Shown here: piece after piece, positions 1 through 64,000 of the stretch
How the letters are laid out: each line of letters opens with the position of its first letter
How positions within the stretch are numbered: the first letter of the stretch is position 1
From: an uncultured beta proteobacterium
GTDB taxonomy: Bacteria; Pseudomonadota; Gammaproteobacteria; Burkholderiales; Burkholderiaceae_C
Direction of reading: 5' to 3'
DNA length: 64,000 nucleotides
Assembly: GCA_963738615.1 (NCBI GenBank)
Contig: CAVTXI010000019.1
Coordinates: 154,771-218,770, forward strand
Translations under genes and position numbers: made by a program
The notes under the pieces: generated by a model
What the model was told of the DNA's origin: nothing
Seen by the model: only the letters and a program-made list of their open reading frames with translations
Databases searched by the model: none

Positions 1-85
1 TGCTGTTGGCGGTGCTGCCCTGCGTCGTCTTCGTGCTGGCCGCCCGCGGGCGAACCAAGGCGAGATCGGCGAGATCGGCGACGCG

Positions 86-751
86 ATGAGCGCAGCCTCG
101 AGCCGCGGCCTCGTACTGCAGGACGTGACCATCCGCCTCGAAGGACGCACGCTCGTCGCGATCGATCACATCAACGTCGCCCCCGGCACCGTCACCGCGG
201 TGATGGGCCCCAGCGGCAGCGGCAAGAGCAGCCTGCTGGCATGGATGACGGGCCTGCTCGAGCCGCCGCTCGAAGGCGCGGGCGCGATCAGCGTCGCGGG
301 GGTCGATCTGTCGGCGCTGCCGACCGAAGCGCGCAAGCTGGGGTTGATGCAGCAGGACGCGGTGCTGTTCCCGCATCTGAACGTGCTCGAGAACCTGCTG
401 TTCGCCCTGCCTCGTGATCGCACCGTCGCCGCGAACCGCAGCGACCGCCATGCGTTGGCGCTGCAAGCGCTGGAACAGGTTCACATGCGCGACTTCGCCA
501 CGCGCACGCCGCGCGCACTATCCGGCGGCGAAAGCCAGCGCGTGGCGTTGGCGCGCACGCTGCTCGCGCGCCCGCGCGCGCTCCTGCTTGACGAACCCTT
601 CTCACGCCTGCACCCCTCGCTGCGCGCCGAAGTCCGCGCGCTGGTGTGGCGCTTGGCCGCGCAGGCAGCCGTGCCGGTGCTGCTGGTGACGCACGACCCG
701 CAAGACGTGCCCGAGGGCGCGGCCGTGCTGCGCCTGGGCGACGATGGATGA
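86..751 (+). CDS. ABC transporter ATP-binding protein (short, single NBD)
   Basis: Walker A GPSGSGKSS, ABC signature LSGGESQRV, Walker B LLLDEP and H-loop in the 221-aa ORF; bases 1-85 are the 3' end of an upstream + strand gene. Confidence 0.85.
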   Translation: MSAASSRGLVLQDVTIRLEGRTLVAIDHINVAPGTVTAVMGPSGSGKSSLLAWMTGLLEPPLEGAGAISVAGVDLSALPTEARKLGLMQQDAVLFPHLNVLENLLFALPRDRTVAANRSDRHALALQALEQVHMRDFATRTPRALSGGESQRVALARTLLARPRALLLDEPFSRLHPSLRAEVRALVWRLAAQAAVPVLLVTHDPQDVPEGAAVLRLGDDG

Positions 752-1000
752 ACGGGGAGGCGCGTGCGACGACGGCGCTACGACCTCGCAGGCCAGACCC
801 TGCGCGCTCAGGTGGCGAACATCCAGACCGACATGCACGGTGATAGATTGGCTCATGGCCCGTCTCCTCGCAAACTTGCAACGCCCGCCGCGACCATCGC
901 GGCGGTGCATTGGTGTAGCTCGGCAGGCCCTGCGCCTGCAACCTACGGGATCGAGGGTGGCGGGCCGCCTGAGTTCGCGAAGCCATCTTGTCTAGCCGCC

Positions 1001-1495
1001 ATGCCCCACATCGCAACGTTGGAATTCACAGAGCCTCTCCTGCGAAAGGCTGTGTTCGCGTTCTGGAGGCGCACGGTTGGTATTGGCTTCTTCGTTGCTC
1101 TTGCGCTTCTTCTGGGCTCGCTCGCGTTCCTGGTCTGGCGCGGCGATCGGTCGTGGTTTGTGGGGGCACTCGGCGCGTTCTTCGTCCTTGGGCTTGGGTT
1201 CGTCTTCGTCGTCTACTTCGTTCACCTGCGCAATGCGATGACCAAGTTCCGGGGAATGGGCGCGCCTATCGCCACGTTGTCGCTCGACGATTCGTCGTTC
1301 AGCATGTCTTCTGGCCTCGGGAGCACTTCGCTGCACTGGTCCGCGGTCACGGAGCTTTGGCGCTTTCCGTCGTTCTGGCTGCTCTTGTTCTCAAAGGCTC
1401 AGTTCGTAACGGTCCCGCTTGCCACGGTCTCCTCGGAGGCGCAAGCATTCATCCTCAGTCGCGTCTCGGCAGCCGGTGGCAAAGTTGTCGGCTAA
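1001..1495 (+). CDS. YcxB-like membrane protein (two TM helices then a bacterial PH-like domain)
   Basis: Internal Met MPHIATLEF at about 1001 is the likely real start of the 764..1495 ORF; hydrophobic helices (GIGFFVALALLLGSLAFLVW, ALGAFFVLGLGFVFVVYFV) are followed by a YcxB-type tail. Confidence 0.55.
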   Translation: MPHIATLEFTEPLLRKAVFAFWRRTVGIGFFVALALLLGSLAFLVWRGDRSWFVGALGAFFVLGLGFVFVVYFVHLRNAMTKFRGMGAPIATLSLDDSSFSMSSGLGSTSLHWSAVTELWRFPSFWLLLFSKAQFVTVPLATVSSEAQAFILSRVSAAGGKVVG

Positions 1496-1496
1496 C

Positions 1497-1860
1497 CGGG
1501 GAGTTTCAGCGTTCGCGGAACGCATTCTTAACGTCGAGGTGACAGAGTTTCAGCGTTCCACGAATACTCATCGAGTATCTTGGAATGGCCTGTCCATCCG
1601 CTCGTATAGGCCGTGCCTTGGGCAGGTACTGGCGGATCAACCCGTTGATGTTCTCGTTGCTCGCGCGCCGCCAGGGCTGTGCGGGTCGCAGAAGTAGAAC
1701 GTCGATTTTCAGCCGCTCGGCCAGCGCCTCGTGAAGTGCCATCTCGCCGTGCCACGCGAAGATATGCAGTGGCGTTCCTCGTAGATTGGGTTCCCCTTCG
1801 TGCCGAACGTGGGCGTGGGAACGATGCTCTGAAGCAGTGACGCTTGCCACGCGAGGAGCC
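1497..1860 (-). pseudogene. IS30-family transposase C-terminal remnant
   Basis: Translation PWRRASNENINGLIRQYLPKA matches the IS30 DDE-transposase C-terminal hallmark (NENTNGLLRQYFPKG); only about 45 aa are recognisable and the upstream part is in another frame; a short direct repeat gagtttcagcgttc occurs at about 1501 and 1545. Confidence 0.5.
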
Positions 1861-2130
1861 TAGCCAATCGGCCGTGACCGGTTTCGAATGCGACTTCCGA
1901 GCCCAAGAACAAACCGACTGCGACGATCGTGCCGTATAGAACTGCGCGCCTCACAAGCGCCATAGGCCGCGCTCAGGCGCAAGGGCGACCGCGCACTGCG
2001 GGCAAGCACCGTGACGGCAACGCGTAAGCGCTGTGCATGCGTCGCAGAACCGTCATCGAATCTGCACGGTCTTGTCACATGCGCGGCCTAGCCTCGAAGG
2101 CTTGCATTCCCACCACGACCCAACCGACAC

Positions 2131-4368
2131 ATGAAGCACATCCCATCGCCCGGTAACACCACCTGGAATGACGAAGACTCCAACACCAGCGACAACGTTT
2201 CGTTCGACCACGTGCTGCGCGCACGGCTGCAGCGCCGCTCGATCCTTCGCTCGGGCGTCGCGGGCGCCGTGGCGGTCGCCGCGGGCGTGCTGCCGTTGGC
2301 CGCTTGCGGCGGTGACGACGACGATGACGTCGCAGCTACACCGACCGACACCGGCCCGATCGACAAGCTCGGCTTCGCAGGCGTCGCGAAGTCGCTGGCC
2401 GACACTGTGACCGTGCCGGCCGGCTACACCGCCAGCGTGGTCTACGCGCTGGGCGACCCGCTGACGGCCGCAACCGCCGCCTACAAGAACGACGGCACCG
2501 ACGACGCCTACGACCGCCGCGCGGGCGACCATCACGATGGCATGGAGTGGTTCGGCCTGGCCACCGATGGCACGCCGTCGGCCACGTCGAGCGAGCGCGG
2601 CGTGCTGGCGATCAACCACGAGGCGACCACCGACCAGACGCTGTCGTCGTTCTTCCTGCATGCCAACGGCGGCACGACCACGTTGCCGCGGCCGGCCGCC
2701 GAAGTCGACAAGGAGTTGATGATTCACGGCGTGTCGGTGGTCGAGATGCGCAAGACCAGCGCAACCTGGGCCAACGTACCGGGCTCGACCTTCAACCGCC
2801 GCATCACCGCGGTCACCGAGGTCGACATCACCGGCCCGGCGCGCGGCAACGGCCTGCTGAAAACGCTCTATTCTCCCGACGGCACCGTGACTCGCGGCAC
2901 GCTCAACAACTGCGGTACCGGCAAGACGCCGTGGGGGACGTTCCTGACCGGCGAGGAGAACTGGTTCGGCTACTTCACGCGCCCCGTCGGTGACGACGCC
3001 GCCCGCAGCAATGACAAGAGCGTGACCGCGCTGCGGCGCTACGGCCGCGCCGAAGGTGCCGCGTCGCGTCACGGTTGGGAAAGCGCCGGCAGCCAGGACA
3101 TCTACGCACGCTGGATCAACGCGCGCACCGGCACCAGCAGCGACGGCAGCGACGACTACCGCAACGAGCTCAACGGCATGGGCTACATCGTGGAGATCGA
3201 CCCCTACAACCCGCAAAGCCGCGCGAAGAAGCGCACCGCGTTGGGCCGCTTCGCACACGAGAGCGCCGTGTTCTCACTGCCCAAGGCGGGCGAGAAGCTC
3301 GCGGTCTACATGGGCGACGACTCGCGCGGTGAGTACATCTACAAGTTCGTGTCCGACACCGCGTGGAGCAGCGCCGACGCCAACGCCGCGGACCGCCTTG
3401 CCACCGGACAGAAGTACCTCGACACGGGCAAGCTGCACGTGGCGCGCTTCGACGCCGACGGCACCGGCCGCTGGCTCGAGCTGAGCGTGGCAACGATCCC
3501 CCCGGCCTACACCGCCTACACCTTCGCCGACGAAGCCGACGTTCGCGTGAACGCGCGCCTGGCCGCCGATGCACTCGGCGCCACGAAGATGGACCGCCCC
3601 GAGTGGTGCGGCGTGCACCCGACGACGGGCGAGATCTACTACACGCTGACCAACAACAGCAACCGTCGCGTGGCGCCCGGCAGCAGCGCGCAGATGCCGG
3701 TCGACAGCGCCAACCCGCGCGGCTACAGCGACACCCGCGGCACCTCCACGGACAACGTCACTCAGTCGGGCAACGTCAACGGCCACATCATCCGGATGAA
3801 GGAAAGCACCGGCAGCGCAGCCGCGACCGCCTTCACGTGGGACGTCTACCTTTTCGGCGCGCAGTCCGACGCCGACGCCAACCTCGTGAACCTGTCGGCG
3901 CTGACCGCGCAGCAAGACTTCTCGAGCCCCGACGGCTTGGCATTCAGCCAAAGCACCGGCATCTGCTGGATTCAGACCGACGACGGCGCCTACACCGACG
4001 CCACCAATTGCATGATGCTCGCGGCCATCCCCGGCACGGTGGGCGACGGCGCGAAGAAGACGCTGACGCACGGCGCGAGCGTCAGCGTCGACACCTACGT
4101 CGGCAAGGCGCCCACGACCGACACGCTGGCGCGCTTCCTCGTCGGCCCGAAGGGCAGCGAGATCACGGGGCTGGCCGAGACACCCGACGGCAAGACGATC
4201 TTCGTCAACATCCAGCACCCGGGCGAAGCGACCAGCATGGCCGACCTCACCGATCCGACGAAGTACCAGAGCCGTTGGCCGTCGAGCGCTGGCTATGGCG
4301 CGGGGCAACGGCCACGGTCGGCCACGATCGTGATCACGAAGGACGACGGTGGACGCATCGGGCGCTGA
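2131..4368 (+). CDS. phoX: Tat-secreted PhoX-family alkaline phosphatase (DUF839 beta-propeller)
   Basis: 745 aa; twin-arginine signal RRSILRSGVAGAVAVAAG; conserved PhoX blocks (GVLAINHE, YRNELNGMGYIVEIDPYNP, GKTIFVNIQHPGE). Confidence 0.85.
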   Translation: MKHIPSPGNTTWNDEDSNTSDNVSFDHVLRARLQRRSILRSGVAGAVAVAAGVLPLAACGGDDDDDVAATPTDTGPIDKLGFAGVAKSLADTVTVPAGYTASVVYALGDPLTAATAAYKNDGTDDAYDRRAGDHHDGMEWFGLATDGTPSATSSERGVLAINHEATTDQTLSSFFLHANGGTTTLPRPAAEVDKELMIHGVSVVEMRKTSATWANVPGSTFNRRITAVTEVDITGPARGNGLLKTLYSPDGTVTRGTLNNCGTGKTPWGTFLTGEENWFGYFTRPVGDDAARSNDKSVTALRRYGRAEGAASRHGWESAGSQDIYARWINARTGTSSDGSDDYRNELNGMGYIVEIDPYNPQSRAKKRTALGRFAHESAVFSLPKAGEKLAVYMGDDSRGEYIYKFVSDTAWSSADANAADRLATGQKYLDTGKLHVARFDADGTGRWLELSVATIPPAYTAYTFADEADVRVNARLAADALGATKMDRPEWCGVHPTTGEIYYTLTNNSNRRVAPGSSAQMPVDSANPRGYSDTRGTSTDNVTQSGNVNGHIIRMKESTGSAAATAFTWDVYLFGAQSDADANLVNLSALTAQQDFSSPDGLAFSQSTGICWIQTDDGAYTDATNCMMLAAIPGTVGDGAKKTLTHGASVSVDTYVGKAPTTDTLARFLVGPKGSEITGLAETPDGKTIFVNIQHPGEATSMADLTDPTKYQSRWPSSAGYGAGQRPRSATIVITKDDGGRIGR

Positions 4369-4409
4369 ACGCCCGCGGCTTCACGGCCCCTATAAGGCAC
4401 ACGGCAGCT

Positions 4410-5558
4410 TCAGGGGCGACTGAAGTCGCCCTGGAGCATGAGGTGCCAGCGCGCGTGCAGCTCGCGGTCGATCCACGGCAGCCGCTCGAGCGGCTGCGCA
4501 AACCAGCGCCCGAAGTCGGCGCGCATGCGCTGCGGCGATGCCTCACCGGTCAGACGCCGCAGGTCTTCGAGTGCCACCGCGGCCCAGGCATTGGCGATGG
4601 CGCGGTCGTGCGGCGCTTGGCGATGGGCGCTGCATGCTGCGAGGTAGGCGAAGCGATAGTCTTTCGACCAACCCCCGAGCGTGCCGCGCACACGCGACGC
4701 AAGCTTGTCCTGCCAAGCCTTGGGTGGCTCGCCGAGCAACGGCAGCGGTTGTGACTCGAGCGCGCAGAACGTGGCTGCGTCGCGCGGGTTCACGTGACGG
4801 TCGGCCTGCACGTGGATGAAGCCGCGCGTGTGGCCCCAGTAGTGGTGCACCACGTCCTTGCACGTCGCGAGCTTCGTGCGCTGGTCCAGCACCACGCCGA
4901 ACGCGAACTGCTCGACGTTGAAGACCGGTGCGCGGTCATACAGCGCGTCGAGCAGCGCCAGCGCCTGCTTGACCAGCGGCGCGTGCGATGGCAACACGCC
5001 GACGACGCCCGAGTTGAACATCGGCGTGGCGGCGGACATGTGAAAGCCTTCGATCTCGACGCCGTGGCGAATGAACTCGACAACGTCGGCGCAGTCGGGG
5101 TCGTCCGCGATCGCGGGCACTTCCTGCTCGTGCATCACCGTCGCATCAGGGCCGATGCGTTCGAACAGGCGCCGCGGCGACGCGGTGAAGAAGGTGTCGG
5201 TGTCGACCAACGCCACCGGCTCATCGCCCGCGTGCCGCATCGCGTCCAGCAGCGCCAGCACTTTCACGCGGTGGTTGTAGCTGCGGCCGGGTGTGCTCGT
5301 CCAAGCGCGCATGGTGTCGGGGTCGATCACGCGCACGTCGAACGGAAAGCTTTTGTCGAAGCGCGGCCGGTCGCTGATCAGTTCGATGCGGACTGCGTCG
5401 CTGCCATCGTCGCCTCGTTGGTCGCTCCGCAGATGGATGCGCGCCGACAGCGCACTGAGCAGGAATTCGAGCTCGTAGGTTTTGTTGTCGCCGTAGAGCA
5501 GATAGGTCAGGACTGCCATGCCGCTCAGCCGAAGTGCTTGTCGCTTGTCGCTGGCCAC
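4410..5558 (-). CDS. hypothetical protein, possibly nucleotide-diphospho-sugar transferase-like
   Basis: 382-aa intact ORF with coding-like composition; the VALVDTDTFF block loosely resembles a GT-A DxD region; no firm family assignment. Confidence 0.4.
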   Translation of the reverse strand: MASDKRQALRLSGMAVLTYLLYGDNKTYELEFLLSALSARIHLRSDQRGDDGSDAVRIELISDRPRFDKSFPFDVRVIDPDTMRAWTSTPGRSYNHRVKVLALLDAMRHAGDEPVALVDTDTFFTASPRRLFERIGPDATVMHEQEVPAIADDPDCADVVEFIRHGVEIEGFHMSAATPMFNSGVVGVLPSHAPLVKQALALLDALYDRAPVFNVEQFAFGVVLDQRTKLATCKDVVHHYWGHTRGFIHVQADRHVNPRDAATFCALESQPLPLLGEPPKAWQDKLASRVRGTLGGWSKDYRFAYLAACSAHRQAPHDRAIANAWAAVALEDLRRLTGEASPQRMRADFGRWFAQPLERLPWIDRELHARWHLMLQGDFSRP

Positions 5559-7741
5559 TCGTGCGGCGCGATGTCATGACCCGCATCGGCAGGCCGCGCG
5601 GCCAGCGGGATGCGTGCCCCATGGCGCACGAAGAGCGGCAGCCGCGACAGTGGCGCATGCACCGCGTGGCGACGTCCCGAGCCGAACGCGTCGCCGGTGT
5701 CGAAGGCATGCCAAGGTTTGTTGTCGGGCAGCGGCGGCAGAAACACCTCGCGCTGCTTGGCGCCTGCCTCGACCACCGGCGCCACCAGCAGATCAGGTCC
5801 GAGCATGAAGTCGTCGCTGTCGTCGAAGCACGCGTCGACATCCGGGAAGTCGAAGAACGTAGGGCGGATGATCGGCTCGTGGTGCGTGTGCGCGCGTGCG
5901 GCCAGCTTCCACAGGTACGGCATCAGCACGTATCGCAACTCGATCGCGCGACGCACGTCGTCGACCACCTCGGGGTGCATCCACGGCACGCTGCTCACAT
6001 TGCCGGGCTTCCAGGAATTCATCACCATGCGCGGGTTCAGGCAGCAGGCCTGCACCCAGCGCAGGAAGAGCTCGGCGTCGGGCAACGGCCCGTAGAAGCC
6101 GCCGACGTCGTGGCCGACGTGGAACATGCCCGACAAGCTCATCTGCAAGCCGGTGCGGATGTTCCAGCGCAACGTGCGCCAGCTGGTGGTGTTGTCGCCC
6201 GACCAAGTCTGCGCGTAGCGCTGGATGCCGGGCGGGCCGGCGCGCGTGACGGTGAAAGGCTCGGCGTGCGGCGACCCTTTTGCAGCGCGCTCACGTTGCG
6301 CTTCGATCGTGGCGCGTGTCATCAGCAGCGCGTGCAGCGGGCGGCAGCGATGCAGCGGGATCGGCTTGCCGAAACCGTCGCACTGCGCGGCTTCGTCGAG
6401 CACGGCGTATTCGTTGTTGTCGTTCCAGCCCGCGTCGATGCCGTACTCGAGCACCTGCGCGTCGAGCTTGCGTTGCCACCACGCGATCGTGCGCGGATGC
6501 GTGAAGTCGAGGTGCGCGCCCATGCCGTCCCAGAAGGGCTCGAGTACCGGCTCGCGCTTCGACGCGTCATGCACGAAGCCGTCGAAGCCGCGCACCTCGT
6601 CCCAATCGGGGTGGTCGTCGAGCAGGCAGGGCTTGAGGTTCGCGACAAGCTTCATGCCCTGCGCCTCGAACTTCGCGTTCAGCACCTTCGGCTCCGGGAA
6701 CTTGCCTTCGTTCCAGGTGAAGACATAGCGGCGCGCGCCGCGTGACGAATAGCCCGAGCCGTAGTGGAACGCCGAGATCGGAATGCGGTGCTGCGCGATG
6801 CGGTCAATGAAGTCCGACAGCCGCGCCTGCGCGTCGGGCGCATCGGCCAGCCCCATCGCGGTCTGCGCAAAGCCCAGCGACCAGCGCGGCGGCAGCGCCG
6901 TGCCGCCGATCAACTTCATGAACTGCGCGATCACCTCGGCGGGCGAATCACCGACCATCATCCAGATGTCGAGGTCACCGTCGTCGATCTCGACATGGCG
7001 ATACAGGCCGTGGTAGTTGTCGTGTTCGCAGCCCAGGTCGAAGGTGCAGGCGCACAACGTGTCGTGAAACTGGCCGTACCAGGTGCCGTCGGCCGCGCGC
7101 ACGAGCAGGAAGGGCCAATGTTTGTACAGCGGGTCGCCGTGCTCGGGGTCGTAGCCCAAAGCGTCCATCGCAATCGTGCGCAGACGACGGCCGCGCAGGT
7201 TCAGTGGTCCCGTCTTGTCACCCAGGCCGTAGTAGCGGTCGGCGGCGGAGCGTTCGACGTAGTGCCGTGCTGCGCCGGTGCGCGTTTCGCGAAGGTAGGC
7301 GCTGGTCGCGCGGTCGGCGCAGAAGGGGTCACGGCCGCCCGTGGTGCGCCACTCGAGGCGCAACGGGTTTGTATGCAGCGTGGCGATCAGCTTCGACGTG
7401 CCGAGCGTCGGTGCATGCGGCATCGTGGGTTCGCCCGCGTGGTCACCCGCCGCTGCGGCCCTGACACCCGCGACCCTCGCCGTGACCGCGGGTACCGCAC
7501 CAAAGCCCGATAGATCATCGCGGTCGCGCCCCTGCCACGGCGAATCGGCCGCGCGTTCGCCGTCGGCCATCGGTGCAATCGACCAGGTGCGCGGCTCTTT
7601 GTATCCCGATGCCGGCTTCAACGTCACGCGCGCCAGCCGCTCACCCACGAAGCGCAGCGTCATCGTCGCGCCGTCGTCGAGTTCGACGCGTGCGGTCGAG
7701 CCGTCGACGATCCACTTTGTGCGCGCGGTCCAGGGCGTCAT
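5525..7741 (-). CDS. glycoside hydrolase family 31 (alpha-glucosidase/alpha-xylosidase-like)
   Basis: 738 aa with GH31 catalytic-region motifs (WNDNNE nucleophile region, HVGHDVGGF, W-rich blocks); stop overlaps the downstream ABC ATPase start. Confidence 0.85.
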   Translation of the reverse strand: MTPWTARTKWIVDGSTARVELDDGATMTLRFVGERLARVTLKPASGYKEPRTWSIAPMADGERAADSPWQGRDRDDLSGFGAVPAVTARVAGVRAAAAGDHAGEPTMPHAPTLGTSKLIATLHTNPLRLEWRTTGGRDPFCADRATSAYLRETRTGAARHYVERSAADRYYGLGDKTGPLNLRGRRLRTIAMDALGYDPEHGDPLYKHWPFLLVRAADGTWYGQFHDTLCACTFDLGCEHDNYHGLYRHVEIDDGDLDIWMMVGDSPAEVIAQFMKLIGGTALPPRWSLGFAQTAMGLADAPDAQARLSDFIDRIAQHRIPISAFHYGSGYSSRGARRYVFTWNEGKFPEPKVLNAKFEAQGMKLVANLKPCLLDDHPDWDEVRGFDGFVHDASKREPVLEPFWDGMGAHLDFTHPRTIAWWQRKLDAQVLEYGIDAGWNDNNEYAVLDEAAQCDGFGKPIPLHRCRPLHALLMTRATIEAQRERAAKGSPHAEPFTVTRAGPPGIQRYAQTWSGDNTTSWRTLRWNIRTGLQMSLSGMFHVGHDVGGFYGPLPDAELFLRWVQACCLNPRMVMNSWKPGNVSSVPWMHPEVVDDVRRAIELRYVLMPYLWKLAARAHTHHEPIIRPTFFDFPDVDACFDDSDDFMLGPDLLVAPVVEAGAKQREVFLPPLPDNKPWHAFDTGDAFGSGRRHAVHAPLSRLPLFVRHGARIPLAARPADAGHDIAPHEWPATSDKHFG

Positions 7742-8787
7742 GATGTCGAAGCTCCGATGTCCAGACGCTGACCTTGTGCGTCGAATGCATGCAGGTGCCG
7801 CAGGTCGGGCGCAAGGTTCACGCGCTGCCCGCGCTCGAGCACCGGCGCGTCGGTCAGCAGCGCCTCGAGCCGCGAACCGTCGGCCAGCGTGCCTTGCAGC
7901 AGGCTCTGCCCGCCGAGGAACTCGACGCCGGTGATGTCGACAGGCAAACCCGCAGCCGAGCCGTTCGCAAGCCGCCAGTGTTCGGGGCGCAGGCCCACGG
8001 TGTTGGTGTTGCCCGGCAGGGCCCCCGCCAGCTCGTGATGCGCCGCCACCGCCGCACGCGGCAGCAGGTTCATGCGCGGGCTGCCGATGAAGCCGGCGAC
8101 AAACGTGTTGGCCGGGCGTTCGTACAACTCGCGCGGCGGGCCGATCTGTTCGACGCGCCCGTCGCGCAGCACCACGATGCGATCGGCCATCGTCATCGCC
8201 TCGACCTGATCGTGCGTCACGTACACCATCGTCGCGCCGAGCCGTCCGTGCAGCTCGCGCAACTCACTGCGCATCGACACGCGCAACTCGGCGTCGAGGT
8301 TCGACAGCGGTTCGTCGAAGAGAAAAATCTTCGGCTCGCGCACGATGGCTCGGCCGATCGCGACGCGTTGCCGCTGCCCGCCCGACAACTGCGTGGGCTT
8401 GCGATCCAGCAGCGTGTCCAGCCGCAGCATCGCCGCCGCCTTCTCGACCCGCGGGCGGACCTGCGTGCTCGGCATGCCCGAGTTCTCGAGCCCGAACGCC
8501 ATGTTCGCGTACACGCTCATGTGCGGATAAAGCGCGTAGCTTTGGAACACCATCGCGCAGCCGCGGTCGGCGGCCGACACATCGTTGACACGCTGCCCGT
8601 CGATCAAAACGTCGCCCGACGTCGGCGTCTCGAGCCCCGCGATCATGCGCAGCAGCGTTGACTTGCCACAGCCCGACGGACCAACGAAGACAACGAACTC
8701 ACCGTGCGGCGCCGACAGATCGACGCCGCGGATGACGTCGACCTGGCCGAAGGTCTTGGTGATGGAGGTCAGGTCGAGCGAGGACAT
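7738..8787 (-). CDS. sugar ABC transporter ATP-binding protein (MalK/UgpC-like)
   Basis: Walker A GPSGCGKST, LSGGQRQRVAIGRA, Walker B FLFDEP and a C-terminal TOBE-like regulatory domain. Confidence 0.9.
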   Translation of the reverse strand: MSSLDLTSITKTFGQVDVIRGVDLSAPHGEFVVFVGPSGCGKSTLLRMIAGLETPTSGDVLIDGQRVNDVSAADRGCAMVFQSYALYPHMSVYANMAFGLENSGMPSTQVRPRVEKAAAMLRLDTLLDRKPTQLSGGQRQRVAIGRAIVREPKIFLFDEPLSNLDAELRVSMRSELRELHGRLGATMVYVTHDQVEAMTMADRIVVLRDGRVEQIGPPRELYERPANTFVAGFIGSPRMNLLPRAAVAAHHELAGALPGNTNTVGLRPEHWRLANGSAAGLPVDITGVEFLGGQSLLQGTLADGSRLEALLTDAPVLERGQRVNLAPDLRHLHAFDAQGQRLDIGASTS

Positions 8788-8791
8788 GGGG

Positions 8792-9991
8792 CTACCTCGC
8801 GGCTTGATCCGGCTCGCGCCGACTTCTCGGGATCTGATCGCGTGTGATCAGCCCCGCGGTCAATCCATTCATGATGACGTACGGCTGCATCAGCGGGTTC
8901 ACGAATCGGAATCGGTAACGGCGCTTGATGCCGCTGCGGCTGAGGATGGGCCCGCGATCGGGTTCGCAGAACGCTTTCATGTGTTGCGAGAAGGTCGGGA
9001 TTTCGTAAGGACGCCCCATGATTTTCGACATCGGCTCGCGCACGCTGCCGGCGTAGAAGAACCCGAGCGAGTCGGTTTCGGACATCGCGCAGGCCAGCAA
9101 CACTTGCGTGTACAGACTGTCTTTGCGCGGGCTCGTCACCGCCTTGTGATAGCCGCTGACCACGCTGTGCTGCGCGGTCCTGAGCGCGCGCCGGATGGCG
9201 GTGTCGACGTCGCGAACCTCGACTTCCGGCCCGCCTCGTTCGACGGCGTCTTGAAACGCGTTGAGCGCCAGCAGATGCGTGTAGTGCGGCAGCCCTTGCG
9301 ATAGCGCAAGTACCTGGTTTGCAGCGTCCGCGGTAATGTCCATGCCGCAGATCGCCGACCCGGTCGAGACAACCTCCATCAACTCGGTGTCGGACATCCG
9401 GGGCATCGGGATCTGCTTCAGGTTTCGCTCGATCGACACGTGTTCGGCAATCAAGGCGTCCACTGATTCGGCGACGCCGACGAGGATGATCGTCGAGTCG
9501 ATCCCATGGTCGGACAGGTTCTTGATGCAGTCCGCCAGCTTCGTCGTTGCACTCCGGTCGCGCAGGCGATCGACCTCGTCGAAGACGATGACCGTCTTCT
9601 TGATGTTCTGCAGGATGTGCCTGATGTCGTCGGGGCGGATCTCTTTGGGCGCCAGGTCGTCCATGGTCCTATTACCGTCCAGGTGCATTTCGCGGAAGGC
9701 GGCGTGCCAAAGCGAGGAGAACGACATCGACTCGTCGCAATTGATCGGCCCGCAAGCCGGCTTGTTGACCTGGTCGCCGAACGTCTCGTAGACCACGTTG
9801 GCAAGCGAGGTCTTGCCCACGCCGCGCTCGCCATAGATCACGGCGTGCTGACCCTTTTGCGAAACGGCCGTGACCGCGTCGCGAAGCTGTTCGAATCGGC
9901 CTGCGAACAGGGTGCGCTTGTCGATCGGCGCGCTCGGCGTGAATGCGGTGCCGATCTTGGCGATCTTGGCGATCTTCTCGATGGTTGCCAC
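8792..9991 (-). CDS. ORC/Cdc6-like AAA+ ATPase (P-loop NTPase with probable C-terminal winged-helix region)
   Basis: FAGRFEQL..HAVIYGERGVGKTSL Walker A, IVFDEVDRL Walker B, ILVGV sensor; the stop is 4 nt from the malK-like start; the N terminus carries a 9-bp tandem repeat encoding KIAKIAKI; GC looks lower than the neighbouring genes. Confidence 0.7.
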   Translation of the reverse strand: MATIEKIAKIAKIGTAFTPSAPIDKRTLFAGRFEQLRDAVTAVSQKGQHAVIYGERGVGKTSLANVVYETFGDQVNKPACGPINCDESMSFSSLWHAAFREMHLDGNRTMDDLAPKEIRPDDIRHILQNIKKTVIVFDEVDRLRDRSATTKLADCIKNLSDHGIDSTIILVGVAESVDALIAEHVSIERNLKQIPMPRMSDTELMEVVSTGSAICGMDITADAANQVLALSQGLPHYTHLLALNAFQDAVERGGPEVEVRDVDTAIRRALRTAQHSVVSGYHKAVTSPRKDSLYTQVLLACAMSETDSLGFFYAGSVREPMSKIMGRPYEIPTFSQHMKAFCEPDRGPILSRSGIKRRYRFRFVNPLMQPYVIMNGLTAGLITRDQIPRSRREPDQAAR

Positions 9992-10124
9992 TCGTGCTCC
10001 TTCGCTGTCGGCTAATGCAAATATAAGCTCATCGACTCACAATATGACATTCAGCGCCGCCACACCGGAGCTAGAACGGGCATCAAAACGAGCTACATGC
10101 CCCTAAGTTTCCGCATAGCGGGAT

Positions 10125-11429
10125 ATGACTGTGCCAGCGCTACCCTTCCCTCCACCCGGCTACATCGCCGTCGCATCCGCCGTACCCGGCATCGAGGTCT
10201 ACGCCCCCGCGAAATCCGACACGGACAGCGTCGAGGGCGAAGCAAGGCGCGAAACCGTCGAGTTCCACTGCCCACAGTGCGGCGCCGGCACGGCCTACAG
10301 CGCGACCCACGGCGCGTTGGCATGCACACGCTGCGGCTACAAGGAAGCGCCCAAGGCCGACACCGTCGGCCAAGCCGCGCAGACCTTCGAGTTCAACGTC
10401 GACACGCTCGAGCGCGCGGCGCGCGGCTGGGGTCAGTCGCGGCTCGAGATCGCGTGCAGTGGTTGCGGTGCGCACGTCACGGTGCCGGAAGGTGCGCTGA
10501 CCGCAGCGTGCCCGTATTGCGCGTCGAACAAGGTGGTGCCGCGGCAGGCGTCGCAAGACACCATGCGCCCGCGTTTCGTCGTGCCGTTCACCCTCGACGC
10601 CCAAGCGCTCGAGCCCGTGGTGCGTCAGTGGCTGGGCAGCAGTTGGATGACGCCACGCGCGCTGGCCGACTCGGTGAACCCGGGCCGGCTCGAGCCGGTG
10701 TACGTGCCCTACTGGACCTTCGACGCGCGCGCCGACGCGCAATGGCAGGCCGAGGTCGGTGTCGATGAGACCCAACATCGCTTCGACGGCAACACCAAAC
10801 AAATGCAGACGCACACGGTGACGCACTGGCACAACGAGACGGGGCAAGCGACACAGCACTTCGCCGATCTGCTCGTCGTCGGCACCGACAAGCTGGGCGA
10901 GCGGCGCCTGAACGAGATCGGCAACTTCGACACCGCGGGTCTGGTCGCCTACGACGCAAGCCTGCTGGCCGGCACGCATGCGCAGGCGCACGACGTGGCG
11001 CTCGAGCCCGCGTGGGCCGCCGCGCGACATCGCATGCGTGAGGCCACGCGCAACACGTGCCGCGCGTCGATCCGCGGCGACCACGTCGCCAACTTCGTGA
11101 TGTCGCTCGACTTCGCCGACGAGCGTTGGCGCAACGCGCTGCTGCCCGTGTATGTGGCCGCGTACCGGCATGAAGGCAAGACGTACCGCGTGCTCGTCAA
11201 CGGCCAGACCGGTGCCATCGCCGGGCAGCGGCCGGTGGACCGCAAGCGCGTGCGCCTGGCAATCACCGCGCTGCTGGCACCAGGTGCGGTGTTGGCGCTG
11301 GCAGGGCTGGTCACGCTGGCCATGGGCTTGGGCGCCGTCCTGATGGCCGCGGGCCTGGTGCTGATGTTCTTCGGCGGCGTGATCGCCTCGGGCATCCGCG
11401 ACAAGGCGCGGTCGATGGACGATGACTGA
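10125..11429 (+). CDS. zinc-ribbon protein with C-terminal transmembrane helices, paralog 1 (unknown function)
   Basis: Two CxxC...CxxC ribbons (CPQCG..CTRCG; CSGCG..CPYC), then about 250 soluble aa, then a hydrophobic C terminus (LAITALLAPGAVLALAGLVTLAMGLGAVLMAAGLVLMFFGGVI); shares LPVY..WQA and VLVNGQTG..GQR blocks with the next ORF. Confidence 0.75.
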   Translation: MTVPALPFPPPGYIAVASAVPGIEVYAPAKSDTDSVEGEARRETVEFHCPQCGAGTAYSATHGALACTRCGYKEAPKADTVGQAAQTFEFNVDTLERAARGWGQSRLEIACSGCGAHVTVPEGALTAACPYCASNKVVPRQASQDTMRPRFVVPFTLDAQALEPVVRQWLGSSWMTPRALADSVNPGRLEPVYVPYWTFDARADAQWQAEVGVDETQHRFDGNTKQMQTHTVTHWHNETGQATQHFADLLVVGTDKLGERRLNEIGNFDTAGLVAYDASLLAGTHAQAHDVALEPAWAAARHRMREATRNTCRASIRGDHVANFVMSLDFADERWRNALLPVYVAAYRHEGKTYRVLVNGQTGAIAGQRPVDRKRVRLAITALLAPGAVLALAGLVTLAMGLGAVLMAAGLVLMFFGGVIASGIRDKARSMDDD

Positions 11430-12558
11430 GCACGCACGCCCGATGCCCGCCCCGATGCCCACCTCACGACGAAGCCTGCATTGCGTCGCCTGCGGCTGGT
11501 CGTTCGTCGGTGACGCGAACGGCGCAGCACCCGGCCCGTGCCCGCACTGCTGGCGTGCCGAACTGAGCCCTGCGGCCGACACCTCGGCGCTGCCCGTCGA
11601 GAAGCTCGTGCCTTTCGCGTTGTCGCAAGCGCAGATCGATGCCGCCATCACGAGCTTCGCGAAAGGCATCCCCCATCCACCCACCGACCTCGAGGCTTCG
11701 ACGCTGCGCAAGCGCAAGCGCGCGATGGCGCTGCCGGTGTACCTGGTCGACGCCGACGTGAAGGCCACGTGGCAGGCGCAGGCGGGGTTCGACTATCAGG
11801 TGGTGAGCCATCGCGAGCAGAACGCAGGTGCCGGCTGGCAGACCGAACAGATCGAAGAAACGCGCGTGCGCTGGGAGCCGCGCGTCGGCAGGCTCGAGCG
11901 ATCGTTCCAGAACCTTCACGCGCCCGCACTGGAAGAGCACGATGAACTGATGCAGCGTCTGAGCCACTACGACACCAGCAAAGCCGTGGACGCACAACCT
12001 CGAGGCGCCGATGCAGCCACGCTGATGCGCCTGCCCGATCGTCCCACCACCGACGCCTGGCACGAGGCCACCGCAAGCCTGCACACCGCCGCAGCCGACG
12101 AATGCCGCAAGGCCGCGGGCGCGCAGCACATCCGCGAGTTCCACTGGCAACCGACGTGCGACAACCCGAACTGGACCCTGCTGCATCTGCCGGTCTGGGG
12201 CACGCACTACACCGACGACGACGGCAAGCCGCAGCCGGTGCTGATCAACGGTCAGACAGGGCATCTGTGGGGGCAGCGCCGCGGCTCGATGAAACGCGCA
12301 CGCGGTTTCGCCTTCACGCTGCTCGCGATCGGCGCACTCGTCTTCGCGCTCGCCATCGTGATCGCGCTTGTTGCGCTGGCGTTGCCGTTGCTGATGCCGG
12401 TGGCGGGCACGGTGGCGGTCGTGGGGCTGGCCATCGCGGCGGGCTCGGCCGTGCCGGTCGGGCGGGTGTGGGGCTTCAACCGCGAGGAGCGGCGCCGTGA
12501 GCGCCCTCTCGACGCACGCCGCAAACTGGACAAAAATACAGCCCGCTCTGACCGCTGA
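11422..12558 (+). CDS. zinc-ribbon protein with C-terminal transmembrane helices, paralog 2 (unknown function)
   Basis: One CxxC..CxxC ribbon (CVACG..CPHC), shared LPVYLVDADVKATWQAQAG and VLINGQTGHLWGQR blocks, hydrophobic C terminus; overlaps paralog 1 by 8 nt and ends 6 nt before the MTase start. Confidence 0.75.
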   Translation: MTEHARPMPAPMPTSRRSLHCVACGWSFVGDANGAAPGPCPHCWRAELSPAADTSALPVEKLVPFALSQAQIDAAITSFAKGIPHPPTDLEASTLRKRKRAMALPVYLVDADVKATWQAQAGFDYQVVSHREQNAGAGWQTEQIEETRVRWEPRVGRLERSFQNLHAPALEEHDELMQRLSHYDTSKAVDAQPRGADAATLMRLPDRPTTDAWHEATASLHTAAADECRKAAGAQHIREFHWQPTCDNPNWTLLHLPVWGTHYTDDDGKPQPVLINGQTGHLWGQRRGSMKRARGFAFTLLAIGALVFALAIVIALVALALPLLMPVAGTVAVVGLAIAAGSAVPVGRVWGFNREERRRERPLDARRKLDKNTARSDR

Positions 12559-12563
12559 CCGCC

Positions 12564-13859
12564 ATGCTTCTCGATCGATGGAAGGCTGGGGGTTTCGCCT
12601 TCTCCCGCGTGGAATGCACGGCCTACGAGATCGATGCCGATGTGCGCGCGCATCTCGCGGCCACCCTAGCCACCTACTCGCAGCCCCGGCGCCTGGCATC
12701 CAAAGTCATGGGCGCTGACTTCATCACGACTGCTGCACTCGACATCGTCGAGGGTCAGGTCGGCCGACCCTACACGCATGCGATCCTCAACCCGCCCTAC
12801 AAGAAGATCAACAACGACAGCGCACATCGACGCGCGTTGAGCCAGGTCGGCATCGAGACGGTGAATCTCTACACCGCCTTCGTCGCGCTCGCGATCGAGC
12901 AGATGGCACCGGGCGGCATCGTCGTCGCGATCATTCCGCGATCGTTCTGCAACGGTACCTACTACAAGCCCTTCCGCGAGTTGATGCTGGAGAAGACAGC
13001 GCTGCGCGCCGTGCACCTGTTCGACAGCCGCGACTCGGCCTTCAAGGACGACGCCGTGCTTCAAGAGAACATCATCATCGTGTTGGAGCGCGGAGGAACG
13101 CAGGGCGATGTCGTGGTGACGACATCGACCGACGACTCGTTCACCGATGCGCGCACCTTCACCCACCCCTTCGACCGCATCGTATTTCCGGGCGATGGTG
13201 AACGATTCATCCACGTGCCGACGACCGATCGCGAAACGGCGCTCGAGCGCGTCAACGGGGTGCGCTTGACGCTCGACGAGATCGGCGTTCGCGTGTCGAC
13301 AGGCCCGATCGTGGACTTCCGGCTGAAGGACCACCTTCGCTTCGATACGGAGCCCGGGTCGGTGCCGATCCTCTACCCGATGCATTTCTCCTGCGGAAGT
13401 GGCGTGACCTGGCCAGTTGTCGGCGGCAAGAAGCCGAACGCGATCGTCGTCAACGACGAGACGCTGCCCTGGCTGATGCCCAACGGCTTCTACTGCGTCG
13501 TGCGTCGCTTCTCGTCGAAAGAAGAGCGCCGCAGGATCGTTGCCAACGTCATCCGCCCGCAAGATTTCCCCGCGGGAACCGAGTTCCTCGGGCTCGAGAA
13601 CCACATCAACGTCTTCAACGATCGTCGACGCGGCCTGCCCGAGTCGATGGCCCACGGCCTGGCCGTCTACATGAACACGACCGCCGTCGACGAAGCGTTT
13701 CGGCGCTTCAGTGGACATACACAAGTGAACGCCGGCGACCTGCGGACGATGCGCTACCCCAGCCGCGACATGCTGATGAAGCTCGGCGCCTGGGGCAAAG
13801 CGAACCCATCGGCCACGCAGGACGCCATTGATCGCGCATTCGAATCGCTGACGGCATGA
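12564..13859 (+). CDS. N6-adenine DNA methyltransferase, PstI/BsuBI (Eco57I-like gamma class) family
   Basis: NPPY catalytic motif (HAILNPPY) preceded by a motif II-like VECTAYEIDADV; a motif I-like segment abuts the start and an in-frame stop lies 4 codons upstream, so the N terminus looks shorter than family members. Confidence 0.75.
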   Translation: MLLDRWKAGGFAFSRVECTAYEIDADVRAHLAATLATYSQPRRLASKVMGADFITTAALDIVEGQVGRPYTHAILNPPYKKINNDSAHRRALSQVGIETVNLYTAFVALAIEQMAPGGIVVAIIPRSFCNGTYYKPFRELMLEKTALRAVHLFDSRDSAFKDDAVLQENIIIVLERGGTQGDVVVTTSTDDSFTDARTFTHPFDRIVFPGDGERFIHVPTTDRETALERVNGVRLTLDEIGVRVSTGPIVDFRLKDHLRFDTEPGSVPILYPMHFSCGSGVTWPVVGGKKPNAIVVNDETLPWLMPNGFYCVVRRFSSKEERRRIVANVIRPQDFPAGTEFLGLENHINVFNDRRRGLPESMAHGLAVYMNTTAVDEAFRRFSGHTQVNAGDLRTMRYPSRDMLMKLGAWGKANPSATQDAIDRAFESLTA

Positions 13860-14490
13860 CGACCCGCAAGCGCCATCTCGCGGAAGCCTTGCGCATCCTC
13901 GCTGACCTTGGAATGCCGAAGGCCCAGCAGAACGAGCGTTCGGCGGTCACGCTGCTGGCCTTGGCGGGGCTGCGCCCGGGGCTCGAGTGGCGCGACGCGA
14001 GCGCTCCGCTGGTGGGCATCACGCCGATCATGGAGTGGGCCAAGGCGCACTACGGCAAGGCCTACGCGCCAAACACACGTGAGACGTTCCGCCGTCAATC
14101 GATGCATCAACTGGTGGCAGCAGGTCTTGCGCTCTACAACCCAGATGAGCCGCAACGTCCGGTCAACAGCCCCAAGGCATCTACCAGATGGACGAGCACG
14201 GCAAGATGCCCGATGTGGTGCTGTGGTACGAGGAGAAGAACTGGCTGCTGTTGGTGGAGTCGGCCACCAGCCACGGGCCGGTTGACAGCAAGCGCCACGG
14301 TGAGCTGTCGAAGCTCTTCGCTTCGGCCAGGCCCGGGCTCGTCTTCGTCACGGCGTTCCCGGACCGTCGGACGATGGGTCGCTACCTTGCCGACATGGCT
14401 TGGGAAAGCGATGTGTGGATCGCTGACGACCCGTCGCACATGGTCCACTTCAACGGGTCGCGGTTTCTGGGGCCATATGAAGCGCACTGA
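13856..14490 (+). CDS. PstI/BsuBI-like type II restriction endonuclease (apparent -1 frameshift near 14178)
   Basis: The N-terminal frame (13856..) matches the BsuBI/PstI REase N domain (LGMPKAQQNERSAVTLLAL..GITPIMEWAKAHYGKAYAPNTRETFRRQSMHQ..YNPD..PVNSPKA); the C-terminal frame (14188..14490) matches the C domain (MPDVVLWYEEKNWLLLVESATSHGPVD..VTAFPDRRTMGRY..VWIADDPSHMVHFNGSRFLGPY); start overlaps the MTase stop (ATGA). Confidence 0.7.
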
Positions 14491-14549
14491 GCGCTATCCC
14501 ATGGGGGAGGCCGCGGGCCTAAACTCACGAGACGATCGAGAGGCAATGC

Positions 14550-15071
14550 ATGACCAACGAAGTCATCGAAAGGCCGCTCAGCGCCGAGGCGTTGGGTTCG
14601 CTGTTCCGTGACCTATGTGCCGACCCGCGGTTCGGCAATTTGCCGGGCAAGCTCGAACTGGACCCGTGGGGGCGAATCCTGATGAGTCCTGCGAACAATC
14701 GTCACAGCGTCATCCAGACGCTGCTTGCCATGCGTCTGGGCGCCCTCGTCGGCGGCCAACCGATCGTCGAGGCTTCGGTGGTCACACCCGCAGGCCTCTT
14801 TGTCGCGGATGTCGTGTGGGCGTCGGAGGCGTTCATGCGCACCCACGGCGCGCAGACGCCGTTCGAGCGCGCGCCCGAACTTTGCATCGAAGTCGCGTCG
14901 CCGTCGAACTCGCGCAAGGAACTTCGCGAGAAGGTCGACGCCTACATCGCCACGGGCGCGAGTGAAGCCTGGATTGCCTACCCTCAATCCAAGCGCTTCG
15001 AGTTCTTCGGCGCGGGCGGTCAGCTGGCGCGGTCGCAGTTCGCTGTCGATCTCGACGGGCTGTTCGACTAA
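14550..15071 (+). CDS. Uma2-family (DUF820) PD-(D/E)xK restriction-endonuclease-like protein
   Basis: 173 aa with the typical Uma2 core (ADVVW..PELCIEVASPSN..KVDAYIATGASEAWIAYP). Confidence 0.75.
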   Translation: MTNEVIERPLSAEALGSLFRDLCADPRFGNLPGKLELDPWGRILMSPANNRHSVIQTLLAMRLGALVGGQPIVEASVVTPAGLFVADVVWASEAFMRTHGAQTPFERAPELCIEVASPSNSRKELREKVDAYIATGASEAWIAYPQSKRFEFFGAGGQLARSQFAVDLDGLFD

Positions 15072-15091
15072 CCGCGACAAGCGCAGCCCCA

Positions 15092-16156
15092 CTACTTCAC
15101 CCCCGCACTCGCAATCCCCGTCGTGATGTAGCGCTGCAAGAACGCAAACACCAGCGTCACCGGCAACAGCGTGATCACGGTCATTGCCAGCAGGTAGTGC
15201 CACTGGGTATTGAGTTCCCCCTGGAACGCGTTCAACGCCAGTTGCAGCGTGAACACCTCGGAGCGTGACAGCACGATCAGCGGCAGCAGGAAATCGTTCC
15301 AGCGCCACATCACCGAGAAGATCGCGAGTACCGCCAATGCGGGCGCGGTCAGCGGCAGGATGATTCGCCAGTAGATGCGCCATTCGCTGGCGTGGTCCAT
15401 GCGCGCGGCCTCGAGCAATTCGTCGGGGATCGTCAGCATGTATTGGCGCAGCAGGAACACGCCGGTCGGCGTGGCGATGGCCGGCAGGATCACGCCCCAC
15501 AGGCTGTTGAGCAGGCCCACCTGGCCGATGACCAGAAACACCGGCACGAGGATGATCGTCGGGGGGATCATCAGCGTGGCGATGATCACAAGAAACACCG
15601 CCTTGTCGCCCTTGAACGAATACTTCGACAGCGCGAAGGCAGCCATCGAATTCACCAGCAGCGTCAGTACTGTCGCGATCACGGTGATGAAGACGCTGTT
15701 CCAGAGGTAGCGGCCGAACGAGAACTTCGCGAACAGGTCGCTGTAGTTGTTCCATGCGAACTGCAGACGGCTGATCGGCGTGCGGTCCCTGATATTCACC
15801 TGCACCGGCGCCGCTGTCGGGTCGGCGGGGTCGACCATCGTCGCCATGATGCCGATGCGGCGCAGTTGCGCCATCGGTTTGACGCTTGCATCCGCGAGCT
15901 TCGTTGCGAAGAGCGGCAGCGGCTGCGCCTGACCTTCCACCTGGACCGTCGCCTGCGAGTACGGCAGGAAGCTCGGCGGGAAGACGTTGATCGCGCTTTC
16001 GGTCTTGAAGGACGACATCACCAGCCACAAGATCGGCGCGAACATCGTGATCAAGCCGATGAACAAGTACGCGTAGCTGGCGACGTCGGTCCAGTGCAGT
16101 CGGGTGCCGCCGCGGCTGGCAGTGAGCCACGCCAATGACGATGTGCCTTTTGTCAT
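15092..16156 (-). CDS. carbohydrate ABC transporter permease (MalG/AraQ-like)
   Basis: Multi-TM protein with an EAA loop (EAARMDHASEWRIYWRIILPL). Confidence 0.9.
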   Translation of the reverse strand: MTKGTSSLAWLTASRGGTRLHWTDVASYAYLFIGLITMFAPILWLVMSSFKTESAINVFPPSFLPYSQATVQVEGQAQPLPLFATKLADASVKPMAQLRRIGIMATMVDPADPTAAPVQVNIRDRTPISRLQFAWNNYSDLFAKFSFGRYLWNSVFITVIATVLTLLVNSMAAFALSKYSFKGDKAVFLVIIATLMIPPTIILVPVFLVIGQVGLLNSLWGVILPAIATPTGVFLLRQYMLTIPDELLEAARMDHASEWRIYWRIILPLTAPALAVLAIFSVMWRWNDFLLPLIVLSRSEVFTLQLALNAFQGELNTQWHYLLAMTVITLLPVTLVFAFLQRYITTGIASAGVK

Positions 16157-16251
16157 GCGCTGCGCTTCATAGGGGGCCTATCGAGGCTCGCGCCGAGCGT
16201 AGCATTGCCGCCCCTCAGGACGAGCCGTCGTTCCGCCCAACAGAGAACCTT

Positions 16252-17766
16252 ATGAAGAAGATCATCATCGGCGCCGTCGTCGCGCTGCTCGCGCTGGCTT
16301 GGCCGGCCGCAACCTGGTGGACAGGCAAGCAGGTCGAAACGCGCCTGGCCGACAACGCCAGGAAGCTCGAAGACATGCCTTTCATGAAGGTCGTCAAACG
16401 CGACTTCAAGCGTGGCTTCGGCAGTTCGACCGAAGACGTCACGATCGAGCTCTTCGGTGGCTTCCAGCGCGCGATCGAACAGTCTCGCAAGGACGACGCA
16501 GCCGCGAACGCCGCCGCCGACATGCTGCAACCGATGCAACTGACCTTCCGCTCGACCATCCAGCATGGTCCCTTCGCGGGCGGCAAGGTCGCTGCGGCGG
16601 TCGTCGATTCCGAAATGATCTTGGACGCCAAGACCAACGAGGCGCTGACCAAAGCCTTCGGCGGTAAGAAGCCGCTGACCGCGCGCACGGTCTTCGACTA
16701 CGGCGGCGCGGGCCGCACGTCGATGCAAAGCCCGGCAATGACGACCACGCTGCAGGGCGAAGACGGTGAGCCGGTGTCGATCGCATGGGACGGCATGACG
16801 GCGGATGTGGAATTCAGCGTCGACATGAAGCGTCTGGTGATGAGCGGCAAGGCGCCGAAGTTCGAGCTGAAGGGCGCCAAGGGTGAGCAGATGGTGATGT
16901 CGGGCATGCAGCTCAGCGGCCAGCAGACGCGCGTATTCGACGACGAGCCCCTGCTGTATGGCGGCAAGCAGCGGCTCGAGATCGCGCGCTTCGAATTCAG
17001 CGCACCGAAAACCCAGCAGGTCGGTGACGCGAAGGCGACGGTGATGAGCATCGAGAACATGGTCTACGACGTCGACACGCCCATCGCGGGTGAGTTCATC
17101 GACATCGTCGCCAAGATGGGTGCCGCCAAGTTCGTGATCGACCAGCAGGACTACGGCCCGGCGAACTACGACACGTCGTTCAAGCGCATGCACGCGCGCA
17201 CCGTGGCCGGGCTCTACCGCGACATGATGAAGATGTACGCCGACCCGGCGCTGCTGGCCGGCAAGCCCGACCCCGCCATGATCCTCGGGCCGATGATGCA
17301 ACGCGCGCAAGAGCTGCTGAAGCACAACCCCGAATTCGCGATCGACCGCATCAGCTTCAAGAGCCCTCAAGGCGAAGGCCTGGTGTCAGCACGCGTTGCG
17401 CTGAAGGACGTGAAGCCCGACGACTTGTCGAACGCCGCAGCCCTGATCCCGAAGATCGACGCAACCGCAAAGGTCGTGCTGCCCGAAGCCATGCTGGCAG
17501 AGATGAGCGCCTCGAGAGCGGAAACGCCTGAAGAGAAGAATGCGCAGCGCCAGATGTTCACCATGCAGGTGCAGTCCTTCAGCGACCAGGGTTACGTGGT
17601 CCGCAAGGGCGCGATGCTCGAGTCGACGATTGTGTTCAAGGACGGCCAACTCACCGTGAACGGCAAGCCGCTGGGGCCGATGGGTGCGATGGGTGCGCGG
17701 GGCCAAGGAGACCCGCAAGGCCAGCGCCCAACGGGGCCGCGCGGCGCGCCACGCAAGCGTCCTTAA
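16252..17766 (+). CDS. YdgA-like DUF945 family protein (N-terminal anchor, periplasmic)
   Basis: The real start MKKIIIGAVVALLALAWP lies inside the longer ORF; about 505 aa with a Gly/Pro-rich C terminus; lies between the two permease genes on the opposite strand. Confidence 0.6.
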   Translation: MKKIIIGAVVALLALAWPAATWWTGKQVETRLADNARKLEDMPFMKVVKRDFKRGFGSSTEDVTIELFGGFQRAIEQSRKDDAAANAAADMLQPMQLTFRSTIQHGPFAGGKVAAAVVDSEMILDAKTNEALTKAFGGKKPLTARTVFDYGGAGRTSMQSPAMTTTLQGEDGEPVSIAWDGMTADVEFSVDMKRLVMSGKAPKFELKGAKGEQMVMSGMQLSGQQTRVFDDEPLLYGGKQRLEIARFEFSAPKTQQVGDAKATVMSIENMVYDVDTPIAGEFIDIVAKMGAAKFVIDQQDYGPANYDTSFKRMHARTVAGLYRDMMKMYADPALLAGKPDPAMILGPMMQRAQELLKHNPEFAIDRISFKSPQGEGLVSARVALKDVKPDDLSNAAALIPKIDATAKVVLPEAMLAEMSASRAETPEEKNAQRQMFTMQVQSFSDQGYVVRKGAMLESTIVFKDGQLTVNGKPLGPMGAMGARGQGDPQGQRPTGPRGAPRKRP

Positions 17767-18773
17767 GACTTCTTCGGCGGTGTTGACGGGGTGCGCTTCC
17801 CCGCGTCACCCGCGCGCGTCAGGCGCAACTGCACCAGCGTCAGCACCACCAGGAACACCGCCAGGATCAGCGACCCCGCCGCCGCCAGCCCGTACAGGTG
17901 GATCTGCTCGGCGAAGCCCGTCTGGTAGATGAACTGCACCATGAAGGTCGTGGCCGATCCGGGGCCGCCGCCGGTCAACACGAACACTTCGTCGAAGACC
18001 TGCACCGCGCGGATCATCGCCAGCACCAGCACGACGATCAGGTTCGGCATCAACAGCGGCAGCGTGATGCGCGTGAGCGTGCGCCACGGCGATGCGCGGT
18101 CCATCAGCGCGGCTTCGTACAGGTCTTTCGGAATCGCCTGCAACCCCGCCAGCAGGATCAGCGTGTAGAACCCCATGTGCGCCCAGATCGACACGAACAC
18201 GGCCCAGAAGAAAGCCCAGCCCGCGTTGGTCAGCCACTCCACCGGTTGCGCGCCCGCGGCGACCAGCCCGGCGTTAAACGCGCCCTGGCTTTGCAGCAGC
18301 CACTTCCAGATCAGCGCGACCACCACCGGCGACAGCAGCACCGGGTAGAAGAACACGCCGCGCCAGAAGCCGCGGCCGATGATCTTGCGGTTGAGCACCA
18401 GCGCCGTCACCATCGACAGCACAACCATCAAGCCGACTTGAATCAGCGCGAACTTCGCGGTGTTGTAGATCGCGCGCCAGAACACGTCTTTGCGGCAGGT
18501 CTGCACGTCGAAGTAGTTCTTGCACTCGAGCAGCGTCTGGAAGTTCTCGGCGCCGACGTAGGGGCGCTCGGTCGGCAGCAGCTTCACGCCGCCGGTCGCG
18601 GCGTACCAGACGTTGATCGCGATCGGCAGGAAGCAGAAGAGGCCGAAGACGATCAGGTTCGGCCCGACGAAGAGCCACGCCAAGCGCTGGATGCCGAAAC
18701 GGCGCTGCACCCAGCCGAACAGCGGCTCGAAGAGGCCGAAGAACGGCGCGAGCAGGCGGGAAGCCGCCATCAT
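17763..18773 (-). CDS. carbohydrate ABC transporter permease (MalF/AraP-like)
   Basis: Multi-TM protein with an EAA loop (EAALMDRASPWRTLTRITLPL). Confidence 0.9.
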   Translation of the reverse strand: MMAASRLLAPFFGLFEPLFGWVQRRFGIQRLAWLFVGPNLIVFGLFCFLPIAINVWYAATGGVKLLPTERPYVGAENFQTLLECKNYFDVQTCRKDVFWRAIYNTAKFALIQVGLMVVLSMVTALVLNRKIIGRGFWRGVFFYPVLLSPVVVALIWKWLLQSQGAFNAGLVAAGAQPVEWLTNAGWAFFWAVFVSIWAHMGFYTLILLAGLQAIPKDLYEAALMDRASPWRTLTRITLPLLMPNLIVVLVLAMIRAVQVFDEVFVLTGGGPGSATTFMVQFIYQTGFAEQIHLYGLAAAGSLILAVFLVVLTLVQLRLTRAGDAGKRTPSTPPKKS

Positions 18774-18783
18774 GAGGCCGCTG

Positions 18784-20077
18784 CTACTTCTGCGCCTGCT
18801 TCACCGCATCCGCCATGTCGGCGTTGATCTTCGCCAGCGCGTCGTCCACGCTGATCTCGCCGACGATCGCCTGCGTGACGCGTGCCACGGTGGGCAACAT
18901 GATCGCGCGGTTGAAGCGGTAGCCCTGGAACTGATAGGCCACCGGCGACAGCGCCTCGACGCCCTTGCCGAACGTCGACAACGCCGCCTTCGCCGCGGGC
19001 TGCGCAGTCTTGTAGTCGACGCCCTTCTTCGCCAGCCCCGCGTGCGCCGGGATGTTGTTGGTGCGTGCGGTGAACTCGGCCACGTTCGCTTCGCTCGCCA
19101 TGAACTCGAGGAACGCCGCGGTTTCTTGCGGCGACTTCGCTGGTCTTCAGCGCCACCCACGCCGCGCCGCCGGGAATGCCGGTGCACGCCGCCGGCCCGC
19201 AGGGGTTGGGCACCGCGACCCAGTCGAAGTTGTTGCCGACGTCCTTCTGCAGCCGGTTGATCTGCCACGAGCCCGACAGCACCATCACGACGCGGCCGTT
19301 GGTGAACTCGCCGATCGAGTCGGCGTAGGTGCAGCCGCCCGAGCCGGCCCACACCTCCTTCAACATCGTGCCGTCCTTGTGCCAGCCGACGAACTTGTTC
19401 ACCGCGGCCTTGTAGCCGTCGTCGAGCGCGAGGTTGCCGCTGCCGTCGAAGATCTTCGCGCCGTAGCTGATGGCCGGGCCGGCGAAGCGGTGGCCCGAAC
19501 GGTCCCACGCCATCGCGGCCTTCGTCTGCGTGGCCTGCGCGACCTTCTTCGTGGCGTCGGCCCACTGGTCCCACGTCGCCTTCGCGTCGGGCATCGGCAC
19601 CTTGGCCTGGTCGAAGAGCGTCTTGTTGACGTACGGGCCGGTCATCGTCAGCTGCGACATGAAGCCGTAGATGCCTTTGTCGGCCGCGCCGGGCCGCAGC
19701 CACGGCAGCGTGGCGCCGAAGTTGGTTTCGAAATACGCGGCGTCCTTCAGGTGCGGTCGCACGTCGAGGTAGTGCTTGGACAGGCCGCCCAGGTCGGTCA
19801 CGCGCGCGATGTCGGGGCCCTGGCCCGCGCCGAGTTGCACCGGCAACTGCTCGACGATGGTTTTGTAGGGCACGACGTCGAGCACGATCTTGATGTTCGG
19901 GTTCGCGGCTTCGAACTTCTTCGCGATCTCGGCGGTGACGTCGCACTCGACGCCGTCTTGGTAGCACATCACGCGGACTTCGCCTGCGACGGCGGGTGCG
20001 GATGACAGCGCGGCGAAGGCCAATGCAGCCAGTGCCGCGGGGGTGCGAAGAAACGAAACAGAAAGCGAAGCGGACAT
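18784..20077 (-). CDS. extracellular solute-binding protein of the sugar ABC transporter (apparent frameshift near 19140)
   Basis: Start MSASLSVSFL with signal peptide and a GAGGAA RBS; the body lies in the 821-aa artefactual ORF and the C terminus in the 18784..19101 frame (MASEANVAEF..AKINADMADAVKQAQK); a single G indel joins them. Confidence 0.75.
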
Positions 20078-20185
20078 GGTGCGGTTCCTCATCGACAGGC
20101 ATGAGGCCCGTGGGGCGGGCGAATGGCGGGACTTTAGGCGAAGGCCTTTCGCTGCAACGCCGGGGCGGCTCGCGACAATGCCCGG

Positions 20186-21222
20186 ATGAACCCCAACCCG
20201 GCGACGCAGCCCACGGCGATTCCGGTGGCCGGCACCAACGCCGCCTTGCGCGCGTTGGTCGATGAAGTCCACGGCCCGATGGCTGCGCCGCCATCGCACG
20301 TGACGACAAGCATGCTGCACCGCGCCGTCGTCGCGCGCTGGGGCGACGCGACGCTCGAGACATGGCGCGTGGCGTGGGGCGAACGTCTCGGTGAAGGCTT
20401 CTCGATGATGCTGATGCGCCCCGCGGTCGCGGCGCCGTGCCCGGTGCTCGTCACCGGCGACGCATGCTGGGCCTACTGGATCGTCGATGACGTGATCGCG
20501 GCCGCGGCGCGCGCAGGCGTGGCGCTGGCGTGGTTCAACCGCACCGAGGTGCACGCCGACCCACCGCCCGAAGACCGCGCGGCGATCGACGCGCTGGTGG
20601 CGCAGCCGCCGCACGGCATGGCGGCGCTGGCGGCGTGGGCCTGGGCGCTGCACCGGGCGGTCGACGCGCTGGTCACCCTGCAAGGCATCGATCCCGCGCG
20701 CATCGGCGTTGCCGGCCACTCGCGCGGCGGCAAGGCCGCGCTGCTGGCCGCGGCGCTCGATGCGCGCATCGCACTCGTCGCAGCCAACAACGCGGGACGC
20801 TCGGCGCGGCGGCGTCGTTCGTCGGCGGCGAAGGCAGCGAGACCGTGGCTGATCTGGTGCGGCGCTTTCCGCATTGGGTCGGGCCACGGCTGCGCTTTGC
20901 CGTGACACGCGACGTGAAGGCCGTGCCGGGCATCGACCAGCAGTGCTGCTCGACGTCGATCGCGCCACGCGCGACTGCTGGTCACGCAGGCGACCGACGA
21001 CCGTGGGCAAACCCGGAAGGCACGCGACATGCGGTCGAGCGGGCGCGCGAGTTGGCCGTGGCGGGCTCGCTGAGGCTCGTGGAGCGCGATGGGGGTCACG
21101 CGCAGACGACGCGGGACTGGCTCGCGGTGATCGACGCGCTGAGCGAAGCATTCGTGCCCGCGGCGTGTGCGTCGAAACTCGGCGAAGAAACCGATATCCG
21201 AGAGGAAGGGAAGGAACGATGA
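20186..21222 (+). CDS. alpha/beta hydrolase resembling CE15 glucuronoyl esterase (two or more apparent frameshifts)
   Basis: The GHSRGGKAALLAAALDARIALVAANNAG nucleophile region resembles the CE15 GCSRNGK motif; the continuation is found in the 20530..21222 frame. Confidence 0.5.
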
Positions 21223-22037
21223 GCGAAGACGGCAACCATCACGGCCGCTCGGTGGCCATCTATTGGGACTTCGAGAACCTTCACGCAGGCCTGCTCGAGG
21301 GACGTGACGGCGAAGGGGCCTACACGAAGCCGGACACGCGCTTCAAGCCCCAGGAGCCGCTCGTGGACGTCCAGGCGCTGGTCGAAATCGGCGCATCGTT
21401 CGGCCCGGTCGCGATCAACCGGGCGTACGCCAACTGGCAGTTCTTCGGCCGCTACCGCGACGCGATGCTGCGCAGCGCGGTCGAGTTGATCCAGCTCTTT
21501 CCGCCCGGCCCTTCGGCCAAGAACGGCGCCGACATCAAACTGTGCCTCGATGCCGTGGAGGACCTTGCGCGTTTCGGCCACATCGGCACCGTGATCATCG
21601 TCGGTGGTGACAGCGACTTCATGCCCGTGGCGCAGAAGATCAAGGCGGCAGGTCGCACGTTGATCGGCATCGGCAACCGCAAGAACACGAATCGGCACTG
21701 GGCGAAGAGCTGTCACGAGTTCCGCTATTACGACAGCCTGGTCGAGCCCAAGGCGTCTGATGCTGCGGCGCCTGCGCAAGCGAAAGACGATCTCGTCCCA
21801 CCCCCGCCGTCCGACCCCGCCGCCGAGGTCTTGCGCCGGGCCATGCACCTACTGTCCGAATCGAAAGGCGATCCCTGGGTCAACAAGGCGAGCATCTTTC
21901 CGATGATCAAGCGATTGGATCCGACCTTCGACCCCAAGGACCACGGCCACGAAAGCTTCGTCGACATGCTGAAAGCGCTCGACAAGATGGTCGAAGTTCG
22001 AAAAGGGCAGACCGATCACGAATTGCGGCTCCGGTAG
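21219..22037 (+). CDS. NYN-domain (LabA-like) protein with C-terminal OST-HTH/LOTUS domain
   Basis: Start MSEDGNHHGRSVAIYWDFENL with a GAGGAAGG RBS; NYN acidic motifs (DFEN, GGDSDF) and a LOTUS-like tail. Confidence 0.75.
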   Translation: MSEDGNHHGRSVAIYWDFENLHAGLLEGRDGEGAYTKPDTRFKPQEPLVDVQALVEIGASFGPVAINRAYANWQFFGRYRDAMLRSAVELIQLFPPGPSAKNGADIKLCLDAVEDLARFGHIGTVIIVGGDSDFMPVAQKIKAAGRTLIGIGNRKNTNRHWAKSCHEFRYYDSLVEPKASDAAAPAQAKDDLVPPPPSDPAAEVLRRAMHLLSESKGDPWVNKASIFPMIKRLDPTFDPKDHGHESFVDMLKALDKMVEVRKGQTDHELRLR

Positions 22038-22060
22038 CGACGCGCCAGCCCCCAAGCACC

Positions 22061-23008
22061 ATGAACAAGCCCGACCTGAAGAAGAAGGACCGCGACGAAC
22101 TCGTCCGGCGCCTGGAAGCGGATCTGATCGACGGCTACGACGAAGAGCTCGAGCTCGAGATCGAGGACCGCTACTACGAAGGTGTCGAGGACGCCGACCC
22201 GAAGATTCCGCGCGACCCGTCGGCAGCGGCCGACCGCCTGGCGCGGCAGACCTACTTCCGCGAGCTGTTCCGCCTTCAGGGCGAACTGGTGAAGCTTCAG
22301 GACTGGGTGGTCGCGACGAAAGCCAAGGTCGTCATCCTGTTCGAAGGCCGCGACGCCGCGGGCAAGGGCGGCATGATCAAGCGCATCACGCAGCGCCTGA
22401 ACCCGCGCGTGGCGCGCGTGGTGGCACTGCCGGCACCCAACGACCGCGAGCGCACGCAGTGGTACTTCCAGCGCTACGTGCCGCACCTGCCCGCGGCCGG
22501 CGAGATCGTGCTGTTCGACCGCAGCTGGTACAACCGTGCCGGCGTCGAACGCGTGATGGGCTTCTGCACCGCGGCCGAGGTCGAGGAGTTCTTCCGCTCG
22601 GTGCCCGAGTTCGAACGCATGCTGCATCGATCGGGCATCCTGATCGTCAAGTACTGGTTCTCGATCAGCGACGAAGAGCAGCACTTGCGCTTCCTCGGCC
22701 GCATTCATGATCCGCTGAAGCAGTGGAAGCTCAGCCCGATGGACCTCGAGAGCCGCAAGCGCTGGGAGGCCTACACGAAGGCGAAAGAGGCGATGCTCGA
22801 ACGCACGCACATTCCCGAGGCGCGCTGGTGGGTCGTGCCAGCGGTCGACAAGAAACGCGCGCGGCTGAACTGCATCAGCCACCTGCTGTCGTTGATGCCG
22901 TACCAGGAGATTCCGCGCAAGAAGCTGCAGCTGCCCAAGCGCGACCGGCACCCGGACTACACGCGCGGGCCGGTGGCGGACGATATGGTGGTGCCGCAGC
23001 AGTATTGA
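22061..23008 (+). CDS. ppk2: polyphosphate kinase 2 family protein
   Basis: Walker A-like GRDAAGKGG and the conserved PPK2 core (FDRSWYNR, lid region) in 315 aa. Confidence 0.85.
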   Translation: MNKPDLKKKDRDELVRRLEADLIDGYDEELELEIEDRYYEGVEDADPKIPRDPSAAADRLARQTYFRELFRLQGELVKLQDWVVATKAKVVILFEGRDAAGKGGMIKRITQRLNPRVARVVALPAPNDRERTQWYFQRYVPHLPAAGEIVLFDRSWYNRAGVERVMGFCTAAEVEEFFRSVPEFERMLHRSGILIVKYWFSISDEEQHLRFLGRIHDPLKQWKLSPMDLESRKRWEAYTKAKEAMLERTHIPEARWWVVPAVDKKRARLNCISHLLSLMPYQEIPRKKLQLPKRDRHPDYTRGPVADDMVVPQQY

Positions 23009-23064
23009 CGGATCGGGATTCGCCACGTTTGGCGAACCTCTTCGCGCCGCTCGGCGCGCGCACG

Positions 23065-23838
23065 TCAGCGCGGCGCGGCAAGGCCGGCGAGCAGTGGCGC
23101 GTAGCCCGGCGCCATGTCGATCGTGTTGTGCCCCGCGCCCGCGATCACGTGCACGAGCGTCTTGTCGCGAGGCAGCGCGGCCACGAGCGCGTCGCTGTGC
23201 CGGCGCGCAATCACCTCATCATGTTCCGCGATGACCACCGTCGTGGTCGCCTTGATCTTCGGCGCGTACGCGATCGAGTCGAACCGGTCCTCGAGCAGCC
23301 ACCGCACCGGCACCCACGCGAACTGAACAGCGGCCACCGACGCCAGGCTGTCGTACGGCGTGACGAGCACGAGCCGCGCGACCGGCCGCGACGCCGCGAG
23401 TTGCACCGCGACACCGCTGCCGAGGCTGCGGCCAATGACGGTGACGTTCGCGTGGTCGCGCAGCACGCGGTCGAAGAGCCGTCGCGCATCGTCGACGAGA
23501 GCCGCTTCCGACGCCTTGCCGCTGCTCGCGCCCCAGCCGCGGTAGTGCATCAGGTGCAGCGCGTGCGCGGGAAAGGCCTGTGCCAGCACCGGCAGGCTTC
23601 CTGCCACGTCCTCGGCGTTGCCGCCGAAGTAGAGAACCGCATCAGCGCCTGGCATCGGCCGCGTCGTCACCTGCACCGACGCGCCGTCGGCTTCGAGCAT
23701 GAAGAAGGGCGTCGACGGCGGTGCGCGGCGCGGCTGGGGGTGGTAGATCAGGGCGCGCTGGAAAACGTAGAGGGCCAGGCAGAGCAGCGCGTAGGCGAGC
23801 GCGAGGAACACGACGAAGGACATGACGCGGCGGGCCAT
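23065..23838 (-). CDS. alpha/beta hydrolase (membrane-anchored)
   Basis: Start MARRVMSFVV inside the longer ORF; N-terminal TM helix, GRSLGSG nucleophile elbow, acid and His residues. Confidence 0.7.
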   Translation of the reverse strand: MARRVMSFVVFLALAYALLCLALYVFQRALIYHPQPRRAPPSTPFFMLEADGASVQVTTRPMPGADAVLYFGGNAEDVAGSLPVLAQAFPAHALHLMHYRGWGASSGKASEAALVDDARRLFDRVLRDHANVTVIGRSLGSGVAVQLAASRPVARLVLVTPYDSLASVAAVQFAWVPVRWLLEDRFDSIAYAPKIKATTTVVIAEHDEVIARRHSDALVAALPRDKTLVHVIAGAGHNTIDMAPGYAPLLAGLAAPR

Positions 23839-23852
23839 CGCAACCCAAGCGC

Positions 23853-24552
23853 TCAGCGCTCGCGCAGCCGCTGCCAGAGCCGATCGAACTGATCCTGGAA
23901 CGCCGCCACCAGTCGCGGATCGTTGCTGACGACGAGGTTTTCTTCGTTGACCTCGCTTGCGCTGCGGGTCCAGTTGTAGCTGCCGTTGAGCAGCCGCGTC
24001 GCCGTCGATGATCGCGAACTTGTGGTGCATGTGGGCGCGGCTGCGATCGACGACGGTCGCGATGCCGGCGACGCGCAGGCGCGCGATGTCGCTGCCGGTG
24101 TCGTGCTCCTTCTCGTTGTCGGTCAGCAGACGCAGATTCACGCCGCGCGCGTGCGCCGCGAGGATCTCGGCGGTGATGCGGTCGTCGGAGATCGTGAACA
24201 CGCACAGGTCGACGCTGCGCCGCGCGCCGCGCAGGTGCGAGCAGATCGTCGACAGGCAGTCGTCGCCGGGGCTGAAGCAGGCGTTTTGACGAAGCTCGCC
24301 CGCAGGTGCGCGCACCGCATCAAGCGAACGGACCACGCCCTCGAGCCACTGCAGCAGATCGAGCTGACCGGCGTCGGTGGTCTTCGCACGCGCCATCGCG
24401 AAGGCACGGTTGCGCAGCTGCCTCAGGCCGTCTTCGGGCGGCGTGGCGTCGCGCACGGCGGCGACCAAGTCACGCTTCTCGTCGTCGGACAAGCGTGCGT
24501 CTTCGAGCGTGTGCGCAAGCTGCTCGAGCAGCGATGCGGGGTCGAACGTCAT
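23853..24552 (-). CDS. phospholipase D-like (HKD) domain protein, Nuc-like (one apparent frameshift)
   Basis: HKD motif HMHHKFAIIDGD; the C terminus (LLNGSYNWTRSASEVNEENLVVSNDPR..WQRLRER) lies in an adjacent frame after a one-base indel; start MTFDPAS follows the vapC stop directly. Confidence 0.65.
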
Positions 24553-24983
24553 CGCGATCCATCCGTCCAGGGATCGACGAGCGCCACGCCGCACCCACGA
24601 AAGTCAGCTGTGTTGCGAGTGGCGAGCGCGAGCCCGTGCAGCCGCGAGATCGCCGCGATCTGCGCGTCGAACTGGCCGATGGGCCGGCCCGCGCGGCGTC
24701 GTGCCGCGACGATCTCGACATACACATCGGCTGCGGCGCCATCGAACGGCAGCACGCGCCCGGCGAAGTCCTGCTCGAACATGGCGCCGATCGCGGCGTC
24801 GAGCGCGTCACGCCGCTTGCCGGTCGGCAAGAGGCGCGCGCCCAAGCGCATCTCGGCCTGCGTGATGCCGCTGACGTAGAGCGTACGAGGCGACTGCGAA
24901 CCGAACCACGCCGCGACCGACGGCTCACATCCCACGCGAATGACTTCGGAGAGAACGTTCGTGTCGACCAGCGTGGCCATCAC
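24549..24983 (-). CDS. vapC: PIN-domain toxin VapC
   Basis: 144 aa starting MMATLVDTNVL with conserved acidic residues; 4-nt overlap with the upstream antitoxin gene. Confidence 0.8.
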   Translation of the reverse strand: MMATLVDTNVLSEVIRVGCEPSVAAWFGSQSPRTLYVSGITQAEMRLGARLLPTGKRRDALDAAIGAMFEQDFAGRVLPFDGAAADVYVEIVAARRRAGRPIGQFDAQIAAISRLHGLALATRNTADFRGCGVALVDPWTDGSR

Positions 24984-25306
24984 CGGCGGCGCTTGGACGA
25001 TGTGACAGGCCCTTCGACGTTGCGCTCGGCAGGCTTGCGCTTTCGAGGCGACGCCGCGGATGCCGCGAAGACGGGGGGCGGGCGCACGGGCTCTCGCGCC
25101 TCGACCACCAGGTGCACGTCACCGAGCCCGGCGAAGCGTGCCCGGATCCTGGCGCCAAGATCCTCGACGGGCGTGGTGGGCGCTTCGAGCGCGGCGCGCA
25201 GGATCTGCCGCGCCTCTTCCTCCATCGATCGGTTGCGCGACGCCGCGCGGATGCGCAGGCGCGTCTTCAGCGGCTCGTCGAGGTTGCGGATCGTCAGCGT
25301 GGCCAT
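24980..25306 (-). CDS. vapB: FitA/VapB-like ribbon-helix-helix antitoxin
   Basis: MATLTIRNLDEPLKTRLRIRAASRNRSMEEEARQILR is a typical RHH antitoxin N terminus; overlaps vapC. Confidence 0.7.
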   Translation of the reverse strand: MATLTIRNLDEPLKTRLRIRAASRNRSMEEEARQILRAALEAPTTPVEDLGARIRARFAGLGDVHLVVEAREPVRPPPVFAASAASPRKRKPAERNVEGPVTSSKRRR

Positions 25307-25430
25307 GGTGAGTGCATTGTAGGCATCGCTAGCATTGCTTTCATTGCTGGAAGTGGGCGGCACCAAGCGCCAAGCGGCATCGTCCACGGCCACGGCAGAA
25401 CGGCAGAACGGCGCGGCCACGCCGAGGCCG

Positions 25431-28400
25431 CTACGTCCCCGCGGCATCCTTCTCGTCGGCGTCCGGCCTACCACGCGTATCGAGCGTCGAGTCGCGCAGG
25501 CCGCGCGCTTCGAGCAACCGATTCGCCTGCTCCAACTGCCTGCGGATCGAGTGATCGAGCTCGAGCCGACGTTCGGTCGCCGCAATCAGCGGCATCAGGA
25601 TCTTGCGGTAGGTGATGGCGATCTCGAGCAGCGCGTCGGCGATGCGTTCGCCTTCGCCGGTCGGCGGTGGCGGTGGTGGTGGTGGTGCGGCAGGCTCGTC
25701 CACCGGCTTCATCGCATCGAGCGCGCGCGCCACGTCGAGCACCGACGACGCGATGCGCATGCTGCCGTCGGTATCGTCACCGCCGAGCTTGTTGCGCCGG
25801 ACGAATTCGTCGCACAGCGACTGCCAGCGCGCCACCTCCTCGGCCGTCGCACTGCCCAGCAGTTGCGCGAGCGCGAGCAGGTTCTCTTCGGCGCCGCTCG
25901 TCAGCGTCTGCGCCTCGCCGCGGTAGTGGTCGCGCAGCAGCGCATCCAACTCGTCGTCGCGCATCTGCGGCGTGATCCGCGCCGCCAGCTTCGTCATGTT
26001 GCGATAGCTGCCCTGGAGCTTGAACGGCGGCTTCGTGCGGTACGCGTCCTGCTGCGCGGCCGACTCGATGTAGGCGAGGTTGACCTTCATCAGCACGTCG
26101 CGTGCTTTGAACAGCCGCTGAACCAGCGCGCGCAACTCGTCGAGCTCGGCCGCGCCGTACGGATGCGCGAACTCAGCTCCCGGCACGTCGTCGCCCTGCG
26201 CGAGGCTTACCAGGCGATGCACGTCGGCGGGTTCGCGCGAGGCCAGCGGCATCAGCACCGGGTTCGCGGTCAGCGCGTTCTCGAGGTACGACAGCGCGAA
26301 GAGAGCTTCGCGCCCCGCGAGCACGTCGCCCAGGTTGTAGACATCGGCACGGTTGGCGAGCATGTCGGGGATTTCGAACACGTCGCCCGACTCGGTGTAG
26401 GGGTTGCCGGCCATCACGATCGCGAAGCGTTTGCCGCGCAGGTCGTGTGTGTGTGGTTCACCGCGCCACACGCCTTCGATGCGGCGCGTGCCGTCGGCCA
26501 GCGCGATGAACTTCTGCAGGAACTCGGAGGACGTGTGCTGGATGTCGTCGACATACAGCATCACGTTGTTGCCCATCATCAGGCCGAGGTTGAGCTTCTC
26601 GAGCTCTTGCTTCGCGGCGCTTTGCGTTGCTGCCGCGGGGTCGATCGACACAACGTCGTGGCCGAGCGCGGGGCCGTTGATGCGCACGAAGGTCATGCCC
26701 AGTCGGTCGGCGACGTACTCCATCAACGTCGTCTTGCCATAACCCGGTGGCGAGATCAGCAGCAAGAGGCCCATGCGGTCGCTGCGCGAGCCTTCGCCTG
26801 CGGTGCCGAGTTGCTTGGCGAGGTTGTCGCCGACCAGCGGCAGGTACACCTCGTCGATCAGGCGGTTGCGCACGAAGCTCGACAACGGCTTGGCCTGGAA
26901 TTGCGCGAGGCGCAGGCGCGCTTTCTCGTCTTCGACGAGCGACAGGCGCAGCGCCTGCAGCGACTGGAACGCGGGCACGATCTGCGTGGTGTGGTGGCGT
27001 ACACGGCGCGCGAAATCGTTGAGGTTCAAGCGCAGGCGGCCGTCGACGATGCGCGAGTGTTCGCTGCGCAGGCCCGCGACGTTGACCTCGAGTTCGACGT
27101 TGTGGCGCTCGCGTTCGAGCTCGAGCGACAGCACGCTTGCGGCGTCGTCGACCCAAACACGGGCCTCGCGAGCATGAGCCTGCGTATAGGCGACGAGCCA
27201 AGAGCGCGCGAGTTGCCAGCGTTCGGCTGGCGCCGCAGCGACGAGATCGTGGCGCCACTCGCGCGATACGTCGCGCGCATTCAGCTCGCGTTCGAGCGCC
27301 GCCGCGAGGTCAGCGCCGGCAGCAGACACCACCCAGCGCACGCCGCCGCGCTCGGCCGCGAGTTGGCGCGGCAGATACGCCGCCGCACCCGCGCCGAGGC
27401 TCGCGTAGGCCGCCTCGTCGGTGGCGAGCGTCGGCGTGAAGTCACGGCCGAAGCGCAGCAGCGCGGCCGCGAGTTCGGCTTCGAGTTGGCGCCGTGCCGC
27501 GCTGTCGCCGAAAAGAGCCTGCATGCGCAGCGCCGCACGCGACTTGCGCAGCCACGCGTCGCGGGTCTCGACCAGCGTGCCGTGCTGCCAATACAGCAGC
27601 GCCAGCGCGCGTTCGCTCGGCCCGTGCGCGAGCAGGCCCGCGGCTTCGTGCATCCGAACAAGCGGCGCCGAGCAGCCGCGCCGCATCGTCGTCGTGCACG
27701 CCCTTCTGGTAGCCCTCGGCGTAACGCGGCGCGGCGAAGCGGCGTACGGCGTCGAGCATCGGCGCCAGGCCTTCGTCACCCGCCACCGCCCACGCGACGA
27801 GGTCACGCCACGGCCACTCGGTGCGGCCGTCACGCGTGTGCTCCATCACCTGCGCGGCGAGGTACTCGGCGCGGGCAAGCTCGGCGGTCTCGGACACCAG
27901 CGCCTGGTCCCACAACGCGCGGTGTGCCTCGAGGCGCGCATCGCGAACCGGCGCGAAGTAGTCGCTGCCGTTGACGTGGAAGTGCGGCTCGCCGTCCTTC
28001 ACGACCAGACTCAGATCGAGCGCCTGACGGTTGACGGTGAAGCGATGGCGCCCCAGCCGCAGGCTCGCACCGTCGTCGGCACTCAGCTCGCGCTGGTCGC
28101 GCACCGCGCGCAAGGCGTGGTCGCGCGCGGTTCTCGAGCGCGTATCGAGTTCGTCGGCAGCGACCGCGGCGCCAAGCTTGCGCAAGTCGTCGATCAGGCT
28201 GCGCAGCTTCGCGATCAGCGGGTCGGCGGCGAAGAAGCCGTGCACCTGCGCCGCATCGGCCAGCGCCGACACGCGCCGCGGCACGCCCTCGAGGATGCGC
28301 CCCGCCGCGTCGCCCACCGCTTGGGCGCGGCGCTGGCGCGCGGCGACCAGTGCCTGGCGGCGCGACGCCAGCGCTTCGTAGACAGCCTCGCGGCGCGCGG

Positions 28401-30710
28401 CGATGTCGCCCAGGAACTGATCGTGTTCGGCGAAGCGCCCTTCCAGTTCTTCGATCTGCGCGAGCAGCCGCGTCAACGCCTCGTCGCACTTCTCGGGCGT
28501 GTCGGCGAACTCGACCGCGTTCTCGACCGCCTGGCCGAAAAGCTTGAACTGCGCGCCGAATTCGGCCGCAGCTTCGGTTGCGCCGAGCGACTTGCGGCGC
28601 TGACGCGCATCGGCGCGCAGGCGGTTGATGTCGGCATACAGCGCAGACACGCGGTCGAGGATCGCGGTTCGCGCGACCGCATCGCCGCCGGGCAGGTTGC
28701 CGAGCTGTTCGGTCAGCAGGTCGAGCCCGCCCGCGTGTTCGTCGAGTGCGCTCAGGTGCGCGATCAACGCGGGCGAGGTCGACGCCTGCGGCAGTTGCGC
28801 CGCGATCGTGTCGACCGCGGTGCGCGGCCCGTCGAAGGCTTTCGCATCGGACAGGAACCCGAGCGCGCGGACACCGACGCGCTGCTGCTCGTCGGCCAGC
28901 TCGGTATCCATGCCGTCGATACGCGCAGCATCCGCATAACGCAGCTCGCGCAGCAGTTGCATCTGGCCGCGGCGCTCACGCAGACGGCCCAGCGCGTGCA
29001 TGAAGTCGTCGCGGCTCGCGCCAGATCGTGCTGGCGATGTCGGTCAGCAGCGCGCGCTGCTCGCCTTGCGCCTGGCGCAGCGCACGTTCGGTCTGCGTGC
29101 GGATGCTGTCGACCTTTTCGAACTCGGCCAGCGTGGCGCGCGCCGAATCGGCAATGCCGCGCAGCGCGGGCTGCACCCCACCGGCCTCGGGCTCGTCGAG
29201 CCAGCCGCGCGCGTCGACGATGCGCGTGCACTGGCGGATCAGGTCTTCGTACGCCGCGCGCGTGGGCACCTGTTCGGCGACTGCGCGGCCCACCGCCATC
29301 AACTCGGACACGCCACGCACCAGCTCGGCATTGCCGACGCGCGCGAAGAAGCCTTGGCCCACCGGTTGCGCGGCCGCGTGTTCGTCGCTGGCGAACGGTG
29401 TGCGCCACAACTGCATCGGGTGCACGCGCGTGGGCTCGTCGCGTTCGGCCTGCACAACAAGGACGCGGCCATCGTCGAAACGCGCGTAGCCGTTGGCGAC
29501 GATCGGCGCGGCGAGCGTCTTGTCGATCAGGTTGTAGGCGAACAGCGCGTAAATGCCGCCGTCGGGTTGGTAGAACACATACAGCACGTCTTCGCCGTTC
29601 GGCGAACGCAACACACGTTTGAACCGCAGGCTGCGGACCACGTCCGGCGGAAGGTCGAAGCGTTTGAACTCGCCCGATTGCAGGTAGCAGCCGCCGGGGA
29701 AGACGATGCCGTGATCCTCGGGCAATTGCACGCAGGCGTCGCCGATCGCGTCGATGCGTTCGACCTGCTGCGTGCGCCGGTTGTAGACGAGGTAGCGCGT
29801 CGCTTCTTCGCGGTACGGCCGCACGCGCAGCAGCACCAGTTGGCCGACCTGCGCGAAGCCGATGTCGGCGTCGGCGAGCGATTGGTTCTTGTCGTCGACC
29901 GGCTCGCTGTAGATGCCCAGGCCCGATTCGGTGTTGTTCTCGATCTTGACCGTGAGGTCGCCGCCGACGGTCTCGACGAACACGGTGTCGAGGATGTTGA
30001 CGTGCGGGTGGCGGCCGGCCACCTGGTGCTCGCGCGTCGCGATCGTCCACTCGAAGTCGTGGCTGGGCGGCAGCGCCATGTCGCGCTCGCCGCGGTTGTC
30101 GAGGTAGCGCGGAATGCCGTCGCGGCCGAGTTGCCAGCGGAAGACGCGAACGTCGTGCAGTTGCTGGCCGATACGGAACGCCGCAAGCAGCTTGTCGTGC
30201 GTGACGCGCAACTGCACCAGGCTCGCTTGCTTGTAGTAGGCGTGCAGCTCGCGGAAGTCGGACGCGAAACGCGCATCGTCGAGGAAGCTGCCGGGCAGCG
30301 GCACCGCCTCGAGCTCGCTGCCGGCGTGCTTCGGCGGCATCGGCGTTCAGGCGGTAGAGCGCGAAGACGTCGGCGATCGACGTCTCTTTTCGCAGGCCGA
30401 TGAAGACGTTGAAGCCGAAGAGCAGCAGCTCGCCGATGCGCACCAGGTCGCGCGCAACGCAGTTGTTCTCGGTGCGCGCGCGGGTGCGCAGCACGAGGGC
30501 CGAGTCGGAGCGGCCGAACTGCGCGATGCGCGCGTCGTTCAACGCACGCGCTTGCGCGAGCAGGGTTTCGCCTTGCGCGGCCAGGCGCTTCTTCAGCAAC
30601 TCGTAGCTGCCGCTGTCGGCGACCATGCGCTCGGTGGCCGAGGCTTCGGTCACCTGCGTGCCGGCCGCCGGTGAGTCGACGGCCCCTTCGAGCTGTGGAT
30701 CACGCGTCAC
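25431..30710 (-). CDS. very large (~1750 aa) AAA+ ATPase-domain protein downstream of flotillin (three or more apparent frameshifts)
   Basis: Contiguous minus-strand coding read through frames 28764..30710, 28976..30340, 27442..29001 and 25431..27833; the C-terminal half has Walker A ISPPGYGKTT and Walker B MLYVDDIQH plus a poly-Pro linker PAAPPPPPPPPTGEG. Confidence 0.6.
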
Positions 30711-30732
30711 GTCGCCGCTTCACTTCGCCACA

Positions 30733-32819
30733 TCACTTCGCTGCTTCGCCGAGCAGCGTCTTCAACGCCGCCTTCTGCGCCCCGCTGCCATCACGCGCGA
30801 TCTTCTGCACGAAGGCCGCGACCGACAGTTGCTGCATCTCGCCGGCCGAGCCGCCCAGCGCGCCAAGCAGATCCTTCAAGTCGCCGACCATGTCGCGTTC
30901 GCCGCTCAGGTGGTCCTTCAGCCCGACCTGCAGCGTGCGGCTGCGGTCGATCACACCGTCGATACCACGGCCGATCGACAGCGCTTTGACGAAGCGGTCG
31001 AAGTAGTCGCCCTCGCCGCCGACGATGTCGATCTTCGCGTTGGCCATCGCCTTGCCCAGCACCTCGGCCTGCTCGCGCGCGATGCCGGCCTGCGCGTCGA
31101 TGCCCTTCATCGTCTCGACGTGGTTGCGCTCGAGCGCCATGCGGTATTCCTCGTGCTGCCGCGTCTCGGCGCTCATCGACTTCATCGACTCGAACTTCTC
31201 GCGCAGGCCCTTCGCCTCGGCGCCGAACGCGCACTTCGATCTTGCGTGCTTCGGCTTCGCCCTGCTTGACCACGGCGTCGGCATCGGCCGCACGCACGTG
31301 CACGTCGGCCAGGCCGATCTTTTCCTTGCCTTCGGCTTCGGCCAGCATGCGCGCTTGCAGCACCTGCGCTTCGGCGGTGCCGACCTTGTGCTTGCCAACC
31401 GCTTCGGCTTCGCTGAGCGCCAGCTTCGCTTCGGCGCTGGCCTTCTGAACCTTCGCTTCGGCAAAACCAGGCGCGGCAGCGATCGCCTCGACACCTTCGG
31501 CTTCGCGCTTCTTCGCTTCGGCGTCGCGCTCGGCGACCTTGAGCTTGGCGTCGGCCAGCGTCACCTCTTCGGCCGCCTTGTGACGCGCGCGCTTTTCCGA
31601 TGCTTCGGCGGCCTTGACGTTCGATCACCATCTTTTCTTCGGCCTGCGCTTCGGCGTGGATCACCACGGCCTTGCGCGTGCGATCGGCTTCGGCCACCAC
31701 GCGCACTTCCTTGATCGCCTCTTCCTGTTCGGCGACCGTGCGCTCGACGACGATGCGCTCGCGGATCACGTCGGCGATCGCCTTCTTCTGCACCTCGACG
31801 GCCTTGTCCTTCTCGATGCGTTGCAGCGTCACCTCCTTCTCGCGGTCGACAATCTCGAGCTCGCGCGCCCGCGTCACCTTCTCTTCTTCGATCGCGACCG
31901 CGCGCTTGCGGTTGTTCTCGGCCACTTCCTTCTCGCGCAGCACGTTCTCCTGCTGCACCGTCACGAACTGCTCGGACTGCAGACGCGCGAGTTCGGCCTT
32001 GGTCTTCTCCTCGGCCTGGACCTTCTTGGTCTCGGCGTCTTCACGCGCGCGCACGGTCGCGATCTCGCGCCCCTGCTTCGCCTGCGCGTCGGCTGCCTGG
32101 CGCTCGAGCTCGAGCATCGTTTCCTGTGTCTCCACGTCCTTCTTCTTGATCTGCATCTCGCCGTTGCGGCGCAGCTCGTTGGTGCGCACGTGTTCGGTCG
32201 CGGTCAGCTCGGTGATCTTCCTGATGCCTTGCGCGTCGAGGATGTTGTTGGAGTCGAGCTTGCCGATCGGCGTCTGCTCGAGATAGTCGATCGCCGCGTC
32301 TTCGAGCACGTAGCCCGAAAGGTCGTCGCCGATCTGGCGAATGATTTCGTCGCGGAAACGATCACGCGCACCGTAGAGGTCGACGAAGTCCATCGACTTG
32401 CCCACCGTCTTCAGCGCTTCGGAGAACTTGGCCGAGAAGAGTTCTTCCAGCGTCTCCTGGCTCGACGCGCGTTCGCAGCCGATGCCCTGCGCCACCTTCA
32501 GCACGTCTTCGGCGGTTTTGTTGACGCGCACGAAGAACTTCACCTTGATGTCGGCGCGGATGTTGTCCTTGCAGATCAGGCCCTCGTTGCCCGAACGGTC
32601 GATCTCGACCGTCTTCAACGAGATGTCCATCAACTCGGCCTTGTGGATGATCGGGTAGACCATGCGGCCGGTGAAGGTCACCTCGGGCTCGGCGCGCAGC
32701 GTGTTGACGATCAGCGCGCGGCCCTGCTCGATCTTGCGATAGAACTTCGCGAACATCGCGAACAGGCCGAGGATCAGAAACGCCAGGATGCCGGCGGCGA
32801 CGAAGACGGTGGTGGTCAT
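30733..32819 (-). CDS. yqiK: flotillin-like SPFH/band-7 protein (YqiK-like; apparent frameshifts near 31200-31560)
   Basis: Start MTTTVFVAAGILAFLILG, an SPFH domain, a long E/A/K-rich coiled coil and a flotillin C terminus (GEGDYFDRFVKALS..LLGEAAK). Confidence 0.75.
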
Positions 32820-32883
32820 TGGGGGGGATCTCCTCCGGAAGGCGATGTGTCTCTTGGATATTGGGCACGCGCGCTGCGTCGCC

Positions 32884-33546
32884 TCAGCCTGGGTCGGTAT
32901 CGATGCGGTCGTCGATTCGGTAGCGCGCGGTGGCCGCGTCGTACTCGACGAGTCGCGCGCTCGAGCCGCGCGTGAAGGTGTTCGGCGTCGGCGCCCACAC
33001 GCGCACGTTGATCGCGGTGCCGCGCTGCTGCACTTCGGCGCGGCCGACCTTGTCATCGACGCTGCCGGTCACGACCTTGCACGCCAGGCCGACGAGCGAC
33101 GCGTTGGTCTTCGCGCCGTGGGTGACGAAGAGCGGGCGCAGCGGGCGCACCGCGCGCGCGGTGAGCACGATCGACAGTGCGACGGCGGCGAGCGCGATGC
33201 CGAGCCCGGCGGCGACTTGCAGCACGGTGGTCGGAATCATCGGCATCAGCCACGCACTCGCGATGCAGGCGAAGGTCCACGCGAAGAGCACGATCAGGCT
33301 CACGACGACCGAGAACGGCACGCCGTTCAGGCCCATTGCGACGACGTAACTCGCGAGCGTGCTGATCTCGCCGGCATCGCCGTCGACGTGCGTGTGGACG
33401 TCGGCATCGACATCGAAGTCGAGCCCGTGGTGCGTGAAGTCGACCAGGCCGATGATCGCAAGCGCCCAATAGAACAGCACGACGCCCAGCAGCGCCGTGA
33501 AGATGACCGTCGGGAAACCGAAGGCCGCAGCCAGAAATTCGCTCAT
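32884..33546 (-). CDS. yqiJ: NfeD-like membrane protein (YqiJ/DUF1449)
   Basis: 220 aa with several TM helices and a C-terminal OB-like segment, directly upstream of flotillin. Confidence 0.7.
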   Translation of the reverse strand: MSEFLAAAFGFPTVIFTALLGVVLFYWALAIIGLVDFTHHGLDFDVDADVHTHVDGDAGEISTLASYVVAMGLNGVPFSVVVSLIVLFAWTFACIASAWLMPMIPTTVLQVAAGLGIALAAVALSIVLTARAVRPLRPLFVTHGAKTNASLVGLACKVVTGSVDDKVGRAEVQQRGTAINVRVWAPTPNTFTRGSSARLVEYDAATARYRIDDRIDTDPG

Positions 33547-33651
33547 CGTTCAGCGCCTCTCGGGCATTGGACCAGACGGGCAGAGCAAGCGCCCACCCTG
33601 GCGGTGGTCATGCGCGGGTTCGTGCGATGGATCACGATCGGCCACCTCGCT

Positions 33652-34035
33652 TCATCGGTTCCCCCACGCTCGCTTCGCTCGCTGCCCCCGAGGGGGCTGG
33701 TCCGCCTTGGGAGCGGCCCGGCGGCGGACCGACCGGCGTGTCGCAGCCGCCGCAGCGGGCGCGGCGCGTGCGGCCTTCGCCTGCGGCGCTGCCGCCTTCG
33801 CGGCCTGCTTGTTCGCGAAGCGGATCAGCTCGTCGGTGACGCGCTCTTTGATGCCGAGGCGATCTTCAGCCGGCATGCGGTAGCGTTGGCCGAGCACGTC
33901 GTAGTCCTGCGCGGACAGCGTCACCGTCAAGCGGGGCCGCTTCGCCTTGTGAACCGTCGGCAGGCCCAGCAGCAGGCGGATCTGGTCTGACGTTGACACA
34001 TCGTTGAGGAAGGCCGCGGCGCGCACGGCTTCCAT
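33652..34035 (-). CDS. hypothetical small protein (start uncertain)
   Basis: Open frame between the pspA-like and yqiJ genes; Ala-rich C terminus; weak support. Confidence 0.25.
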   Translation of the reverse strand: MEAVRAAAFLNDVSTSDQIRLLLGLPTVHKAKRPRLTVTLSAQDYDVLGQRYRMPAEDRLGIKERVTDELIRFANKQAAKAAAPQAKAARAAPAAAAATRRSVRRRAAPKADQPPRGQRAKRAWGNR

Positions 34036-34126
34036 CACCGCGGCTTCGACGTCGAACGCGACCTGCACCGCACGCAGCGCTTCGTCGGACCCGGTCCAGC
34101 GTGCCGGCTTCGTTCGCAACACGGTT

Positions 34127-34888
34127 TCAGGACCCGGTCTTGCCCGCCGATGCCTCGTCGCCGCCAGTGGGTGCCTCGCCCTTCGCGGCAGATGCGGCAG
34201 ATGCGGCACGCGCGCGAATGCGGTCGAGCACCTGGCGCTTGCGGTCGGCGTCGGGGCCGATGCCGGCGTCGTGCAGCTTGCGCTCGAGCGCTGCCGAGCC
34301 AACTTCTTGTTCCAGTTCTTCGGCCGCGGCCATGCGGTCGGCCAGATCGATGTGGCGCTGGCGGATGCGCTCGAGCGATTCCTTGGCGCTGGTCAGCTTC
34401 GACGTGCCGCCGACCAGGTTGTCGGAGATCGACTGCGTGGCGCGGTAGACGCTTTCGGTGGTCTGCGCCATGGCCAGTTCGCGCTCGTGTTCGCGGATGC
34501 GTGCTTCGGCCGCCTTGATCAGGTCCTTCAGCCGCTGCACTTGAACCGAATAGCTCGCGTGCGCCTTGGCCTGCTCGTCGAGCTGGGCTTCGACTTCGGC
34601 GACCTTCGCCGCGACCTCTTCGGCCAGGCTTTCCTTCGACTTGTCGAGCGCCTCGATCGCCAGCGCCTCGTAGCGCGCGGCTTCGCCCTTCAGGCGTTCG
34701 ATCTCGCGTGCGCTTTGCATCTGCTTGGCCATCACGGCGGTCAGTTCGCCGCGCGCCTGTTCGATGTGGTGCTTCGCGTCGAGGATCTCCTGCTCGTAGA
34801 TGCGCGCGCTGTTGGCGTCGACGACGCTGTCGCCGATCTCGCGCACGCTGCCGCGCAGCAGGGTCACCAGCTTCTTGATCACGGACAT
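34127..34888 (-). CDS. PspA/IM30 family protein (YjfJ-like)
   Basis: 253-aa coiled-coil protein with the PspA-family signature N terminus (MSVIKKLVTLLRGSVREIGDSVVDANSARIYEQEILDAKHHIEQAR). Confidence 0.85.
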   Translation of the reverse strand: MSVIKKLVTLLRGSVREIGDSVVDANSARIYEQEILDAKHHIEQARGELTAVMAKQMQSAREIERLKGEAARYEALAIEALDKSKESLAEEVAAKVAEVEAQLDEQAKAHASYSVQVQRLKDLIKAAEARIREHERELAMAQTTESVYRATQSISDNLVGGTSKLTSAKESLERIRQRHIDLADRMAAAEELEQEVGSAALERKLHDAGIGPDADRKRQVLDRIRARAASAASAAKGEAPTGGDEASAGKTGS

Positions 34889-34922
34889 GGGGTTCTCCTG
34901 GAACGTCGGAAGTGGGTCGGGT

Positions 34923-35339
34923 TCAGACGAGGAATTCGGCCATCGCCTCGAGCGCGTCGATCGCGTTGTCGCTCAGCACGGCGATGTCCTGCGCGACATC
35001 GGCCGCCGACGCGTCGCGACGCAACGCGCCGTAGAGCACGTAGCGGTCACCGACGCGGCCGAAGGACGACAGCGGCACCGCGGGGTTGAGGTCGAGCAGC
35101 GTGGACTGAAGCTCGGCGCGGCGCGCGGGCTGCACTTCGGCCTCTTTCCAGAGGTGGCACAAGCACAGGATCTGCATGTCGGAGCCGGTCACGAAGATCG
35201 GCAGTTCTTCACGGCCCTCGATGCTGAGCTGCACCACCGGCACGCGCCCGGGGATCGGCTGCAACTGCACCTGAAGGCCGCCCATCGCCTGGCCGACCAG
35301 CGCGTCGAGGCCGTTCAACTGCTCGAGCAAAGGCTTCAT
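34923..35339 (-). CDS. YjfI-like DUF2170 protein
   Basis: 138 aa immediately upstream of the PspA-like gene, as in the yjfI-yjfJ arrangement. Confidence 0.6.
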   Translation of the reverse strand: MKPLLEQLNGLDALVGQAMGGLQVQLQPIPGRVPVVQLSIEGREELPIFVTGSDMQILCLCHLWKEAEVQPARRAELQSTLLDLNPAVPLSSFGRVGDRYVLYGALRRDASAADVAQDIAVLSDNAIDALEAMAEFLV

Positions 35340-35502
35340 GCGTCACCCTCCTTGGCAGCCGCCGTGCGCCCGAGAGTGGGTCGCCGGCATCGACATATCA
35401 TGTCGATATCGGCATGTTATGTCCGACGGACATTTCATGTCAAGCGGTGTCGAGCGGTCGCAGCAGCATTCGTCCCGCAAGCGGGCGAGGGAGCTGACCG
35501 CT

Positions 35503-36813
35503 CTACCGGATCCGCCGCGCCTCGACGTAGAACCGCTTCTCGTGCGCCTCGCCCATCGAGAAGGTCTTGCGCGGCAGCGGCCCTTCGCGCACGACCATGC
35601 TCAGCAGCTCGCGCTTGCCGATCGGCGCCAGGTGGATGCCGACGCATCCATCCTGCATGGCCAGGCGCTCGAGCACGTCGTCGCCGTGCACGTAGTCGAC
35701 ATGGGTTGCGCCGCCCTGCCCGATCAGCTTGTCGACGACCGGTTGCAGCGTGCCGACCGCGAGGGTGGACGGCGGCTCGGCGATCTCGATCAGGGTGAAG
35801 CGCGGGCCCGGCCCGATCAGCCCGGCGGCGTGATGCGTGCCACCCGCCGCCGCCAGCACGCGATCGCGTAGAGCGCTGGCCGAAGGCACCTCGGTGCACG
35901 TCAGGCGTGCGCCGAACGTGTCGGCGAACGCGCGGCGCACGTCGGCGTGCACGCCGAACAGCACGCGATGGATCGGCTCGAACTCGAGCGCCGGGTCGTG
36001 GATGTTCTCGACTTCGACGAGCGCCCAGCGGCTGGGGTGCTGCATGCCCACCGTAGCCTTCACGCGCTCCCAGATCGCCTTGGCGGTGGCGAGCGAATGG
36101 TTGCCGTCACCGACGGCGAACAGCATCGGTGGCGTGTCGGGCGGCACGCCGTAGCGCGCTGCGAAGGTCGCCGCATGGCCCATTGCCCGCAGCGCCTGCA
36201 TGGCGCGCTCGATCGGCGCGCTGTCCACGGCGTAGCCCGCGACGTGCCCGCCGCCCTGCATCAGGTCGGTCGCATAGAGCCGCTTCAGCGCATCACGCCC
36301 CGCGGCGATCGGCTCGATCACCGTTCGATCGGGGTCGTCGATCAGCACCAGGATGTGCGGCAGCTCGAGCTCGGCGCCGCTGCGCACGGCCATCCGCGGC
36401 GCGAGCCGCTCGACGATCGTGCCTTCGGTCGGGCGGATCAGGCTTGTCGACCCGGGACGGAAGTCGTAGTGCTCGAGGTCGAGCTCGAGCATCAGGCCGC
36501 GGCGGGTTCGACCGCCGAGCGTGCGCTCGACGAGGATCGCGCCGTCATGCTCGACCAGCAGCCCTTCGTCGAGGTACCTGCGCATCGTCTGCTGGATGCG
36601 CGCGATGCGCGAAGGTGCGTCGGCCGCCCCGAGGAACGCTTCGGGGAAGATCAGGCGCAGGGTCGATGGCGCGCTGCCAACGTCACGCTCGACGCGGTGC
36701 CAGTAGTCGGGCTCGGACGTGTACTGGTCGCACGCCACGACCGCCCACTTCGCGAGGTCGATGCCGGGCCGCGGCAGGTGCACGCGCGGGAGGCGAAAGC
36801 CGGTTGTTTCCAT
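35503..36813 (-). CDS. DUF1015 family protein
   Basis: Internal start METTGFRLPRVHLPRPG of the longer ORF; about 437 aa with DUF1015 family motifs. Confidence 0.65.
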   Translation of the reverse strand: METTGFRLPRVHLPRPGIDLAKWAVVACDQYTSEPDYWHRVERDVGSAPSTLRLIFPEAFLGAADAPSRIARIQQTMRRYLDEGLLVEHDGAILVERTLGGRTRRGLMLELDLEHYDFRPGSTSLIRPTEGTIVERLAPRMAVRSGAELELPHILVLIDDPDRTVIEPIAAGRDALKRLYATDLMQGGGHVAGYAVDSAPIERAMQALRAMGHAATFAARYGVPPDTPPMLFAVGDGNHSLATAKAIWERVKATVGMQHPSRWALVEVENIHDPALEFEPIHRVLFGVHADVRRAFADTFGARLTCTEVPSASALRDRVLAAAGGTHHAAGLIGPGPRFTLIEIAEPPSTLAVGTLQPVVDKLIGQGGATHVDYVHGDDVLERLAMQDGCVGIHLAPIGKRELLSMVVREGPLPRKTFSMGEAHEKRFYVEARRIR

Positions 36814-36839
36814 AGCCGATGCTATGCCGGCCACGCGCG

Positions 36840-37173
36840 ATGACCGAACGACCCGACCTGTTCGCCGCCGTCGTGCCGCAGCTCGGCGCGCTCGACGCGG
36901 TACGCGATGATGCTCTGCATCACGCGCGGCGCTGACGAGCGGCACGCCGAGCGTGACCGGGTTGACGACGGCGGGATGCACGATGCGCACCAGCTCGCGC
37001 TTGGACTGCTTCAGCAGCAGCAGTCGGGCCGATCTTGATGCCGCCGCCGGTCGAACCCGCGCAGGTCGCGAAGCGCCCAGCAGGATGATCAGCAGCGACG
37101 CGAACATCGGCCAGCGGCCGTAGTCGTAGGTCGTGTAGCCGACGCGGCCGGCGCCGAGGATGACGATGTTCAT
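36840..37173 (-). pseudogene. trkH/ktrB-like potassium transporter gene fragment
   Basis: About 110 codons encoding a pore-loop region (..CAGSTGGGIKI.. then RLLLLKQSKRELVRIVHP after a frame change); TerC ends at 37194, so no room for the remaining ~350 aa. Confidence 0.55.
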
Positions 37174-37193
37174 TGGGCCTTGCGCGCCGTCCG

Positions 37194-37967
37194 CTACTCG
37201 AGCTTCTGCGCCGCCGACGGCGTGTCGGCCGCCTCGTACGGGCTGTGCAGGTCGACCACCTTCTTCGCGCGCTTGCGCATGCTGATGTTCAGCATCTCGA
37301 CCCCGAGCGAGAACGCCATCGCGAAGTAGACGTAGCCTTTGGGCACGTGGTGGCCGAAACCTTCGGCGATCAGCACCACGCCGACGACGACGAGGAACGA
37401 CAGCGCGAGCATCTTGATCGTCGGGTGGTCGGAGACGAAGCGGCCGATCGGGCTGGCGAAGAGCATCATCAGGGCCACCGACGCGATCACCGCGGCGATC
37501 ATCACGCGCACGTCGTCGACCATGCCCACCGCGGTGATGATCGAGTCGAGCGAGAAGACCAGGTCGATGATCATGATCTGAAGGATGACCGCACCGAAGG
37601 TGGCCTTGACCGCCGCCGCAGCGTGGCCCTCCTCGCCTTCCATCGAGCCGTGGATCTCGGTCGTGCTCTTCCACACCAGGAACAGCCCGCCGAGGATCAG
37701 GATCAGGTCGCGGCCCGAGATCTCCTGCCCGAACACGGTGAACAGCGGCTTCACCAGCCCGACGATCCACGCCAGGACGAGCAGCAGGCCGATGCGCATG
37801 AACATCGCCATGAACAGGCCCAGGCGTCGCGCCTTCTCGCGATGCTCTTTCGGCAGCTTGTCGACAAGGATCGAGATGAAGATGATGTTGTCGATGCCCA
37901 GCACCAGCTCGAGTAGGGTGAGGGTGGCGAAGGCGATCCAGGCTTCGGGGGAGGTCAGCAGTTCCAT
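37194..37967 (-). CDS. TerC family integral membrane protein
   Basis: 257 aa with conserved TerC blocks (LELVLGIDNIIFISILV, paired acidic residues in TM helices). Confidence 0.85.
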   Translation of the reverse strand: MELLTSPEAWIAFATLTLLELVLGIDNIIFISILVDKLPKEHREKARRLGLFMAMFMRIGLLLVLAWIVGLVKPLFTVFGQEISGRDLILILGGLFLVWKSTTEIHGSMEGEEGHAAAAVKATFGAVILQIMIIDLVFSLDSIITAVGMVDDVRVMIAAVIASVALMMLFASPIGRFVSDHPTIKMLALSFLVVVGVVLIAEGFGHHVPKGYVYFAMAFSLGVEMLNISMRKRAKKVVDLHSPYEAADTPSAAQKLE

Positions 37968-38129
37968 CGTGTGCTCGGGATGTGGCCGTTGGCCGGGTTC
38001 GAACGGACCGTGATGTTCGCCTTGGAACGCAACCGCGTTTGTAGGCGCAGTCCGATTCCCGCAGGCGGTGTTGGGGCTTGCCGTATCAGGCCAGCACCTA
38101 AGATCGCGACACGATAACGGAGACCCCCG

Positions 38130-39482
38130 ATGACCTCAGCGCTCGCGACGAATCGACCCGACCAAATGATCAACGCCAGGGCGCACCCGCGCCCTGGACT
38201 CGGCACCAGCACACGGCGCGACTGGTTGCGTCGCGGATGCGCCGCCAGTGCGGCCGTCTTCGGCACGCTGGCACTGAGCGCGGGTTGCGCGATGGCGCCG
38301 ACGGCCCGCACCGGCATCGATGCCGCGCCGCTGGACGCGTTCATGCGGCGCGTGGAACAGGACGTGCAAGCCGGCGTGGTGCCGGGCGCGGTGCTGCTGG
38401 TCGCGCGCGACGGTCAGGTGCTGTATCGCAAAGCCGTGGGTCGCCAGGACCCGGGCGGCAGCGCGCCGATGGCGGCGGACTCGATGTTTCGCATCTACTC
38501 GATGACCAAACCCATCGTGTCGGTCGCGGCGATGAGCCTGATCGAGGAAGGGCGCATGTCGCTCAACGACCCGGTGTCGCGCCACCTGCCGCAACTGACG
38601 AAGCTGCAGGTCGGCGTGGAGAAGCCGGGCGCCGACGGCAAGCCTGTGCTGGAACGCGTGCCTTCGCAACGCGACATGACCGTGCACGACCTGATGCGGC
38701 ACATGTCGGGCATGACGTACGGCGCGTTCGGCCGCTCGCTGGTGAAGGACGAATACAACAAGGCCGGCGTATCGCCAGGCGGCCCCGACATCGACTACGA
38801 CAACGCCGAACTGGTGAAGCGCGTGTCGCAGCTGCCGCTGTCGTATCAGCCGGGCAGCACGTGGGAATACAGCATCTCGACCGACATCCTCGGCGCGCTG
38901 GTCGAGAAGGTGGCTGGTGCGCCGCTCGACGAGGTGCTGCGTCGGCGCGTGCTGGGGCCGCTGAAGATGAACGACACGTCGTTCTCGGTGCCGGCCGACA
39001 AGCAGGGCCGCATTGCCGAGCCCTTCGCGACCGACCCCGACAGCAAGCAGGCGGTGAAGCTCTTGGACATCCGCCGCGTGCCGAAGCTGCTGGCCGGCGG
39101 CGCGGGCCTGGTGTCCACCGCCGACGACTACGCGCGCTTTGCGCAGATGCTGGCCAACGGCGGCACGCTCGACGGCACGCGAGTCTTGTCGCGCCAGTCG
39201 GTGCAGTGGATGACAAGCGACCACACCAGCGGCGTGCGCGGGCCGGCCTACGCACCCGGCCCGGGCTACGGCTTTGGCCTGGGCGTTGCGATGCGGCTGG
39301 ACAACGGCCAGTCGGTCTTGCCCGGGAACAAGGGCGACTTCCACTGGGGCGGTTACGCCGGCACCTTCTGGTGGCACGACCCGGCCGAGCGCCTGGTGGC
39401 GGTGTGGATGATTCAAGGGCCGGGGCGCAGCGCGTACTTTCGGCCGCTGATGCGCTCAGCGGTGTATTCGTCATTGAACTGA
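38130..39482 (+). CDS. serine hydrolase, class C beta-lactamase/esterase family, Tat signal
   Basis: S-x-x-K motif SMTKP, YxN-type downstream motifs, RRDWLRRGCAASAAVFG Tat-like signal. Confidence 0.8.
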   Translation: MTSALATNRPDQMINARAHPRPGLGTSTRRDWLRRGCAASAAVFGTLALSAGCAMAPTARTGIDAAPLDAFMRRVEQDVQAGVVPGAVLLVARDGQVLYRKAVGRQDPGGSAPMAADSMFRIYSMTKPIVSVAAMSLIEEGRMSLNDPVSRHLPQLTKLQVGVEKPGADGKPVLERVPSQRDMTVHDLMRHMSGMTYGAFGRSLVKDEYNKAGVSPGGPDIDYDNAELVKRVSQLPLSYQPGSTWEYSISTDILGALVEKVAGAPLDEVLRRRVLGPLKMNDTSFSVPADKQGRIAEPFATDPDSKQAVKLLDIRRVPKLLAGGAGLVSTADDYARFAQMLANGGTLDGTRVLSRQSVQWMTSDHTSGVRGPAYAPGPGYGFGLGVAMRLDNGQSVLPGNKGDFHWGGYAGTFWWHDPAERLVAVWMIQGPGRSAYFRPLMRSAVYSSLN

Positions 39483-39534
39483 TGCGCGCACCGAGCACAC
39501 GAGAATCCGGCCTACCGAAGCTTCGGGAGCGACC

Positions 39535-40644
39535 ATGACGATCACGCTCTTGCACGATCAGCGCGAAACCGCACACGCCGACAGCGCCGCCCACGGCGAT
39601 GAACTTTGGCTTGACGCCGCGGCCGTCGAAGCGGCGACGGGTTGGTTGTGGAAGCCCCAGGGCTTGTGCCACGGCGACATCTGCGTGCCGTTGCCTGCAG
39701 GGTCGAAGCACGAACTGGTTCGCGACAACCAGTTGAACATCGCGGCCACGTGGCGCCGCAGCGGTCAGCCCGTGGTGCATGACGCCGCTTCGCGCGTGTG
39801 GGTTCTGGGCACCGGGGCCGCGCAACGCGGCGCGGCGCTCGCGACGTTGATCGCACCCGACTTCGAGTTACCCGACCTCACAGGCCGGATTCATCGGTTG
39901 TCGCAATACCGAAGTCGCAAGGTCCTCTTACTCACCTGGGCCAGTTGGTGCGGGTGTCGCCTGGATCTGCCGGTGTGGCAGTCGGTGATGGAAGAACTGC
40001 AAGGTGAGCGCGCCAGCGAGGGCTTCACGATCGTCGCCGTGGCGCTGGACCATGCCGACGCGGCGCGGCCGTGGATCGAAGCCGCCAAACCCACCTACCC
40101 CTGCCTGATCGACCGCGACCATCACGTTGCGGACCTCTACAACATCGTCAACGTGCCGCAGGCGGTGTGGATCGACGAAGCCGGCCGCATCGTGCGGCCT
40201 CCCGAGACGGCAGGCTCGACCGACAGCTTCCGCTCGATGGACCGCACGACCGGCGCCATGCCCGAGGCGCAGAACGTCGAACGCGCGCGCACGAAGGCGC
40301 TGTACCTGGACGCCGTGCGCGATTGGGTGCGGCGCGGCGCGGCGAGCGCCAACGCGTTAAGTGCGCATCAAGCAGCGGCCAAGGTCGAGATTCCCGACGA
40401 CGCGATCGCCGAAGCGCACGCGCGGTTTCGTCTGGGCCAAGTCCTCGTGGGACGAGGCCAAGCCGACGAAGGCCGGGCGCAGATCGCACGCGCGACCGAG
40501 CTGCATCCGGACTCATGGGCGATGTGGCGAATGGCGGCGGCGAAGAACGAGCGTGGGCTCGCAGCGTCGGAGGCGTTCTGGGAGCGGGTCGATGCGCTGG
40601 GTGGGCGGCCGTACTACCGCTTGGCGGAGGTGGTCGGGTCGTAG
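39535..40644 (+). CDS. thioredoxin-fold (TlpA/redoxin-like) protein with N-terminal extension
   Basis: WASWCGCR active-site-like W-C-x-x-C in a thioredoxin-fold context. Confidence 0.55.
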   Translation: MTITLLHDQRETAHADSAAHGDELWLDAAAVEAATGWLWKPQGLCHGDICVPLPAGSKHELVRDNQLNIAATWRRSGQPVVHDAASRVWVLGTGAAQRGAALATLIAPDFELPDLTGRIHRLSQYRSRKVLLLTWASWCGCRLDLPVWQSVMEELQGERASEGFTIVAVALDHADAARPWIEAAKPTYPCLIDRDHHVADLYNIVNVPQAVWIDEAGRIVRPPETAGSTDSFRSMDRTTGAMPEAQNVERARTKALYLDAVRDWVRRGAASANALSAHQAAAKVEIPDDAIAEAHARFRLGQVLVGRGQADEGRAQIARATELHPDSWAMWRMAAAKNERGLAASEAFWERVDALGGRPYYRLAEVVGS

Positions 40645-40686
40645 GGGTAGCGGACGAGCAACCGGTCTGTCGCCCGCCGTGTGCGG

Positions 40687-41817
40687 TCAATCGAGTGTCT
40701 TGCGCCGGTTGACCCAGTTCTGAAACTCTGCGTCCTCGAAGCGATAGACGCCGTGATCGAGCTTGGCCATCACCAGCCGCGCTGGCGAGGTCAGCCGGCG
40801 CAGCGCGTTCCGCGGCGTGCTTGGCACAACGCCGGGCTCGCCCAGGATCGACGAAAGCTGCTGCAATGTGGCGGCGCTGAAGAAATCCTGGGTTCCGCGC
40901 GCTGCCAACAGCAGGACCGCGCGGTCGGCACGATGCAGTTGCCTCCACAGCTTGCCGTACCCGGCGTCATCGCTGACCGTCGCTCGGGTGTACTCGAGGG
41001 CTTCGTCGACCCCCTGCTGCTGGTACATGAGATAGCGTTCGAGGAAGCGGCGGAAGAACTCAGGGGTCTCCTCGAGTGCCTTGAACGCTGCCAGAGCTGC
41101 GTCCACCGCCAGCGGCCGTTTGGCCACGGCTGCGGTCTGTTTCACCATGGCCTGGACGAACTCGGCACCGAGCAACGGGAAGGGTTCGAGCGGCGCCCAG
41201 TTGAAGAAGGGTGCGGCTGCGCGAGAGAACATCTCTCGCAGCGCCGCCTCGGATGAACCCGCGAACAGCACCTTGATGAATGCCTTGCGGGTATCCAACC
41301 CGGCACGCAACGCGCGGGCTACGCCTTTGTGCTCTGGCGCCGTAAGTACCTGCGCTTCGTCGATGACCAGCAGGAGAGGCTTCTTCTTCGACTTGTCGGC
41401 GGCCTGCAGGGCCGCCTGGATCGCCGGCACCGCGAGTTTCTCCTTGTCGGCGAGGTCGATCTCCAGCGACCCCTCCAGTCCCAGAGGAGCGACCTTTCCG
41501 CCGCCCTTCAGCTTCTTCACGGGCGCGTTCAGGCTCTGCCAGAACTTCGCAACTCCCCGCGCCGCAACCGCCTCGACGAGGGCTGCGGCGATCGCCTGGC
41601 CCGGGTGATCGGCGTCTTCCCACAGGTTCACATAGGCCGTCCGGTAGCCCGCGTTGCGAGCGGCCGGCAGCATGTCGCGGCTGAGGAACTGCGTCTTTCC
41701 CATGCGGCGCCGGGCGAACAGGCCGCGCGCTGACGTGAGGCCAAGCGAGAAGCCCTGGAGATAGGCTTGGGCGAGCTCGGGGCGCGCGTAGTGCCAGGGG
41801 TCGTCGCTCTGCATCAT
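40687..41817 (-). CDS. ATPase_2 (archaeal-type AAA) family ATP-binding protein
   Basis: P-loop FARRRMGKTQFL of the G/A-RRR-x-GKT type, Walker B LLLVIDEAQ, about 376 aa. Confidence 0.7.
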   Translation of the reverse strand: MMQSDDPWHYARPELAQAYLQGFSLGLTSARGLFARRRMGKTQFLSRDMLPAARNAGYRTAYVNLWEDADHPGQAIAAALVEAVAARGVAKFWQSLNAPVKKLKGGGKVAPLGLEGSLEIDLADKEKLAVPAIQAALQAADKSKKKPLLLVIDEAQVLTAPEHKGVARALRAGLDTRKAFIKVLFAGSSEAALREMFSRAAAPFFNWAPLEPFPLLGAEFVQAMVKQTAAVAKRPLAVDAALAAFKALEETPEFFRRFLERYLMYQQQGVDEALEYTRATVSDDAGYGKLWRQLHRADRAVLLLAARGTQDFFSAATLQQLSSILGEPGVVPSTPRNALRRLTSPARLVMAKLDHGVYRFEDAEFQNWVNRRKTLD

Positions 41818-41934
41818 GTGCCGATTTTGGCACTGATTTCCAGATCTTTGCTAATTGGCAAAGTGGTGGAAAAGAGTGCCAAAACTCGTCTCGGCTCGTG
41901 TCAGACGAAGCGAGGTGCAGTCGCGATCAACAGC

Positions 41935-42060
41935 GCAAGCCGCTGGAAGCGGGCGACCTGGGCGTTGATGCGTTCGAACTGCGCGTTGCGGTCCGGGTGC
42001 ACGGTGCCTTCGAGCGTCTTGCGGTTGCCCTGCCGCCTAAGGTGCTCATGCACCTTGATC
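41935..42060 (-). pseudogene. ISAzo13-family transposase fragment (about 40 codons)
   Basis: Minus-strand translation VHEHLRRQGNRKTLEGTVHPDRNAQFERINAQVARFQ carries the HPDR(D/N)AQFE(H/R)IN motif of ISAzo13 DDE transposases; no flanking IS body. Confidence 0.45.
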
Positions 42061-42081
42061 CTTACGGCAGTCTGCCGTAAG
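42061..42081 (+). promoter_or_regulatory. perfect 10-1-10 palindrome CTTACGGCAG-T-CTGCCGTAAG upstream of the DUF1778 antitoxin (candidate TA operator)
   Basis: Seen directly; lies about 20 nt before a GGAGG RBS and the ATG at 42101. Confidence 0.55.
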
Positions 42082-42100
42082 ATTCCCAGCGGAGGTCATC

Positions 42101-42379
42101 ATGGCAACCGATCAGATCGCACGCCTCGAAGCTCGACTGCCGGCCAGCGTGTACGCCCTGCTGAAGCGCGCGGCCGAGCTGAAGGGGCGCAGCATCACCG
42201 ATTTCGTCGTCAGTGCGGCTCAGGACGCAGCCCAACGTGCGATCGAAGACGACGGGATCATCCGCCTGTCCGCGGAAGATCAGCGACGCTTCGCCGAAGC
42301 ACTCATCCGGCCGCCGGCACCGAACGCGGCATTGAAGCGTGCCATGCGCCGCCACGCCAAGAACGTCGAGGTGCGGTGA
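42101..42379 (+). CDS. DUF1778 family antitoxin (TacA/KacA-like RHH)
   Basis: 92 aa MATDQIARLEARLPASVYALLKRAAELKGRSITDFVV..; the GNAT toxin gene overlaps its stop. Confidence 0.75.
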   Translation: MATDQIARLEARLPASVYALLKRAAELKGRSITDFVVSAAQDAAQRAIEDDGIIRLSAEDQRRFAEALIRPPAPNAALKRAMRRHAKNVEVR

Positions 42380-42891
42380 CAGCTTTCTTCTCGGAAGCCC
42401 TCGGCAAGCAAGATCGTTCCGCTTTCGCCAGCGGCAACGATCGCATCGACACCTACTTCGGGCAGACGGTCTCGCAGGACGTGAAGCGCGACTACGCCGC
42501 GTGCTACGTGCTCATCGAAAGGGCGAGCGCGAAGATCGCCGGCTTCTACACGCTGTCGTCGCACAGCATCCCGCTCATCGAACTGGCACCTGACGTGGCC
42601 CGCAAGCTGCCGCGCTACCCGAGCGTGTCGGCCGTGCTGATCGGCTGGCTCGGCCGCGACGCGAGCTTTCGCGGGCAGCATGTCGGCCCCATGCTCCTGG
42701 CCGACGCGATCACGCGGCTTGCCGCGGCGCCGATGGGCCTGCACGCGATCTGCGTCGACGCCATCGACGACGCGGCCGCGGCCTTCTACCGCGAGCACCA
42801 GTTCCAGCCCTTTGTCAGCCGACCGAACGCTTTCTATCTGTCGATGAAGACGGCGCTTTTGCTGGTGGCGAAGGGGCCGCGCAAGTCGTGA
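42376..42891 (+). CDS. GNAT-family acetyltransferase toxin (TacT/KacT/AtaT-like)
   Basis: GTG start overlapping the antitoxin stop (GTGA); an acetyl-CoA-binding Q/R-x-x-G-x-G/A-like segment (RGQHVGPMLL) in about 171 aa. Confidence 0.7.
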   Translation: MTAFFSEALGKQDRSAFASGNDRIDTYFGQTVSQDVKRDYAACYVLIERASAKIAGFYTLSSHSIPLIELAPDVARKLPRYPSVSAVLIGWLGRDASFRGQHVGPMLLADAITRLAAAPMGLHAICVDAIDDAAAAFYREHQFQPFVSRPNAFYLSMKTALLLVAKGPRKS

Positions 42892-42930
42892 TGCGAACCC
42901 AACGCGCGCCGGAGCGCGCCTCTCACGCAT

Positions 42931-42958
42931 GAAAAAGCCGGCCCTCTCGGGCCGGCTT
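42931..42958 (-). terminator. rho-independent terminator of rpoC, bidirectional with the toxin gene
   Basis: Stem AGCCGGCCC-TCTC-GGGCCGGCT with a U-tract on the minus strand (aaaaag on plus). Confidence 0.7.
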
Positions 42959-42996
42959 TGCGCTGATGGACGCGACTCGTAGCGTCGCGTTGGACA

Positions 42997-47315
<4,319 letters not shown>

Positions 47316-47336
47316 GGTCTTTCCTCTTTCCTTTGA

Positions 47337-51467
<4,131 letters not shown>

Positions 51468-51720
51468 GGATGGATCACTCCGTCTCGAGAAGCTTCCCTG
51501 TGGCCGCAGGGTCGCTTCGTCGGCGACTGGCTGACTCACGCGTCGCCGGTGCGCGGCGCGTGACAGCTTGGCGGCTGGCCACTACCAGCCTCTGGCGGAC
51601 AACCGTGAATCGCGAACATGCCTGCCGGCATGGGCTCACGGCCCGACCAAACTCGGTTCTCTGCAGTCGGGTCAGAGAACACTGCGAAACCCGTTCGCGC
51701 CGGGCTTCGCGGTGTGCTCT

Positions 51721-51746
51721 CCCTCTGCCGCGGTAGCGGCAGAGGG
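51721..51746 (-). promoter_or_regulatory. rplL-rpoB intergenic attenuator hairpin
   Basis: Palindrome CCCTCTGCCG-CGGTAG-CGGCAGAGGG just downstream of the rplL stop, with no strong U-tract (partial terminator). Confidence 0.55.
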
Positions 51747-51755
51747 ATGCGTGAA

Positions 51756-52133
<378 letters not shown>

Positions 52134-52198
52134 TTGAGATTCCTCGTGGTTCTATGAATGTGTGATGTCGAAATCGATCGTCGGTTCGCTGGTTCGGT

Positions 52199-52777
52199 TC
52201 AGGCCGCCGGGGCAGCGGCGACTTCGCCACCACCACCTTCGGCACCGCCGCCCTCAGCACTGCCGCTGTCAGCACTGCCGCTGTCTGCGCCGCCACCCTT
52301 CTTCAGCGCCACCTGGCCCAGGGCCACGGCGATGCGTTGGATGGGTGACTTCAGCAGCCCGGCGATCTGCCCCAGCAGCACTTCGCGGCTGGGGATGGCA
52401 GCCAGCGACAGCACGCCCTTGGCATCCAGCACCTTGCCGGCAAACGCGCCGGCCTTGACGATCAACTTGTCGTTGCCCTTGGCGAAGTCGGCCATGACTT
52501 TGGCCGCCGCCACGGCGTCATCGGAAAAGCCGTAGATCAGCGGGCCGCTCATGGCGTCGGCGGCAACTTCGAAGCTCGTGCCCTTGACGGCACGGCGCAC
52601 GAGTGTGTTCTTCAGCACGTGAAGATAAACACCCTTGCTCCGCGCGTCGACGCGCAGCTTGTTCAGTTGCTCGACCGTGATGCCACGATATTCGGCCATC
52701 GCCAGCGTCTGTGCCTTCGCGGCTTGCGCCGACACATCCGCGACCACGGCAGCTTTCTCGTCGCGAGTAAGACTCAA
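52199..52777 (-). CDS. rplJ: 50S ribosomal protein L10 (TTG start; Gly/Ser/Ala-rich C-terminal tail with a 15-bp tandem duplication)
   Basis: [35 protein letters not shown].. after an AAAGGAG RBS; tail ..[27 protein letters not shown]. Confidence 0.9.
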
Positions 52778-53024
52778 GGTCTGCTCCTTTCGATAACGCG
52801 GATCGGCATCTCGGCCTTTCCGCACCGGTTTCGGCGACCTTCTGCATCCGAGGACTTGCGTCCACCATCACACAGCGGGTTCGCCATCTGCGCTGGCCAC
52901 CTTCACCGATCAAAACCGGTTCGGGCATTTAGGAAACCTCGTGGCGCGAGCCCTTCGGTTTCACCAGCGGTCTTGGATGGCCCGCAGGAAGCGCAACGAC
53001 TCCCCGCAGCCCACCATTCCTAAC
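52778..53024 (-). promoter_or_regulatory. rplJ (L10) leader region, candidate L10(L12)4 autoregulatory element
   Basis: About 245-nt untranslated gap between rplA and rplJ, as in other bacteria; structure not verified. Confidence 0.35.
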
Positions 53025-53738
53025 CTATTGCGCTGCGGCCTGAGCCGCCAGCGTCGATACGTCCACGCGTGCGCCCACGCCCATCGTCGAGCTGAGCGCG
53101 ACCTTGCGCAGGTAGATGCCTTTGCTCGACGACGGCTTGGACTTGTTCAGCGCTTCGAGCAGCGCCTTCAGGTTGCCGACCAGCTTCGCGTCATCGAACG
53201 AACGCCGACCGATGGTGGCGTGCACGATGCCGGCCTTGTCGACACGGAACTGCACCTGACCGGCCTTGGCGTTCTTCACCGCCGTGGCAACGTCGGGCGT
53301 GACCGTGCCGACCTTCGGGTTCGGCATCAGGCCGCGCGGACCGAGGATCTGGCCCAGCGTGCCGACCACGCGCATCGTGTCGGGCGACGCGATCAGCACA
53401 TCGAAGTCGATCTTGCCGGCCTTGATGTCGGCGGCCAGGTCGTCCATGCCAACGATTTCGGCGCCCGCGGCCTTAGCCTCTTCGGCCTTGGCGCCCTGGG
53501 CGAACACCGCCACGCGCTTGGTCTTGCCGGTGCCGTTGGGCATGACGACAGCGCCGCGAACCACCTGATCGGACTTCTTGGCGTCGATGCCGAGCTGCAC
53601 CGCCACATCGATCGATTCGTCGAACTTCGCGGTGGCGTACTGCTTGACCAGCGTGACGGCTTCGTCAATGGCGTACAGCTTGTTGCTGTCGACCTTGCCC
53701 TGTTGGGCCTTGGCCTTCTTGGTGAGTTTGCCGGCCAT
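53025..53738 (-). CDS. rplA: 50S ribosomal protein L1
   Basis: 237 aa [17 protein letters not shown].. Confidence 0.97.
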
Positions 53739-53740
53739 GA

Positions 53741-54172
53741 TCAGACTCCCTCGACCGTGACACCCATCGAGCGGGCGGAACCAGCAACGATCTTCACCGC
53801 GGCGTCGAGGCTCGCGGCGTTCAGATCCTTCATCTTGATCTTCGCGATCTCTTCGAGCTGCTCGCGGGTGATCTTGCCGACCTTGTCCAGGTGCGGCTTG
53901 CCCGAGCCCTTCTCGAGCTTCAGCGCCTTCTTGATCAGCACCGTGGCGGGTGGCGTCTTGAGGATGAAGGTGAACGTCTTGTCGGCGAAGGCGGTGATCA
54001 CCACGGGCAGCATCAGCCCGGGCTCCATGCCCTGGGTCTGGGCGTTGAACGCCTTGCAGAACTCCATGATGTTCAGGCCGCGTTGGCCCAGCGCCGGGCC
54101 GACCGGCGGCGAGGGGTTGGCCTTGCCAGCCGGAATTTGCAGCTTGATGAAGCCGACGATCTTCTTTGCCAT
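53741..54172 (-). CDS. rplK: 50S ribosomal protein L11
   Basis: 143 aa [43 protein letters not shown]. Confidence 0.97.
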
Positions 54173-54291
54173 GTGGCGAAGCTCCTAGTTGAGTTCAAAC
54201 GCCTTGCCGATCACGGATCGGTTCGGCTCCTCGTTGCCCTGTTCGATCTGCCTCGCGCCGCCGGGCATCCGCGGCGCGAGCGTTGTTCAAT
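54173..54291 (-). promoter_or_regulatory. rplK leader, candidate L1-binding autoregulatory site
   Basis: 119-nt gap between nusG and rplK; by analogy only. Confidence 0.3.
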
Positions 54292-54876
54292 TCAAATCTT
54301 CTCGACCTGCGCGAAGTCCAGCTCGACCGGAGTCGCACGACCAAAGATCGTGACGCTGACGCGCACCTTCGACTTCTCGTAGTTCACGTCTTCCACCGCG
54401 CCGTTGAAGTCCGTGAACGGACCTTCTTTCACGCGAACGAGTTCGCCGACCAGCCACTCGACCTTTGGCCGCGGCTTGTCGACGCCTTCTTGCATCTGGT
54501 TGTGGATCTTCATCACCTCGGCTTCGGACACCGGCGCCGGCCGGTTCTTCGCGCCGCCAACGAAACCGGTGACCTTGCTGGTGTGCTTCACGAGGTGCCA
54601 GGACTCGTCGTCCATGATCATCTCGACGAACACGTAGCCGGGGAAGAAGCGCCGCTCGGTGATCGCCTTCTTGCCGTTCTTCAACTCGCCGACTTTCTCG
54701 GTGGGCACGAGGATTCGGCCGAACTTGGCCTGCATGCCCGAACGGTCGATGCGCTCGCGCAGGTTGCGCTCGACGGCCTTTTCCATACCCGAGTAGGCGT
54801 GCACCACGTACCAGCGCAGGGCGCTGGGCGCGGCGGTGAGTGTGGCGTCGGCGGCGGTGATGCTTGTATCAGTCAT
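54292..54876 (-). CDS. nusG: transcription termination/antitermination factor NusG
   Basis: 194 aa with NGN and KOW domains ([14 protein letters not shown].. [16 protein letters not shown]). Confidence 0.95.
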
Positions 54877-54879
54877 GAC

Positions 54880-55269
54880 TCATCGCTTCCAGCGCAGGAT
54901 CAGGTCGTAGATCAACCATTCGACGGTCTTGTCCGTGGCCCACAGGAAAAGCGCCATCACGACGACAAAGGCGAAAACGTAGCCCGTCATCTGCATCGCC
55001 TCTTGCTTGGTCGGCCAGACAACTTTCGTGACTTCGCGGTACGAGTCGCGGCCGAAGGCGATCAGGCGCTTGCCGGTTTCGGAGGTGAAGAACACCGCCA
55101 CGCCCGCTGCCAGCAACACGACCAGAGCCGCGACGCGTTGCCACAAGTCGCGGCCGCCCAGCGCGTAGTACGCGACGAGCGCAGCCACCACAAGCAACGC
55201 CGCGGCAGCGACCTTGGCCTTGTCGGCACCGGTGCTGACGTTTTCGACGGCGGTGTTGGAGGTGGACAT
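54880..55269 (-). CDS. secE: preprotein translocase subunit SecE
   Basis: 129 aa, three TM helices, conserved C-terminal TM (EAMQMTGYVFAFVVVMALFLW). Confidence 0.9.
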   Translation of the reverse strand: MSTSNTAVENVSTGADKAKVAAAALLVVAALVAYYALGGRDLWQRVAALVVLLAAGVAVFFTSETGKRLIAFGRDSYREVTKVVWPTKQEAMQMTGYVFAFVVVMALFLWATDKTVEWLIYDLILRWKR

Positions 55270-55340
55270 GAATTGCTTCTGAATCCAGGATTCGTCGCCG
55301 CACGCGCCGGGGAAACCGGAACGTGCGGCGACTCACGTGT

Positions 55341-55416
55341 TGGCAGGGGCAGAGGGGATCGAACCCCCGACCTTCGGTTTTGGAGACCGACGCTCTGCCA
55401 GTTGAGCTATGCCCCT
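55341..55416 (-). tRNA. tRNA-Trp (anticodon CCA)
   Basis: Minus-strand sequence AGGGGCATAGCTCAACTGGCAGAGCGTCGGTCTCCAAAACCGAAGGTCGGGGGTTCGATCCCCTCTGCCCCTGCCA folds as a cloverleaf with encoded CCA. Confidence 0.9.
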
Positions 55417-55425
55417 ACGGTTCGC

Positions 55426-56616
<1,191 letters not shown>

Positions 56617-56695
56617 GTCAACCTCTGAGGAAATGAAGTGCGCCAGCGACGCGATCGAAAGGGTTCGAGCGGCGAACCCGGTGCCCGTCCGGGAT

Positions 56696-56770
<75 letters not shown>

Positions 56771-56854
56771 TCGACAAAGGTTTGGGCCAACCGACCGCGG
56801 ACTCAAACCCTTGGCGACAACGAATCGCGACAACGAAAACAGACTTACGCGGGT

Positions 56855-56928
56855 TGGAGCGGGAGACGGGAATCGAACCCGCGTCATCAGCTTGGAAGGC
56901 TGGGGTTCTACCATTGAACTACTCCCGC
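56855..56928 (-). tRNA. tRNA-Gly (anticodon TCC)
   Basis: GCGGGAGTAGTTCAATGGTAGAACCCCAGCCTTCCAAGCTGATGACGCGGGTTCGATTCCCGTCTCCCGCTCCA on the minus strand. Confidence 0.9.
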
Positions 56929-57008
56929 AAAGCCCCTCCCGCGCCTCGAACCACGGCCCGACGCCGATCGCTAATCACCCTGTCGGACCAAACTGCATCG
57001 AGGTGACT

Positions 57009-57094
57009 TGGTGGAGGAGGCTGGATTCGAACCAGCGTAGGCGTAAGCCAACAGATTTACAGTCTGCCCCCTTTAGCCACTCGGGCACCCCTCC
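57009..57094 (-). tRNA. tRNA-Tyr (anticodon GTA), long variable arm
   Basis: GGAGGGGTGCCCGAGTGGCTAAAGGGGGCAGACTGTAAATCTGTTGGCTTACGCCTACGCTGGTTCGAATCCAGCCTCCTCCACCA on the minus strand. Confidence 0.9.
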
Positions 57095-57230
57095 AAGGCG
57101 AGCCCGCGAGTATATCCGCATCCGCGTGCCCCGAAGCCGTCGCGCAACTGATCGCTTCGACAGCGGTGCAGCGCCGAAACATCTCAGGTTAGCGCTCGCC
57201 AACTTGTCATCGGATGGCTGGCGCCCGCGG

Positions 57231-58031
57231 TCACGCCCCGTCGTCGAACAGCGCTGCCAGCGCCATGCCGGGATCGGGTTGCCGCATGAACGCTTCGCCG
57301 ACCAGGAACGTGTGGACACCGCGCGCGCGCATTCGCGCAACGTCCTCCGCGCTCGCGATGCCGGACTCGGTGATGACGATCCGTTCGGCAGGCATGTTCT
57401 CGAGCAGCGACAGCGTGGTGTCGAGCGATACATCGAACGTGCGCAGGTTGCGGTTGTTGACACCCACCAGCGGTGTCGCGAGCCGCAGCGCGCGCTCGAG
57501 TTCGGCCGCGTCATGCACCTCGACCAGTACCGCCATGCGCAGCGTATGCGCGTGCGCCTCGAAGTCGGCCATACGCGCATCGTCGAGACACGCAGCGATC
57601 AACAGGATGGCGTCGGCGCCCATCGCGCGTGCCTCGTCGATCTGATAGGCATCGACGATGAAGTCCTTGCGCAGCACCGGCAGGCTGCAGGCGCCGCGGG
57701 CGGCTTCGAGCGCCCATTGACCGCCTTGGAAGAAGCGTTCGTCGGTCAACACCGACAGACACGCAGCGCCGTGGCGCGCATAGCTCGACGCGATGGTGGC
57801 TGGGTCGAAGGGGTCGCGCAGCAGGCCTTTGCTGGGGCTGGCTTTTTTGGCCTCGGCGATGACGGCGGCCTGGCCGGCGCCAAGCTTGGTGCGCAGCGCA
57901 CCCACGAAGTCGCGCACGTCCGTGCGCTCGCGCGCGCGAGCTCGCATGCGAACGGCGTCGACCTTCGCCTTCGCCGCGACCACCTCCTCGTGCTTGACGG
58001 CGACGATGCGTTCGAGGATGTCGCTCGACAT
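57231..58031 (-). CDS. trpC: indole-3-glycerol phosphate synthase
   Basis: 266 aa with conserved IGPS blocks ([35 protein letters not shown]). Confidence 0.93.
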
Positions 58032-58037
58032 GGGACG

Positions 58038-59078
58038 TCAGGCCGCCGCAGGCGCCAGCGCACGCGCTGCCGCCACGAACTGCTCGCGCTTGTGGCGCGC
58101 CTTGCCCGATGCAATCGCGTCGCGCGCCATCGCCACACCTTCGGCCATCGTCTTCGCGATGTCCGCCGCGTAGAGCGCCACGCCGGCATTCAGCATCACG
58201 ATGTCGCGTGCCGCGCCGGGTTCATTGGCGAGCACGGCGTCGATCAGCGCCTGGCTTTGCGCCGCATCGTCGACCTTCAACGAACGGTTCGACGCCATCG
58301 ACAGACCGAAATCCTCGGGGTGGATCTCGTATTCGGTCACCTTGCCATCTTTCAACTCACCGACCATGGTGGCCGCGCCCAGCGACACCTCGTCCATGCC
58401 GTCGCGGCCCCACACCACCACCGCGTGGCGCGCGCCCAGTTTCTCGAGCGCGCGCACTTGAATGCCGACCAAGTCCGAGTGGAAGACACCCATCAGGATG
58501 TTCAGCGCGCCCGCCGGGTTGGTCAGCGGCCCGAGGATGTTGAAGATCGTTCGCACGCCCAGTTCCTTGCGGATCGGCGCGACGTTCTTCATCGCCGGAT
58601 GGTGATTCGGCGCGAACATGAAGCCAATGCCCGTCTGGTCGATGCAGCGCGACACCGCCTGCGGCGACAGGTTCATCGGCACGCCCATCGCCTCGAGCAC
58701 GTCGGCGCTGCCGCTCTTGCTCGACACACTGCGGTTGCCGTGTTTGCTGACACGCGCGCCGGCGGCCGCAGCGACGAACATCGAGCAGGTGCTGATATTG
58801 AAGGTGTGCGAGGCGTCGCCGCCTGTGCCGACGATGTCGAGCAGATTCGCCTTGTCGGCCACCTCGACCTTGGTGGAGAACTCGCGCATCACCTGCGCTG
58901 CCGCGGTGATCTCACCGATGGTTTCCTTCTTGACGCGCAGGCCGATCAGCAGCGCCGCCGCCATCGCGGGCGACATCTCGCCGCCCATGATGCGGCGCAT
59001 CAGCGCCAGCATCTCGTCATGGAAAATTTCGCGGTGCTCGATGACGCGCGTAAGCGCCTCGGTGTTGCTGATGGGCAT
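58038..59078 (-). CDS. trpD: anthranilate phosphoribosyltransferase
   Basis: GTGGD and KHGNRS motifs; probable start MPISNTEAL inside the 355-aa ORF. Confidence 0.93.
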
Positions 59079-59165
59079 GGCGACGCTCGCTGGCGGGAAG
59101 GCCAAGGGGCCGCGAGTCTAGTTCACGGCATCCGCGCTACACCTCCGGCGCTGCGGGCGAACCCG

Positions 59166-59828
59166 TCAGAAATCGAATGTCAGCCCGACGTTGAGCGCCA
59201 TGAGTCTGGCCTTGTCGTTAGAAGCCACGCTGCCGTACTTCGCACGCGCGACGTCGAAGCTGCCGTCGAGTGACAAGTAGCGCGTCAGGCGATAGCCGAT
59301 CCCGGCGCCGAAATAGGGCTGCCAAGAGGCTGTGACGCCTGTTGCTTTGCCCGTCGTGACAACCGTGTTGTCCGAGATCTTGTAGGTAATCTCGGTCGTG
59401 CTCTGCTTCGCTTGGACCGACACGAGACCAGCACGACCGACAAAGTGCAGCTTGTCACCGGCAGGAAACGTGAACGCGACGCCGAGTGCGGGTCCGGCGG
59501 CGTCGATAGACGCAAAGCGTTCGATTTCACGGTCAGGGACTGGTGTTGGTTCTATCGCGCCCGGGAGGGTTTCGAGTGGTACGTAGCGCACAAAGGTCTT
59601 CATCTTGCCGAAGCCGATGTAGCCGCCTTCGATCGCGATCCACGAATTGAAGCGATACCCGAGAACGGCGCGGTACGAGGTGTCCTCGCGGTCGCAGACC
59701 GAAACTGCGACGCACGCGCTGTCGTTGCCTGACCAGTTGCTGACGCCCAATCCGAGGCTGCCGTAGACCTGCGCGGAAGCGGCTGCGGACATCGACAACG
59801 CGGCAAGGGCGAACGCGATTTTCTTCAT
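59166..59828 (-). CDS. outer-membrane beta-barrel protein (OmpA-like TM domain / OmpW-like)
   Basis: Start MKKIAFALAALSMSAAASAQ signal peptide, alternating hydrophobic beta-strands, C-terminal ..LTFDF; by eye lower GC than the neighbours. Confidence 0.7.
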   Translation of the reverse strand: MKKIAFALAALSMSAAASAQVYGSLGLGVSNWSGNDSACVAVSVCDREDTSYRAVLGYRFNSWIAIEGGYIGFGKMKTFVRYVPLETLPGAIEPTPVPDREIERFASIDAAGPALGVAFTFPAGDKLHFVGRAGLVSVQAKQSTTEITYKISDNTVVTTGKATGVTASWQPYFGAGIGYRLTRYLSLDGSFDVARAKYGSVASNDKARLMALNVGLTFDF

Positions 59829-60022
59829 TTGTGGGCTCCTGAAATGGACGATGGAAGACGGATCTCGGCGGCGAGCGGCGCCCTTCCTGTTCGCCCCCTT
59901 CGCGATGCGGTATTGGACCAGCCTCGACAACAGGGCGCAGCCCGCAAGTCGCACATTCTTCACGTGATCGGGCGTCGCGTTGTGAGAAGTTGACGAATTC
60001 GCCGAGGCCTGCCGCCGCGCTT

Positions 60023-61069
60023 TCAACGCATCACGAACTCGCGCACCGCCTCGATGGCGTGGTCGACGCCGGCCGCGTCAACGTCGAGATGCGTGACGAA
60101 ACGCAGGCCCACAAGGCCGGTGACAAGGACACCGCGTGACTTCAGATGCTCGACCAGCGCCTGAGTTCGCGCGCGCGCGTCGTGCCCGGCACCGGCGGCC
60201 ACCTGCGCGAAGACGATGTTGGTGTCGGGCGGCGTCACGCTGATGCCCGGCACGTGGCGCAGCGCGTCAGCCAGCCGTTTTGCGTTCGCGTGGTCGACGG
60301 CGAGGCGGTCGATATGGTGGTCCAGCGCATGCAACGCCGCCGCCGCGAGAACGCCGACCTGACGCATACCGCCTCCGGTCATCTTGCGCCAGCGGTGCGC
60401 TCGCGCGATGAACTCGCGGCTGCCGACGAGCGCTGACCCGGCCGGCGTTCCAAGCCCTTTGCTGAAGCACACCGACACGCTGTCGAAGCACTGCGCGATC
60501 GCGCGCGCGCTGGCCTTGGCGTCGCCGCCGCTCGCAACCGCGGCGTTGAAGAGCCGCGCGCCGTCGAGGTGCGTCGACAACCCGCGCGAGCGCGCCAGCG
60601 TGGTCGCTTCTTGTAGATAGTGAAGCGGCATCACGCGCCCGCCGTGCGTGTTCTCGAGCGCCAGCAACCGCGTGCGCGCGAAATGCGCGTCGTCAGGCTT
60701 GATATTGGCTTCGATCGCCGCCAACGGCAGCGTACCGTCGGCCGCGTGCTCGATCGGCTGCGGCTGAATGCCGCCCAGCACCGCAGCACCGCCGCCCTCC
60801 ATCCGATACGTGTGCGCGTTCTGGCCCACGATCACTTCTTCGCCGCGCTGGCAATGCGACAGCAGCGCACACAAGTTGCTTTGCGTGCCGGTAGGGAAGA
60901 ACAGCGCGGACTCGAAGCCCAGCATGTCGGCGATGCGCTTGTGCAGCCGGTTGACGGTTGGGTCATCGCCGAAAACGTCGTCGCCCAGATCGGCCTTCGC
61001 CATCGCCTCGCGCATCGCGGGCGTGGGCTTCGTGACCGTGTCGCTGCGCAGGTCGACCACAGGCTTCAC
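60023..61069 (-). CDS. ltaE: low-specificity L-threonine aldolase (PLP-dependent)
   Basis: 348 aa MKPVVDLRSDTVTKPTPAMREAM..; sequence typical of the family. Confidence 0.85.
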   Translation of the reverse strand: MKPVVDLRSDTVTKPTPAMREAMAKADLGDDVFGDDPTVNRLHKRIADMLGFESALFFPTGTQSNLCALLSHCQRGEEVIVGQNAHTYRMEGGGAAVLGGIQPQPIEHAADGTLPLAAIEANIKPDDAHFARTRLLALENTHGGRVMPLHYLQEATTLARSRGLSTHLDGARLFNAAVASGGDAKASARAIAQCFDSVSVCFSKGLGTPAGSALVGSREFIARAHRWRKMTGGGMRQVGVLAAAALHALDHHIDRLAVDHANAKRLADALRHVPGISVTPPDTNIVFAQVAAGAGHDARARTQALVEHLKSRGVLVTGLVGLRFVTHLDVDAAGVDHAIEAVREFVMR

Positions 61070-61656
61070 GACTTCGCGCTCCCCATCTCGAGGAAATTAC
61101 GCAGCATCGCGTGACCGTGCTCGCTCTCGATCGACTCGGGGTGGAACTGCACGCCCTCGAGCGGCGTGGTGGTGCCAGCCAGCTCACGATGGCGCACGCC
61201 CATGATCTCGTCGTCAACGCTCGCGGTCACGACCAGTTCCTTCGGCAGCGTCGCGCGCTCGATCACCAGCGAGTGGTAGCGCACGACCGAGAAGTCTTTC
61301 GGCAGCCCGCCGAACACGCCCTTGCGATCGCAATCGATCGTGCTCGCCTTGCCGTGCATCGGCACACGCGCGCGCACGATGCGCCCGCCCAGCGCCTCAC
61401 CAATCGCCTGGTGGCCGAGGCACACGCCCAGGATCGGCAGCTTGCCCATGAAGTGGCGAATCGCGTCGAGGCACACCCCGGCCTGCGGCCGGTGCACAGG
61501 GCCGGGCGAAAGCACCAGATGCGTGGGTTGGAGTGACGCGATGCCGGCGACGTCGATGGCGTCGTTGCGCACGACCTTCACCTGCGCACCCAGCTCACCG
61601 AAGTACTGGACGAGGTTGTAGGTGAAGCTGTCGTAGTTGTCGATCATCAGCAGCAT
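61066..61656 (-). CDS. trpG: anthranilate synthase component II / glutamine amidotransferase
   Basis: MLLMIDNYDSFTYNL.., catalytic GVCLGHQ cysteine, HPES histidine. Confidence 0.9.
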   Translation of the reverse strand: MLLMIDNYDSFTYNLVQYFGELGAQVKVVRNDAIDVAGIASLQPTHLVLSPGPVHRPQAGVCLDAIRHFMGKLPILGVCLGHQAIGEALGGRIVRARVPMHGKASTIDCDRKGVFGGLPKDFSVVRYHSLVIERATLPKELVVTASVDDEIMGVRHRELAGTTTPLEGVQFHPESIESEHGHAMLRNFLEMGSAKS

Positions 61657-61719
61657 CGCGCGCTTCCTCTGAATCGCCACTGCATCGCGGGCGGGAGGAA
61701 ATTATGTCTGCGGCGGCGC

Positions 61720-62547
61720 CTAGCCCTTCACCGCCCCCGCCGTCAGCCCCGTGATGATCTGCCGTGCCGCGACGAAGGTGAAGATCAGCGGCGGGATCGC
61801 GATCAGGCTGCCCATCGCCATCACGCGGCCCCAGTCGACGCCGATGTCGGTGATGAAGAGCGACTGGCCGCGACCGGCAGCGTGCGGGTTTGCGCGGTCG
61901 GTCAACACCAGCGCAAGGATGAATTCGTTCCAGGCGATGCGGAAGGTGAAGATCGACGCCGCGGCCAGGCCCGGCGCCATCAGCGGGAGCAGCACCTTGG
62001 TGAACACGCGCAGCGGCCCGCACCCGTCGATCGCGGCGGCTTCTTCCAGTTCGACCGGCACTTGCAGCACGAAGCCGTACAGCAGCCAGATCGTGAACGG
62101 AAGGTTCACCGCGACGTACAACAGCACCAGGCCCCAGAGGCTGTTGACGAGCTTCCACTCGCTCCAGATCAGGAAAACCGGAATCGCCAGCACCGCCAGC
62201 GGCACGGTGCGCAGCAGCAGCGTGGTGTAGGCGATGGTGCCGCGGCCTTTGAAGCGAAACCGCGCCAGACCGTACGCCGCCATGCAGCCGAGCACGAGCG
62301 TGATGACCGTGGACACGACGCCGACGAACAGGCTGTTGCCGAGGTAGCGGTCGAACTTGTCTTCCTCGAGCACCGCGCGGTAGTTCTCGAGCGTGGGGGT
62401 GAAGAGGAAGTTCAGCGGCGACGCGAAGATGTCGACCTGCTGGCGCAGGCTGGTGGCGAAGATGACGAGGATCGGCGCGATGCACAGGAACGCGAGCACG
62501 CACAGCATCGCGTAGTGGCCGACGACAAGCCACATGGAGCGCTTCAC
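61720..62547 (-). CDS. carbohydrate ABC transporter permease
   Basis: 275-aa multi-TM protein with EAA loop (EEAAAIDGCGPLRVFTKVLLPL). Confidence 0.9.
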   Translation of the reverse strand: MKRSMWLVVGHYAMLCVLAFLCIAPILVIFATSLRQQVDIFASPLNFLFTPTLENYRAVLEEDKFDRYLGNSLFVGVVSTVITLVLGCMAAYGLARFRFKGRGTIAYTTLLLRTVPLAVLAIPVFLIWSEWKLVNSLWGLVLLYVAVNLPFTIWLLYGFVLQVPVELEEAAAIDGCGPLRVFTKVLLPLMAPGLAAASIFTFRIAWNEFILALVLTDRANPHAAGRGQSLFITDIGVDWGRVMAMGSLIAIPPLIFTFVAARQIITGLTAGAVKG

Positions 62548-62553
62548 CGCGGC

Positions 62554-63423
62554 TCACCCTTCATCGGGTTGCTCAGGCGCAGCGCGCGCCAGGCTCAGCA
62601 GCGCCACCACCGCCAGCAGCAGCAGGCTGATCGCCGCCGCGACGCCGAGCTGCTGGCCGACGAACGCGGTCTTGTAGATGTGCAGCGCCAGGATCTCGGT
62701 GCTGTCACCCGGGCCGCCGAAGGTCAGCACGTAGATGACTTCGAGCACGCGGAAGGCGTCGATCAGCCGCATCATCAACGTGATCGCGATCACGTGCATC
62801 ACCATCGGCAGCTTGACCAGGAAGGTCTGCTGCCACCAGCGCGCGCCGTCGATGCGCGCGGCTTCGATCACCGACCCGTCGACGCCCGCCAGCGCGGCGA
62901 TCATCATGATGAAGACGAAGGGCGTCCACTGCCAGATGTCGGCGATGACGATCGCGATGAACGCGAGCGTGGGGTCAGCCAGCCACGTCTGCGCGTTCAG
63001 GCCCACCGCCTGCAGCGCGGCGTTGATGAGTCCGAACTGCGCATCGAACATGTAGCGCCACGCCAGGCCCACGGCGATCGGCGCGATCATCATCGGCAGG
63101 ATGAACAGCGTGCGGAACACCGCCATGCCGCGCACCGGATGCTCGAGCGCCAGCGCAAGTGCGATGCCCAGCACCATCTCGGCGGCGACGCACACCGCGG
63201 CGAAGAGCAGCGTGGTCCACAAGCTGCTCCACACCCGCGGGTTCGAGAACGCCGAGACGAAGTTGTCCCAACCGACCCAACGCGCACTGGACCATGGCGT
63301 GCCCATCGACCAGTCGAAGCCCGCGAGTTGGAACGCCGACAGCACCGGATACAGGCACGCCGCGGCCATCACGACGACCGCGGGTCCGACGTAGAAGAAA
63401 GGAATCCAGCGCGGGATCTTCAT
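62554..63423 (-). CDS. carbohydrate ABC transporter permease
   Basis: 289-aa multi-TM protein with EAA loop (IEAARIDGARWWQQTFLVKLPM). Confidence 0.9.
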   Translation of the reverse strand: MKIPRWIPFFYVGPAVVVMAAACLYPVLSAFQLAGFDWSMGTPWSSARWVGWDNFVSAFSNPRVWSSLWTTLLFAAVCVAAEMVLGIALALALEHPVRGMAVFRTLFILPMMIAPIAVGLAWRYMFDAQFGLINAALQAVGLNAQTWLADPTLAFIAIVIADIWQWTPFVFIMMIAALAGVDGSVIEAARIDGARWWQQTFLVKLPMVMHVIAITLMMRLIDAFRVLEVIYVLTFGGPGDSTEILALHIYKTAFVGQQLGVAAAISLLLLAVVALLSLARAAPEQPDEG

Positions 63424-63439
63424 GCGTTTGGGTTTCTTC

Positions 63440-63480
63440 GACCACCCTCACCCCAACCCTCTCCCGGGTACAGGAGAGGG
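63440..63480 (-). promoter_or_regulatory. intergenic stem-loop between the SBP and permease genes (REP-like / intra-operon attenuator)
   Basis: CCCTCTCC-CGGGTACA-GGAGAGGG palindrome flanked by G/C runs, with no U-tract. Confidence 0.4.
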
Positions 63481-63492
63481 GGCAGATGCAAG

Positions 63493-64000
63493 TCAGACCT
63501 TGTAGCCGCCCTCGCGCATGATCGCTGTCACCTGCGGCACCAGGTCGTTCAGCGCTTGCTCCGCGGTCTTCTTGCCGGTCAGCGCTTCACTCAGGCCCAC
63601 GCCCAGCGCCTGCACGTTGATCTTGTCCCACACCGGGATGATCGGGCGCCAGTCGGGTGCGCTGTACTTCAGCGCTTCGACGAAGGTGATGAATTCGGGG
63701 TACTTGCGCACCGCGTCGGCATCACGCAGCGTGCTGATGCGCATCGGCGCGCCGCCAGCCATGGTCACGGCCTTGTCCTGCGCCTTGCTTGTCAGCCACT
63801 GCATCAGCAGGAAACCGGCTTCGGGGTTCTTCGCGTTCTTCGGAATCGCCAGGCCCAGGCCACCGGATTGCGATGCGCGCTTCACACCTTTGGGGTGCAG
63901 CGCCCAGCTCACGTTGCCGACGACCTTGCTCTTCGTCGGGTCGTTCACCAAACCCGCGAGCGACGTGCAGTCGAGGTACATCGCGGCCTGCCCTTGCAGG
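63493..64000 (-). CDS. ABC transporter extracellular solute-binding protein (3' part; gene continues past the window end)
   Basis: C-terminal SBP sequence ending ..AIMREGGYKV; the frame stays open to position 64000. Confidence 0.8.
   Translation of the reverse strand, partial: LQGQAAMYLDCTSLAGLVNDPTKSKVVGNVSWALHPKGVKRASQSGGLGLAIPKNAKNPEAGFLLMQWLTSKAQDKAVTMAGGAPMRISTLRDADAVRKYPEFITFVEALKYSAPDWRPIIPVWDKINVQALGVGLSEALTGKKTAEQALNDLVPQVTAIMREGGYKV

Follow-up and report, generated by a model that had tools for sequence, protein, structure and literature searches.

Gene content of a split sugar transporter operon

The locus described here lies within a 64,000-nucleotide stretch of DNA (the window) and contains a sugar ABC transporter operon laid out in the order SBP-permease-permease-ATPase-GH31, where SBP is the solute-binding protein gene (Table 1). 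The genes would make up a CUT1-type importer set; both permease genes and the ATPase gene are intact, and the SBP gene carries a +1 frameshift. A three-way alignment with the related contigs L081 and L082 revealed that the shift consists of one extra base outside a homopolymer; it leaves the final ~118 codons out of frame in the sequence as given, and an assembly error is conceivable. The interval between the ATPase gene and the first permease gene (perm1), 8792–15091, encodes an AAA+ ATPase, a pair of zinc-ribbon proteins (ZnR1 and ZnR2), a PstI/BsuBI-type restriction-modification (R-M) system, and a Uma2 protein. Pfam, PADLOC, and NCBIfam searches agreed with the gene content and coordinates that an earlier note had given for this interval, including its lack of transport genes.

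Table 1. Features of the split operon and of the genes inserted into it
Feature	Position	Strand	Evidence and remarks
GH31 glycoside hydrolase, terminal operon gene (host)	5525..7741	-	Pfam Glyco_hydro_31_2nd E 7e-77, plus N- and C-terminal domains
UgpC/MalK-type ABC ATPase (host), one wall of the interval	7738..8787	-	ABC_tran and TOBE_2; NCBIfam UgpC E 1e-137
Solitary AAA+ ATPase, ORC/Cdc6-like architecture	8792..9991	-	AAA_22 E 1e-12; AAA_16 E 4e-11
AT-rich leader or promoter region of the AAA cassette	9992..10069	-	Conserved motif ATATTGTGAGTCGA...TATATT
ZnR1	10125..11429	+	Two N-terminal zinc ribbons, beta-rich core, C-terminal transmembrane helical hairpin
ZnR2, paralogue of ZnR1	11422..12558	+	One zinc ribbon; 8-bp overlap with ZnR1
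PstI/BsuBI-type N6-adenine methylase, in-frame 64-codon deletion	12564..13859	+	PADLOC MTase_II E 5e-165, profile positions 67-489 only
PstI/BsuBI-type endonuclease pseudogene	13856..14490	+	BsuBI_PstI_RE_N E 1e-40, residues 6-109
Uma2 cassette, 565 bp (gene 14550-15071 and 40 bp upstream)	14509..15077	+	Pfam Uma2 E 2e-17
MalG/UgpE-type permease, perm1 (host), opposite wall of the interval	15092..16156	-	BPD_transp_1
DUF945/YdgA-family gene, inserted between the two permease genes	16252..17766	+	Pfam DUF945 E 1e-97
MalF/UgpA-type permease (host)	17763..18773	-	BPD_transp_1
Solute-binding protein gene, +1 insertion at ~19141	18784..20077	-	SBP_bac_1/8 matches end at the shift

The gene order was compared with that of 80 outgroup genome loci, in 76 of which the perm1-to-ATPase spacer was scored. 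The spacer did not exceed 100 nt in 71 of the 76 (median 24), perm1 was 65–85% identical to the outgroup orthologues that adjoin the ATPase gene, GH31 came after the ATPase, and the genes of the interval had no match in any of the 80 loci. The two genes adjoin each other in all informative outgroup loci; this gene order showed, as the earlier note had supposed, that the permease and ATPase genes were adjacent in the ancestral state, and supports a reading of the 8792–15091 genes as insertions into a once-contiguous operon. The DUF945 gene was shown to be a second, separate insertion that splits the two permeases; it was found in L081, L170, and L171 and missing from L082, L085, and all 75 outgroup loci. 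Both this insert and the SBP frameshift had gone unnoticed in the earlier note.

The transporter genes were shown to have remained under strong purifying selection after the insertions, with dN/dS values of 0–0.09 against L081 (0.05 for the MalF/UgpA-type permease); GH31 gave 0.08, and perm1 had 100% amino acid identity at a dS of 0.077. Since the genes so split stayed under selection, new transcriptional arrangements must have been acquired. The locus is of interest as a natural example of an operon that has survived while conflict-type accessory genes built up within it, were exchanged, and decayed.

Modules between the permease and ATPase genes

The AAA+ gene lies on the same strand as the ABC ATPase gene and stops 4 bp short of its start, and the identical 4-bp junction was found in L085 and L086, whose AAA+ proteins are 92% and 88% identical to that of the window, respectively. 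An Orc1/Cdc6 replication initiator was considered and rejected (TIGR02928 score 29.2 bits, family cutoff 181.3, the alignment being limited to the P-loop region); by its profile matches the protein is ORC-like in layout and outside the Orc1/Cdc6 family. It matched phrog_6841 (E 2e-47) and was 43.5% identical, over 92% of the window protein, to gp30 of Mycobacterium phage Kevin1, an AAA-ATPase encoded in the central variable region of cluster N phages (PMC6544188). The two proteins, both of putative function, are likened by sequence and by setting, each being solitary and located in a variable accessory region beside toxin-antitoxin or immunity genes; unlike gp30, the window protein is chromosomal and its gene is positioned for coupled expression with the ABC ATPase gene. 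A solitary AAA+ family common to this locus and to the variable region of a temperate phage may merit experiments, as may the compact Uma2 cassette and the zinc-ribbon module.

L085 and L086 carry the AAA+ gene together with its leader, from 9992 to ~10069, with no ZnR1 nearby. Homology of the leader detected by blastn reaches 10069 in L085 and 10045 in L086, and the alignment shows a conserved block; a promoter scan gave no match above chance. The AAA cassette therefore extends from 8792 to ~10069. The divergent intergenic region 9992–10124 is AT-rich, as the earlier note had remarked (51.9% GC against 66.2% for the window), but most of it is part of the AAA cassette, as the leader accompanies the AAA+ gene in both L085 and L086.

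ZnR1 and ZnR2 are related to each other (BLASTP 27% identity over 329 aa, E 1e-22), and their adjacency is kept in L082, L083, and L084. The only Pfam matches in ZnR1 were to zinc ribbons; its AF2 model had a pLDDT of 83.8, and the core gave no match among solved structures. The family comprises 9093 clusters, and the nearest homologues of ZnR1 beyond the clade were mostly from Chloroflexota, at ~50% identity; a transfer of the module between Chloroflexota and Proteobacteria seems to have taken place. P0410, a member of the family, is a fusion with a Band_7_1 SPFH domain, a type that also occurs in YdjI. Domain content suggests that the pair forms a membrane-anchored module, which is possibly YdjG-like. 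[quoted passage not shown] The likeness, drawn from domain descriptions (PMC9239133), lies in an N-terminal TFIIB-type zinc ribbon, a C-terminal membrane anchor, and a second membrane protein encoded alongside as a partner. Unlike in the YdjG/SamG system, the partner here is a paralogue and no PspA or SPFH gene adjoins the pair, the nearest PspA-family gene being ~22 kb away. The two-gene module is thus widespread (~9000 clusters), with a core fold that has no solved relative, and the searches made found no characterisation of it.

The R-M genes matched the type IIP PstI/BsuBI systems strongly, through MTase_II, BsuBI_PstI_RE_N (PF17728), and, on the C-terminal fragment of the endonuclease, PF06616; they share with these systems an Eco57I-type gamma N6A methylase and the methylase-endonuclease order with a 4-bp overlap. 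The earlier note had read them, in an operon with the ZnR pair, without mention of decay; both proved to be remnants. With breakpoints defined relative to L081, the methylase deletion (192 bp) takes out motifs X and I, including GQFMTP and LLDAGAGFG, and leaves NPPY in place, so that the protein, unlike the methylases of working systems, is predicted to be inactive. The endonuclease, likewise unlike working ones, consists of an N-terminal HTH domain, a frameshift with a 314-bp deletion, and a C-terminal fragment in another frame (14188–14490, positions 65–153 of the 154 in PF06616), and thus lacks catalytic-domain positions 1–64. In L081 the methylase is intact (495 aa) and the endonuclease is already frameshifted. 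Alignment of the two loci showed a stepwise decay, with the frameshift in L081 and the additional endonuclease deletion and loss of methylase motifs in the window, where the system is, on its coding sequence, a non-functional relic. CTGCAG sites were not depleted (22 observed against 24.3 +/- 4.8 expected).

Uma2, a predicted PD-(D/E)xK nuclease, matched the PADLOC candidate family PDC-S03 (E 8e-9). The limits of its cassette recur elsewhere (14509–15077 in L086, 14510–15074 in L170) and are identical in four genomes, with different neighbours in each; in L170, LigB lies between Uma2 and perm1, which in the window are separated by a 20-bp spacer. PADLOC found no complete known defence system in the interval; it recovered the type II methylase and endonuclease remnants and the Uma2 candidate family, and gave weak partial matches for the AAA+ protein and the ZnR pair. 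The cargo may be largely of the conflict or defence type, comprising the R-M system, the Uma2 nuclease, the AAA+ protein, and, in L081, a cyclase-STAND protein.

Junction contents in related genomes

The window was compared with six related contigs, mostly short and metagenomic, two of which are cut within the interval. No two of these seven genomes agree in what lies between perm1 and the ATPase gene: AAA alone in L085; Uma2, BNR, and AAA, in order from perm1, in L086; ZnR2-ZnR1 in L082; Uma2-R-M-ZnR2-ZnR1 followed by a cyclase/AAA_16/TPR (cyclase-STAND) gene and Dyp in L081; Uma2 and LigB, in order from the ATPase, in L170; and, next to perm1 in L171, the response regulator and histidine kinase of a two-component system. 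The AAA+ gene thus occurs in the window, L086, and L085, and the ZnR pair in the window, L081, and L082. Measured against the window, the ATPase gene has a dS of 0.10 in L081, 0.37 in L086, 0.45 in L082, and 0.75 in L085, and the cargo distribution, judged from these contigs, is not tree-like. The comparison showed that the window cargo falls into four modules with independent distributions, namely the AAA cassette, the ZnR1-ZnR2 pair, the PstI-type R-M system, and the Uma2 cassette.

The breakpoints are sharp (8791|8792, 10143|10144, and 14509/10), and homology to both L081 and L082 ends exactly at 8791, 4 bp upstream of the ATPase ATG. That the left breakpoint coincides exactly, 4 bp before this ATG, in states that are independent of one another might point to some site-specific process.

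L081 is the closest relative of the window, at ~97% nucleotide identity. The earlier note had held that the same gene order with uniform GC in close relatives would speak for an ancestral arrangement rather than an insertion. L081 bears this out by half: it has the ZnR pair, the R-M genes, Uma2, and DUF945 in the same places, and these therefore predate the split between the window and L081; only the AAA segment of the cargo differs. Divergence from L081 is patchy: the flanking genes have dS values of 0.07–0.10, against 0.26 for Uma2, 0.027 for ZnR1, and 0 for ZnR2, the tract 10444–12571 is 100% identical, and identity varies from 88 to 100% across adjacent 300-bp blocks (88–90% around Uma2). 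This pattern points to exchange of cargo by homologous recombination.

Hallmarks of mobile elements were sought around the interval. No recombinase, transposase, or integrase domain was found in any ORF of 5525–20077, no repeats or target-site duplications pair the two borders, and Rfam gave no match; the earlier note had likewise reported neither an integrase nor flanking direct repeats. There is no tRNA gene within 40 kb, the nearest being at 55341. An integron gene-cassette array was rejected, there being no integrase, cassettes on both strands, and no imperfect inverted repeats at cassette ends. A classical genomic island, integrase-mediated and tRNA-associated, was rejected for lack of an integrase, flanking direct repeats or att sites, and a border tRNA; the interval does share with such islands its absence from the same site in the outgroups and its variable presence within the clade.

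Overall GC was 0.620 for AAA, 0.63–0.65 for R-M/Uma2, and 0.69 for the ZnR pair, and GC3 was 0.80–0.87 in the cargo against 0.85–0.94 in host genes. The earlier note had taken the lower GC of the AAA+ gene as consistent with a foreign origin, for which these small differences give little support: its GC3 is 0.835, the lower GC arises at codon positions 1 and 2, and a host permease has an overall GC of 0.622. Composition is therefore weak evidence here, a point that the earlier note had missed.

Origin of the inserted genes

These comparisons suggest that, in one uncultured clade that is Burkholderiales-like, the interval between perm1 and the ATPase gene has probably become a hypervariable hotspot of accessory genes, and that the 6.3-kb "island" is its current state in this genome. 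Pangenome studies of E. coli and Listeria have described integration hotspots, or "defence islets", that lie between core genes without the hallmarks of mobile elements. The locus shares with them fixed conserved flanks, cargo that differs in each related genome and is enriched in genes for R-M, nucleases, and NTPases, the lack of an integrase and of att sites, and mosaic divergence consistent with homologous exchange in the flanks. Unlike those hotspots, it is situated inside an operon, between cistrons 24 nt apart in the outgroups, with a second insertion between neighbouring cistrons, cargo trimmed to 4–20 bp from host start and stop codons, and a split operon that remained under purifying selection. 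Variability of this sort is well known in bacterial genomes; its location here is unusual.

Such a hotspot may have arisen in steps. Single genes would have arrived first by illegitimate recombination, with survival only of those inserted at cistron boundaries; homologous recombination, for which the conserved permease and ATPase genes would have served as arms, would then have passed cargo back and forth between related lineages, and the spacers would have been trimmed later, to 4–20 bp. The ATPase-GH31 half is now probably transcribed from the promoter of the AAA cassette. We also considered that the junction is an actively targeted gene-capture site, at which breaks made nearby by a resident nuclease are repaired with foreign DNA. 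Uma2 would be the candidate nuclease, because its cassette limits are identical in four genomes with different neighbours in each. This is decidedly unlikely; if true, it would give cassette turnover free of an integrase, with breakpoints fixed within a few bases of the start and stop codons of host genes.

Differential loss from an ancestral large island, each lineage keeping a subset of one long insert with little or no later gain or exchange, is an unlikely origin. It would account for the AAA-ATPase junction being common to the most distant members of the clade (L085, L086, and the window), for an AAA dS in L085 close to that of the flanking genes (0.82 against 0.75), and for the constant Uma2 limits, and deletions do happen here, as those of 192 and 314 bp in the window attest. 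However, the ancestor would need to have held BNR, LigB, the two-component system, Dyp, cyclase-STAND, R-M, the ZnR pair, Uma2, and AAA together and to have undergone many precise deletions, and the 2.1-kb ZnR tract of 100% identity within flanks of 88–99% indicates a recent exchange or sweep. The position of LigB in L170, where the window has its 20-bp spacer, also speaks against loss.

Functional recruitment, by which some of the inserted genes, especially the AAA+/winged-helix-like protein, would now do work for the transporter locus, such as regulating the expression of ATPase-GH31, instead of being selfish or defence cargo, seems quite improbable. The orientation and 4-bp spacing of the AAA+ gene, kept in three genomes, its dN/dS of 0.06–0.08, a sign of strong purifying selection, and its conserved AT-rich leader would all fit such a role. 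Against this, the family (>5000 matches) occurs in unrelated contexts (in L087 and L088 it adjoins dnaA, together with a DUF3800 gene, and it is also found in the mycobacteriophage variable region), and L081 and L082 retain intact, selected ATPase and GH31 genes without AAA.

Gain of the entire 6.3-kb block (AAA, ZnR pair, R-M, and Uma2) in a single horizontal event is very unlikely, even though all of its genes fill one uninterrupted operon gap, the block is missing from the 80 outgroup loci, and ZnR1, ZnR2, methylase, and endonuclease are packed as in an operon, with overlaps of 8 and 4 bp and a 5-bp spacer. The modules occur apart at the same junction (L085 has AAA alone, L082 has just the ZnR pair, and in both L086 and L170 Uma2 is accompanied by unrelated genes), L081 has ZnR-R-M-Uma2 with other genes in the place of AAA, and dS between the window and L081 spans 0 to 0.26 across modules. 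Of the horizontally acquired island proposed in the earlier note, insertion into a contiguous operon thus holds, but the single 6.3-kb unit gives way to at least four modules that vary independently across the six related contigs. For annotation, the hotspot illustrates that several independent events, one on top of another, can look like an "island" when a single genome is viewed, and that an R-M system in such an island can be no more than a relic.

An assembly artefact, in which contigs of a metagenome-assembled genome were joined chimerically, is a vanishingly unlikely cause of the split operon. The source and all close relatives are apparently metagenome assemblies, but each junction was seen again in one or more independent assemblies: AAA|ATPase in L085 and L086, ZnR1-ZnR2-methylase-endonuclease-Uma2-perm1 in L081, and the DUF945 gene between the two permease genes in L081, L170, and L171.

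Gene content and ancestral order of the operon

Long open reading frames with high GC3 were assigned using Pfam, NCBIfam, and PADLOC in the window, whose overall GC content is high (66.2%). The assignments bore out the gene order of the earlier note, which had placed a solitary AAA+ ATPase gene (AAA), a pair of zinc-ribbon membrane protein genes (ZnR1 and ZnR2), a restriction-modification (R-M) system, and a Uma2 gene between a permease gene (perm1) and the ATPase gene of a sugar ABC operon. The operon is split at this junction as claimed, but a second split had been overlooked: a DUF945/YdgA-family gene (Pfam E 1e-97) lies between the two permease genes on the opposite strand. Joints with the host genes are tight, with 4 bp from the AAA stop codon to the ATPase ATG, 20 bp from the Uma2 stop to the perm1 stop, and overlapping stop codons for DUF945 and the second permease gene (perm2).

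Features of the window discussed in the text
Feature	Position	Strand	Assignment or remark
GH31 hydrolase	5525-7741	-	Pfam/NCBIfam/PADLOC
UgpC/MalK-type ATPase	7738-8787	-	Pfam/NCBIfam/PADLOC
AAA+ protein (AAA)	8792-9991	-	between perm1 and ATPase
Zinc-ribbon protein ZnR1	10125-11429	+	between perm1 and ATPase
Zinc-ribbon protein ZnR2	11422-12558	+	between perm1 and ATPase
PstI/BsuBI-type methylase	12564-13859	+	remnant
PstI/BsuBI-type endonuclease	from 13856	+	remnant
Uma2	14550-15071	+	between perm1 and ATPase
MalG/UgpE-type permease (perm1)	15092-16156	-	Pfam/NCBIfam/PADLOC
DUF945/YdgA-family	16252-17766	+	between perm1 and perm2
MalF/UgpA-type permease (perm2)	17763-18773	-	Pfam/NCBIfam/PADLOC
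Solute-binding protein (SBP), CUT1-type sugar uptake locus	18784-20077	-	Pfam/NCBIfam/PADLOC
Glucuronoyl-esterase-like (GCE_fung)	20186-21141	+	beside operon
NYN nuclease + OST-HTH/LOTUS	21219-22037	+	between GCE_fung gene and PPK2
Segment between PPK2 and TerC	23009-37230		about 14 kb
rplL, rplA, rplK, nusG	51756-54876		

Searching species-representative genomes with perm1 yielded 80 loci (65-85% identity), mostly from Comamonadaceae and other Burkholderiales. The perm1-to-ATPase spacer was 100 nt or less in 71 of the 76 loci holding both genes (median 24), and perm2 and perm1 were adjacent in all 75 informative outgroup loci. AAA, ZnR1, ZnR2, methylase, endonuclease, Uma2, and DUF945 had no match in any outgroup locus. 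This synteny upholds the earlier claim of an insertion, perm1 and ATPase adjoining in outgroup loci that are free of the island genes. In three Geminicoccaceae loci (L062, L064, and L067), a co-oriented gene of about 1 kb occupies the perm1-ATPase junction (for example, 10883-11931 in L064); judged by eye, it resembles a 2-hydroxyacid dehydrogenase.

The ATPase-GH31 half of the operon is 63-69% identical to the outgroups, compared with 85% for the permease. Xenologous replacement of this half in the clade was considered and rejected, as the outgroups show an equal gap among themselves; low ATPase identity is therefore normal for this operon family and the orthology of the ATPase is not in doubt. 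An assembly artefact as the source of the split is excluded by the recurrence of each junction in independent assemblies. A metagenome scan queried with the ABC ATPase returned no clade members, paralogues having swamped the output (best match 69% identity).

Modular cargo across the clade

Through cargo-protein homologues, six contigs of the same clade were identified, and the contents of the junction differ among them. DUF945 between the permeases is shared by the window, L081, L170, and L171, and is absent from L082, L085, and the 75 outgroup loci.

Contents of the perm1-ATPase junction, in operon order
Locus	Junction	DUF945 between permeases
L085	perm1-[AAA]-ATPase	absent
L086	perm1-[Uma2, BNR protein, AAA]-ATPase	contig ends before this position
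L082	perm1-[ZnR2-ZnR1]-ATPase	absent
L170	perm1-[LigB, Uma2]-ATPase	present
L171	perm1-[histidine kinase, response regulator]-...	present
L081	perm1-[Uma2, endonuclease, methylase, ZnR2, ZnR1, cyclase-AAA_16-TPR, Dyp-like]-ATPase	present
Window	perm1-[Uma2, endonuclease remnant, methylase remnant, ZnR2, ZnR1, AAA]-ATPase	present

The blastn breakpoints were sharp. On the ATPase side, homology to L081 and L082 stops exactly at 8791; AAA, together with a 55-78 bp upstream leader, is shared with L085 up to 10069 and with L086 up to 10045; the ZnR block begins at 10144-10146; and in L086 and L170 alike the Uma2 cassette spans 14509/14510 to 15074/15077, with different neighbours. Because the cargo differs among the six contigs and the breakpoints are sharp, the stretch that had been read as a single 6.3-kb island is instead a stack of at least four modules that vary separately.

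Synonymous divergence of the ATPase gene from the window, a rough proxy for distance, was 0.10 for L081, 0.37 for L086, 0.45 for L082, and 0.75 for L085. The window shares AAA with L086 and L085 (L081 and L082 lack it) and the ZnR pair with L081 and L082 (L086 and L085 lack it). This distribution is not tree-like and calls for either recurrent gain and loss or exchange among lineages. Identity to L081 ranges from 88% to 100% across 300-bp blocks: positions 10444-12571, covering the ZnR pair, are 100% identical (ZnR2 dS 0), the flanking genes have dS of 0.07-0.10, and Uma2 has 0.26. Such mosaic divergence is a hallmark of homologous recombination between related lineages. Against L085, AAA has a dS of 0.82, in line with the 0.74-0.75 of its flanking genes, which is compatible with a long residence beside the ATPase.

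Repeat and domain searches agreed with the earlier note, which had reported neither flanking repeats nor an integrase: the region yielded no integrase, transposase, tRNA, or Rfam element, and the repeats detected were at chance level, with none at the borders. We propose that the first cargo would have arrived through illegitimate recombination, that homologous recombination via the conserved perm1 and ATPase arms would then have redistributed it, and that spacers would have been trimmed afterwards; an example of the trimming would be DUF945 and perm2, 20-45 bp apart in L170 and L171 but overlapping by 4 bp in the window and L081. The junction is, in our judgement, quite probably a recombination-driven hotspot for accessory or defence-type genes. 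Hotspots of this kind are an already known sort of genome variability; what is unusual here is the location between cistrons of an operon still under selection, and the layered build without an integrase, with cargo closely trimmed to the start and stop codons of host genes.

State of the host operon and cargo genes

Between the window and L081, the closest contig, the transporter genes show dS of 0.07-0.10 and dN/dS of 0-0.09, and the perm1 proteins are identical. Both loci already carry the ZnR, R-M, Uma2, and DUF945 insertions, and because of this constraint the split operon seems to have stayed functional after they were acquired. Relative to L081 and L082, the SBP gene carries a single additional base near 19141, outside a homopolymer, leaving the final ~118 codons out of frame as sequenced; this reflects either recent pseudogenisation or an assembly error.

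The foreign origin argued earlier from base composition fared less well in a windowed GC calculation. The GC content of AAA is indeed low (0.620, about 1.7 SD under the mean of 1.2-kb windows; GC3 0.835), but the argument is weak: host perm1 has 0.622, the ZnR pair lies above the window mean (0.69), and the GC3 gap is small (0.80-0.87 for cargo versus 0.85-0.94 for host genes).

AAA is intact and strongly constrained (dN/dS 0.06-0.08). Its layout is ORC-like, with a score far below the Orc1/Cdc6 family cutoff, and its family is large (more than 5000 matches) and common in Burkholderiales. It matches phrog_6841 (E 2e-47) and shares 43.5% identity with gp30 of Kevin1, a temperate mycobacteriophage. 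The gp30 gene has the lysis genes on one side and the integrase/repressor on the other, with a HicB-like antitoxin alongside, in a region that the authors on Kevin1 describe as one of genomic diversity (PMC6544188). A putative defence-type role is plausible for AAA. A conserved AT-rich motif upstream of AAA, ATATTGTGAGTCGA...TATATT (window 9992-10069; L085 1262-1340; L086 ~2830-2883), occurs in L086 as a direct repeat (TATATTGTGAGT twice) and could be a promoter or operator; the AT-rich leader of the cassette is the obvious candidate promoter for AAA-ATPase-GH31. A scan for promoter and terminator consensus sequences gave nothing beyond shuffled expectation.

The R-M system is a relic. In L081, the methylase is intact (495 aa) and the endonuclease already frameshift-split. 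The window methylase has lost 64 codons in frame, including GQFMTP (motif X) and LLDAGAGFG (motif I), and the endonuclease has lost one base and 314 bp, leaving an HTH domain followed by catalytic-domain positions 65-153 of 154 in another frame. CTGCAG is not avoided in the window (22 observed versus 24.3 +/- 4.8 expected). Uma2 is intact, and its PADLOC match is to a candidate family only.

ZnR1 and ZnR2 are paralogous (27% identity, E 1e-22), and the adjacent pair is kept amid unrelated surroundings in other phyla (55%/49% identity in the compared locus L083, and 49%/46% in an Anaerolineales genome). A profile search gave 9093 clusters; ZnR1 homologues beyond the clade with an organism name were mostly from Chloroflexota, at about 50% identity. 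The AF2 model of ZnR1 (pLDDT 83.8) contains zinc ribbons and a transmembrane helical hairpin; very long beta-hairpins make up its core, which had no match among solved structures. In BFVD, the fold matched A0A5K0UBJ7 and A0A3G4ZSZ8 from the giant viruses Yasminevirus and Edafosvirus (Foldseek E 4e-10 and 1e-7), annotated as 'DnaJ-like subfamily C member 3'. In one ZnR family member there is a fused Band_7_1 SPFH domain, recalling Bacillus subtilis YdjG, a zinc-ribbon membrane protein that together with YdjH anchors the SPFH protein YdjI and PspA (PMC8581546, PMC9239133); by analogy, this likeness may serve as a lead.

Other features of the window

The GCE_fung gene is probably a pseudogene: its L170 and L082 orthologues were matched in two frames, with a switch at about 20788, and its second half is far more diverged (51-56% aa). 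The NYN-nuclease and OST-HTH/LOTUS gene is another single-gene insertion at a gene boundary; the GCE_fung gene and PPK2 overlap by 4 bp in L082 and are just ~120 bp apart in L170. The segment between PPK2 and TerC is missing from L082 and encodes a PLD-hydrolase fusion, a PIN protein, an 800-aa AAA protein, DUF7902, DUF3686 ('ATPase involved in DNA repair'), a PspA/IM30 protein, and DUF2170. The highly conserved proteins encoded by rplL, rplA, rplK, and nusG stand alone or nearly so in 90%-identity clusters.

Follow-up and report, generated by a model that had tools for sequence, protein, structure and literature searches.

The minus strand of the 64-kb window, by which we mean the whole stretch of DNA analysed here, carries an array of genes that runs from position 35339 down to 25431. 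It opens with a 138-aa DUF2170/YjfI/BacA-type protein in its short form (34923-35339), immediately followed by the adjacent and co-directional gene for a 253-aa PspA/IM30 family protein of the YjfJ/BacB type (34127-34888). Next come p156, a 156-aa ORF (33652-34122), a 220-aa YqiJ-like short NfeD membrane protein (32884-33546), a YqiK-type flotillin (30733-32819), and a giant ATPase gene of the BacE/PA3728 type (25431-30710). On the same strand, a gene for a PLD/HKD-family hydrolase of the BacF type (23853-24552) is separated from the giant gene by a FitA/PIN toxin-antitoxin pair; the hydrolase carries the HxKx4D motif as HHKFAIID, and its ortholog in locus L001 of a sister genome matches PF13091. 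A promoter and operator region occupies positions 35392-35443, likewise on the minus strand. The gene list of the original prediction was thus recovered in full, every element in its place on the minus strand.

The first two proteins are recognised by Pfam, DUF2170 by PF09938 (E 1.1e-27) and PspA by PF04012, whose cut-off of 33.9 bits it clears with 113.8. Searches of Pfam, NCBIfam and PDB sequences yielded nothing useful for the flotillin or the 220-aa protein: the flotillin matched no Pfam model, Band_7 included, and the 220-aa protein had no Pfam match, the NfeD domain included, even at E-values up to 10. We therefore established their identities via E. coli YqiK and YqiJ. The flotillin shares 30% identity with YqiK over 450 aa (BLASTP, E 1e-38) and is built from a single predicted transmembrane segment at the N-terminus, an SPFH region, a long coiled coil rich in Glu, Ala and Lys, and a C-terminal domain. 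The 220-aa protein, with three predicted transmembrane segments and a C-terminal soluble domain, aligned to YqiJ with 91.7% probability (hhalign with a 64-sequence profile, E 7.8e-7), and the match to the YqiJ (DUF1449) profile spans both its transmembrane and its C-terminal regions. In E. coli, the pairs yqiJ-yqiK and yjfI-yjfJ represent the same families (flotillin YqiK, the YqiJ profile, DUF2170 and PspA), but we take them to lie at separate loci (b3050/b3051 versus b4181/b4182), and in K-12 no ATPase follows yqiK, whereas in the window the two pairs and the giant ATPase share one array.

As deposited, the giant gene is interrupted by frame breaks, of which three or more had been anticipated; we located exactly three, at ~30324-30334, 29009 and 27667. 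Far from resolving into unrelated genes, it yields a single 1758-aa ORF when one base is deleted per break, and 1731 of 1755 residues (98.6%) of the reconstructed protein are identical to P0123, the intact 1755-aa ATPase ortholog in L001, a locus with the same gene order as the window. Two single-base insertions, at 31620 and 31231, disrupt the flotillin gene as well, a point absent from the original prediction; with these removed, its reconstructed 694-aa product is identical to the L001 ortholog at 687 of 694 residues. With five frame-disrupting insertions in two neighbouring genes, and with the deposited genome encoding the fragments P0001, P0121 and P0122 (636, 519 and 454 aa; 2.05-Mb contig), the breaks could be real and the locus a pseudogene cluster recently inactivated in this strain. 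We consider this very improbable. The breaks are scattered over genes, two in the flotillin and three in the giant gene, and unrelated neighbours have been hit by similar single-base insertions, one each in the PLD gene (24000) and in a solute-binding-protein gene (19141); an indel map against L001 shows all frame-disrupting indels in the operon and the PLD gene to be insertions in the window. Substitutions relative to L001 show the pattern of strong purifying selection, falling 10/8/53 over the three codon positions in the giant gene (49 synonymous versus 22 non-synonymous) and 8/1/34 in the flotillin gene (36 versus 7), while the DUF2170 gene differs by one synonymous substitution. Neither stop-codon substitutions nor deletions have accumulated, and every gene is intact in the sister genome, at 98% DNA identity. 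Since the substitutions are mostly synonymous, the frame breaks are probably assembly errors; consensus errors, rather than gene decay, are their most likely source.

The reconstructed giant protein begins with a helix, which a divergent β-propeller (DUF3686) follows; then come a long helical stretch with DUF7902, a MoxR-like AAA+ module and a variable poly-proline linker. Its N-terminal ~900 residues had been thought to lack any nameable motif, but Pfam finds two families there, both of unknown function: DUF3686 (29210-30560, minus strand; PF12458, E 1.9e-166), which follows the long N-terminal helix, and DUF7902 (28588-28842, minus strand; PF25472, E 5.3e-23) in the long helical middle region. 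The DUF3686 domain occurs in 528 clusters at 50% identity, with full-length members of ~1600-1900 aa. Both structure predictions were devoted to the ATPase. In an AlphaFold model of the homolog P0124 (pLDDT 88, pTM 0.79), a helix is followed by an all-β domain whose ~28 strands fall within residues 59-421, and the top PDB matches of this model in Foldseek were β-propellers, with E-values of 1e-6 to 2e-4 and low TM-scores. Judged by its model, DUF3686 is a divergent β-propeller. No transmembrane segment is predicted for the ATPase, a cytoplasmic protein. The motifs that had drawn attention to the C-terminal half were all located, on the minus strand: Walker A, GYGKTT within ISPPGYGKTT (26727-26756); Walker B, LYVDD within MLYVDDIQH (26535-26561); and the poly-proline linker PAAPPPPPPPPTG (25656-25694), which precedes a long C-terminal helix. 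The linker region lacks conservation in alignment A1 and is modelled with low pLDDT, and a 3-nt indel makes its length differ between window and sister genome.

The AAA+ module itself (25782-26774, minus strand) is of the MoxR/AAA_5-like kind. Its best structural matches are MoxR-type rather than classical clade-3 AAA proteins; among the AAA+ clades, the MoxR fold is the closest, and the module has the β-hairpin before sensor 1. At the sequence level, matches to solved AAA+ structures are restricted to the Walker A region, and the Pfam AAA_5 model scores 22.6 bits for the window fragment and 21.0 bits for full-length P0123, with a cut-off of 22. A sensor-1 segment (VMAGNPYTE, 26391-26417) and an Arg finger in LANRAD (within MLANRADVYNL, 26331-26363), both on the minus strand, are predicted. 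Walker B carries an invariant DD in alignment A1 instead of the usual DE, so the giant protein may hydrolyse ATP slowly or in an unconventional way. MoxR relatives are usually paired with a VWA protein; neither the operon proteins nor the flanking called genes gave a match to a VWA domain. Compared to the MoxR chaperones NorQ/NorD, CbbQ/CbbO and RavA/ViaA, and to midasin, the window protein stands apart: its single AAA+ module sits C-terminally in a 1750-aa chain that also bears a propeller and a long helical arm, its operon has no VWA partner, and its Walker B reads DD. A literature search on flotillins together with MoxR proteins brought up nothing related, as judged from titles and abstracts.

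In the bac cluster of P. aeruginosa described below, PA14_16190 has been annotated as an "ATPase involved in DNA repair" (PMC8855297), in keeping with the correspondence between the two loci. Pfam and NCBIfam searches recognised no DNA-binding, nuclease or SMC-type feature in the ATPase, and our literature search for DUF3686 found no paper naming the family. The designation appears to be an inherited label that goes back to nothing but the Pfam title of DUF3686.

Across 80 genomes carrying the ATPase, its gene directly follows a flotillin gene in 74, with an NfeD-like gene upstream of the flotillin in 69. PspA adjoins the ATPase in 45 of the 80 loci and DUF2170 is present in 43, while a PLD gene lies immediately downstream in 22. 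The linkage of ATPase, flotillin and NfeD is near-obligate, and it is the flotillin/NfeD pair, not PspA, that forms the near-obligate partner of the ATPase. Conservation of the link between ATPase and flotillin had been put forward as a check on the original prediction, with the reservation that the ATPase might belong to a well-characterised family that is routinely linked to flotillin; the routine linkage indeed exists, whereas the family is not well characterised.

This survey also bears on two other conceivable roles of the giant protein. Its primary task might be to take apart the PspA polymer as a motor of the Vps4 kind, PspA being a member of the ESCRT-III superfamily, with flotillin and NfeD serving merely as a membrane platform. 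We hold this to be unlikely, given the lower frequency of PspA than of flotillin beside the ATPase, the MoxR-type structural matches of the AAA+ module, and the lack of any MIT-like domain recognisable by Pfam. Alternatively, ATPase and PLD hydrolase could act as NTPase and nuclease of a membrane-anchored system directed against the nucleic acids of phages or plasmids, comparable to McrBC-like systems or DrmC of DISARM. This is a very improbable reading: just 22 of the 80 loci have the PLD gene, the invariable partners are membrane proteins, Pfam recognises no DNA-binding or nuclease domain in the ATPase, and the "DNA repair" title of its family has no literature behind it that we could find. 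PADLOC models moreover gave no meaningful match for the six proteins, but only coiled-coil noise for PspA and matches confined to Walker A for the ATPase, and a known defence system was therefore rejected.

The p156 protein has so far escaped annotation. Alignment A3 reveals a conserved core of ~110 aa with two ribbon-helix-helix (RHH)-like repeats, followed by a basic low-complexity tail. Its relatives form 524 clusters, all labelled "hypothetical" and devoid of Pfam domains; single members gave weak Pfam matches to RHH_1, RHH_10, FitA-like and RHH_9 (E 7.6e-4 to 0.05), and a p156 profile found no relative among PDB sequences, only a spurious match to a designed repeat protein. Upstream of the DUF2170 gene, a promoter scan identified a σ70-like promoter with 10 of 12 matches (-35 TTGACA, 35438-35443; -10 TAACAT, 35414-35419). 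The palindrome GACAT-N3-ATGTC overlaps the -35 element (35429-35441) and recurs at 35392-35404, both on the minus strand, and a third palindrome, ATGTCCGtCGGACAT, lies between the two copies. These two copies are the only ones in the 64-kb window, and TTGACATnnnATGTC is invariant across 17 orthologous promoters. In 1.55 Mb of sequence we counted 38 copies of GACAT-N3-ATGTC, all of them in the operon promoter region, and the palindrome is present in 24 of 26 loci with p156 and in none of the 54 without it. We predict from this co-occurrence that p156 is a candidate repressor of the operon; the exclusiveness of the pattern supports this strongly, if indirectly. None of the 39 regions inspected upstream of DUF2170 contains a strict σ54 -24/-12 pattern. 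By eye, a loose GG-N10-GC match can be seen near 35457-35470; at 68% GC, matches of this kind occur often.

The neighbourhood had originally been considered unrecognised. It is, however, an operon class that Ravi et al. 2024 (mSystems, PMC11237479) described by comparative genomics and that corresponds to bacABCDEF of Pseudomonas aeruginosa, the "biofilm-associated cluster" (PMC2587700, PMC10948618). Ravi et al. (PMC11237479) define the class by a CesT/Tir-PspA pair, a band-7/flotillin protein, an AAA+ protein with coiled coil and β-propeller, and YqiJ/YuaF, with PLD as an optional member; all components listed there were found in the window, where we verified them independently. For DUF2170/BacA, a CesT/Tir-like chaperone fold is reported (PMC11237479, PMC10948618). 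In the passages on the class considered here (PMC11237479), neither the 156-aa regulator nor the operators are named, and the AAA+ module is not described as MoxR-like.

In P. aeruginosa, bacABCDEF corresponds to PA3732-PA3727 and PA14_16140-16200, and has the gene set and order of the window: BacA is the DUF2170 protein, BacB is PspA, BacC is a 23-kDa transmembrane short NfeD, BacD (PaFlo3) is a 76-kDa flotillin, BacE is the giant ATPase and BacF is PLD-like. In P. aeruginosa the operon has effects on biofilm, swarming, rhamnolipid production and virulence. The bac order recurs in the Pseudomonas loci that were recovered through the ATPase of the window, and their first gene encodes a BacA equivalog, scoring 344 and 328 bits with a cut-off of 300, in agreement with the class assignment. 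By comparison, the DUF2170 protein of L001 reaches just 43.5 bits (2.3e-11) with the NCBIfam BacA model NF050185, for which the equivalog cut-off is 300 bits, and the match is confined to the C-terminal half of the model. This sub-threshold score and the missing N-terminal extension argue that the window belongs to the same operon class, while its DUF2170 protein is not a BacA equivalog. As judged from sequence, the window is very probably a Burkholderiales member of the bacABCDEF class.

Several differences nevertheless set it apart from the Pseudomonas clusters. Protein identities are only 27-57%; BacA of the window is short, lacking an N-terminal extension of ~70 aa, and a separate 156-aa RHH-like protein is found instead; the operator reads GACAT-N3-ATGTC rather than TYACATGTRA; the promoter looks σ70-type, while a σ54 site has been proposed for P. 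aeruginosa; and the FitA/PIN pair is inserted ahead of the PLD gene. In a P. aeruginosa bacA mutant, the levels of BacB to BacF rise 6- to 13-fold above normal (PMC10948618). Osmotic shock induces BacB (PMC2587700), and phage infection raises the expression of PA3728-PA3732 (PMC12041424), both of which link the operon to stress. PaFlo3 and a short NfeD are encoded in the same cluster, and deletion of paFlo3 lowers biofilm formation by only ~20%, with no strong stress phenotype (PMC13086221).

For the window, we envisage that p156, as a tandem RHH-like protein, would repress the operon by occupying the operators at -35 and +1, and that envelope stress would lead to its expression. Flotillin and NfeD would then form a scaffold or cage that is anchored in the membrane and lies at its cytoplasmic side. 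To this the giant ATPase, oligomerised via its AAA+ ring, might dock through its propeller and coiled-coil arm, powering with ATP the assembly, disassembly or turnover of the scaffold or of clients within it. PspA, restrained by the DUF2170 chaperone, could subsequently be freed to polymerise on damaged membrane. The membrane-remodelling or envelope-defence role suggested for this putative machine at the outset is plausible, and we regard a bac-type operon working along these lines as, on the whole, a fairly likely explanation. The specific part of the ATPase, ATP-driven remodelling of the flotillin/NfeD scaffold, draws on gene linkage and analogy and is a more tentative proposal. The DD of Walker B, the missing VWA partner and the slight effect of the paFlo3 deletion speak against it. 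Analogous are HflK/C with FtsH and ESCRT-III with Vps4, each of which couples an AAA+ motor genetically to a partner, an SPFH scaffold in one case and a polymer like ESCRT-III in the other. This analogy is purely functional: the window ATPase has neither protease domain nor transmembrane segment, it belongs to a different AAA+ clade, and homology is limited to the generic AAA+ fold. A further-reaching version is rather doubtful, namely that the DUF3686-AAA+ giant might be a dedicated ATP-driven assembly and disassembly motor of bacterial flotillin/NfeD cages, as Vps4 is for ESCRT-III, in a module gated by an unrecognised repressor family of two interchangeable forms: a free tandem RHH-like protein acting on GACAT-N3-ATGTC, and an extension fused to the N-terminus of BacA and acting on TYACATGTRA.

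How bacterial flotillins and PspA homologs work is poorly understood, although both are widespread. In this operon class they are joined to an AAA+ protein that is conserved and very large. The window does not represent a new kind of system, but the comparative analysis offers handles on the class, with flotillin/NfeD as the near-obligate partner of the ATPase and a MoxR-like motor with an unusual DD in Walker B. What is new here is p156, by its sequence a conserved RHH-like protein that co-occurs with the GACAT-N3-ATGTC operator; with an operator so sharply defined and a candidate repressor at hand, clean induction experiments should become possible.

The array lies on the minus strand of the window, in a region with a G+C content of 66-72%. 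It opens with a DUF2170 protein of 138 aa (34923-35339; Pfam, 1.1e-27) and a PspA/IM30 protein of 253 aa (34127-34888; 113.8 bits, cut-off 33.9). The ORF list and translation place behind these the 156-aa product p156 (33652-34122), a hydrophobic NfeD/YqiJ-like protein of 220 aa (32884-33546), a flotillin-like gene (30733-32819) and a giant coding region spread over three reading frames (25431-30710). All motifs quoted in the original prediction were recovered from the giant gene's translation, namely ISPPGYGKTT (26727-26756), MLYVDDIQH (26535-26561) and the poly-Pro tract PAAPPPPPPPPTG (25656-25694), all on the minus strand. Further downstream on this strand follow a FitA-like RHH antitoxin (24980-25306), a PIN toxin (24549-24980) and a PLD/HKD gene (23853-24552), the last broken by a single-base insertion at 24000. 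The FitA/PIN pair (24549-25306) is an insertion between the ATPase and PLD genes in the window lineage.

The neighbourhood had been put forward as an unrecognised one, but exactly this operon class is described by Ravi et al. 2024 (PMC11237479), who name a CesT/Tir (DUF2170)-PspA dyad, a band-7/flotillin protein, an AAA+ protein with coiled coil and beta-propeller, a 3TM YqiJ/YuaF protein and, in some Proteobacteria, a PLD protein, and report abbreviated operons of flotillin and YqiJ, with or without the ATPase, as widespread. It also corresponds to the Pseudomonas aeruginosa bacABCDEF cluster (PA3732-PA3727). Among the Pseudomonas loci that the window's ATPase retrieved, three of which are listed, the order is BacA (206-210 aa), PspA (233 aa), a TM protein (213 aa), flotillin (~690 aa) and ATPase (~1715-1750 aa); two of the three also have a 229-aa PLD protein behind the ATPase. 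The first gene of two scanned Pseudomonas loci matched the NCBIfam BacA equivalog with 344 and 328 bits (cut-off 300), whereas the absence of the N-terminal extension left the DUF2170 protein of L001, the window's sister locus, at only 43.5 bits. The window array is thus equivalent to a bacABCDEF-type operon and a member of a known operon class, computationally described and partly studied; the predicted components and the MoxR flavour of the ATPase stand, the novelty does not. For the PLD/HKD protein of one Pseudomonas locus (L043, 11798-12487), the best NCBIfam matches were NucT (a Nuc-type nuclease), DISARM DrmC and DpdK, all below cut-off, and no phospholipase family in NCBIfam matched.

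In P. aeruginosa, the six bac genes are carried on one transcript, as judged by RT-PCR, BacA has a T3SS-chaperone-like crystal structure, and BacB to BacF over-accumulate 6- to 13-fold in a bacA mutant (PMC10948618). Osmotic shock induces BacB, and bacB (PA3731) mutants show defects in biofilm formation, rhamnolipid production, swarming and virulence (PMC2587700). The SPFH protein PaFlo3, encoded by PA14_16180, can be deleted with only mild effects; PA14_16160 is a short NfeD (PMC13086221). PA14_16190, annotated as 'ATPase involved in DNA repair', is among the genes that RsmA affects most (PMC8855297), and phage infection upregulates PA3728-PA3732 (PMC12041424).

The interrupted frames of the giant gene could reflect either decay or faulty sequence. 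A protein search yielded a 636-aa product identical to the C-terminal fragment on a public contig of 2.05 Mb; its 90% cluster also contains fragments of 519 aa and 454 aa as well as an intact 1755-aa ortholog, P0123, encoded on a 43.5-kb contig of assembly GCA_965188475.1 (L001). DNA identity between L001 and most of window 14591-40657 is 97-98%, with the exception of a ~0.8-kb stretch of 83%. This stretch (20235-21038) contains many indels between flanks of 97-98% identity and falls in a gene annotated as GCE_fung (PF22244) in L001; it could be a hypervariable gene or a patch of recombination. Every gene of L001 is intact, in the order DUF1015, DUF2170, PspA (271 aa), 156-aa, 220-aa, 694-aa, 1755-aa, FitA-like, PIN, PLDc_2 and alpha/beta hydrolase; a mechanical ORF at 23065-24594 of the window is an artificial fusion of PLD and alpha/beta hydrolase.

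Compared base by base with L001, the window carries single-base insertions at 31620 and 31231 in the flotillin gene, at 29009 and 27667 in the giant gene, and at 19141 in a solute-binding-protein gene, besides that in the PLD gene. The giant gene also shows an in-frame 3-nt indel in its poly-Pro tract; at 30324-30334 it differs by 7 nt, for which the best reading is an in-frame indel of 6 nt within a variable loop together with a single additional base. Taking out a single base at three places restores an ORF of 1758 aa that shares 1731 of 1755 residues with P0123, so that the giant gene is a single ORF, as had been proposed; removing two bases from the flotillin gene yields 694 aa, 687 of which are shared with the L001 ortholog. 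Substitutions between window and L001 fall mainly on third codon positions, with counts of 10/8/53 over the three positions in the giant gene (49 synonymous, 22 non-synonymous) and 8/1/34 in the flotillin gene (36 synonymous, 7 non-synonymous). Since all frame-disrupting differences in the operon genes are insertions on the window side, scattered also over unrelated neighbours, and selection is purifying, residual errors in the assembly consensus appear to fit the breaks far better than decay of the genes. Outside the operon, the window differs from the sister contig by additional small indels at 37023-37074, 36930-36944, 38069 and 39492; together with the PLD and solute-binding-protein breaks, they suggest a genome-wide indel error rate of about one per 2-3 kb.

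Neither the flotillin nor the 220-aa protein matched any Pfam model, Band_7/Flot and NfeD included, even at E-values up to 10, nor did sequence searches of the PDB return a match; NCBIfam gave only a weak FloT match (E 0.0015). We therefore took E. coli yqiJ and yqiK as comparison sequences. The 694-aa flotillin aligned to YqiK with 30% identity over 450 residues (E 1e-38), spanning the N-terminal TM segment and the SPFH region and reaching into the coiled coil, while a profile built from 64 sequences for the 220-aa protein matched YqiJ over residues 60-209 (91.7% probability, E 7.8e-7), bearing out the predicted NfeD(YqiJ)-flotillin(YqiK) pair. By hydropathy, the flotillin has one TM segment, the 220-aa protein three and the giant protein none. 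This annotation gap probably hides many more flotillin/NfeD-like pairs.

The N-terminal ~900 residues of the giant protein, previously thought to hold no nameable motif, match two Pfam families: DUF3686 (E 3.8e-192 on P0123, residues 51-498), whose Pfam title is 'ATPase involved in DNA repair', and DUF7902 (621-705). DUF3686 comprises 528 clusters at 50% identity among 1.84 billion representatives, and its full-length proteins are consistently ~1600-1900 aa long and carry the domain at roughly residues 110-550. A confident AlphaFold model of the first 629 residues of a homolog with 72% identity (pLDDT 88, pTM 0.79) starts with a long helix (11-53), which is followed by an all-beta domain of ~28 strands (59-421) and then by helical bundles. 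Foldseek matches in the PDB were beta-propellers almost without exception, among them the WD40 domains of Elp1 and DCAF1, CyRPA, paraoxonase, neuraminidases and prolyl oligopeptidase, at E-values of 1e-6 to 2e-4 and with low TM-scores, indicating that the modelled all-beta domain is a divergent propeller, in agreement with Ravi et al. (PMC11237479).

The AAA/AAA_22/AAA_5 region starts at about residue 1310 (Pfam); a model of the C-terminal 636 residues was of moderate quality (pLDDT 73). In an alignment of 18 homologs, the Walker A motif GPPGYGKTT, the sensor-1 Asn in MAGNP and the Arg in LANRAD are invariant, as is the Walker B motif LY(L/V)DD (LYVDDIQH at 26535-26561 of the window, minus strand), with DD rather than DE, which may entail slow or unconventional ATP hydrolysis. 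The poly-Pro tract, which precedes the terminal helix, differs between window and sister by the 3-nt indel and one substitution (PPPPPPPP versus PPRPPPP), and homologs do not conserve it; it is a lineage-specific linker of variable length, not a functional motif.

We scanned one genome per species, obtaining 80 ATPase loci with 10-kb flanks, mostly from Beta- and Gammaproteobacteria, with Myxococcota, a Zetaproteobacteria MAG, one actinomycete and one Sphingobacterium MAG, and scored gene presence by tblastn with L001 proteins. The flotillin gene lies directly upstream of the ATPase in 74 of the 80 loci, conserving the linkage seen in the window, and a YqiJ-like gene lies upstream of the flotillin in 69. 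Most of the loci that lack a flotillin or YqiJ match are contigs cut short, which makes the flotillin/NfeD pair a near-obligate companion of the ATPase. PspA (45/80) and DUF2170 (43/80) form a frequent but dispensable addition; the 156-aa gene occurs in 26 loci and the PLD gene in 22, in most of these directly downstream of the ATPase. By these counts, the more likely direct partner of the ATPase is flotillin/NfeD, not PspA.

The p156 family, with a core of ~110 aa, comprises 524 clusters, all 'hypothetical' and without a Pfam domain. It shows an RHH-like strand-helix-helix pattern twice (VQVAFDV… and RPRLTVSLS…), and single members match RHH_1, RHH_10, RHH_9 and FitA-like Pfam models weakly. 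Upstream of DUF2170, at 35392-35443, lies a sigma70-like promoter, TTGACA-18-TAACAT (10/12 matches), with two GACAT-N3-ATGTC palindromes, one over the -35 box and one just past the -10 box; TTGACATnnnATGTC is invariant among 17 aligned promoters. All 38 copies of the palindrome in the 80 loci (1.55 Mb) lie in the promoter region of DUF2170 operons, in 24 of the 26 loci with p156 and in none of the 54 without it (p156/palindrome loci listed: L002-L024, L027, L050 and L055, beside the window). Of the two exceptions, one is truncated upstream and the other has its p156 homolog downstream of the ATPase, outside the operon. In Marinobacter and a Cellvibrionaceae MAG (L028, L033, L037, L053, L069; ~2100-4500), DUF2170-PspA-p156 diverges from NfeD-flotillin-ATPase, and the palindromes sit within the shared intergenic region, so that the two units are probably co-regulated.

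Two regulator types can be distinguished. In 24 loci, the 156-aa gene accompanies a short BacA and GACAT-N3-ATGTC; in 18 loci without this gene, BacA carries an N-terminal extension of ~70 aa (R-[EDA]-Q-G-[LF]-[VI]-K-K) and the operator is TYACATGTRA. This 10-bp palindrome occurs in 31 copies, all upstream of long-BacA operons and usually two, 22-25 bp apart (L026, L031, L043, L045, L046, L049, L054, L058, L059, L063, L064, L066, L075, L078, L081). Three of four tested extensions matched a MazE-like antitoxin family weakly (E 0.0027-0.07), which, together with the placement of all 31 copies, suggests that BacA itself is a DNA-binding autorepressor in Pseudomonas-type operons. Judging from the covariation of operator and regulator, the simplest reading is that p156 and the BacA extension are two interchangeable autorepressor solutions, a reading that would account, too, for the derepression observed when bacA is mutated in P. 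aeruginosa.

From these data we infer a possible course of events. Without stress, RHH-like p156 would occlude the -35 and +1 positions of the operon promoter, and envelope stress would lead to expression. By analogy with solved SPFH cages (cited in PMC13086221), flotillin and its NfeD partner would build an oligomeric scaffold anchored in the membrane at its cytoplasmic face. The cytoplasmic giant ATPase would assemble into rings via its MoxR-like AAA+ module, its propeller and helical arm engaging the scaffold or its clients for ATP-driven remodelling. The DUF2170 chaperone would restrain PspA, which would polymerise on damaged membrane, and the PLD-family enzyme would modify lipid or, conceivably, nucleic acid. 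Against this mechanism count the DD Walker B, the lack of a VWA partner for the MoxR-like module in the operon and the mild paFlo3 phenotype (PMC13086221). The components, their topology, their conserved order and the operator-regulator covariation are established by observation, and induction by stress and phage in Pseudomonas by the literature. For this operon family, the most useful new points are the covariation of regulator and operator and the linkage centred on the flotillin.

What the first reader, a model, noticed from the sequence alone, without database searches (positions are those of the whole stretch)
40687..42922. Accessory patch abutting the rpoC terminator: ATPase_2 gene, ISAzo13 transposase relic, and DUF1778-GNAT toxin-antitoxin pair with a perfect palindromic operator
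Immediately 3' of rpoC, separated only by a bidirectional hairpin terminator at 42931-42958, sits a TacAT-type module. The antitoxin stop overlaps the toxin GTG start. It is preceded by the 10-1-10 palindrome CTTACGGCAGTCTGCCGTAAG. A 40-codon fragment with the HPDRNAQFERIN motif of ISAzo13 transposases lies just upstream, and then an ATPase_2-family gene with an ARRRMGKT P-loop. The transposase scrap suggests the TA and ATPase arrived by transposition and the IS later decayed. GNAT toxins of this class acetylate aminoacyl-tRNA.
Basis: partly seen in the sequence, partly recalled or inferred. Interest (0 to 1): 0.55.

Follow-up and report, generated by a model that had tools for sequence, protein, structure and literature searches.

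The report
Toxin–antitoxin cassette beside rpoC
Just downstream of the RNA polymerase gene rpoC sits an ordinary, intact-looking TacAT/KacAT-type toxin–antitoxin pair with its conserved operator, next to a dead scrap of an ISAzo13 insertion sequence and a separate ATPase gene; it most likely got there by recombination, not by transposition.

Summary
All the described features are real. The pair is a DUF1778/RHH antitoxin (42101-42379) and a GNAT toxin (42376-42891, GTGA overlap). Both are homologous to the solved TacAT, AtaRT and KacAT proteins. The catalytic Tyr and the DNA-reading Arg residues are conserved.

The palindrome's core is TACGG-N7-CCGTA, the same half-site and spacing as the crystallised KacA operator. 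In about 1.3 Mb of fetched loci it occurs 15 times, always directly upstream of a DUF1778 gene.

The ISAzo13 scrap is genuine at both protein and nucleotide level, but only 38 codons are homologous.

The ATPase has Walker A and B motifs and belongs to the ATPase_2/Orc-Cdc6-like AAA+ clade. It scores below Pfam's cut-off.

The arrival story is not supported. Relatives carry rpoC followed by the same ATPase with no TA pair and no IS scrap. In one of them the ATPase cassette is 1199/1200 identical inside flanks with about 12-19% mismatches. A 1.4-kb block (last ~340 nt of rpoC, TA pair, IS scrap) is 94-99% identical to a contig whose rpoC core is only ~76% identical. The IS scrap was already truncated before that exchange.

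Verdict: a new member of a known kind, in a recombination-prone spot. Interest is low.

The parts
40687..41817 (-). Stand-alone AAA+ P-loop ATPase (376 aa) of the ATPase_2/Orc1-Cdc6-like clade. Walker A is A35-T42 (ARRRMGKT); Walker B is D153-E154. A separate cassette, not part of the TA block.
   Evidence: 31 of 40 diverse relatives hit PF01637. A profile of the family hits 2fna. The best Foldseek hits of the model are 2qen and 2fna, then ORC/Cdc6.
40643..41842 (.). Tract of near identity (1 mismatch in 1200 nt) to contig L003, whose flanks show about 12-19% mismatches. This marks a recently exchanged ATPase cassette.
41825..41884 (.). 60-nt imperfect palindrome upstream of the ATPase start, built from TGCCAA/TTGGCA and TTTCCA/TGGAAA half-sites. 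Candidate operator or promoter region of the ATPase gene.
   Evidence: 30-nt arms, 80% complementary. (fold z-score -7.7). Conserved at sequence level in L003, L004, L108, L109 and L110.
41902..41939 (.). Short spacer between the IS relic and the ATPase upstream region. 41902-41928 matches L110 at 24 of 27 positions and probably derives from the older intergenic region. Homology to L003 resumes at about 41904.
41940..42053 (-). ISAzo13-family transposase relic: 38 homologous codons, matching positions about 131-168 of a 387-residue profile. No IS ends and no catalytic domain.
   Evidence: A longer 91-92-codon version in L009 hits PF07592 at E=1.7e-33 and has 72-75% nucleotide identity to annotated ISAzo13 genes.
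42055..42083 (+). Inferred TA promoter: -35-like TTGATC (42055-42060), 17-nt spacer, -10-like TAAGAT (42078-42083). The operator fills the spacer.
   Evidence: Read from the sequence. The same TTG...TAnnnT frame surrounds the palindrome in homologous loci. The consensus scan did not call it because it matches only 8 of 12 positions.
42061..42081 (.). Operator palindrome CTTACGGCAG-T-CTGCCGTAAG, with core TACGG-N7-CCGTA at 42063-42079.
   Evidence: The KacAT crystal operator is GTACGG-TTATTAA-CCGTAC (PMC6698736).
42101..42379 (+). RHH/DUF1778 (TacA1) antitoxin, 92 aa. GGAGG ribosome-binding site at 42091-42095. DNA-reading residues R8, E10 and R12. C-terminal PPAPNAALKRAM toxin-binding motif.
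   Evidence: (matches to TacA, KacA and AtaR chains, E 2e-9 to 2e-5)..
42376..42891 (+). GNAT toxin of the TacT/AtaT/KacT type, 171 aa, GTG start. Catalytic Tyr is Y138. AcCoA loop is R99-G104.
   Evidence: PDB matches, E 8e-14 to 5e-8. (1069 homologues). (invariant Y138, G100 and G104).
42934..42959 (.). GC-rich hairpin (8 G-C pairs, 4-nt loop). Intrinsic terminator of rpoC (U5 on the minus strand) that also faces the TA operon (U3 on the plus strand).
   Evidence: The same hairpin occurs in L109, which has no TA pair.
41939..43338 (.). 1.4-kb shared block (IS relic, TA operon and the last ~340 nt of rpoC). It is 94-99% identical to contig L009, apart from the 42939-43138 intergenic region and rpoC tail at 83-87%. 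Identity falls to 75-77% in rpoC beyond 43339.

Best explanation
Positions 42055-42891 are a self-contained type II toxin-antitoxin operon of the GNAT/RHH (TacAT-AtaRT-KacAT) family.

Inferred mechanism, by homology:
- The RHH antitoxin, alone and more tightly as an antitoxin4-toxin2 complex, binds the TACGG-N7-CCGTA operator. The operator fills the spacer between the -35 and -10 elements, so the operon represses itself.
- The antitoxin's C-terminal tail blocks the toxin's acetyl-CoA site.
- When the antitoxin is depleted, the toxin acetylates the amino group of charged tRNA and stops translation.

The neighbours are separate things:
- The ISAzo13 scrap is a dead passenger.
- The ATPase, with its own palindromic upstream region, is an independently exchanged cassette of unknown function.

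Inferred history: the block 'rpoC 3' end + terminator + TA + IS scrap' moved between lineages by recombination, with one end anchored in conserved rpoC and the other joined illegitimately. It was not moved by transposition. The interval between rpoC and the ATPase is a hypervariable spot.
For: Identity of the TA pair:
- Pfam TacA1, E=3.6e-26.
- PDB sequence matches to TacT/AtaT/KacT-type toxins, E down to 8e-14.
- PDB sequence matches to TacA/KacA/AtaR antitoxins, E down to 2e-9.
- The 4-nt GTGA overlap and the GGAGG ribosome-binding site.
- Y138 aligns with the Tyr whose Y140F change abolishes TacT toxicity.
- R8 and R12 align with KacA R8 and R12, which are essential for operator binding.

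Operator:
- Same half-site and 7-nt spacing as the crystallised KacAT operator.
- Kept in 11 of 12 TA loci, down to 50% antitoxin identity and in a paralogue with 30% toxin identity, despite unrelated flanks.
- Occurs once in the window against 0.01 expected.
- 15 of 15 occurrences in 109 loci (about 1.3 Mb) lie directly upstream of DUF1778 genes.
- In L011/L013 a stop at antitoxin codon 18 goes together with a degenerate right half-site.

History:
- L003 and L110/L111 have rpoC followed by the ATPase without TA or IS.
- The window is 94-99% identical to L009 over 41939-43338, then 75-77%.
- The IS relic has the same TA-proximal truncation in L009 and L010.
- The ATPase tract is 1199/1200 identical to L003 with sharp boundaries.
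- rpoC-derived scraps lie in this interval in L009, L108 and L109.
Against: - Nothing has been tested experimentally.
- The toxin's GNAT Pfam hits are below threshold (19.5 and 17.5 bits).
- The toxin departs from residues that are at least 90% conserved in its clade at P85S, A127V and P156S. Position 4 of the AcCoA loop is His, not Gly, although that is the clade consensus. Reduced toxicity is therefore possible.
- The history rests on short metagenomic contigs. The homologous breakpoint near 43339 in L009 could be an assembly chimera, and the direction of each indel (gain or loss) is not resolved.
- L110 looks like a GATC-microhomology deletion of a window-like state, so loss as well as gain occurs.
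- The window assembly itself carries indel errors in rpoB and rpoC.
Confidence: 0.78

Rival explanations
1. One reading: an ISAzo13 element, or a composite of two, carried the TA pair and the ATPase to the rpoC terminator by transposition and later decayed to a scrap.
For: A genuine ISAzo13 fragment abuts the TA promoter. The three features are adjacent. All have homologues in varied contexts elsewhere.
Against: - rpoC followed by the ATPase exists without TA or IS in L003 and L110/L111.
- TA homologues elsewhere have no IS scrap, and homology to them begins exactly at the promoter/operator.
- The relic is an internal 38-codon piece with no IS end. It shares its TA-proximal breakpoint with L009 and L010.
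- The shared block includes about 340 nt of rpoC, which transposition would not carry.
- The ATPase tract has its own separate boundaries.
Confidence: 0.08
2. The TA pair is a decaying or domesticated copy. The toxin is attenuated or inactive, and the locus persists mainly as an autoregulated RHH repressor or a neutral remnant.
For: - The window toxin carries P85S, A127V and P156S at positions that are at least 90% conserved. P85 is also Pro in the aligned TacT and 9ilr chains.
- The closest relative, L110/L111, lacks the module, so loss is tolerated.
- A clearly decaying homologue exists in L011/L013.
Against: - Both ORFs are intact in an assembly that otherwise shows frequent indels.
- The catalytic Y138 and the glycines G100 and G104 are kept.
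- The operator is perfect.
- The S85 variant also occurs in P0130 and S156 in P0122, so these may be lineage variants.
Confidence: 0.12
3. The GNAT protein is not an aminoacyl-tRNA acetylase. It acts on another substrate, for example the antitoxin itself or a regulator, as reported for the PacTA system of Pseudomonas aeruginosa.
For: - The substrate cannot be read from the sequence.
- The literature shows TacT acetylates TacA (PMC5449658, title and abstract).
- PacTA obstructs DNA binding by Fur (PMC9561280, title and abstract).
Against: All structurally matched relatives (TacT, AtaT, KacT) are described as tRNA acetylases (PMC4942678, PMC6698736, PMC6125619). Extra substrates do not exclude the tRNA activity.
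Confidence: 0.05
4. The apparent mosaicism (shared 1.4-kb block, identical ATPase in diverged flanks, rpoC scraps) is an artefact of metagenome assembly chimeras across conserved rpoC or identical gene sequence.
For: - L003, L009, L108 and L109 are short metagenomic contigs.
- Both ends of L009 lie in rpoC.
- The window itself has assembly indels.
Against: - Junctions with no shared sequence cannot be produced by k-mer overlap: IS relic::rpoC remnant, rpoC fragment::TA#2 promoter, and IS relic::ATPase upstream.
- The window's IS-ATPase junction is reproduced at 100% identity in an independent sample, L001.
- The TA-IS junction is reproduced in L009 and L010.
- The TA-less state is seen in three independent contigs: L003, L110 and L111.
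Confidence: 0.1

Closest known systems
KacAT of Klebsiella pneumoniae (PDB 5ZGN/5XUN; PMC6698736)
   Same: - Antitoxin-first bicistron of an RHH/DUF1778 antitoxin and a GNAT toxin.
- Antitoxin R8 and R12 conserved (D10 is E10 here).
- C-terminal PPAPN..LKRA motif conserved.
- Operator core TACGG-N7-CCGTA is identical in half-site and spacing to the crystallised 27-bp operator.
   Different: - Low sequence identity (phmmer E=1.4e-8 for the toxin, 8e-9 for the antitoxin).
- The central 7 nt are GC-rich (CAGTCTG) rather than AT-rich (TTATTAA).
- Conditional cooperativity and the heterohexamer are untested here.
TacAT (T8) of Salmonella enterica (PDB 5FVJ, 7AK7-9; PMC4942678)
   Same: GNAT toxin whose catalytic Tyr (Y140 in TacT, Y138 here) is needed for toxicity. 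Pairs with a DUF1778 antitoxin. The expected activity is acetylation of aminoacyl-tRNA.
   Different: Different host (an uncultured Burkholderiales bacterium, 66% G+C). The tRNA specificity is unknown, and no link to persistence has been shown.
AtaRT of E. coli O157:H7 (PDB 6AJM, 6GTS and others)
   Same: Both proteins match by sequence (toxin E about 6e-11, antitoxin about 1e-7). AtaRT is also a heterohexamer bound to a palindromic operator (as described in PMC6698736).
   Different: AtaT targets initiator Met-tRNAfMet (my own knowledge, not tested here). No inference on the target is possible for this toxin.
ISAzo13 family insertion sequences (PF07592, NF033519)
   Same: 38 codons, including HPDRNAQFE, match the family profile. 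There is 76-79% nucleotide identity to annotated transposase genes.
   Different: About 10% of a transposase, with no DDE catalytic region and no ends. It is a relic, not an element.
ATPase_2 'archaeal ATPase' family (PF01637; structures 2QEN and 2FNA) and Orc1/Cdc6 AAA+ proteins
   Same: Walker A and B motifs, an AAA+ core followed by a helical and probably winged-helix C-terminus, similar length (350-380 aa). These are the top sequence-profile and fold hits.
   Different: - The window protein is below the Pfam cut-off (16.4 bits against 33.2).
- TM-scores are only about 0.34, from a model with mean pLDDT 68.
- It belongs to a distinct bacterial family (1052 representatives at E up to 0.001) with its own conserved palindromic upstream region.
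- Function is unknown.
Homology-facilitated illegitimate recombination (described for natural transformation in Acinetobacter; my own knowledge, not retrieved here)
   Same: One junction lies in conserved homologous DNA (rpoC). The other is non-homologous or uses microhomology (IS relic::rpoC remnant in L009; GATC in L110). Displaced scraps of the anchor gene are left behind.
   Different: Inferred from static haplotypes only. The transfer route and direction are unknown.

Membership tests
GNAT/RHH (DUF1778) type II toxin-antitoxin family (TacAT/AtaRT/KacAT) | Antitoxin-first bicistronic operon with closely coupled ORFs | tested here: met
   Antitoxin 42101-42379 and toxin 42376-42891 share a 4-nt GTGA overlap. 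The same arrangement occurs in all homologous loci.
GNAT/RHH (DUF1778) type II toxin-antitoxin family (TacAT/AtaRT/KacAT) | Antitoxin with an N-terminal ribbon-helix-helix and a DUF1778/TacA1 domain | tested here: met
   PF08681, 91.4 bits against a cut-off of 21. Matches KacA, TacA and AtaR chains. R8 and R12 are conserved.
GNAT/RHH (DUF1778) type II toxin-antitoxin family (TacAT/AtaRT/KacAT) | Toxin with a GNAT fold, an AcCoA-binding loop and the catalytic Tyr | tested here: met
   phmmer against the PDB finds 16 TA-type GNAT toxins, E from 8e-14 to 4e-4. Y138, G100 and G104 are invariant in the clade. Caveat: the generic Pfam GNAT models are below cut-off, and loop position 4 is His.
GNAT/RHH (DUF1778) type II toxin-antitoxin family (TacAT/AtaRT/KacAT) | Palindromic operator in the promoter that is recognised by the RHH domain | tested here: met
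   This was tested at sequence level only. TACGG-N7-CCGTA equals the KacA operator core, is conserved across loci and is specific to DUF1778 upstream regions. Binding itself was not testable.
GNAT/RHH (DUF1778) type II toxin-antitoxin family (TacAT/AtaRT/KacAT) | Toxin arrests growth and the cognate antitoxin neutralises it | not testable with these tools
   This needs expression assays.
GNAT/RHH (DUF1778) type II toxin-antitoxin family (TacAT/AtaRT/KacAT) | Acetylation of aminoacyl-tRNA | not testable with these tools
   Inferred from homologues only (PMC4942678, PMC6125619).
ISAzo13 insertion sequence | Significant similarity to the family's transposase | tested here: met
   PF07592 at 27.6 bits (cut-off 26.9). 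NF033519 at E=2.9e-7 (fragment only, far below its full-length cut-off of 200). tblastn E=4e-6 and blastn E=3e-10 to annotated genes.
ISAzo13 insertion sequence | Complete DDE transposase ORF | tested here: not met
   Only 38 homologous codons, matching profile positions about 131-168 of 387.
ISAzo13 insertion sequence | Terminal inverted repeats and a target-site duplication | not tested
   No ISfinder end sequences were available. The relic is internal, so ends are not expected.
ATPase_2 (PF01637) | Score at or above the Pfam gathering threshold | tested here: not met
   16.4 bits against 33.2 for the window protein. However, 31 of 40 diverse relatives match at E below 0.01, best 3.5e-11.
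ATPase_2 (PF01637) | Walker A and Walker B motifs of a P-loop/AAA+ core | tested here: met
   G40, K41, D153 and E154 are invariant in 40 diverse relatives.
ATPase_2 (PF01637) | Fold like the solved family members 2QEN and 2FNA | tested here: inconclusive
   They are the two best Foldseek hits (E=1.5e-4 and 3.4e-4), but TM is about 0.34 and the model's mean pLDDT is 67.9. A profile of the family hits 2fna at E=6e-4.
Rho-independent (intrinsic) terminator | GC-rich hairpin followed by a U-tract on the transcribed strand | tested here: met
   This is met for the rpoC strand: an 8-bp GC stem plus U5, and the two-hairpin region folds at -43.1 kcal/mol with z-score -5.3. On the TA strand there are only three U, so it is weaker. 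The consensus scan missed it because the A/U pairs were absorbed into the stem.

The most novel reading that the evidence does not exclude
The 1.4-kb block is a minimal hitch-hiking unit: a TA cassette physically coupled to a replacement copy of the last ~340 nt of the essential gene rpoC. It would spread between distantly related Burkholderiales by recombination with one end anchored in rpoC. Each event would restore an intact rpoC and leave the recipient's old rpoC 3' end, or other rpoC scraps, behind, as seen in L009, L108 and L109. The addictive TA pair would then help fix the imported rpoC allele. This would make the rpoC 3' end a recurrent, integrase-free landing pad for TA modules.
Probability: 0.2. 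Interest if true: 0.55.

Novelty: new member of a known kind. Interest (0 to 1): 0.22.

Why it matters
The TA module itself adds little. It is one more TacAT/KacAT-type pair. The useful side result is that the KacA-type operator core TACGG-N7-CCGTA is conserved well beyond enterobacteria, so it can serve as a sequence signature for this antitoxin clade.

The more interesting point is evolutionary. The interval downstream of an essential, highly conserved gene behaves as a hypervariable landing spot. Small cassettes (the TA pair, the ATPase) are swapped there by recombination rather than by the IS whose scrap lies there.

This is also a caution against reading an adjacent transposase fragment as the vehicle of its neighbours.

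Tried and rejected
- Consensus promoter scan: found nothing in 40500-43100. The TA promoter matches only 8 of 12 positions, so the promoter is inferred from its conserved position, not from the scan.
- Terminator scan: missed the rpoC hairpin. I folded the region directly instead.
- PADLOC: no defence-system match for the TA proteins, and only noise for the ATPase. A defence-system reading was dropped.
- Exact look-up of the antitoxin: not on record.
- Genome-contig scan with the neighbouring redoxin/TPR protein, meant to recover synteny: it returned 80 species representatives of at most 75% identity. None has rpoC, the ATPase or the TA pair within 10 kb, so it gave no information on the ancestral state.
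- Metagenome-contig scan with the toxin: only 7 loci. These were useful for the operator but not for context.
- Rfam: only the tRNAs, with no RNA family in the patch. Both arms of the 60-nt palindrome are conserved at sequence level with no compensatory changes noticed by eye in the upstream sequences (no pair count was run), so I read it as DNA sites rather than a structured RNA.
- ATPase structure model: mediocre (mean pLDDT 68), so I give the fold matches only supporting weight.
- Cluster look-up: returned no organism names.


Full report
**1. Check of the observation**

The region was read directly and its ORFs listed.

- The antitoxin ORF (42101-42379, +, 92 aa) has a GGAGG ribosome-binding site 5 nt upstream.
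- Its TGA stop overlaps the GTG start of the toxin ORF (42376-42891, +, 171 aa) as GTGA.
- The 21-nt palindrome CTTACGGCAG-T-CTGCCGTAAG lies at 42061-42081. It is perfect and unique in the window, with none found in 100 shuffles. It is one of only three perfect palindromes with arms of at least 10 nt in the 64 kb.
- On the minus strand, ORF 41901-42053 reads MHEHLRRQGNRKTLEGTVHPDRNAQFERINAQVARFQR...
- ORF 40687-41817 encodes a 376-aa protein with ARRRMGKT (Walker A) and LLLVIDEAQ (Walker B).
- rpoC ends at 42997-42999 (minus strand).
- A hairpin with arms 42934-42944 and 42949-42959 lies between the two convergent stop codons.

**2. The toxin-antitoxin pair**

The antitoxin matches PF08681 (TacA1) at 91.4 bits against a cut-off of 21. 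Against PDB sequences it matches the TacA, KacA and AtaR antitoxins, with E from 2e-9 to 2e-5.

The toxin's generic GNAT Pfam hits are below threshold. Against the PDB, however, it matches 16 chains. All those that can be identified are TA-type GNAT toxins (TacT 5FVJ/7AK8, AtaT 6AJM/6GTS, KacT 5ZGN/5XUN), with E from 8e-14 to 4e-4.

Conserved functional residues:

- In an alignment of 25 relatives, Y138, G100 and G104 are invariant.
- Y138 aligns with the Phe of the crystallised TacT Y140F mutant. Y140F and A93P each abolish TacT toxicity (PMC4942678).
- Antitoxin R8, E10 and R12 align with KacA R8, D10 and R12. KacA R8 and R12 are essential for operator binding (PMC6698736).
- The C-terminal PPAPNAALKRAM matches the toxin-binding tail of KacA and TacA.

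The family is large. There are 1069 homologues at E up to 1e-3, and many are 70-95% identical in environmental Burkholderiales.

Caveats: the window toxin differs from residues conserved in at least 90% of its clade at P85S, A127V and P156S. The fourth position of the AcCoA loop (R99-G-Q-H-V-G104) is His, although His is the clade consensus.

**3. The operator**

The crystallised KacAT operator is 5'-AAATGTACGGTTATTAACCGTACATGA (PMC6698736 methods). Its core is TACGG-N7-CCGTA. The window palindrome has the same core and the same spacing: TACGG-CAGTCTG-CCGTA at 42063-42079.

I collected homologous TA loci from unrelated genomic contexts.

- 11 of 12 keep TACGG-N7-CCGTA. This includes loci with only 50-67% antitoxin identity, and a second paralogous pair in L009 with 30% toxin identity.
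- The core always sits between a TTG-containing -35-like hexamer and a TAnnnT -10-like hexamer, 27-56 nt before the start codon.
- In the window these hexamers are TTGATC (42055-42060) and TAAGAT (42078-42083), with 17-nt spacing.
- The one exception (L011/L013) has a degenerate right half-site together with a stop at antitoxin codon 18.

Specificity:

- The pattern occurs once in the window, against 0.01 expected.
- It occurs 15 times in the 109 fetched loci (about 1.3 Mb).
- Every one of those occurrences is directly upstream of a DUF1778 gene.

This is strong comparative support for an operator. Binding itself is inferred.

**4. The IS scrap**

- PF07592 gives 27.6 bits (cut-off 26.9), and NF033519 matches at positions 131-165 of 387.
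- tblastn against plasmids hits annotated ISAzo13 transposases, E=4e-6.
- blastn gives 76-79% identity over about 80 nt, E=3e-10.
- Contig L009 carries a longer version (91-92 codons) that is 98% identical to the window over the shared part. That version hits PF07592 at E=1.7e-33 and has 72-75% nucleotide identity over 253 nt to annotated ISAzo13 genes.

Only 41940-42053 (38 codons) is homologous. It is an internal piece without ends.

**5. The ATPase**

The window protein scores below threshold for AAA_22, AAA_14 and ATPase_2 and matches nothing in NCBIfam.

It belongs to a large family of proteins about 370 aa long:

- 857 hits in the word-indexed search, with the 120 best listed at 64-100% identity. 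The few named ones come from Rhodoferax and Polaromonas.
- 1052 cluster representatives in the exhaustive search.

Evidence for its clade:

- Of 40 diverse members, 39 match AAA_14, 34 match AAA_22 and 31 match ATPase_2, best E=3.5e-11.
- A family profile finds 2FNA, the archaeal AAA+ ATPase SSO1545, at E=6e-4.
- An AlphaFold model (mean pLDDT 67.9) has 2QEN and 2FNA as its best Foldseek hits, followed by ORC/Cdc6. TM-scores are only about 0.34.

'ATPase_2-like AAA+ with a C-terminal helical or winged-helix part' is therefore a fair description. Strict Pfam membership is not met, and the function is unknown.

In other genomes the gene stands alone in unrelated neighbourhoods.

Upstream of the gene lies a 60-nt imperfect palindrome at 41825-41884 (fold z-score -7.7).

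- It is built from TGCCAA/TTGGCA and TTTCCA/TGGAAA half-sites.
- These are conserved at sequence level in relatives.
- A -10-like CAAAAT or CAGAAT sits 6-7 nt before the ATG, with no Shine-Dalgarno sequence. This suggests a leaderless, autoregulated gene, which is inference only.

**6. How the patch was assembled**

Six haplotypes of the interval between rpoC and the ATPase were recovered.

- (a) L001 and L002 match the window. L001 is 100% identical across the IS-ATPase junction and comes from an independent sample.
- (b) L110 and L111 are the closest relatives (97.6% over window 30740-41888).
  - They lack the TA pair, the IS scrap and the terminator.
  - Their rpoC loses its last 7 codons and reads on into other sequence.
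  - The junction is at a GATC, and the next 27 nt match window 41928-41902 at 24 of 27 positions.
  - The simplest reading is a microhomology deletion of a window-like arrangement.
- (c) L003 has the rpoC stop, 73 nt, the palindrome, then the ATPase, with no TA pair and no IS scrap.
  - Against the window, there is 1 mismatch in 40643-41842 (1200 nt).
  - There are 10 mismatches in each of the adjoining 52-80 nt.
  - The rpoC tail is 89% identical.
  - The ATPase cassette has therefore been exchanged recently between diverged backgrounds.
- (d) L109 has the same terminator hairpin but no TA pair. It carries about 780 nt that include a scrap of the rpoC 3' end.
- (e) L108 has a MarR/HTH-like gene plus an internal rpoC scrap.
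- (f) L009 and L010 have the same TA pair (95.6% identical) and the same IS relic with an identical TA-proximal breakpoint.
  - In L009 the relic runs to codon 92 and is fused in frame to a second, older copy of the rpoC 3' end, which is 82% identical to the functional copy.
  - A DUF4124 gene follows, then a second TacAT-like pair and another rpoC fragment.

Sliding identity between the window and L009 is 94-99% over 41939-43338, except 83-87% across 42939-43138 (the intergenic region and the rpoC tail). It drops abruptly to 75-77% in rpoC beyond 43339.

TA homologues at 85% identity or less are elsewhere in the genome and have no IS scrap. Their homology to the window begins exactly at the operator, position 42062.

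Conclusions from this comparison:

- The TA+IS block and the ATPase are separate units.
- The IS was already a relic when the block last moved.
- The block includes the rpoC 3' end, which points to recombination anchored in rpoC with an illegitimate second junction.
- The whole interval is a hypervariable spot where both gain and loss occur.

The main weakness is the reliance on short metagenomic contigs. Junctions with no shared sequence cannot arise from k-mer chimeras, but the homologous breakpoint near 43339 could.

**7. Terminator**

On the rpoC strand there are two hairpins. The second has a GCCGGCCC/GGGCCGGC stem, a 4-nt loop and UUUUU, a canonical intrinsic terminator. The region folds at -43.1 kcal/mol with a z-score of -5.3. 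On the TA strand the same hairpin is followed by only UUU. 'Bidirectional' is therefore only partly apt. L109 shows that the hairpin belongs to rpoC rather than to the TA cassette.

**8. Comparison with known systems, and verdict**

The module passes every sequence-testable membership criterion of the GNAT/RHH type II TA family and shares the KacA operator core. Toxicity, neutralisation and tRNA acetylation cannot be tested here.

It is a new member of a known kind. The IS scrap is a relic of a known family. The ATPase is an uncharacterised member of a known clade.

Its history (joint arrival by transposition) is not supported.

Interest is low. The only mildly novel aspect is the rpoC-anchored exchange of small cassettes.

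**9. Data quality**

rpoC is split over three reading frames by two single-base indels, near 45020 and 44290, and rpoB is also split. These are most likely assembly errors. The ORFs of the patch are intact. The ATPase and the IS junction are confirmed by an independent contig.

Noticed in passing
window 44285-44300 and 45015-45025 (rpoC); about 49890-50060 (rpoB): rpoC is split across three reading frames by two single-base indels, and rpoB is also broken. Several other genes in the window look split as well. These are most likely indel errors of a long-read assembly rather than pseudogenes.
   Followed up: partly
window 41825-41884: A 60-nt imperfect palindrome lies upstream of the ATPase (30-nt arms, 80% complementary, fold z-score -7.7). 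It is made of TGCCAA/TTGGCA and TTTCCA/TGGAAA half-sites that are conserved in relatives. A -10-like CAAAAT sits 6 nt before the ATG with no Shine-Dalgarno sequence, suggesting a leaderless, autoregulated gene.
   Followed up: partly
window 40643-41842 against L003: The ATPase cassette is 1199/1200 identical to a contig that has 10 mismatches in each adjoining 52-80 nt of flank (about 12-19%). The boundaries of the recombination tract are sharp.
   Followed up: yes
L110:1-450 and L111:1-310 (GCA_965188475.1; Logan ERR14374329): The closest relatives (97.6-98% identity) lack the TA pair, the IS scrap and the terminator. Their rpoC loses the last 7 codons and gains a 24-residue foreign tail (…GGDHDRTTLRLAGG…). 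The junction is at GATC microhomology, which looks like a deletion of a window-like state.
   Followed up: partly
L009:1-291, L009:1991-2262, L108:421-501, L109:620-658: Scraps of rpoC (internal and 3'-terminal) are scattered in the interval downstream of rpoC in three relatives. In L009 one scrap is fused in frame to the ISAzo13 relic. The same L009 contig also carries a second, distant TacAT-like pair (367-1117).
   Followed up: partly
L011:4717-5004 and L013: In a TA homologue with 82% toxin identity, the antitoxin has a TAG at codon 18, which removes the RHH strand, and the operator's right half-site is degenerate (CCGCC). This may be co-decay of the repressor and its site.
   Followed up: no
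window 42963-42998: A second hairpin overlaps the rpoC stop codon, upstream of the terminator hairpin. It is partly conserved in L003.
   Followed up: no
window 4478-4497 and 47847-47868: These are the only other perfect palindromes in the window with arms of at least 10 nt: GCAGCCGCTCGAGCGGCTGC and CGCGAAGGGCACGCCCTTCGCG.
   Followed up: no
window 42376-42891 (toxin residues 85, 127, 156): The toxin has Ser, Val and Ser where at least 90% of its clade has Pro, Ala and Pro. P85 is also Pro in the aligned TacT and 9ilr chains. The toxin may be attenuated.
   Followed up: partly
window 39535-40644: The redoxin/AhpC-TSA + TPR gene next to the ATPase has homologues of 54-75% identity in Burkholderiales, Rokubacteria and Myxococcus. 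None of the 80 loci fetched has rpoC within 10 kb, so the gene order downstream of rpoC is specific to this lineage.
   Followed up: yes
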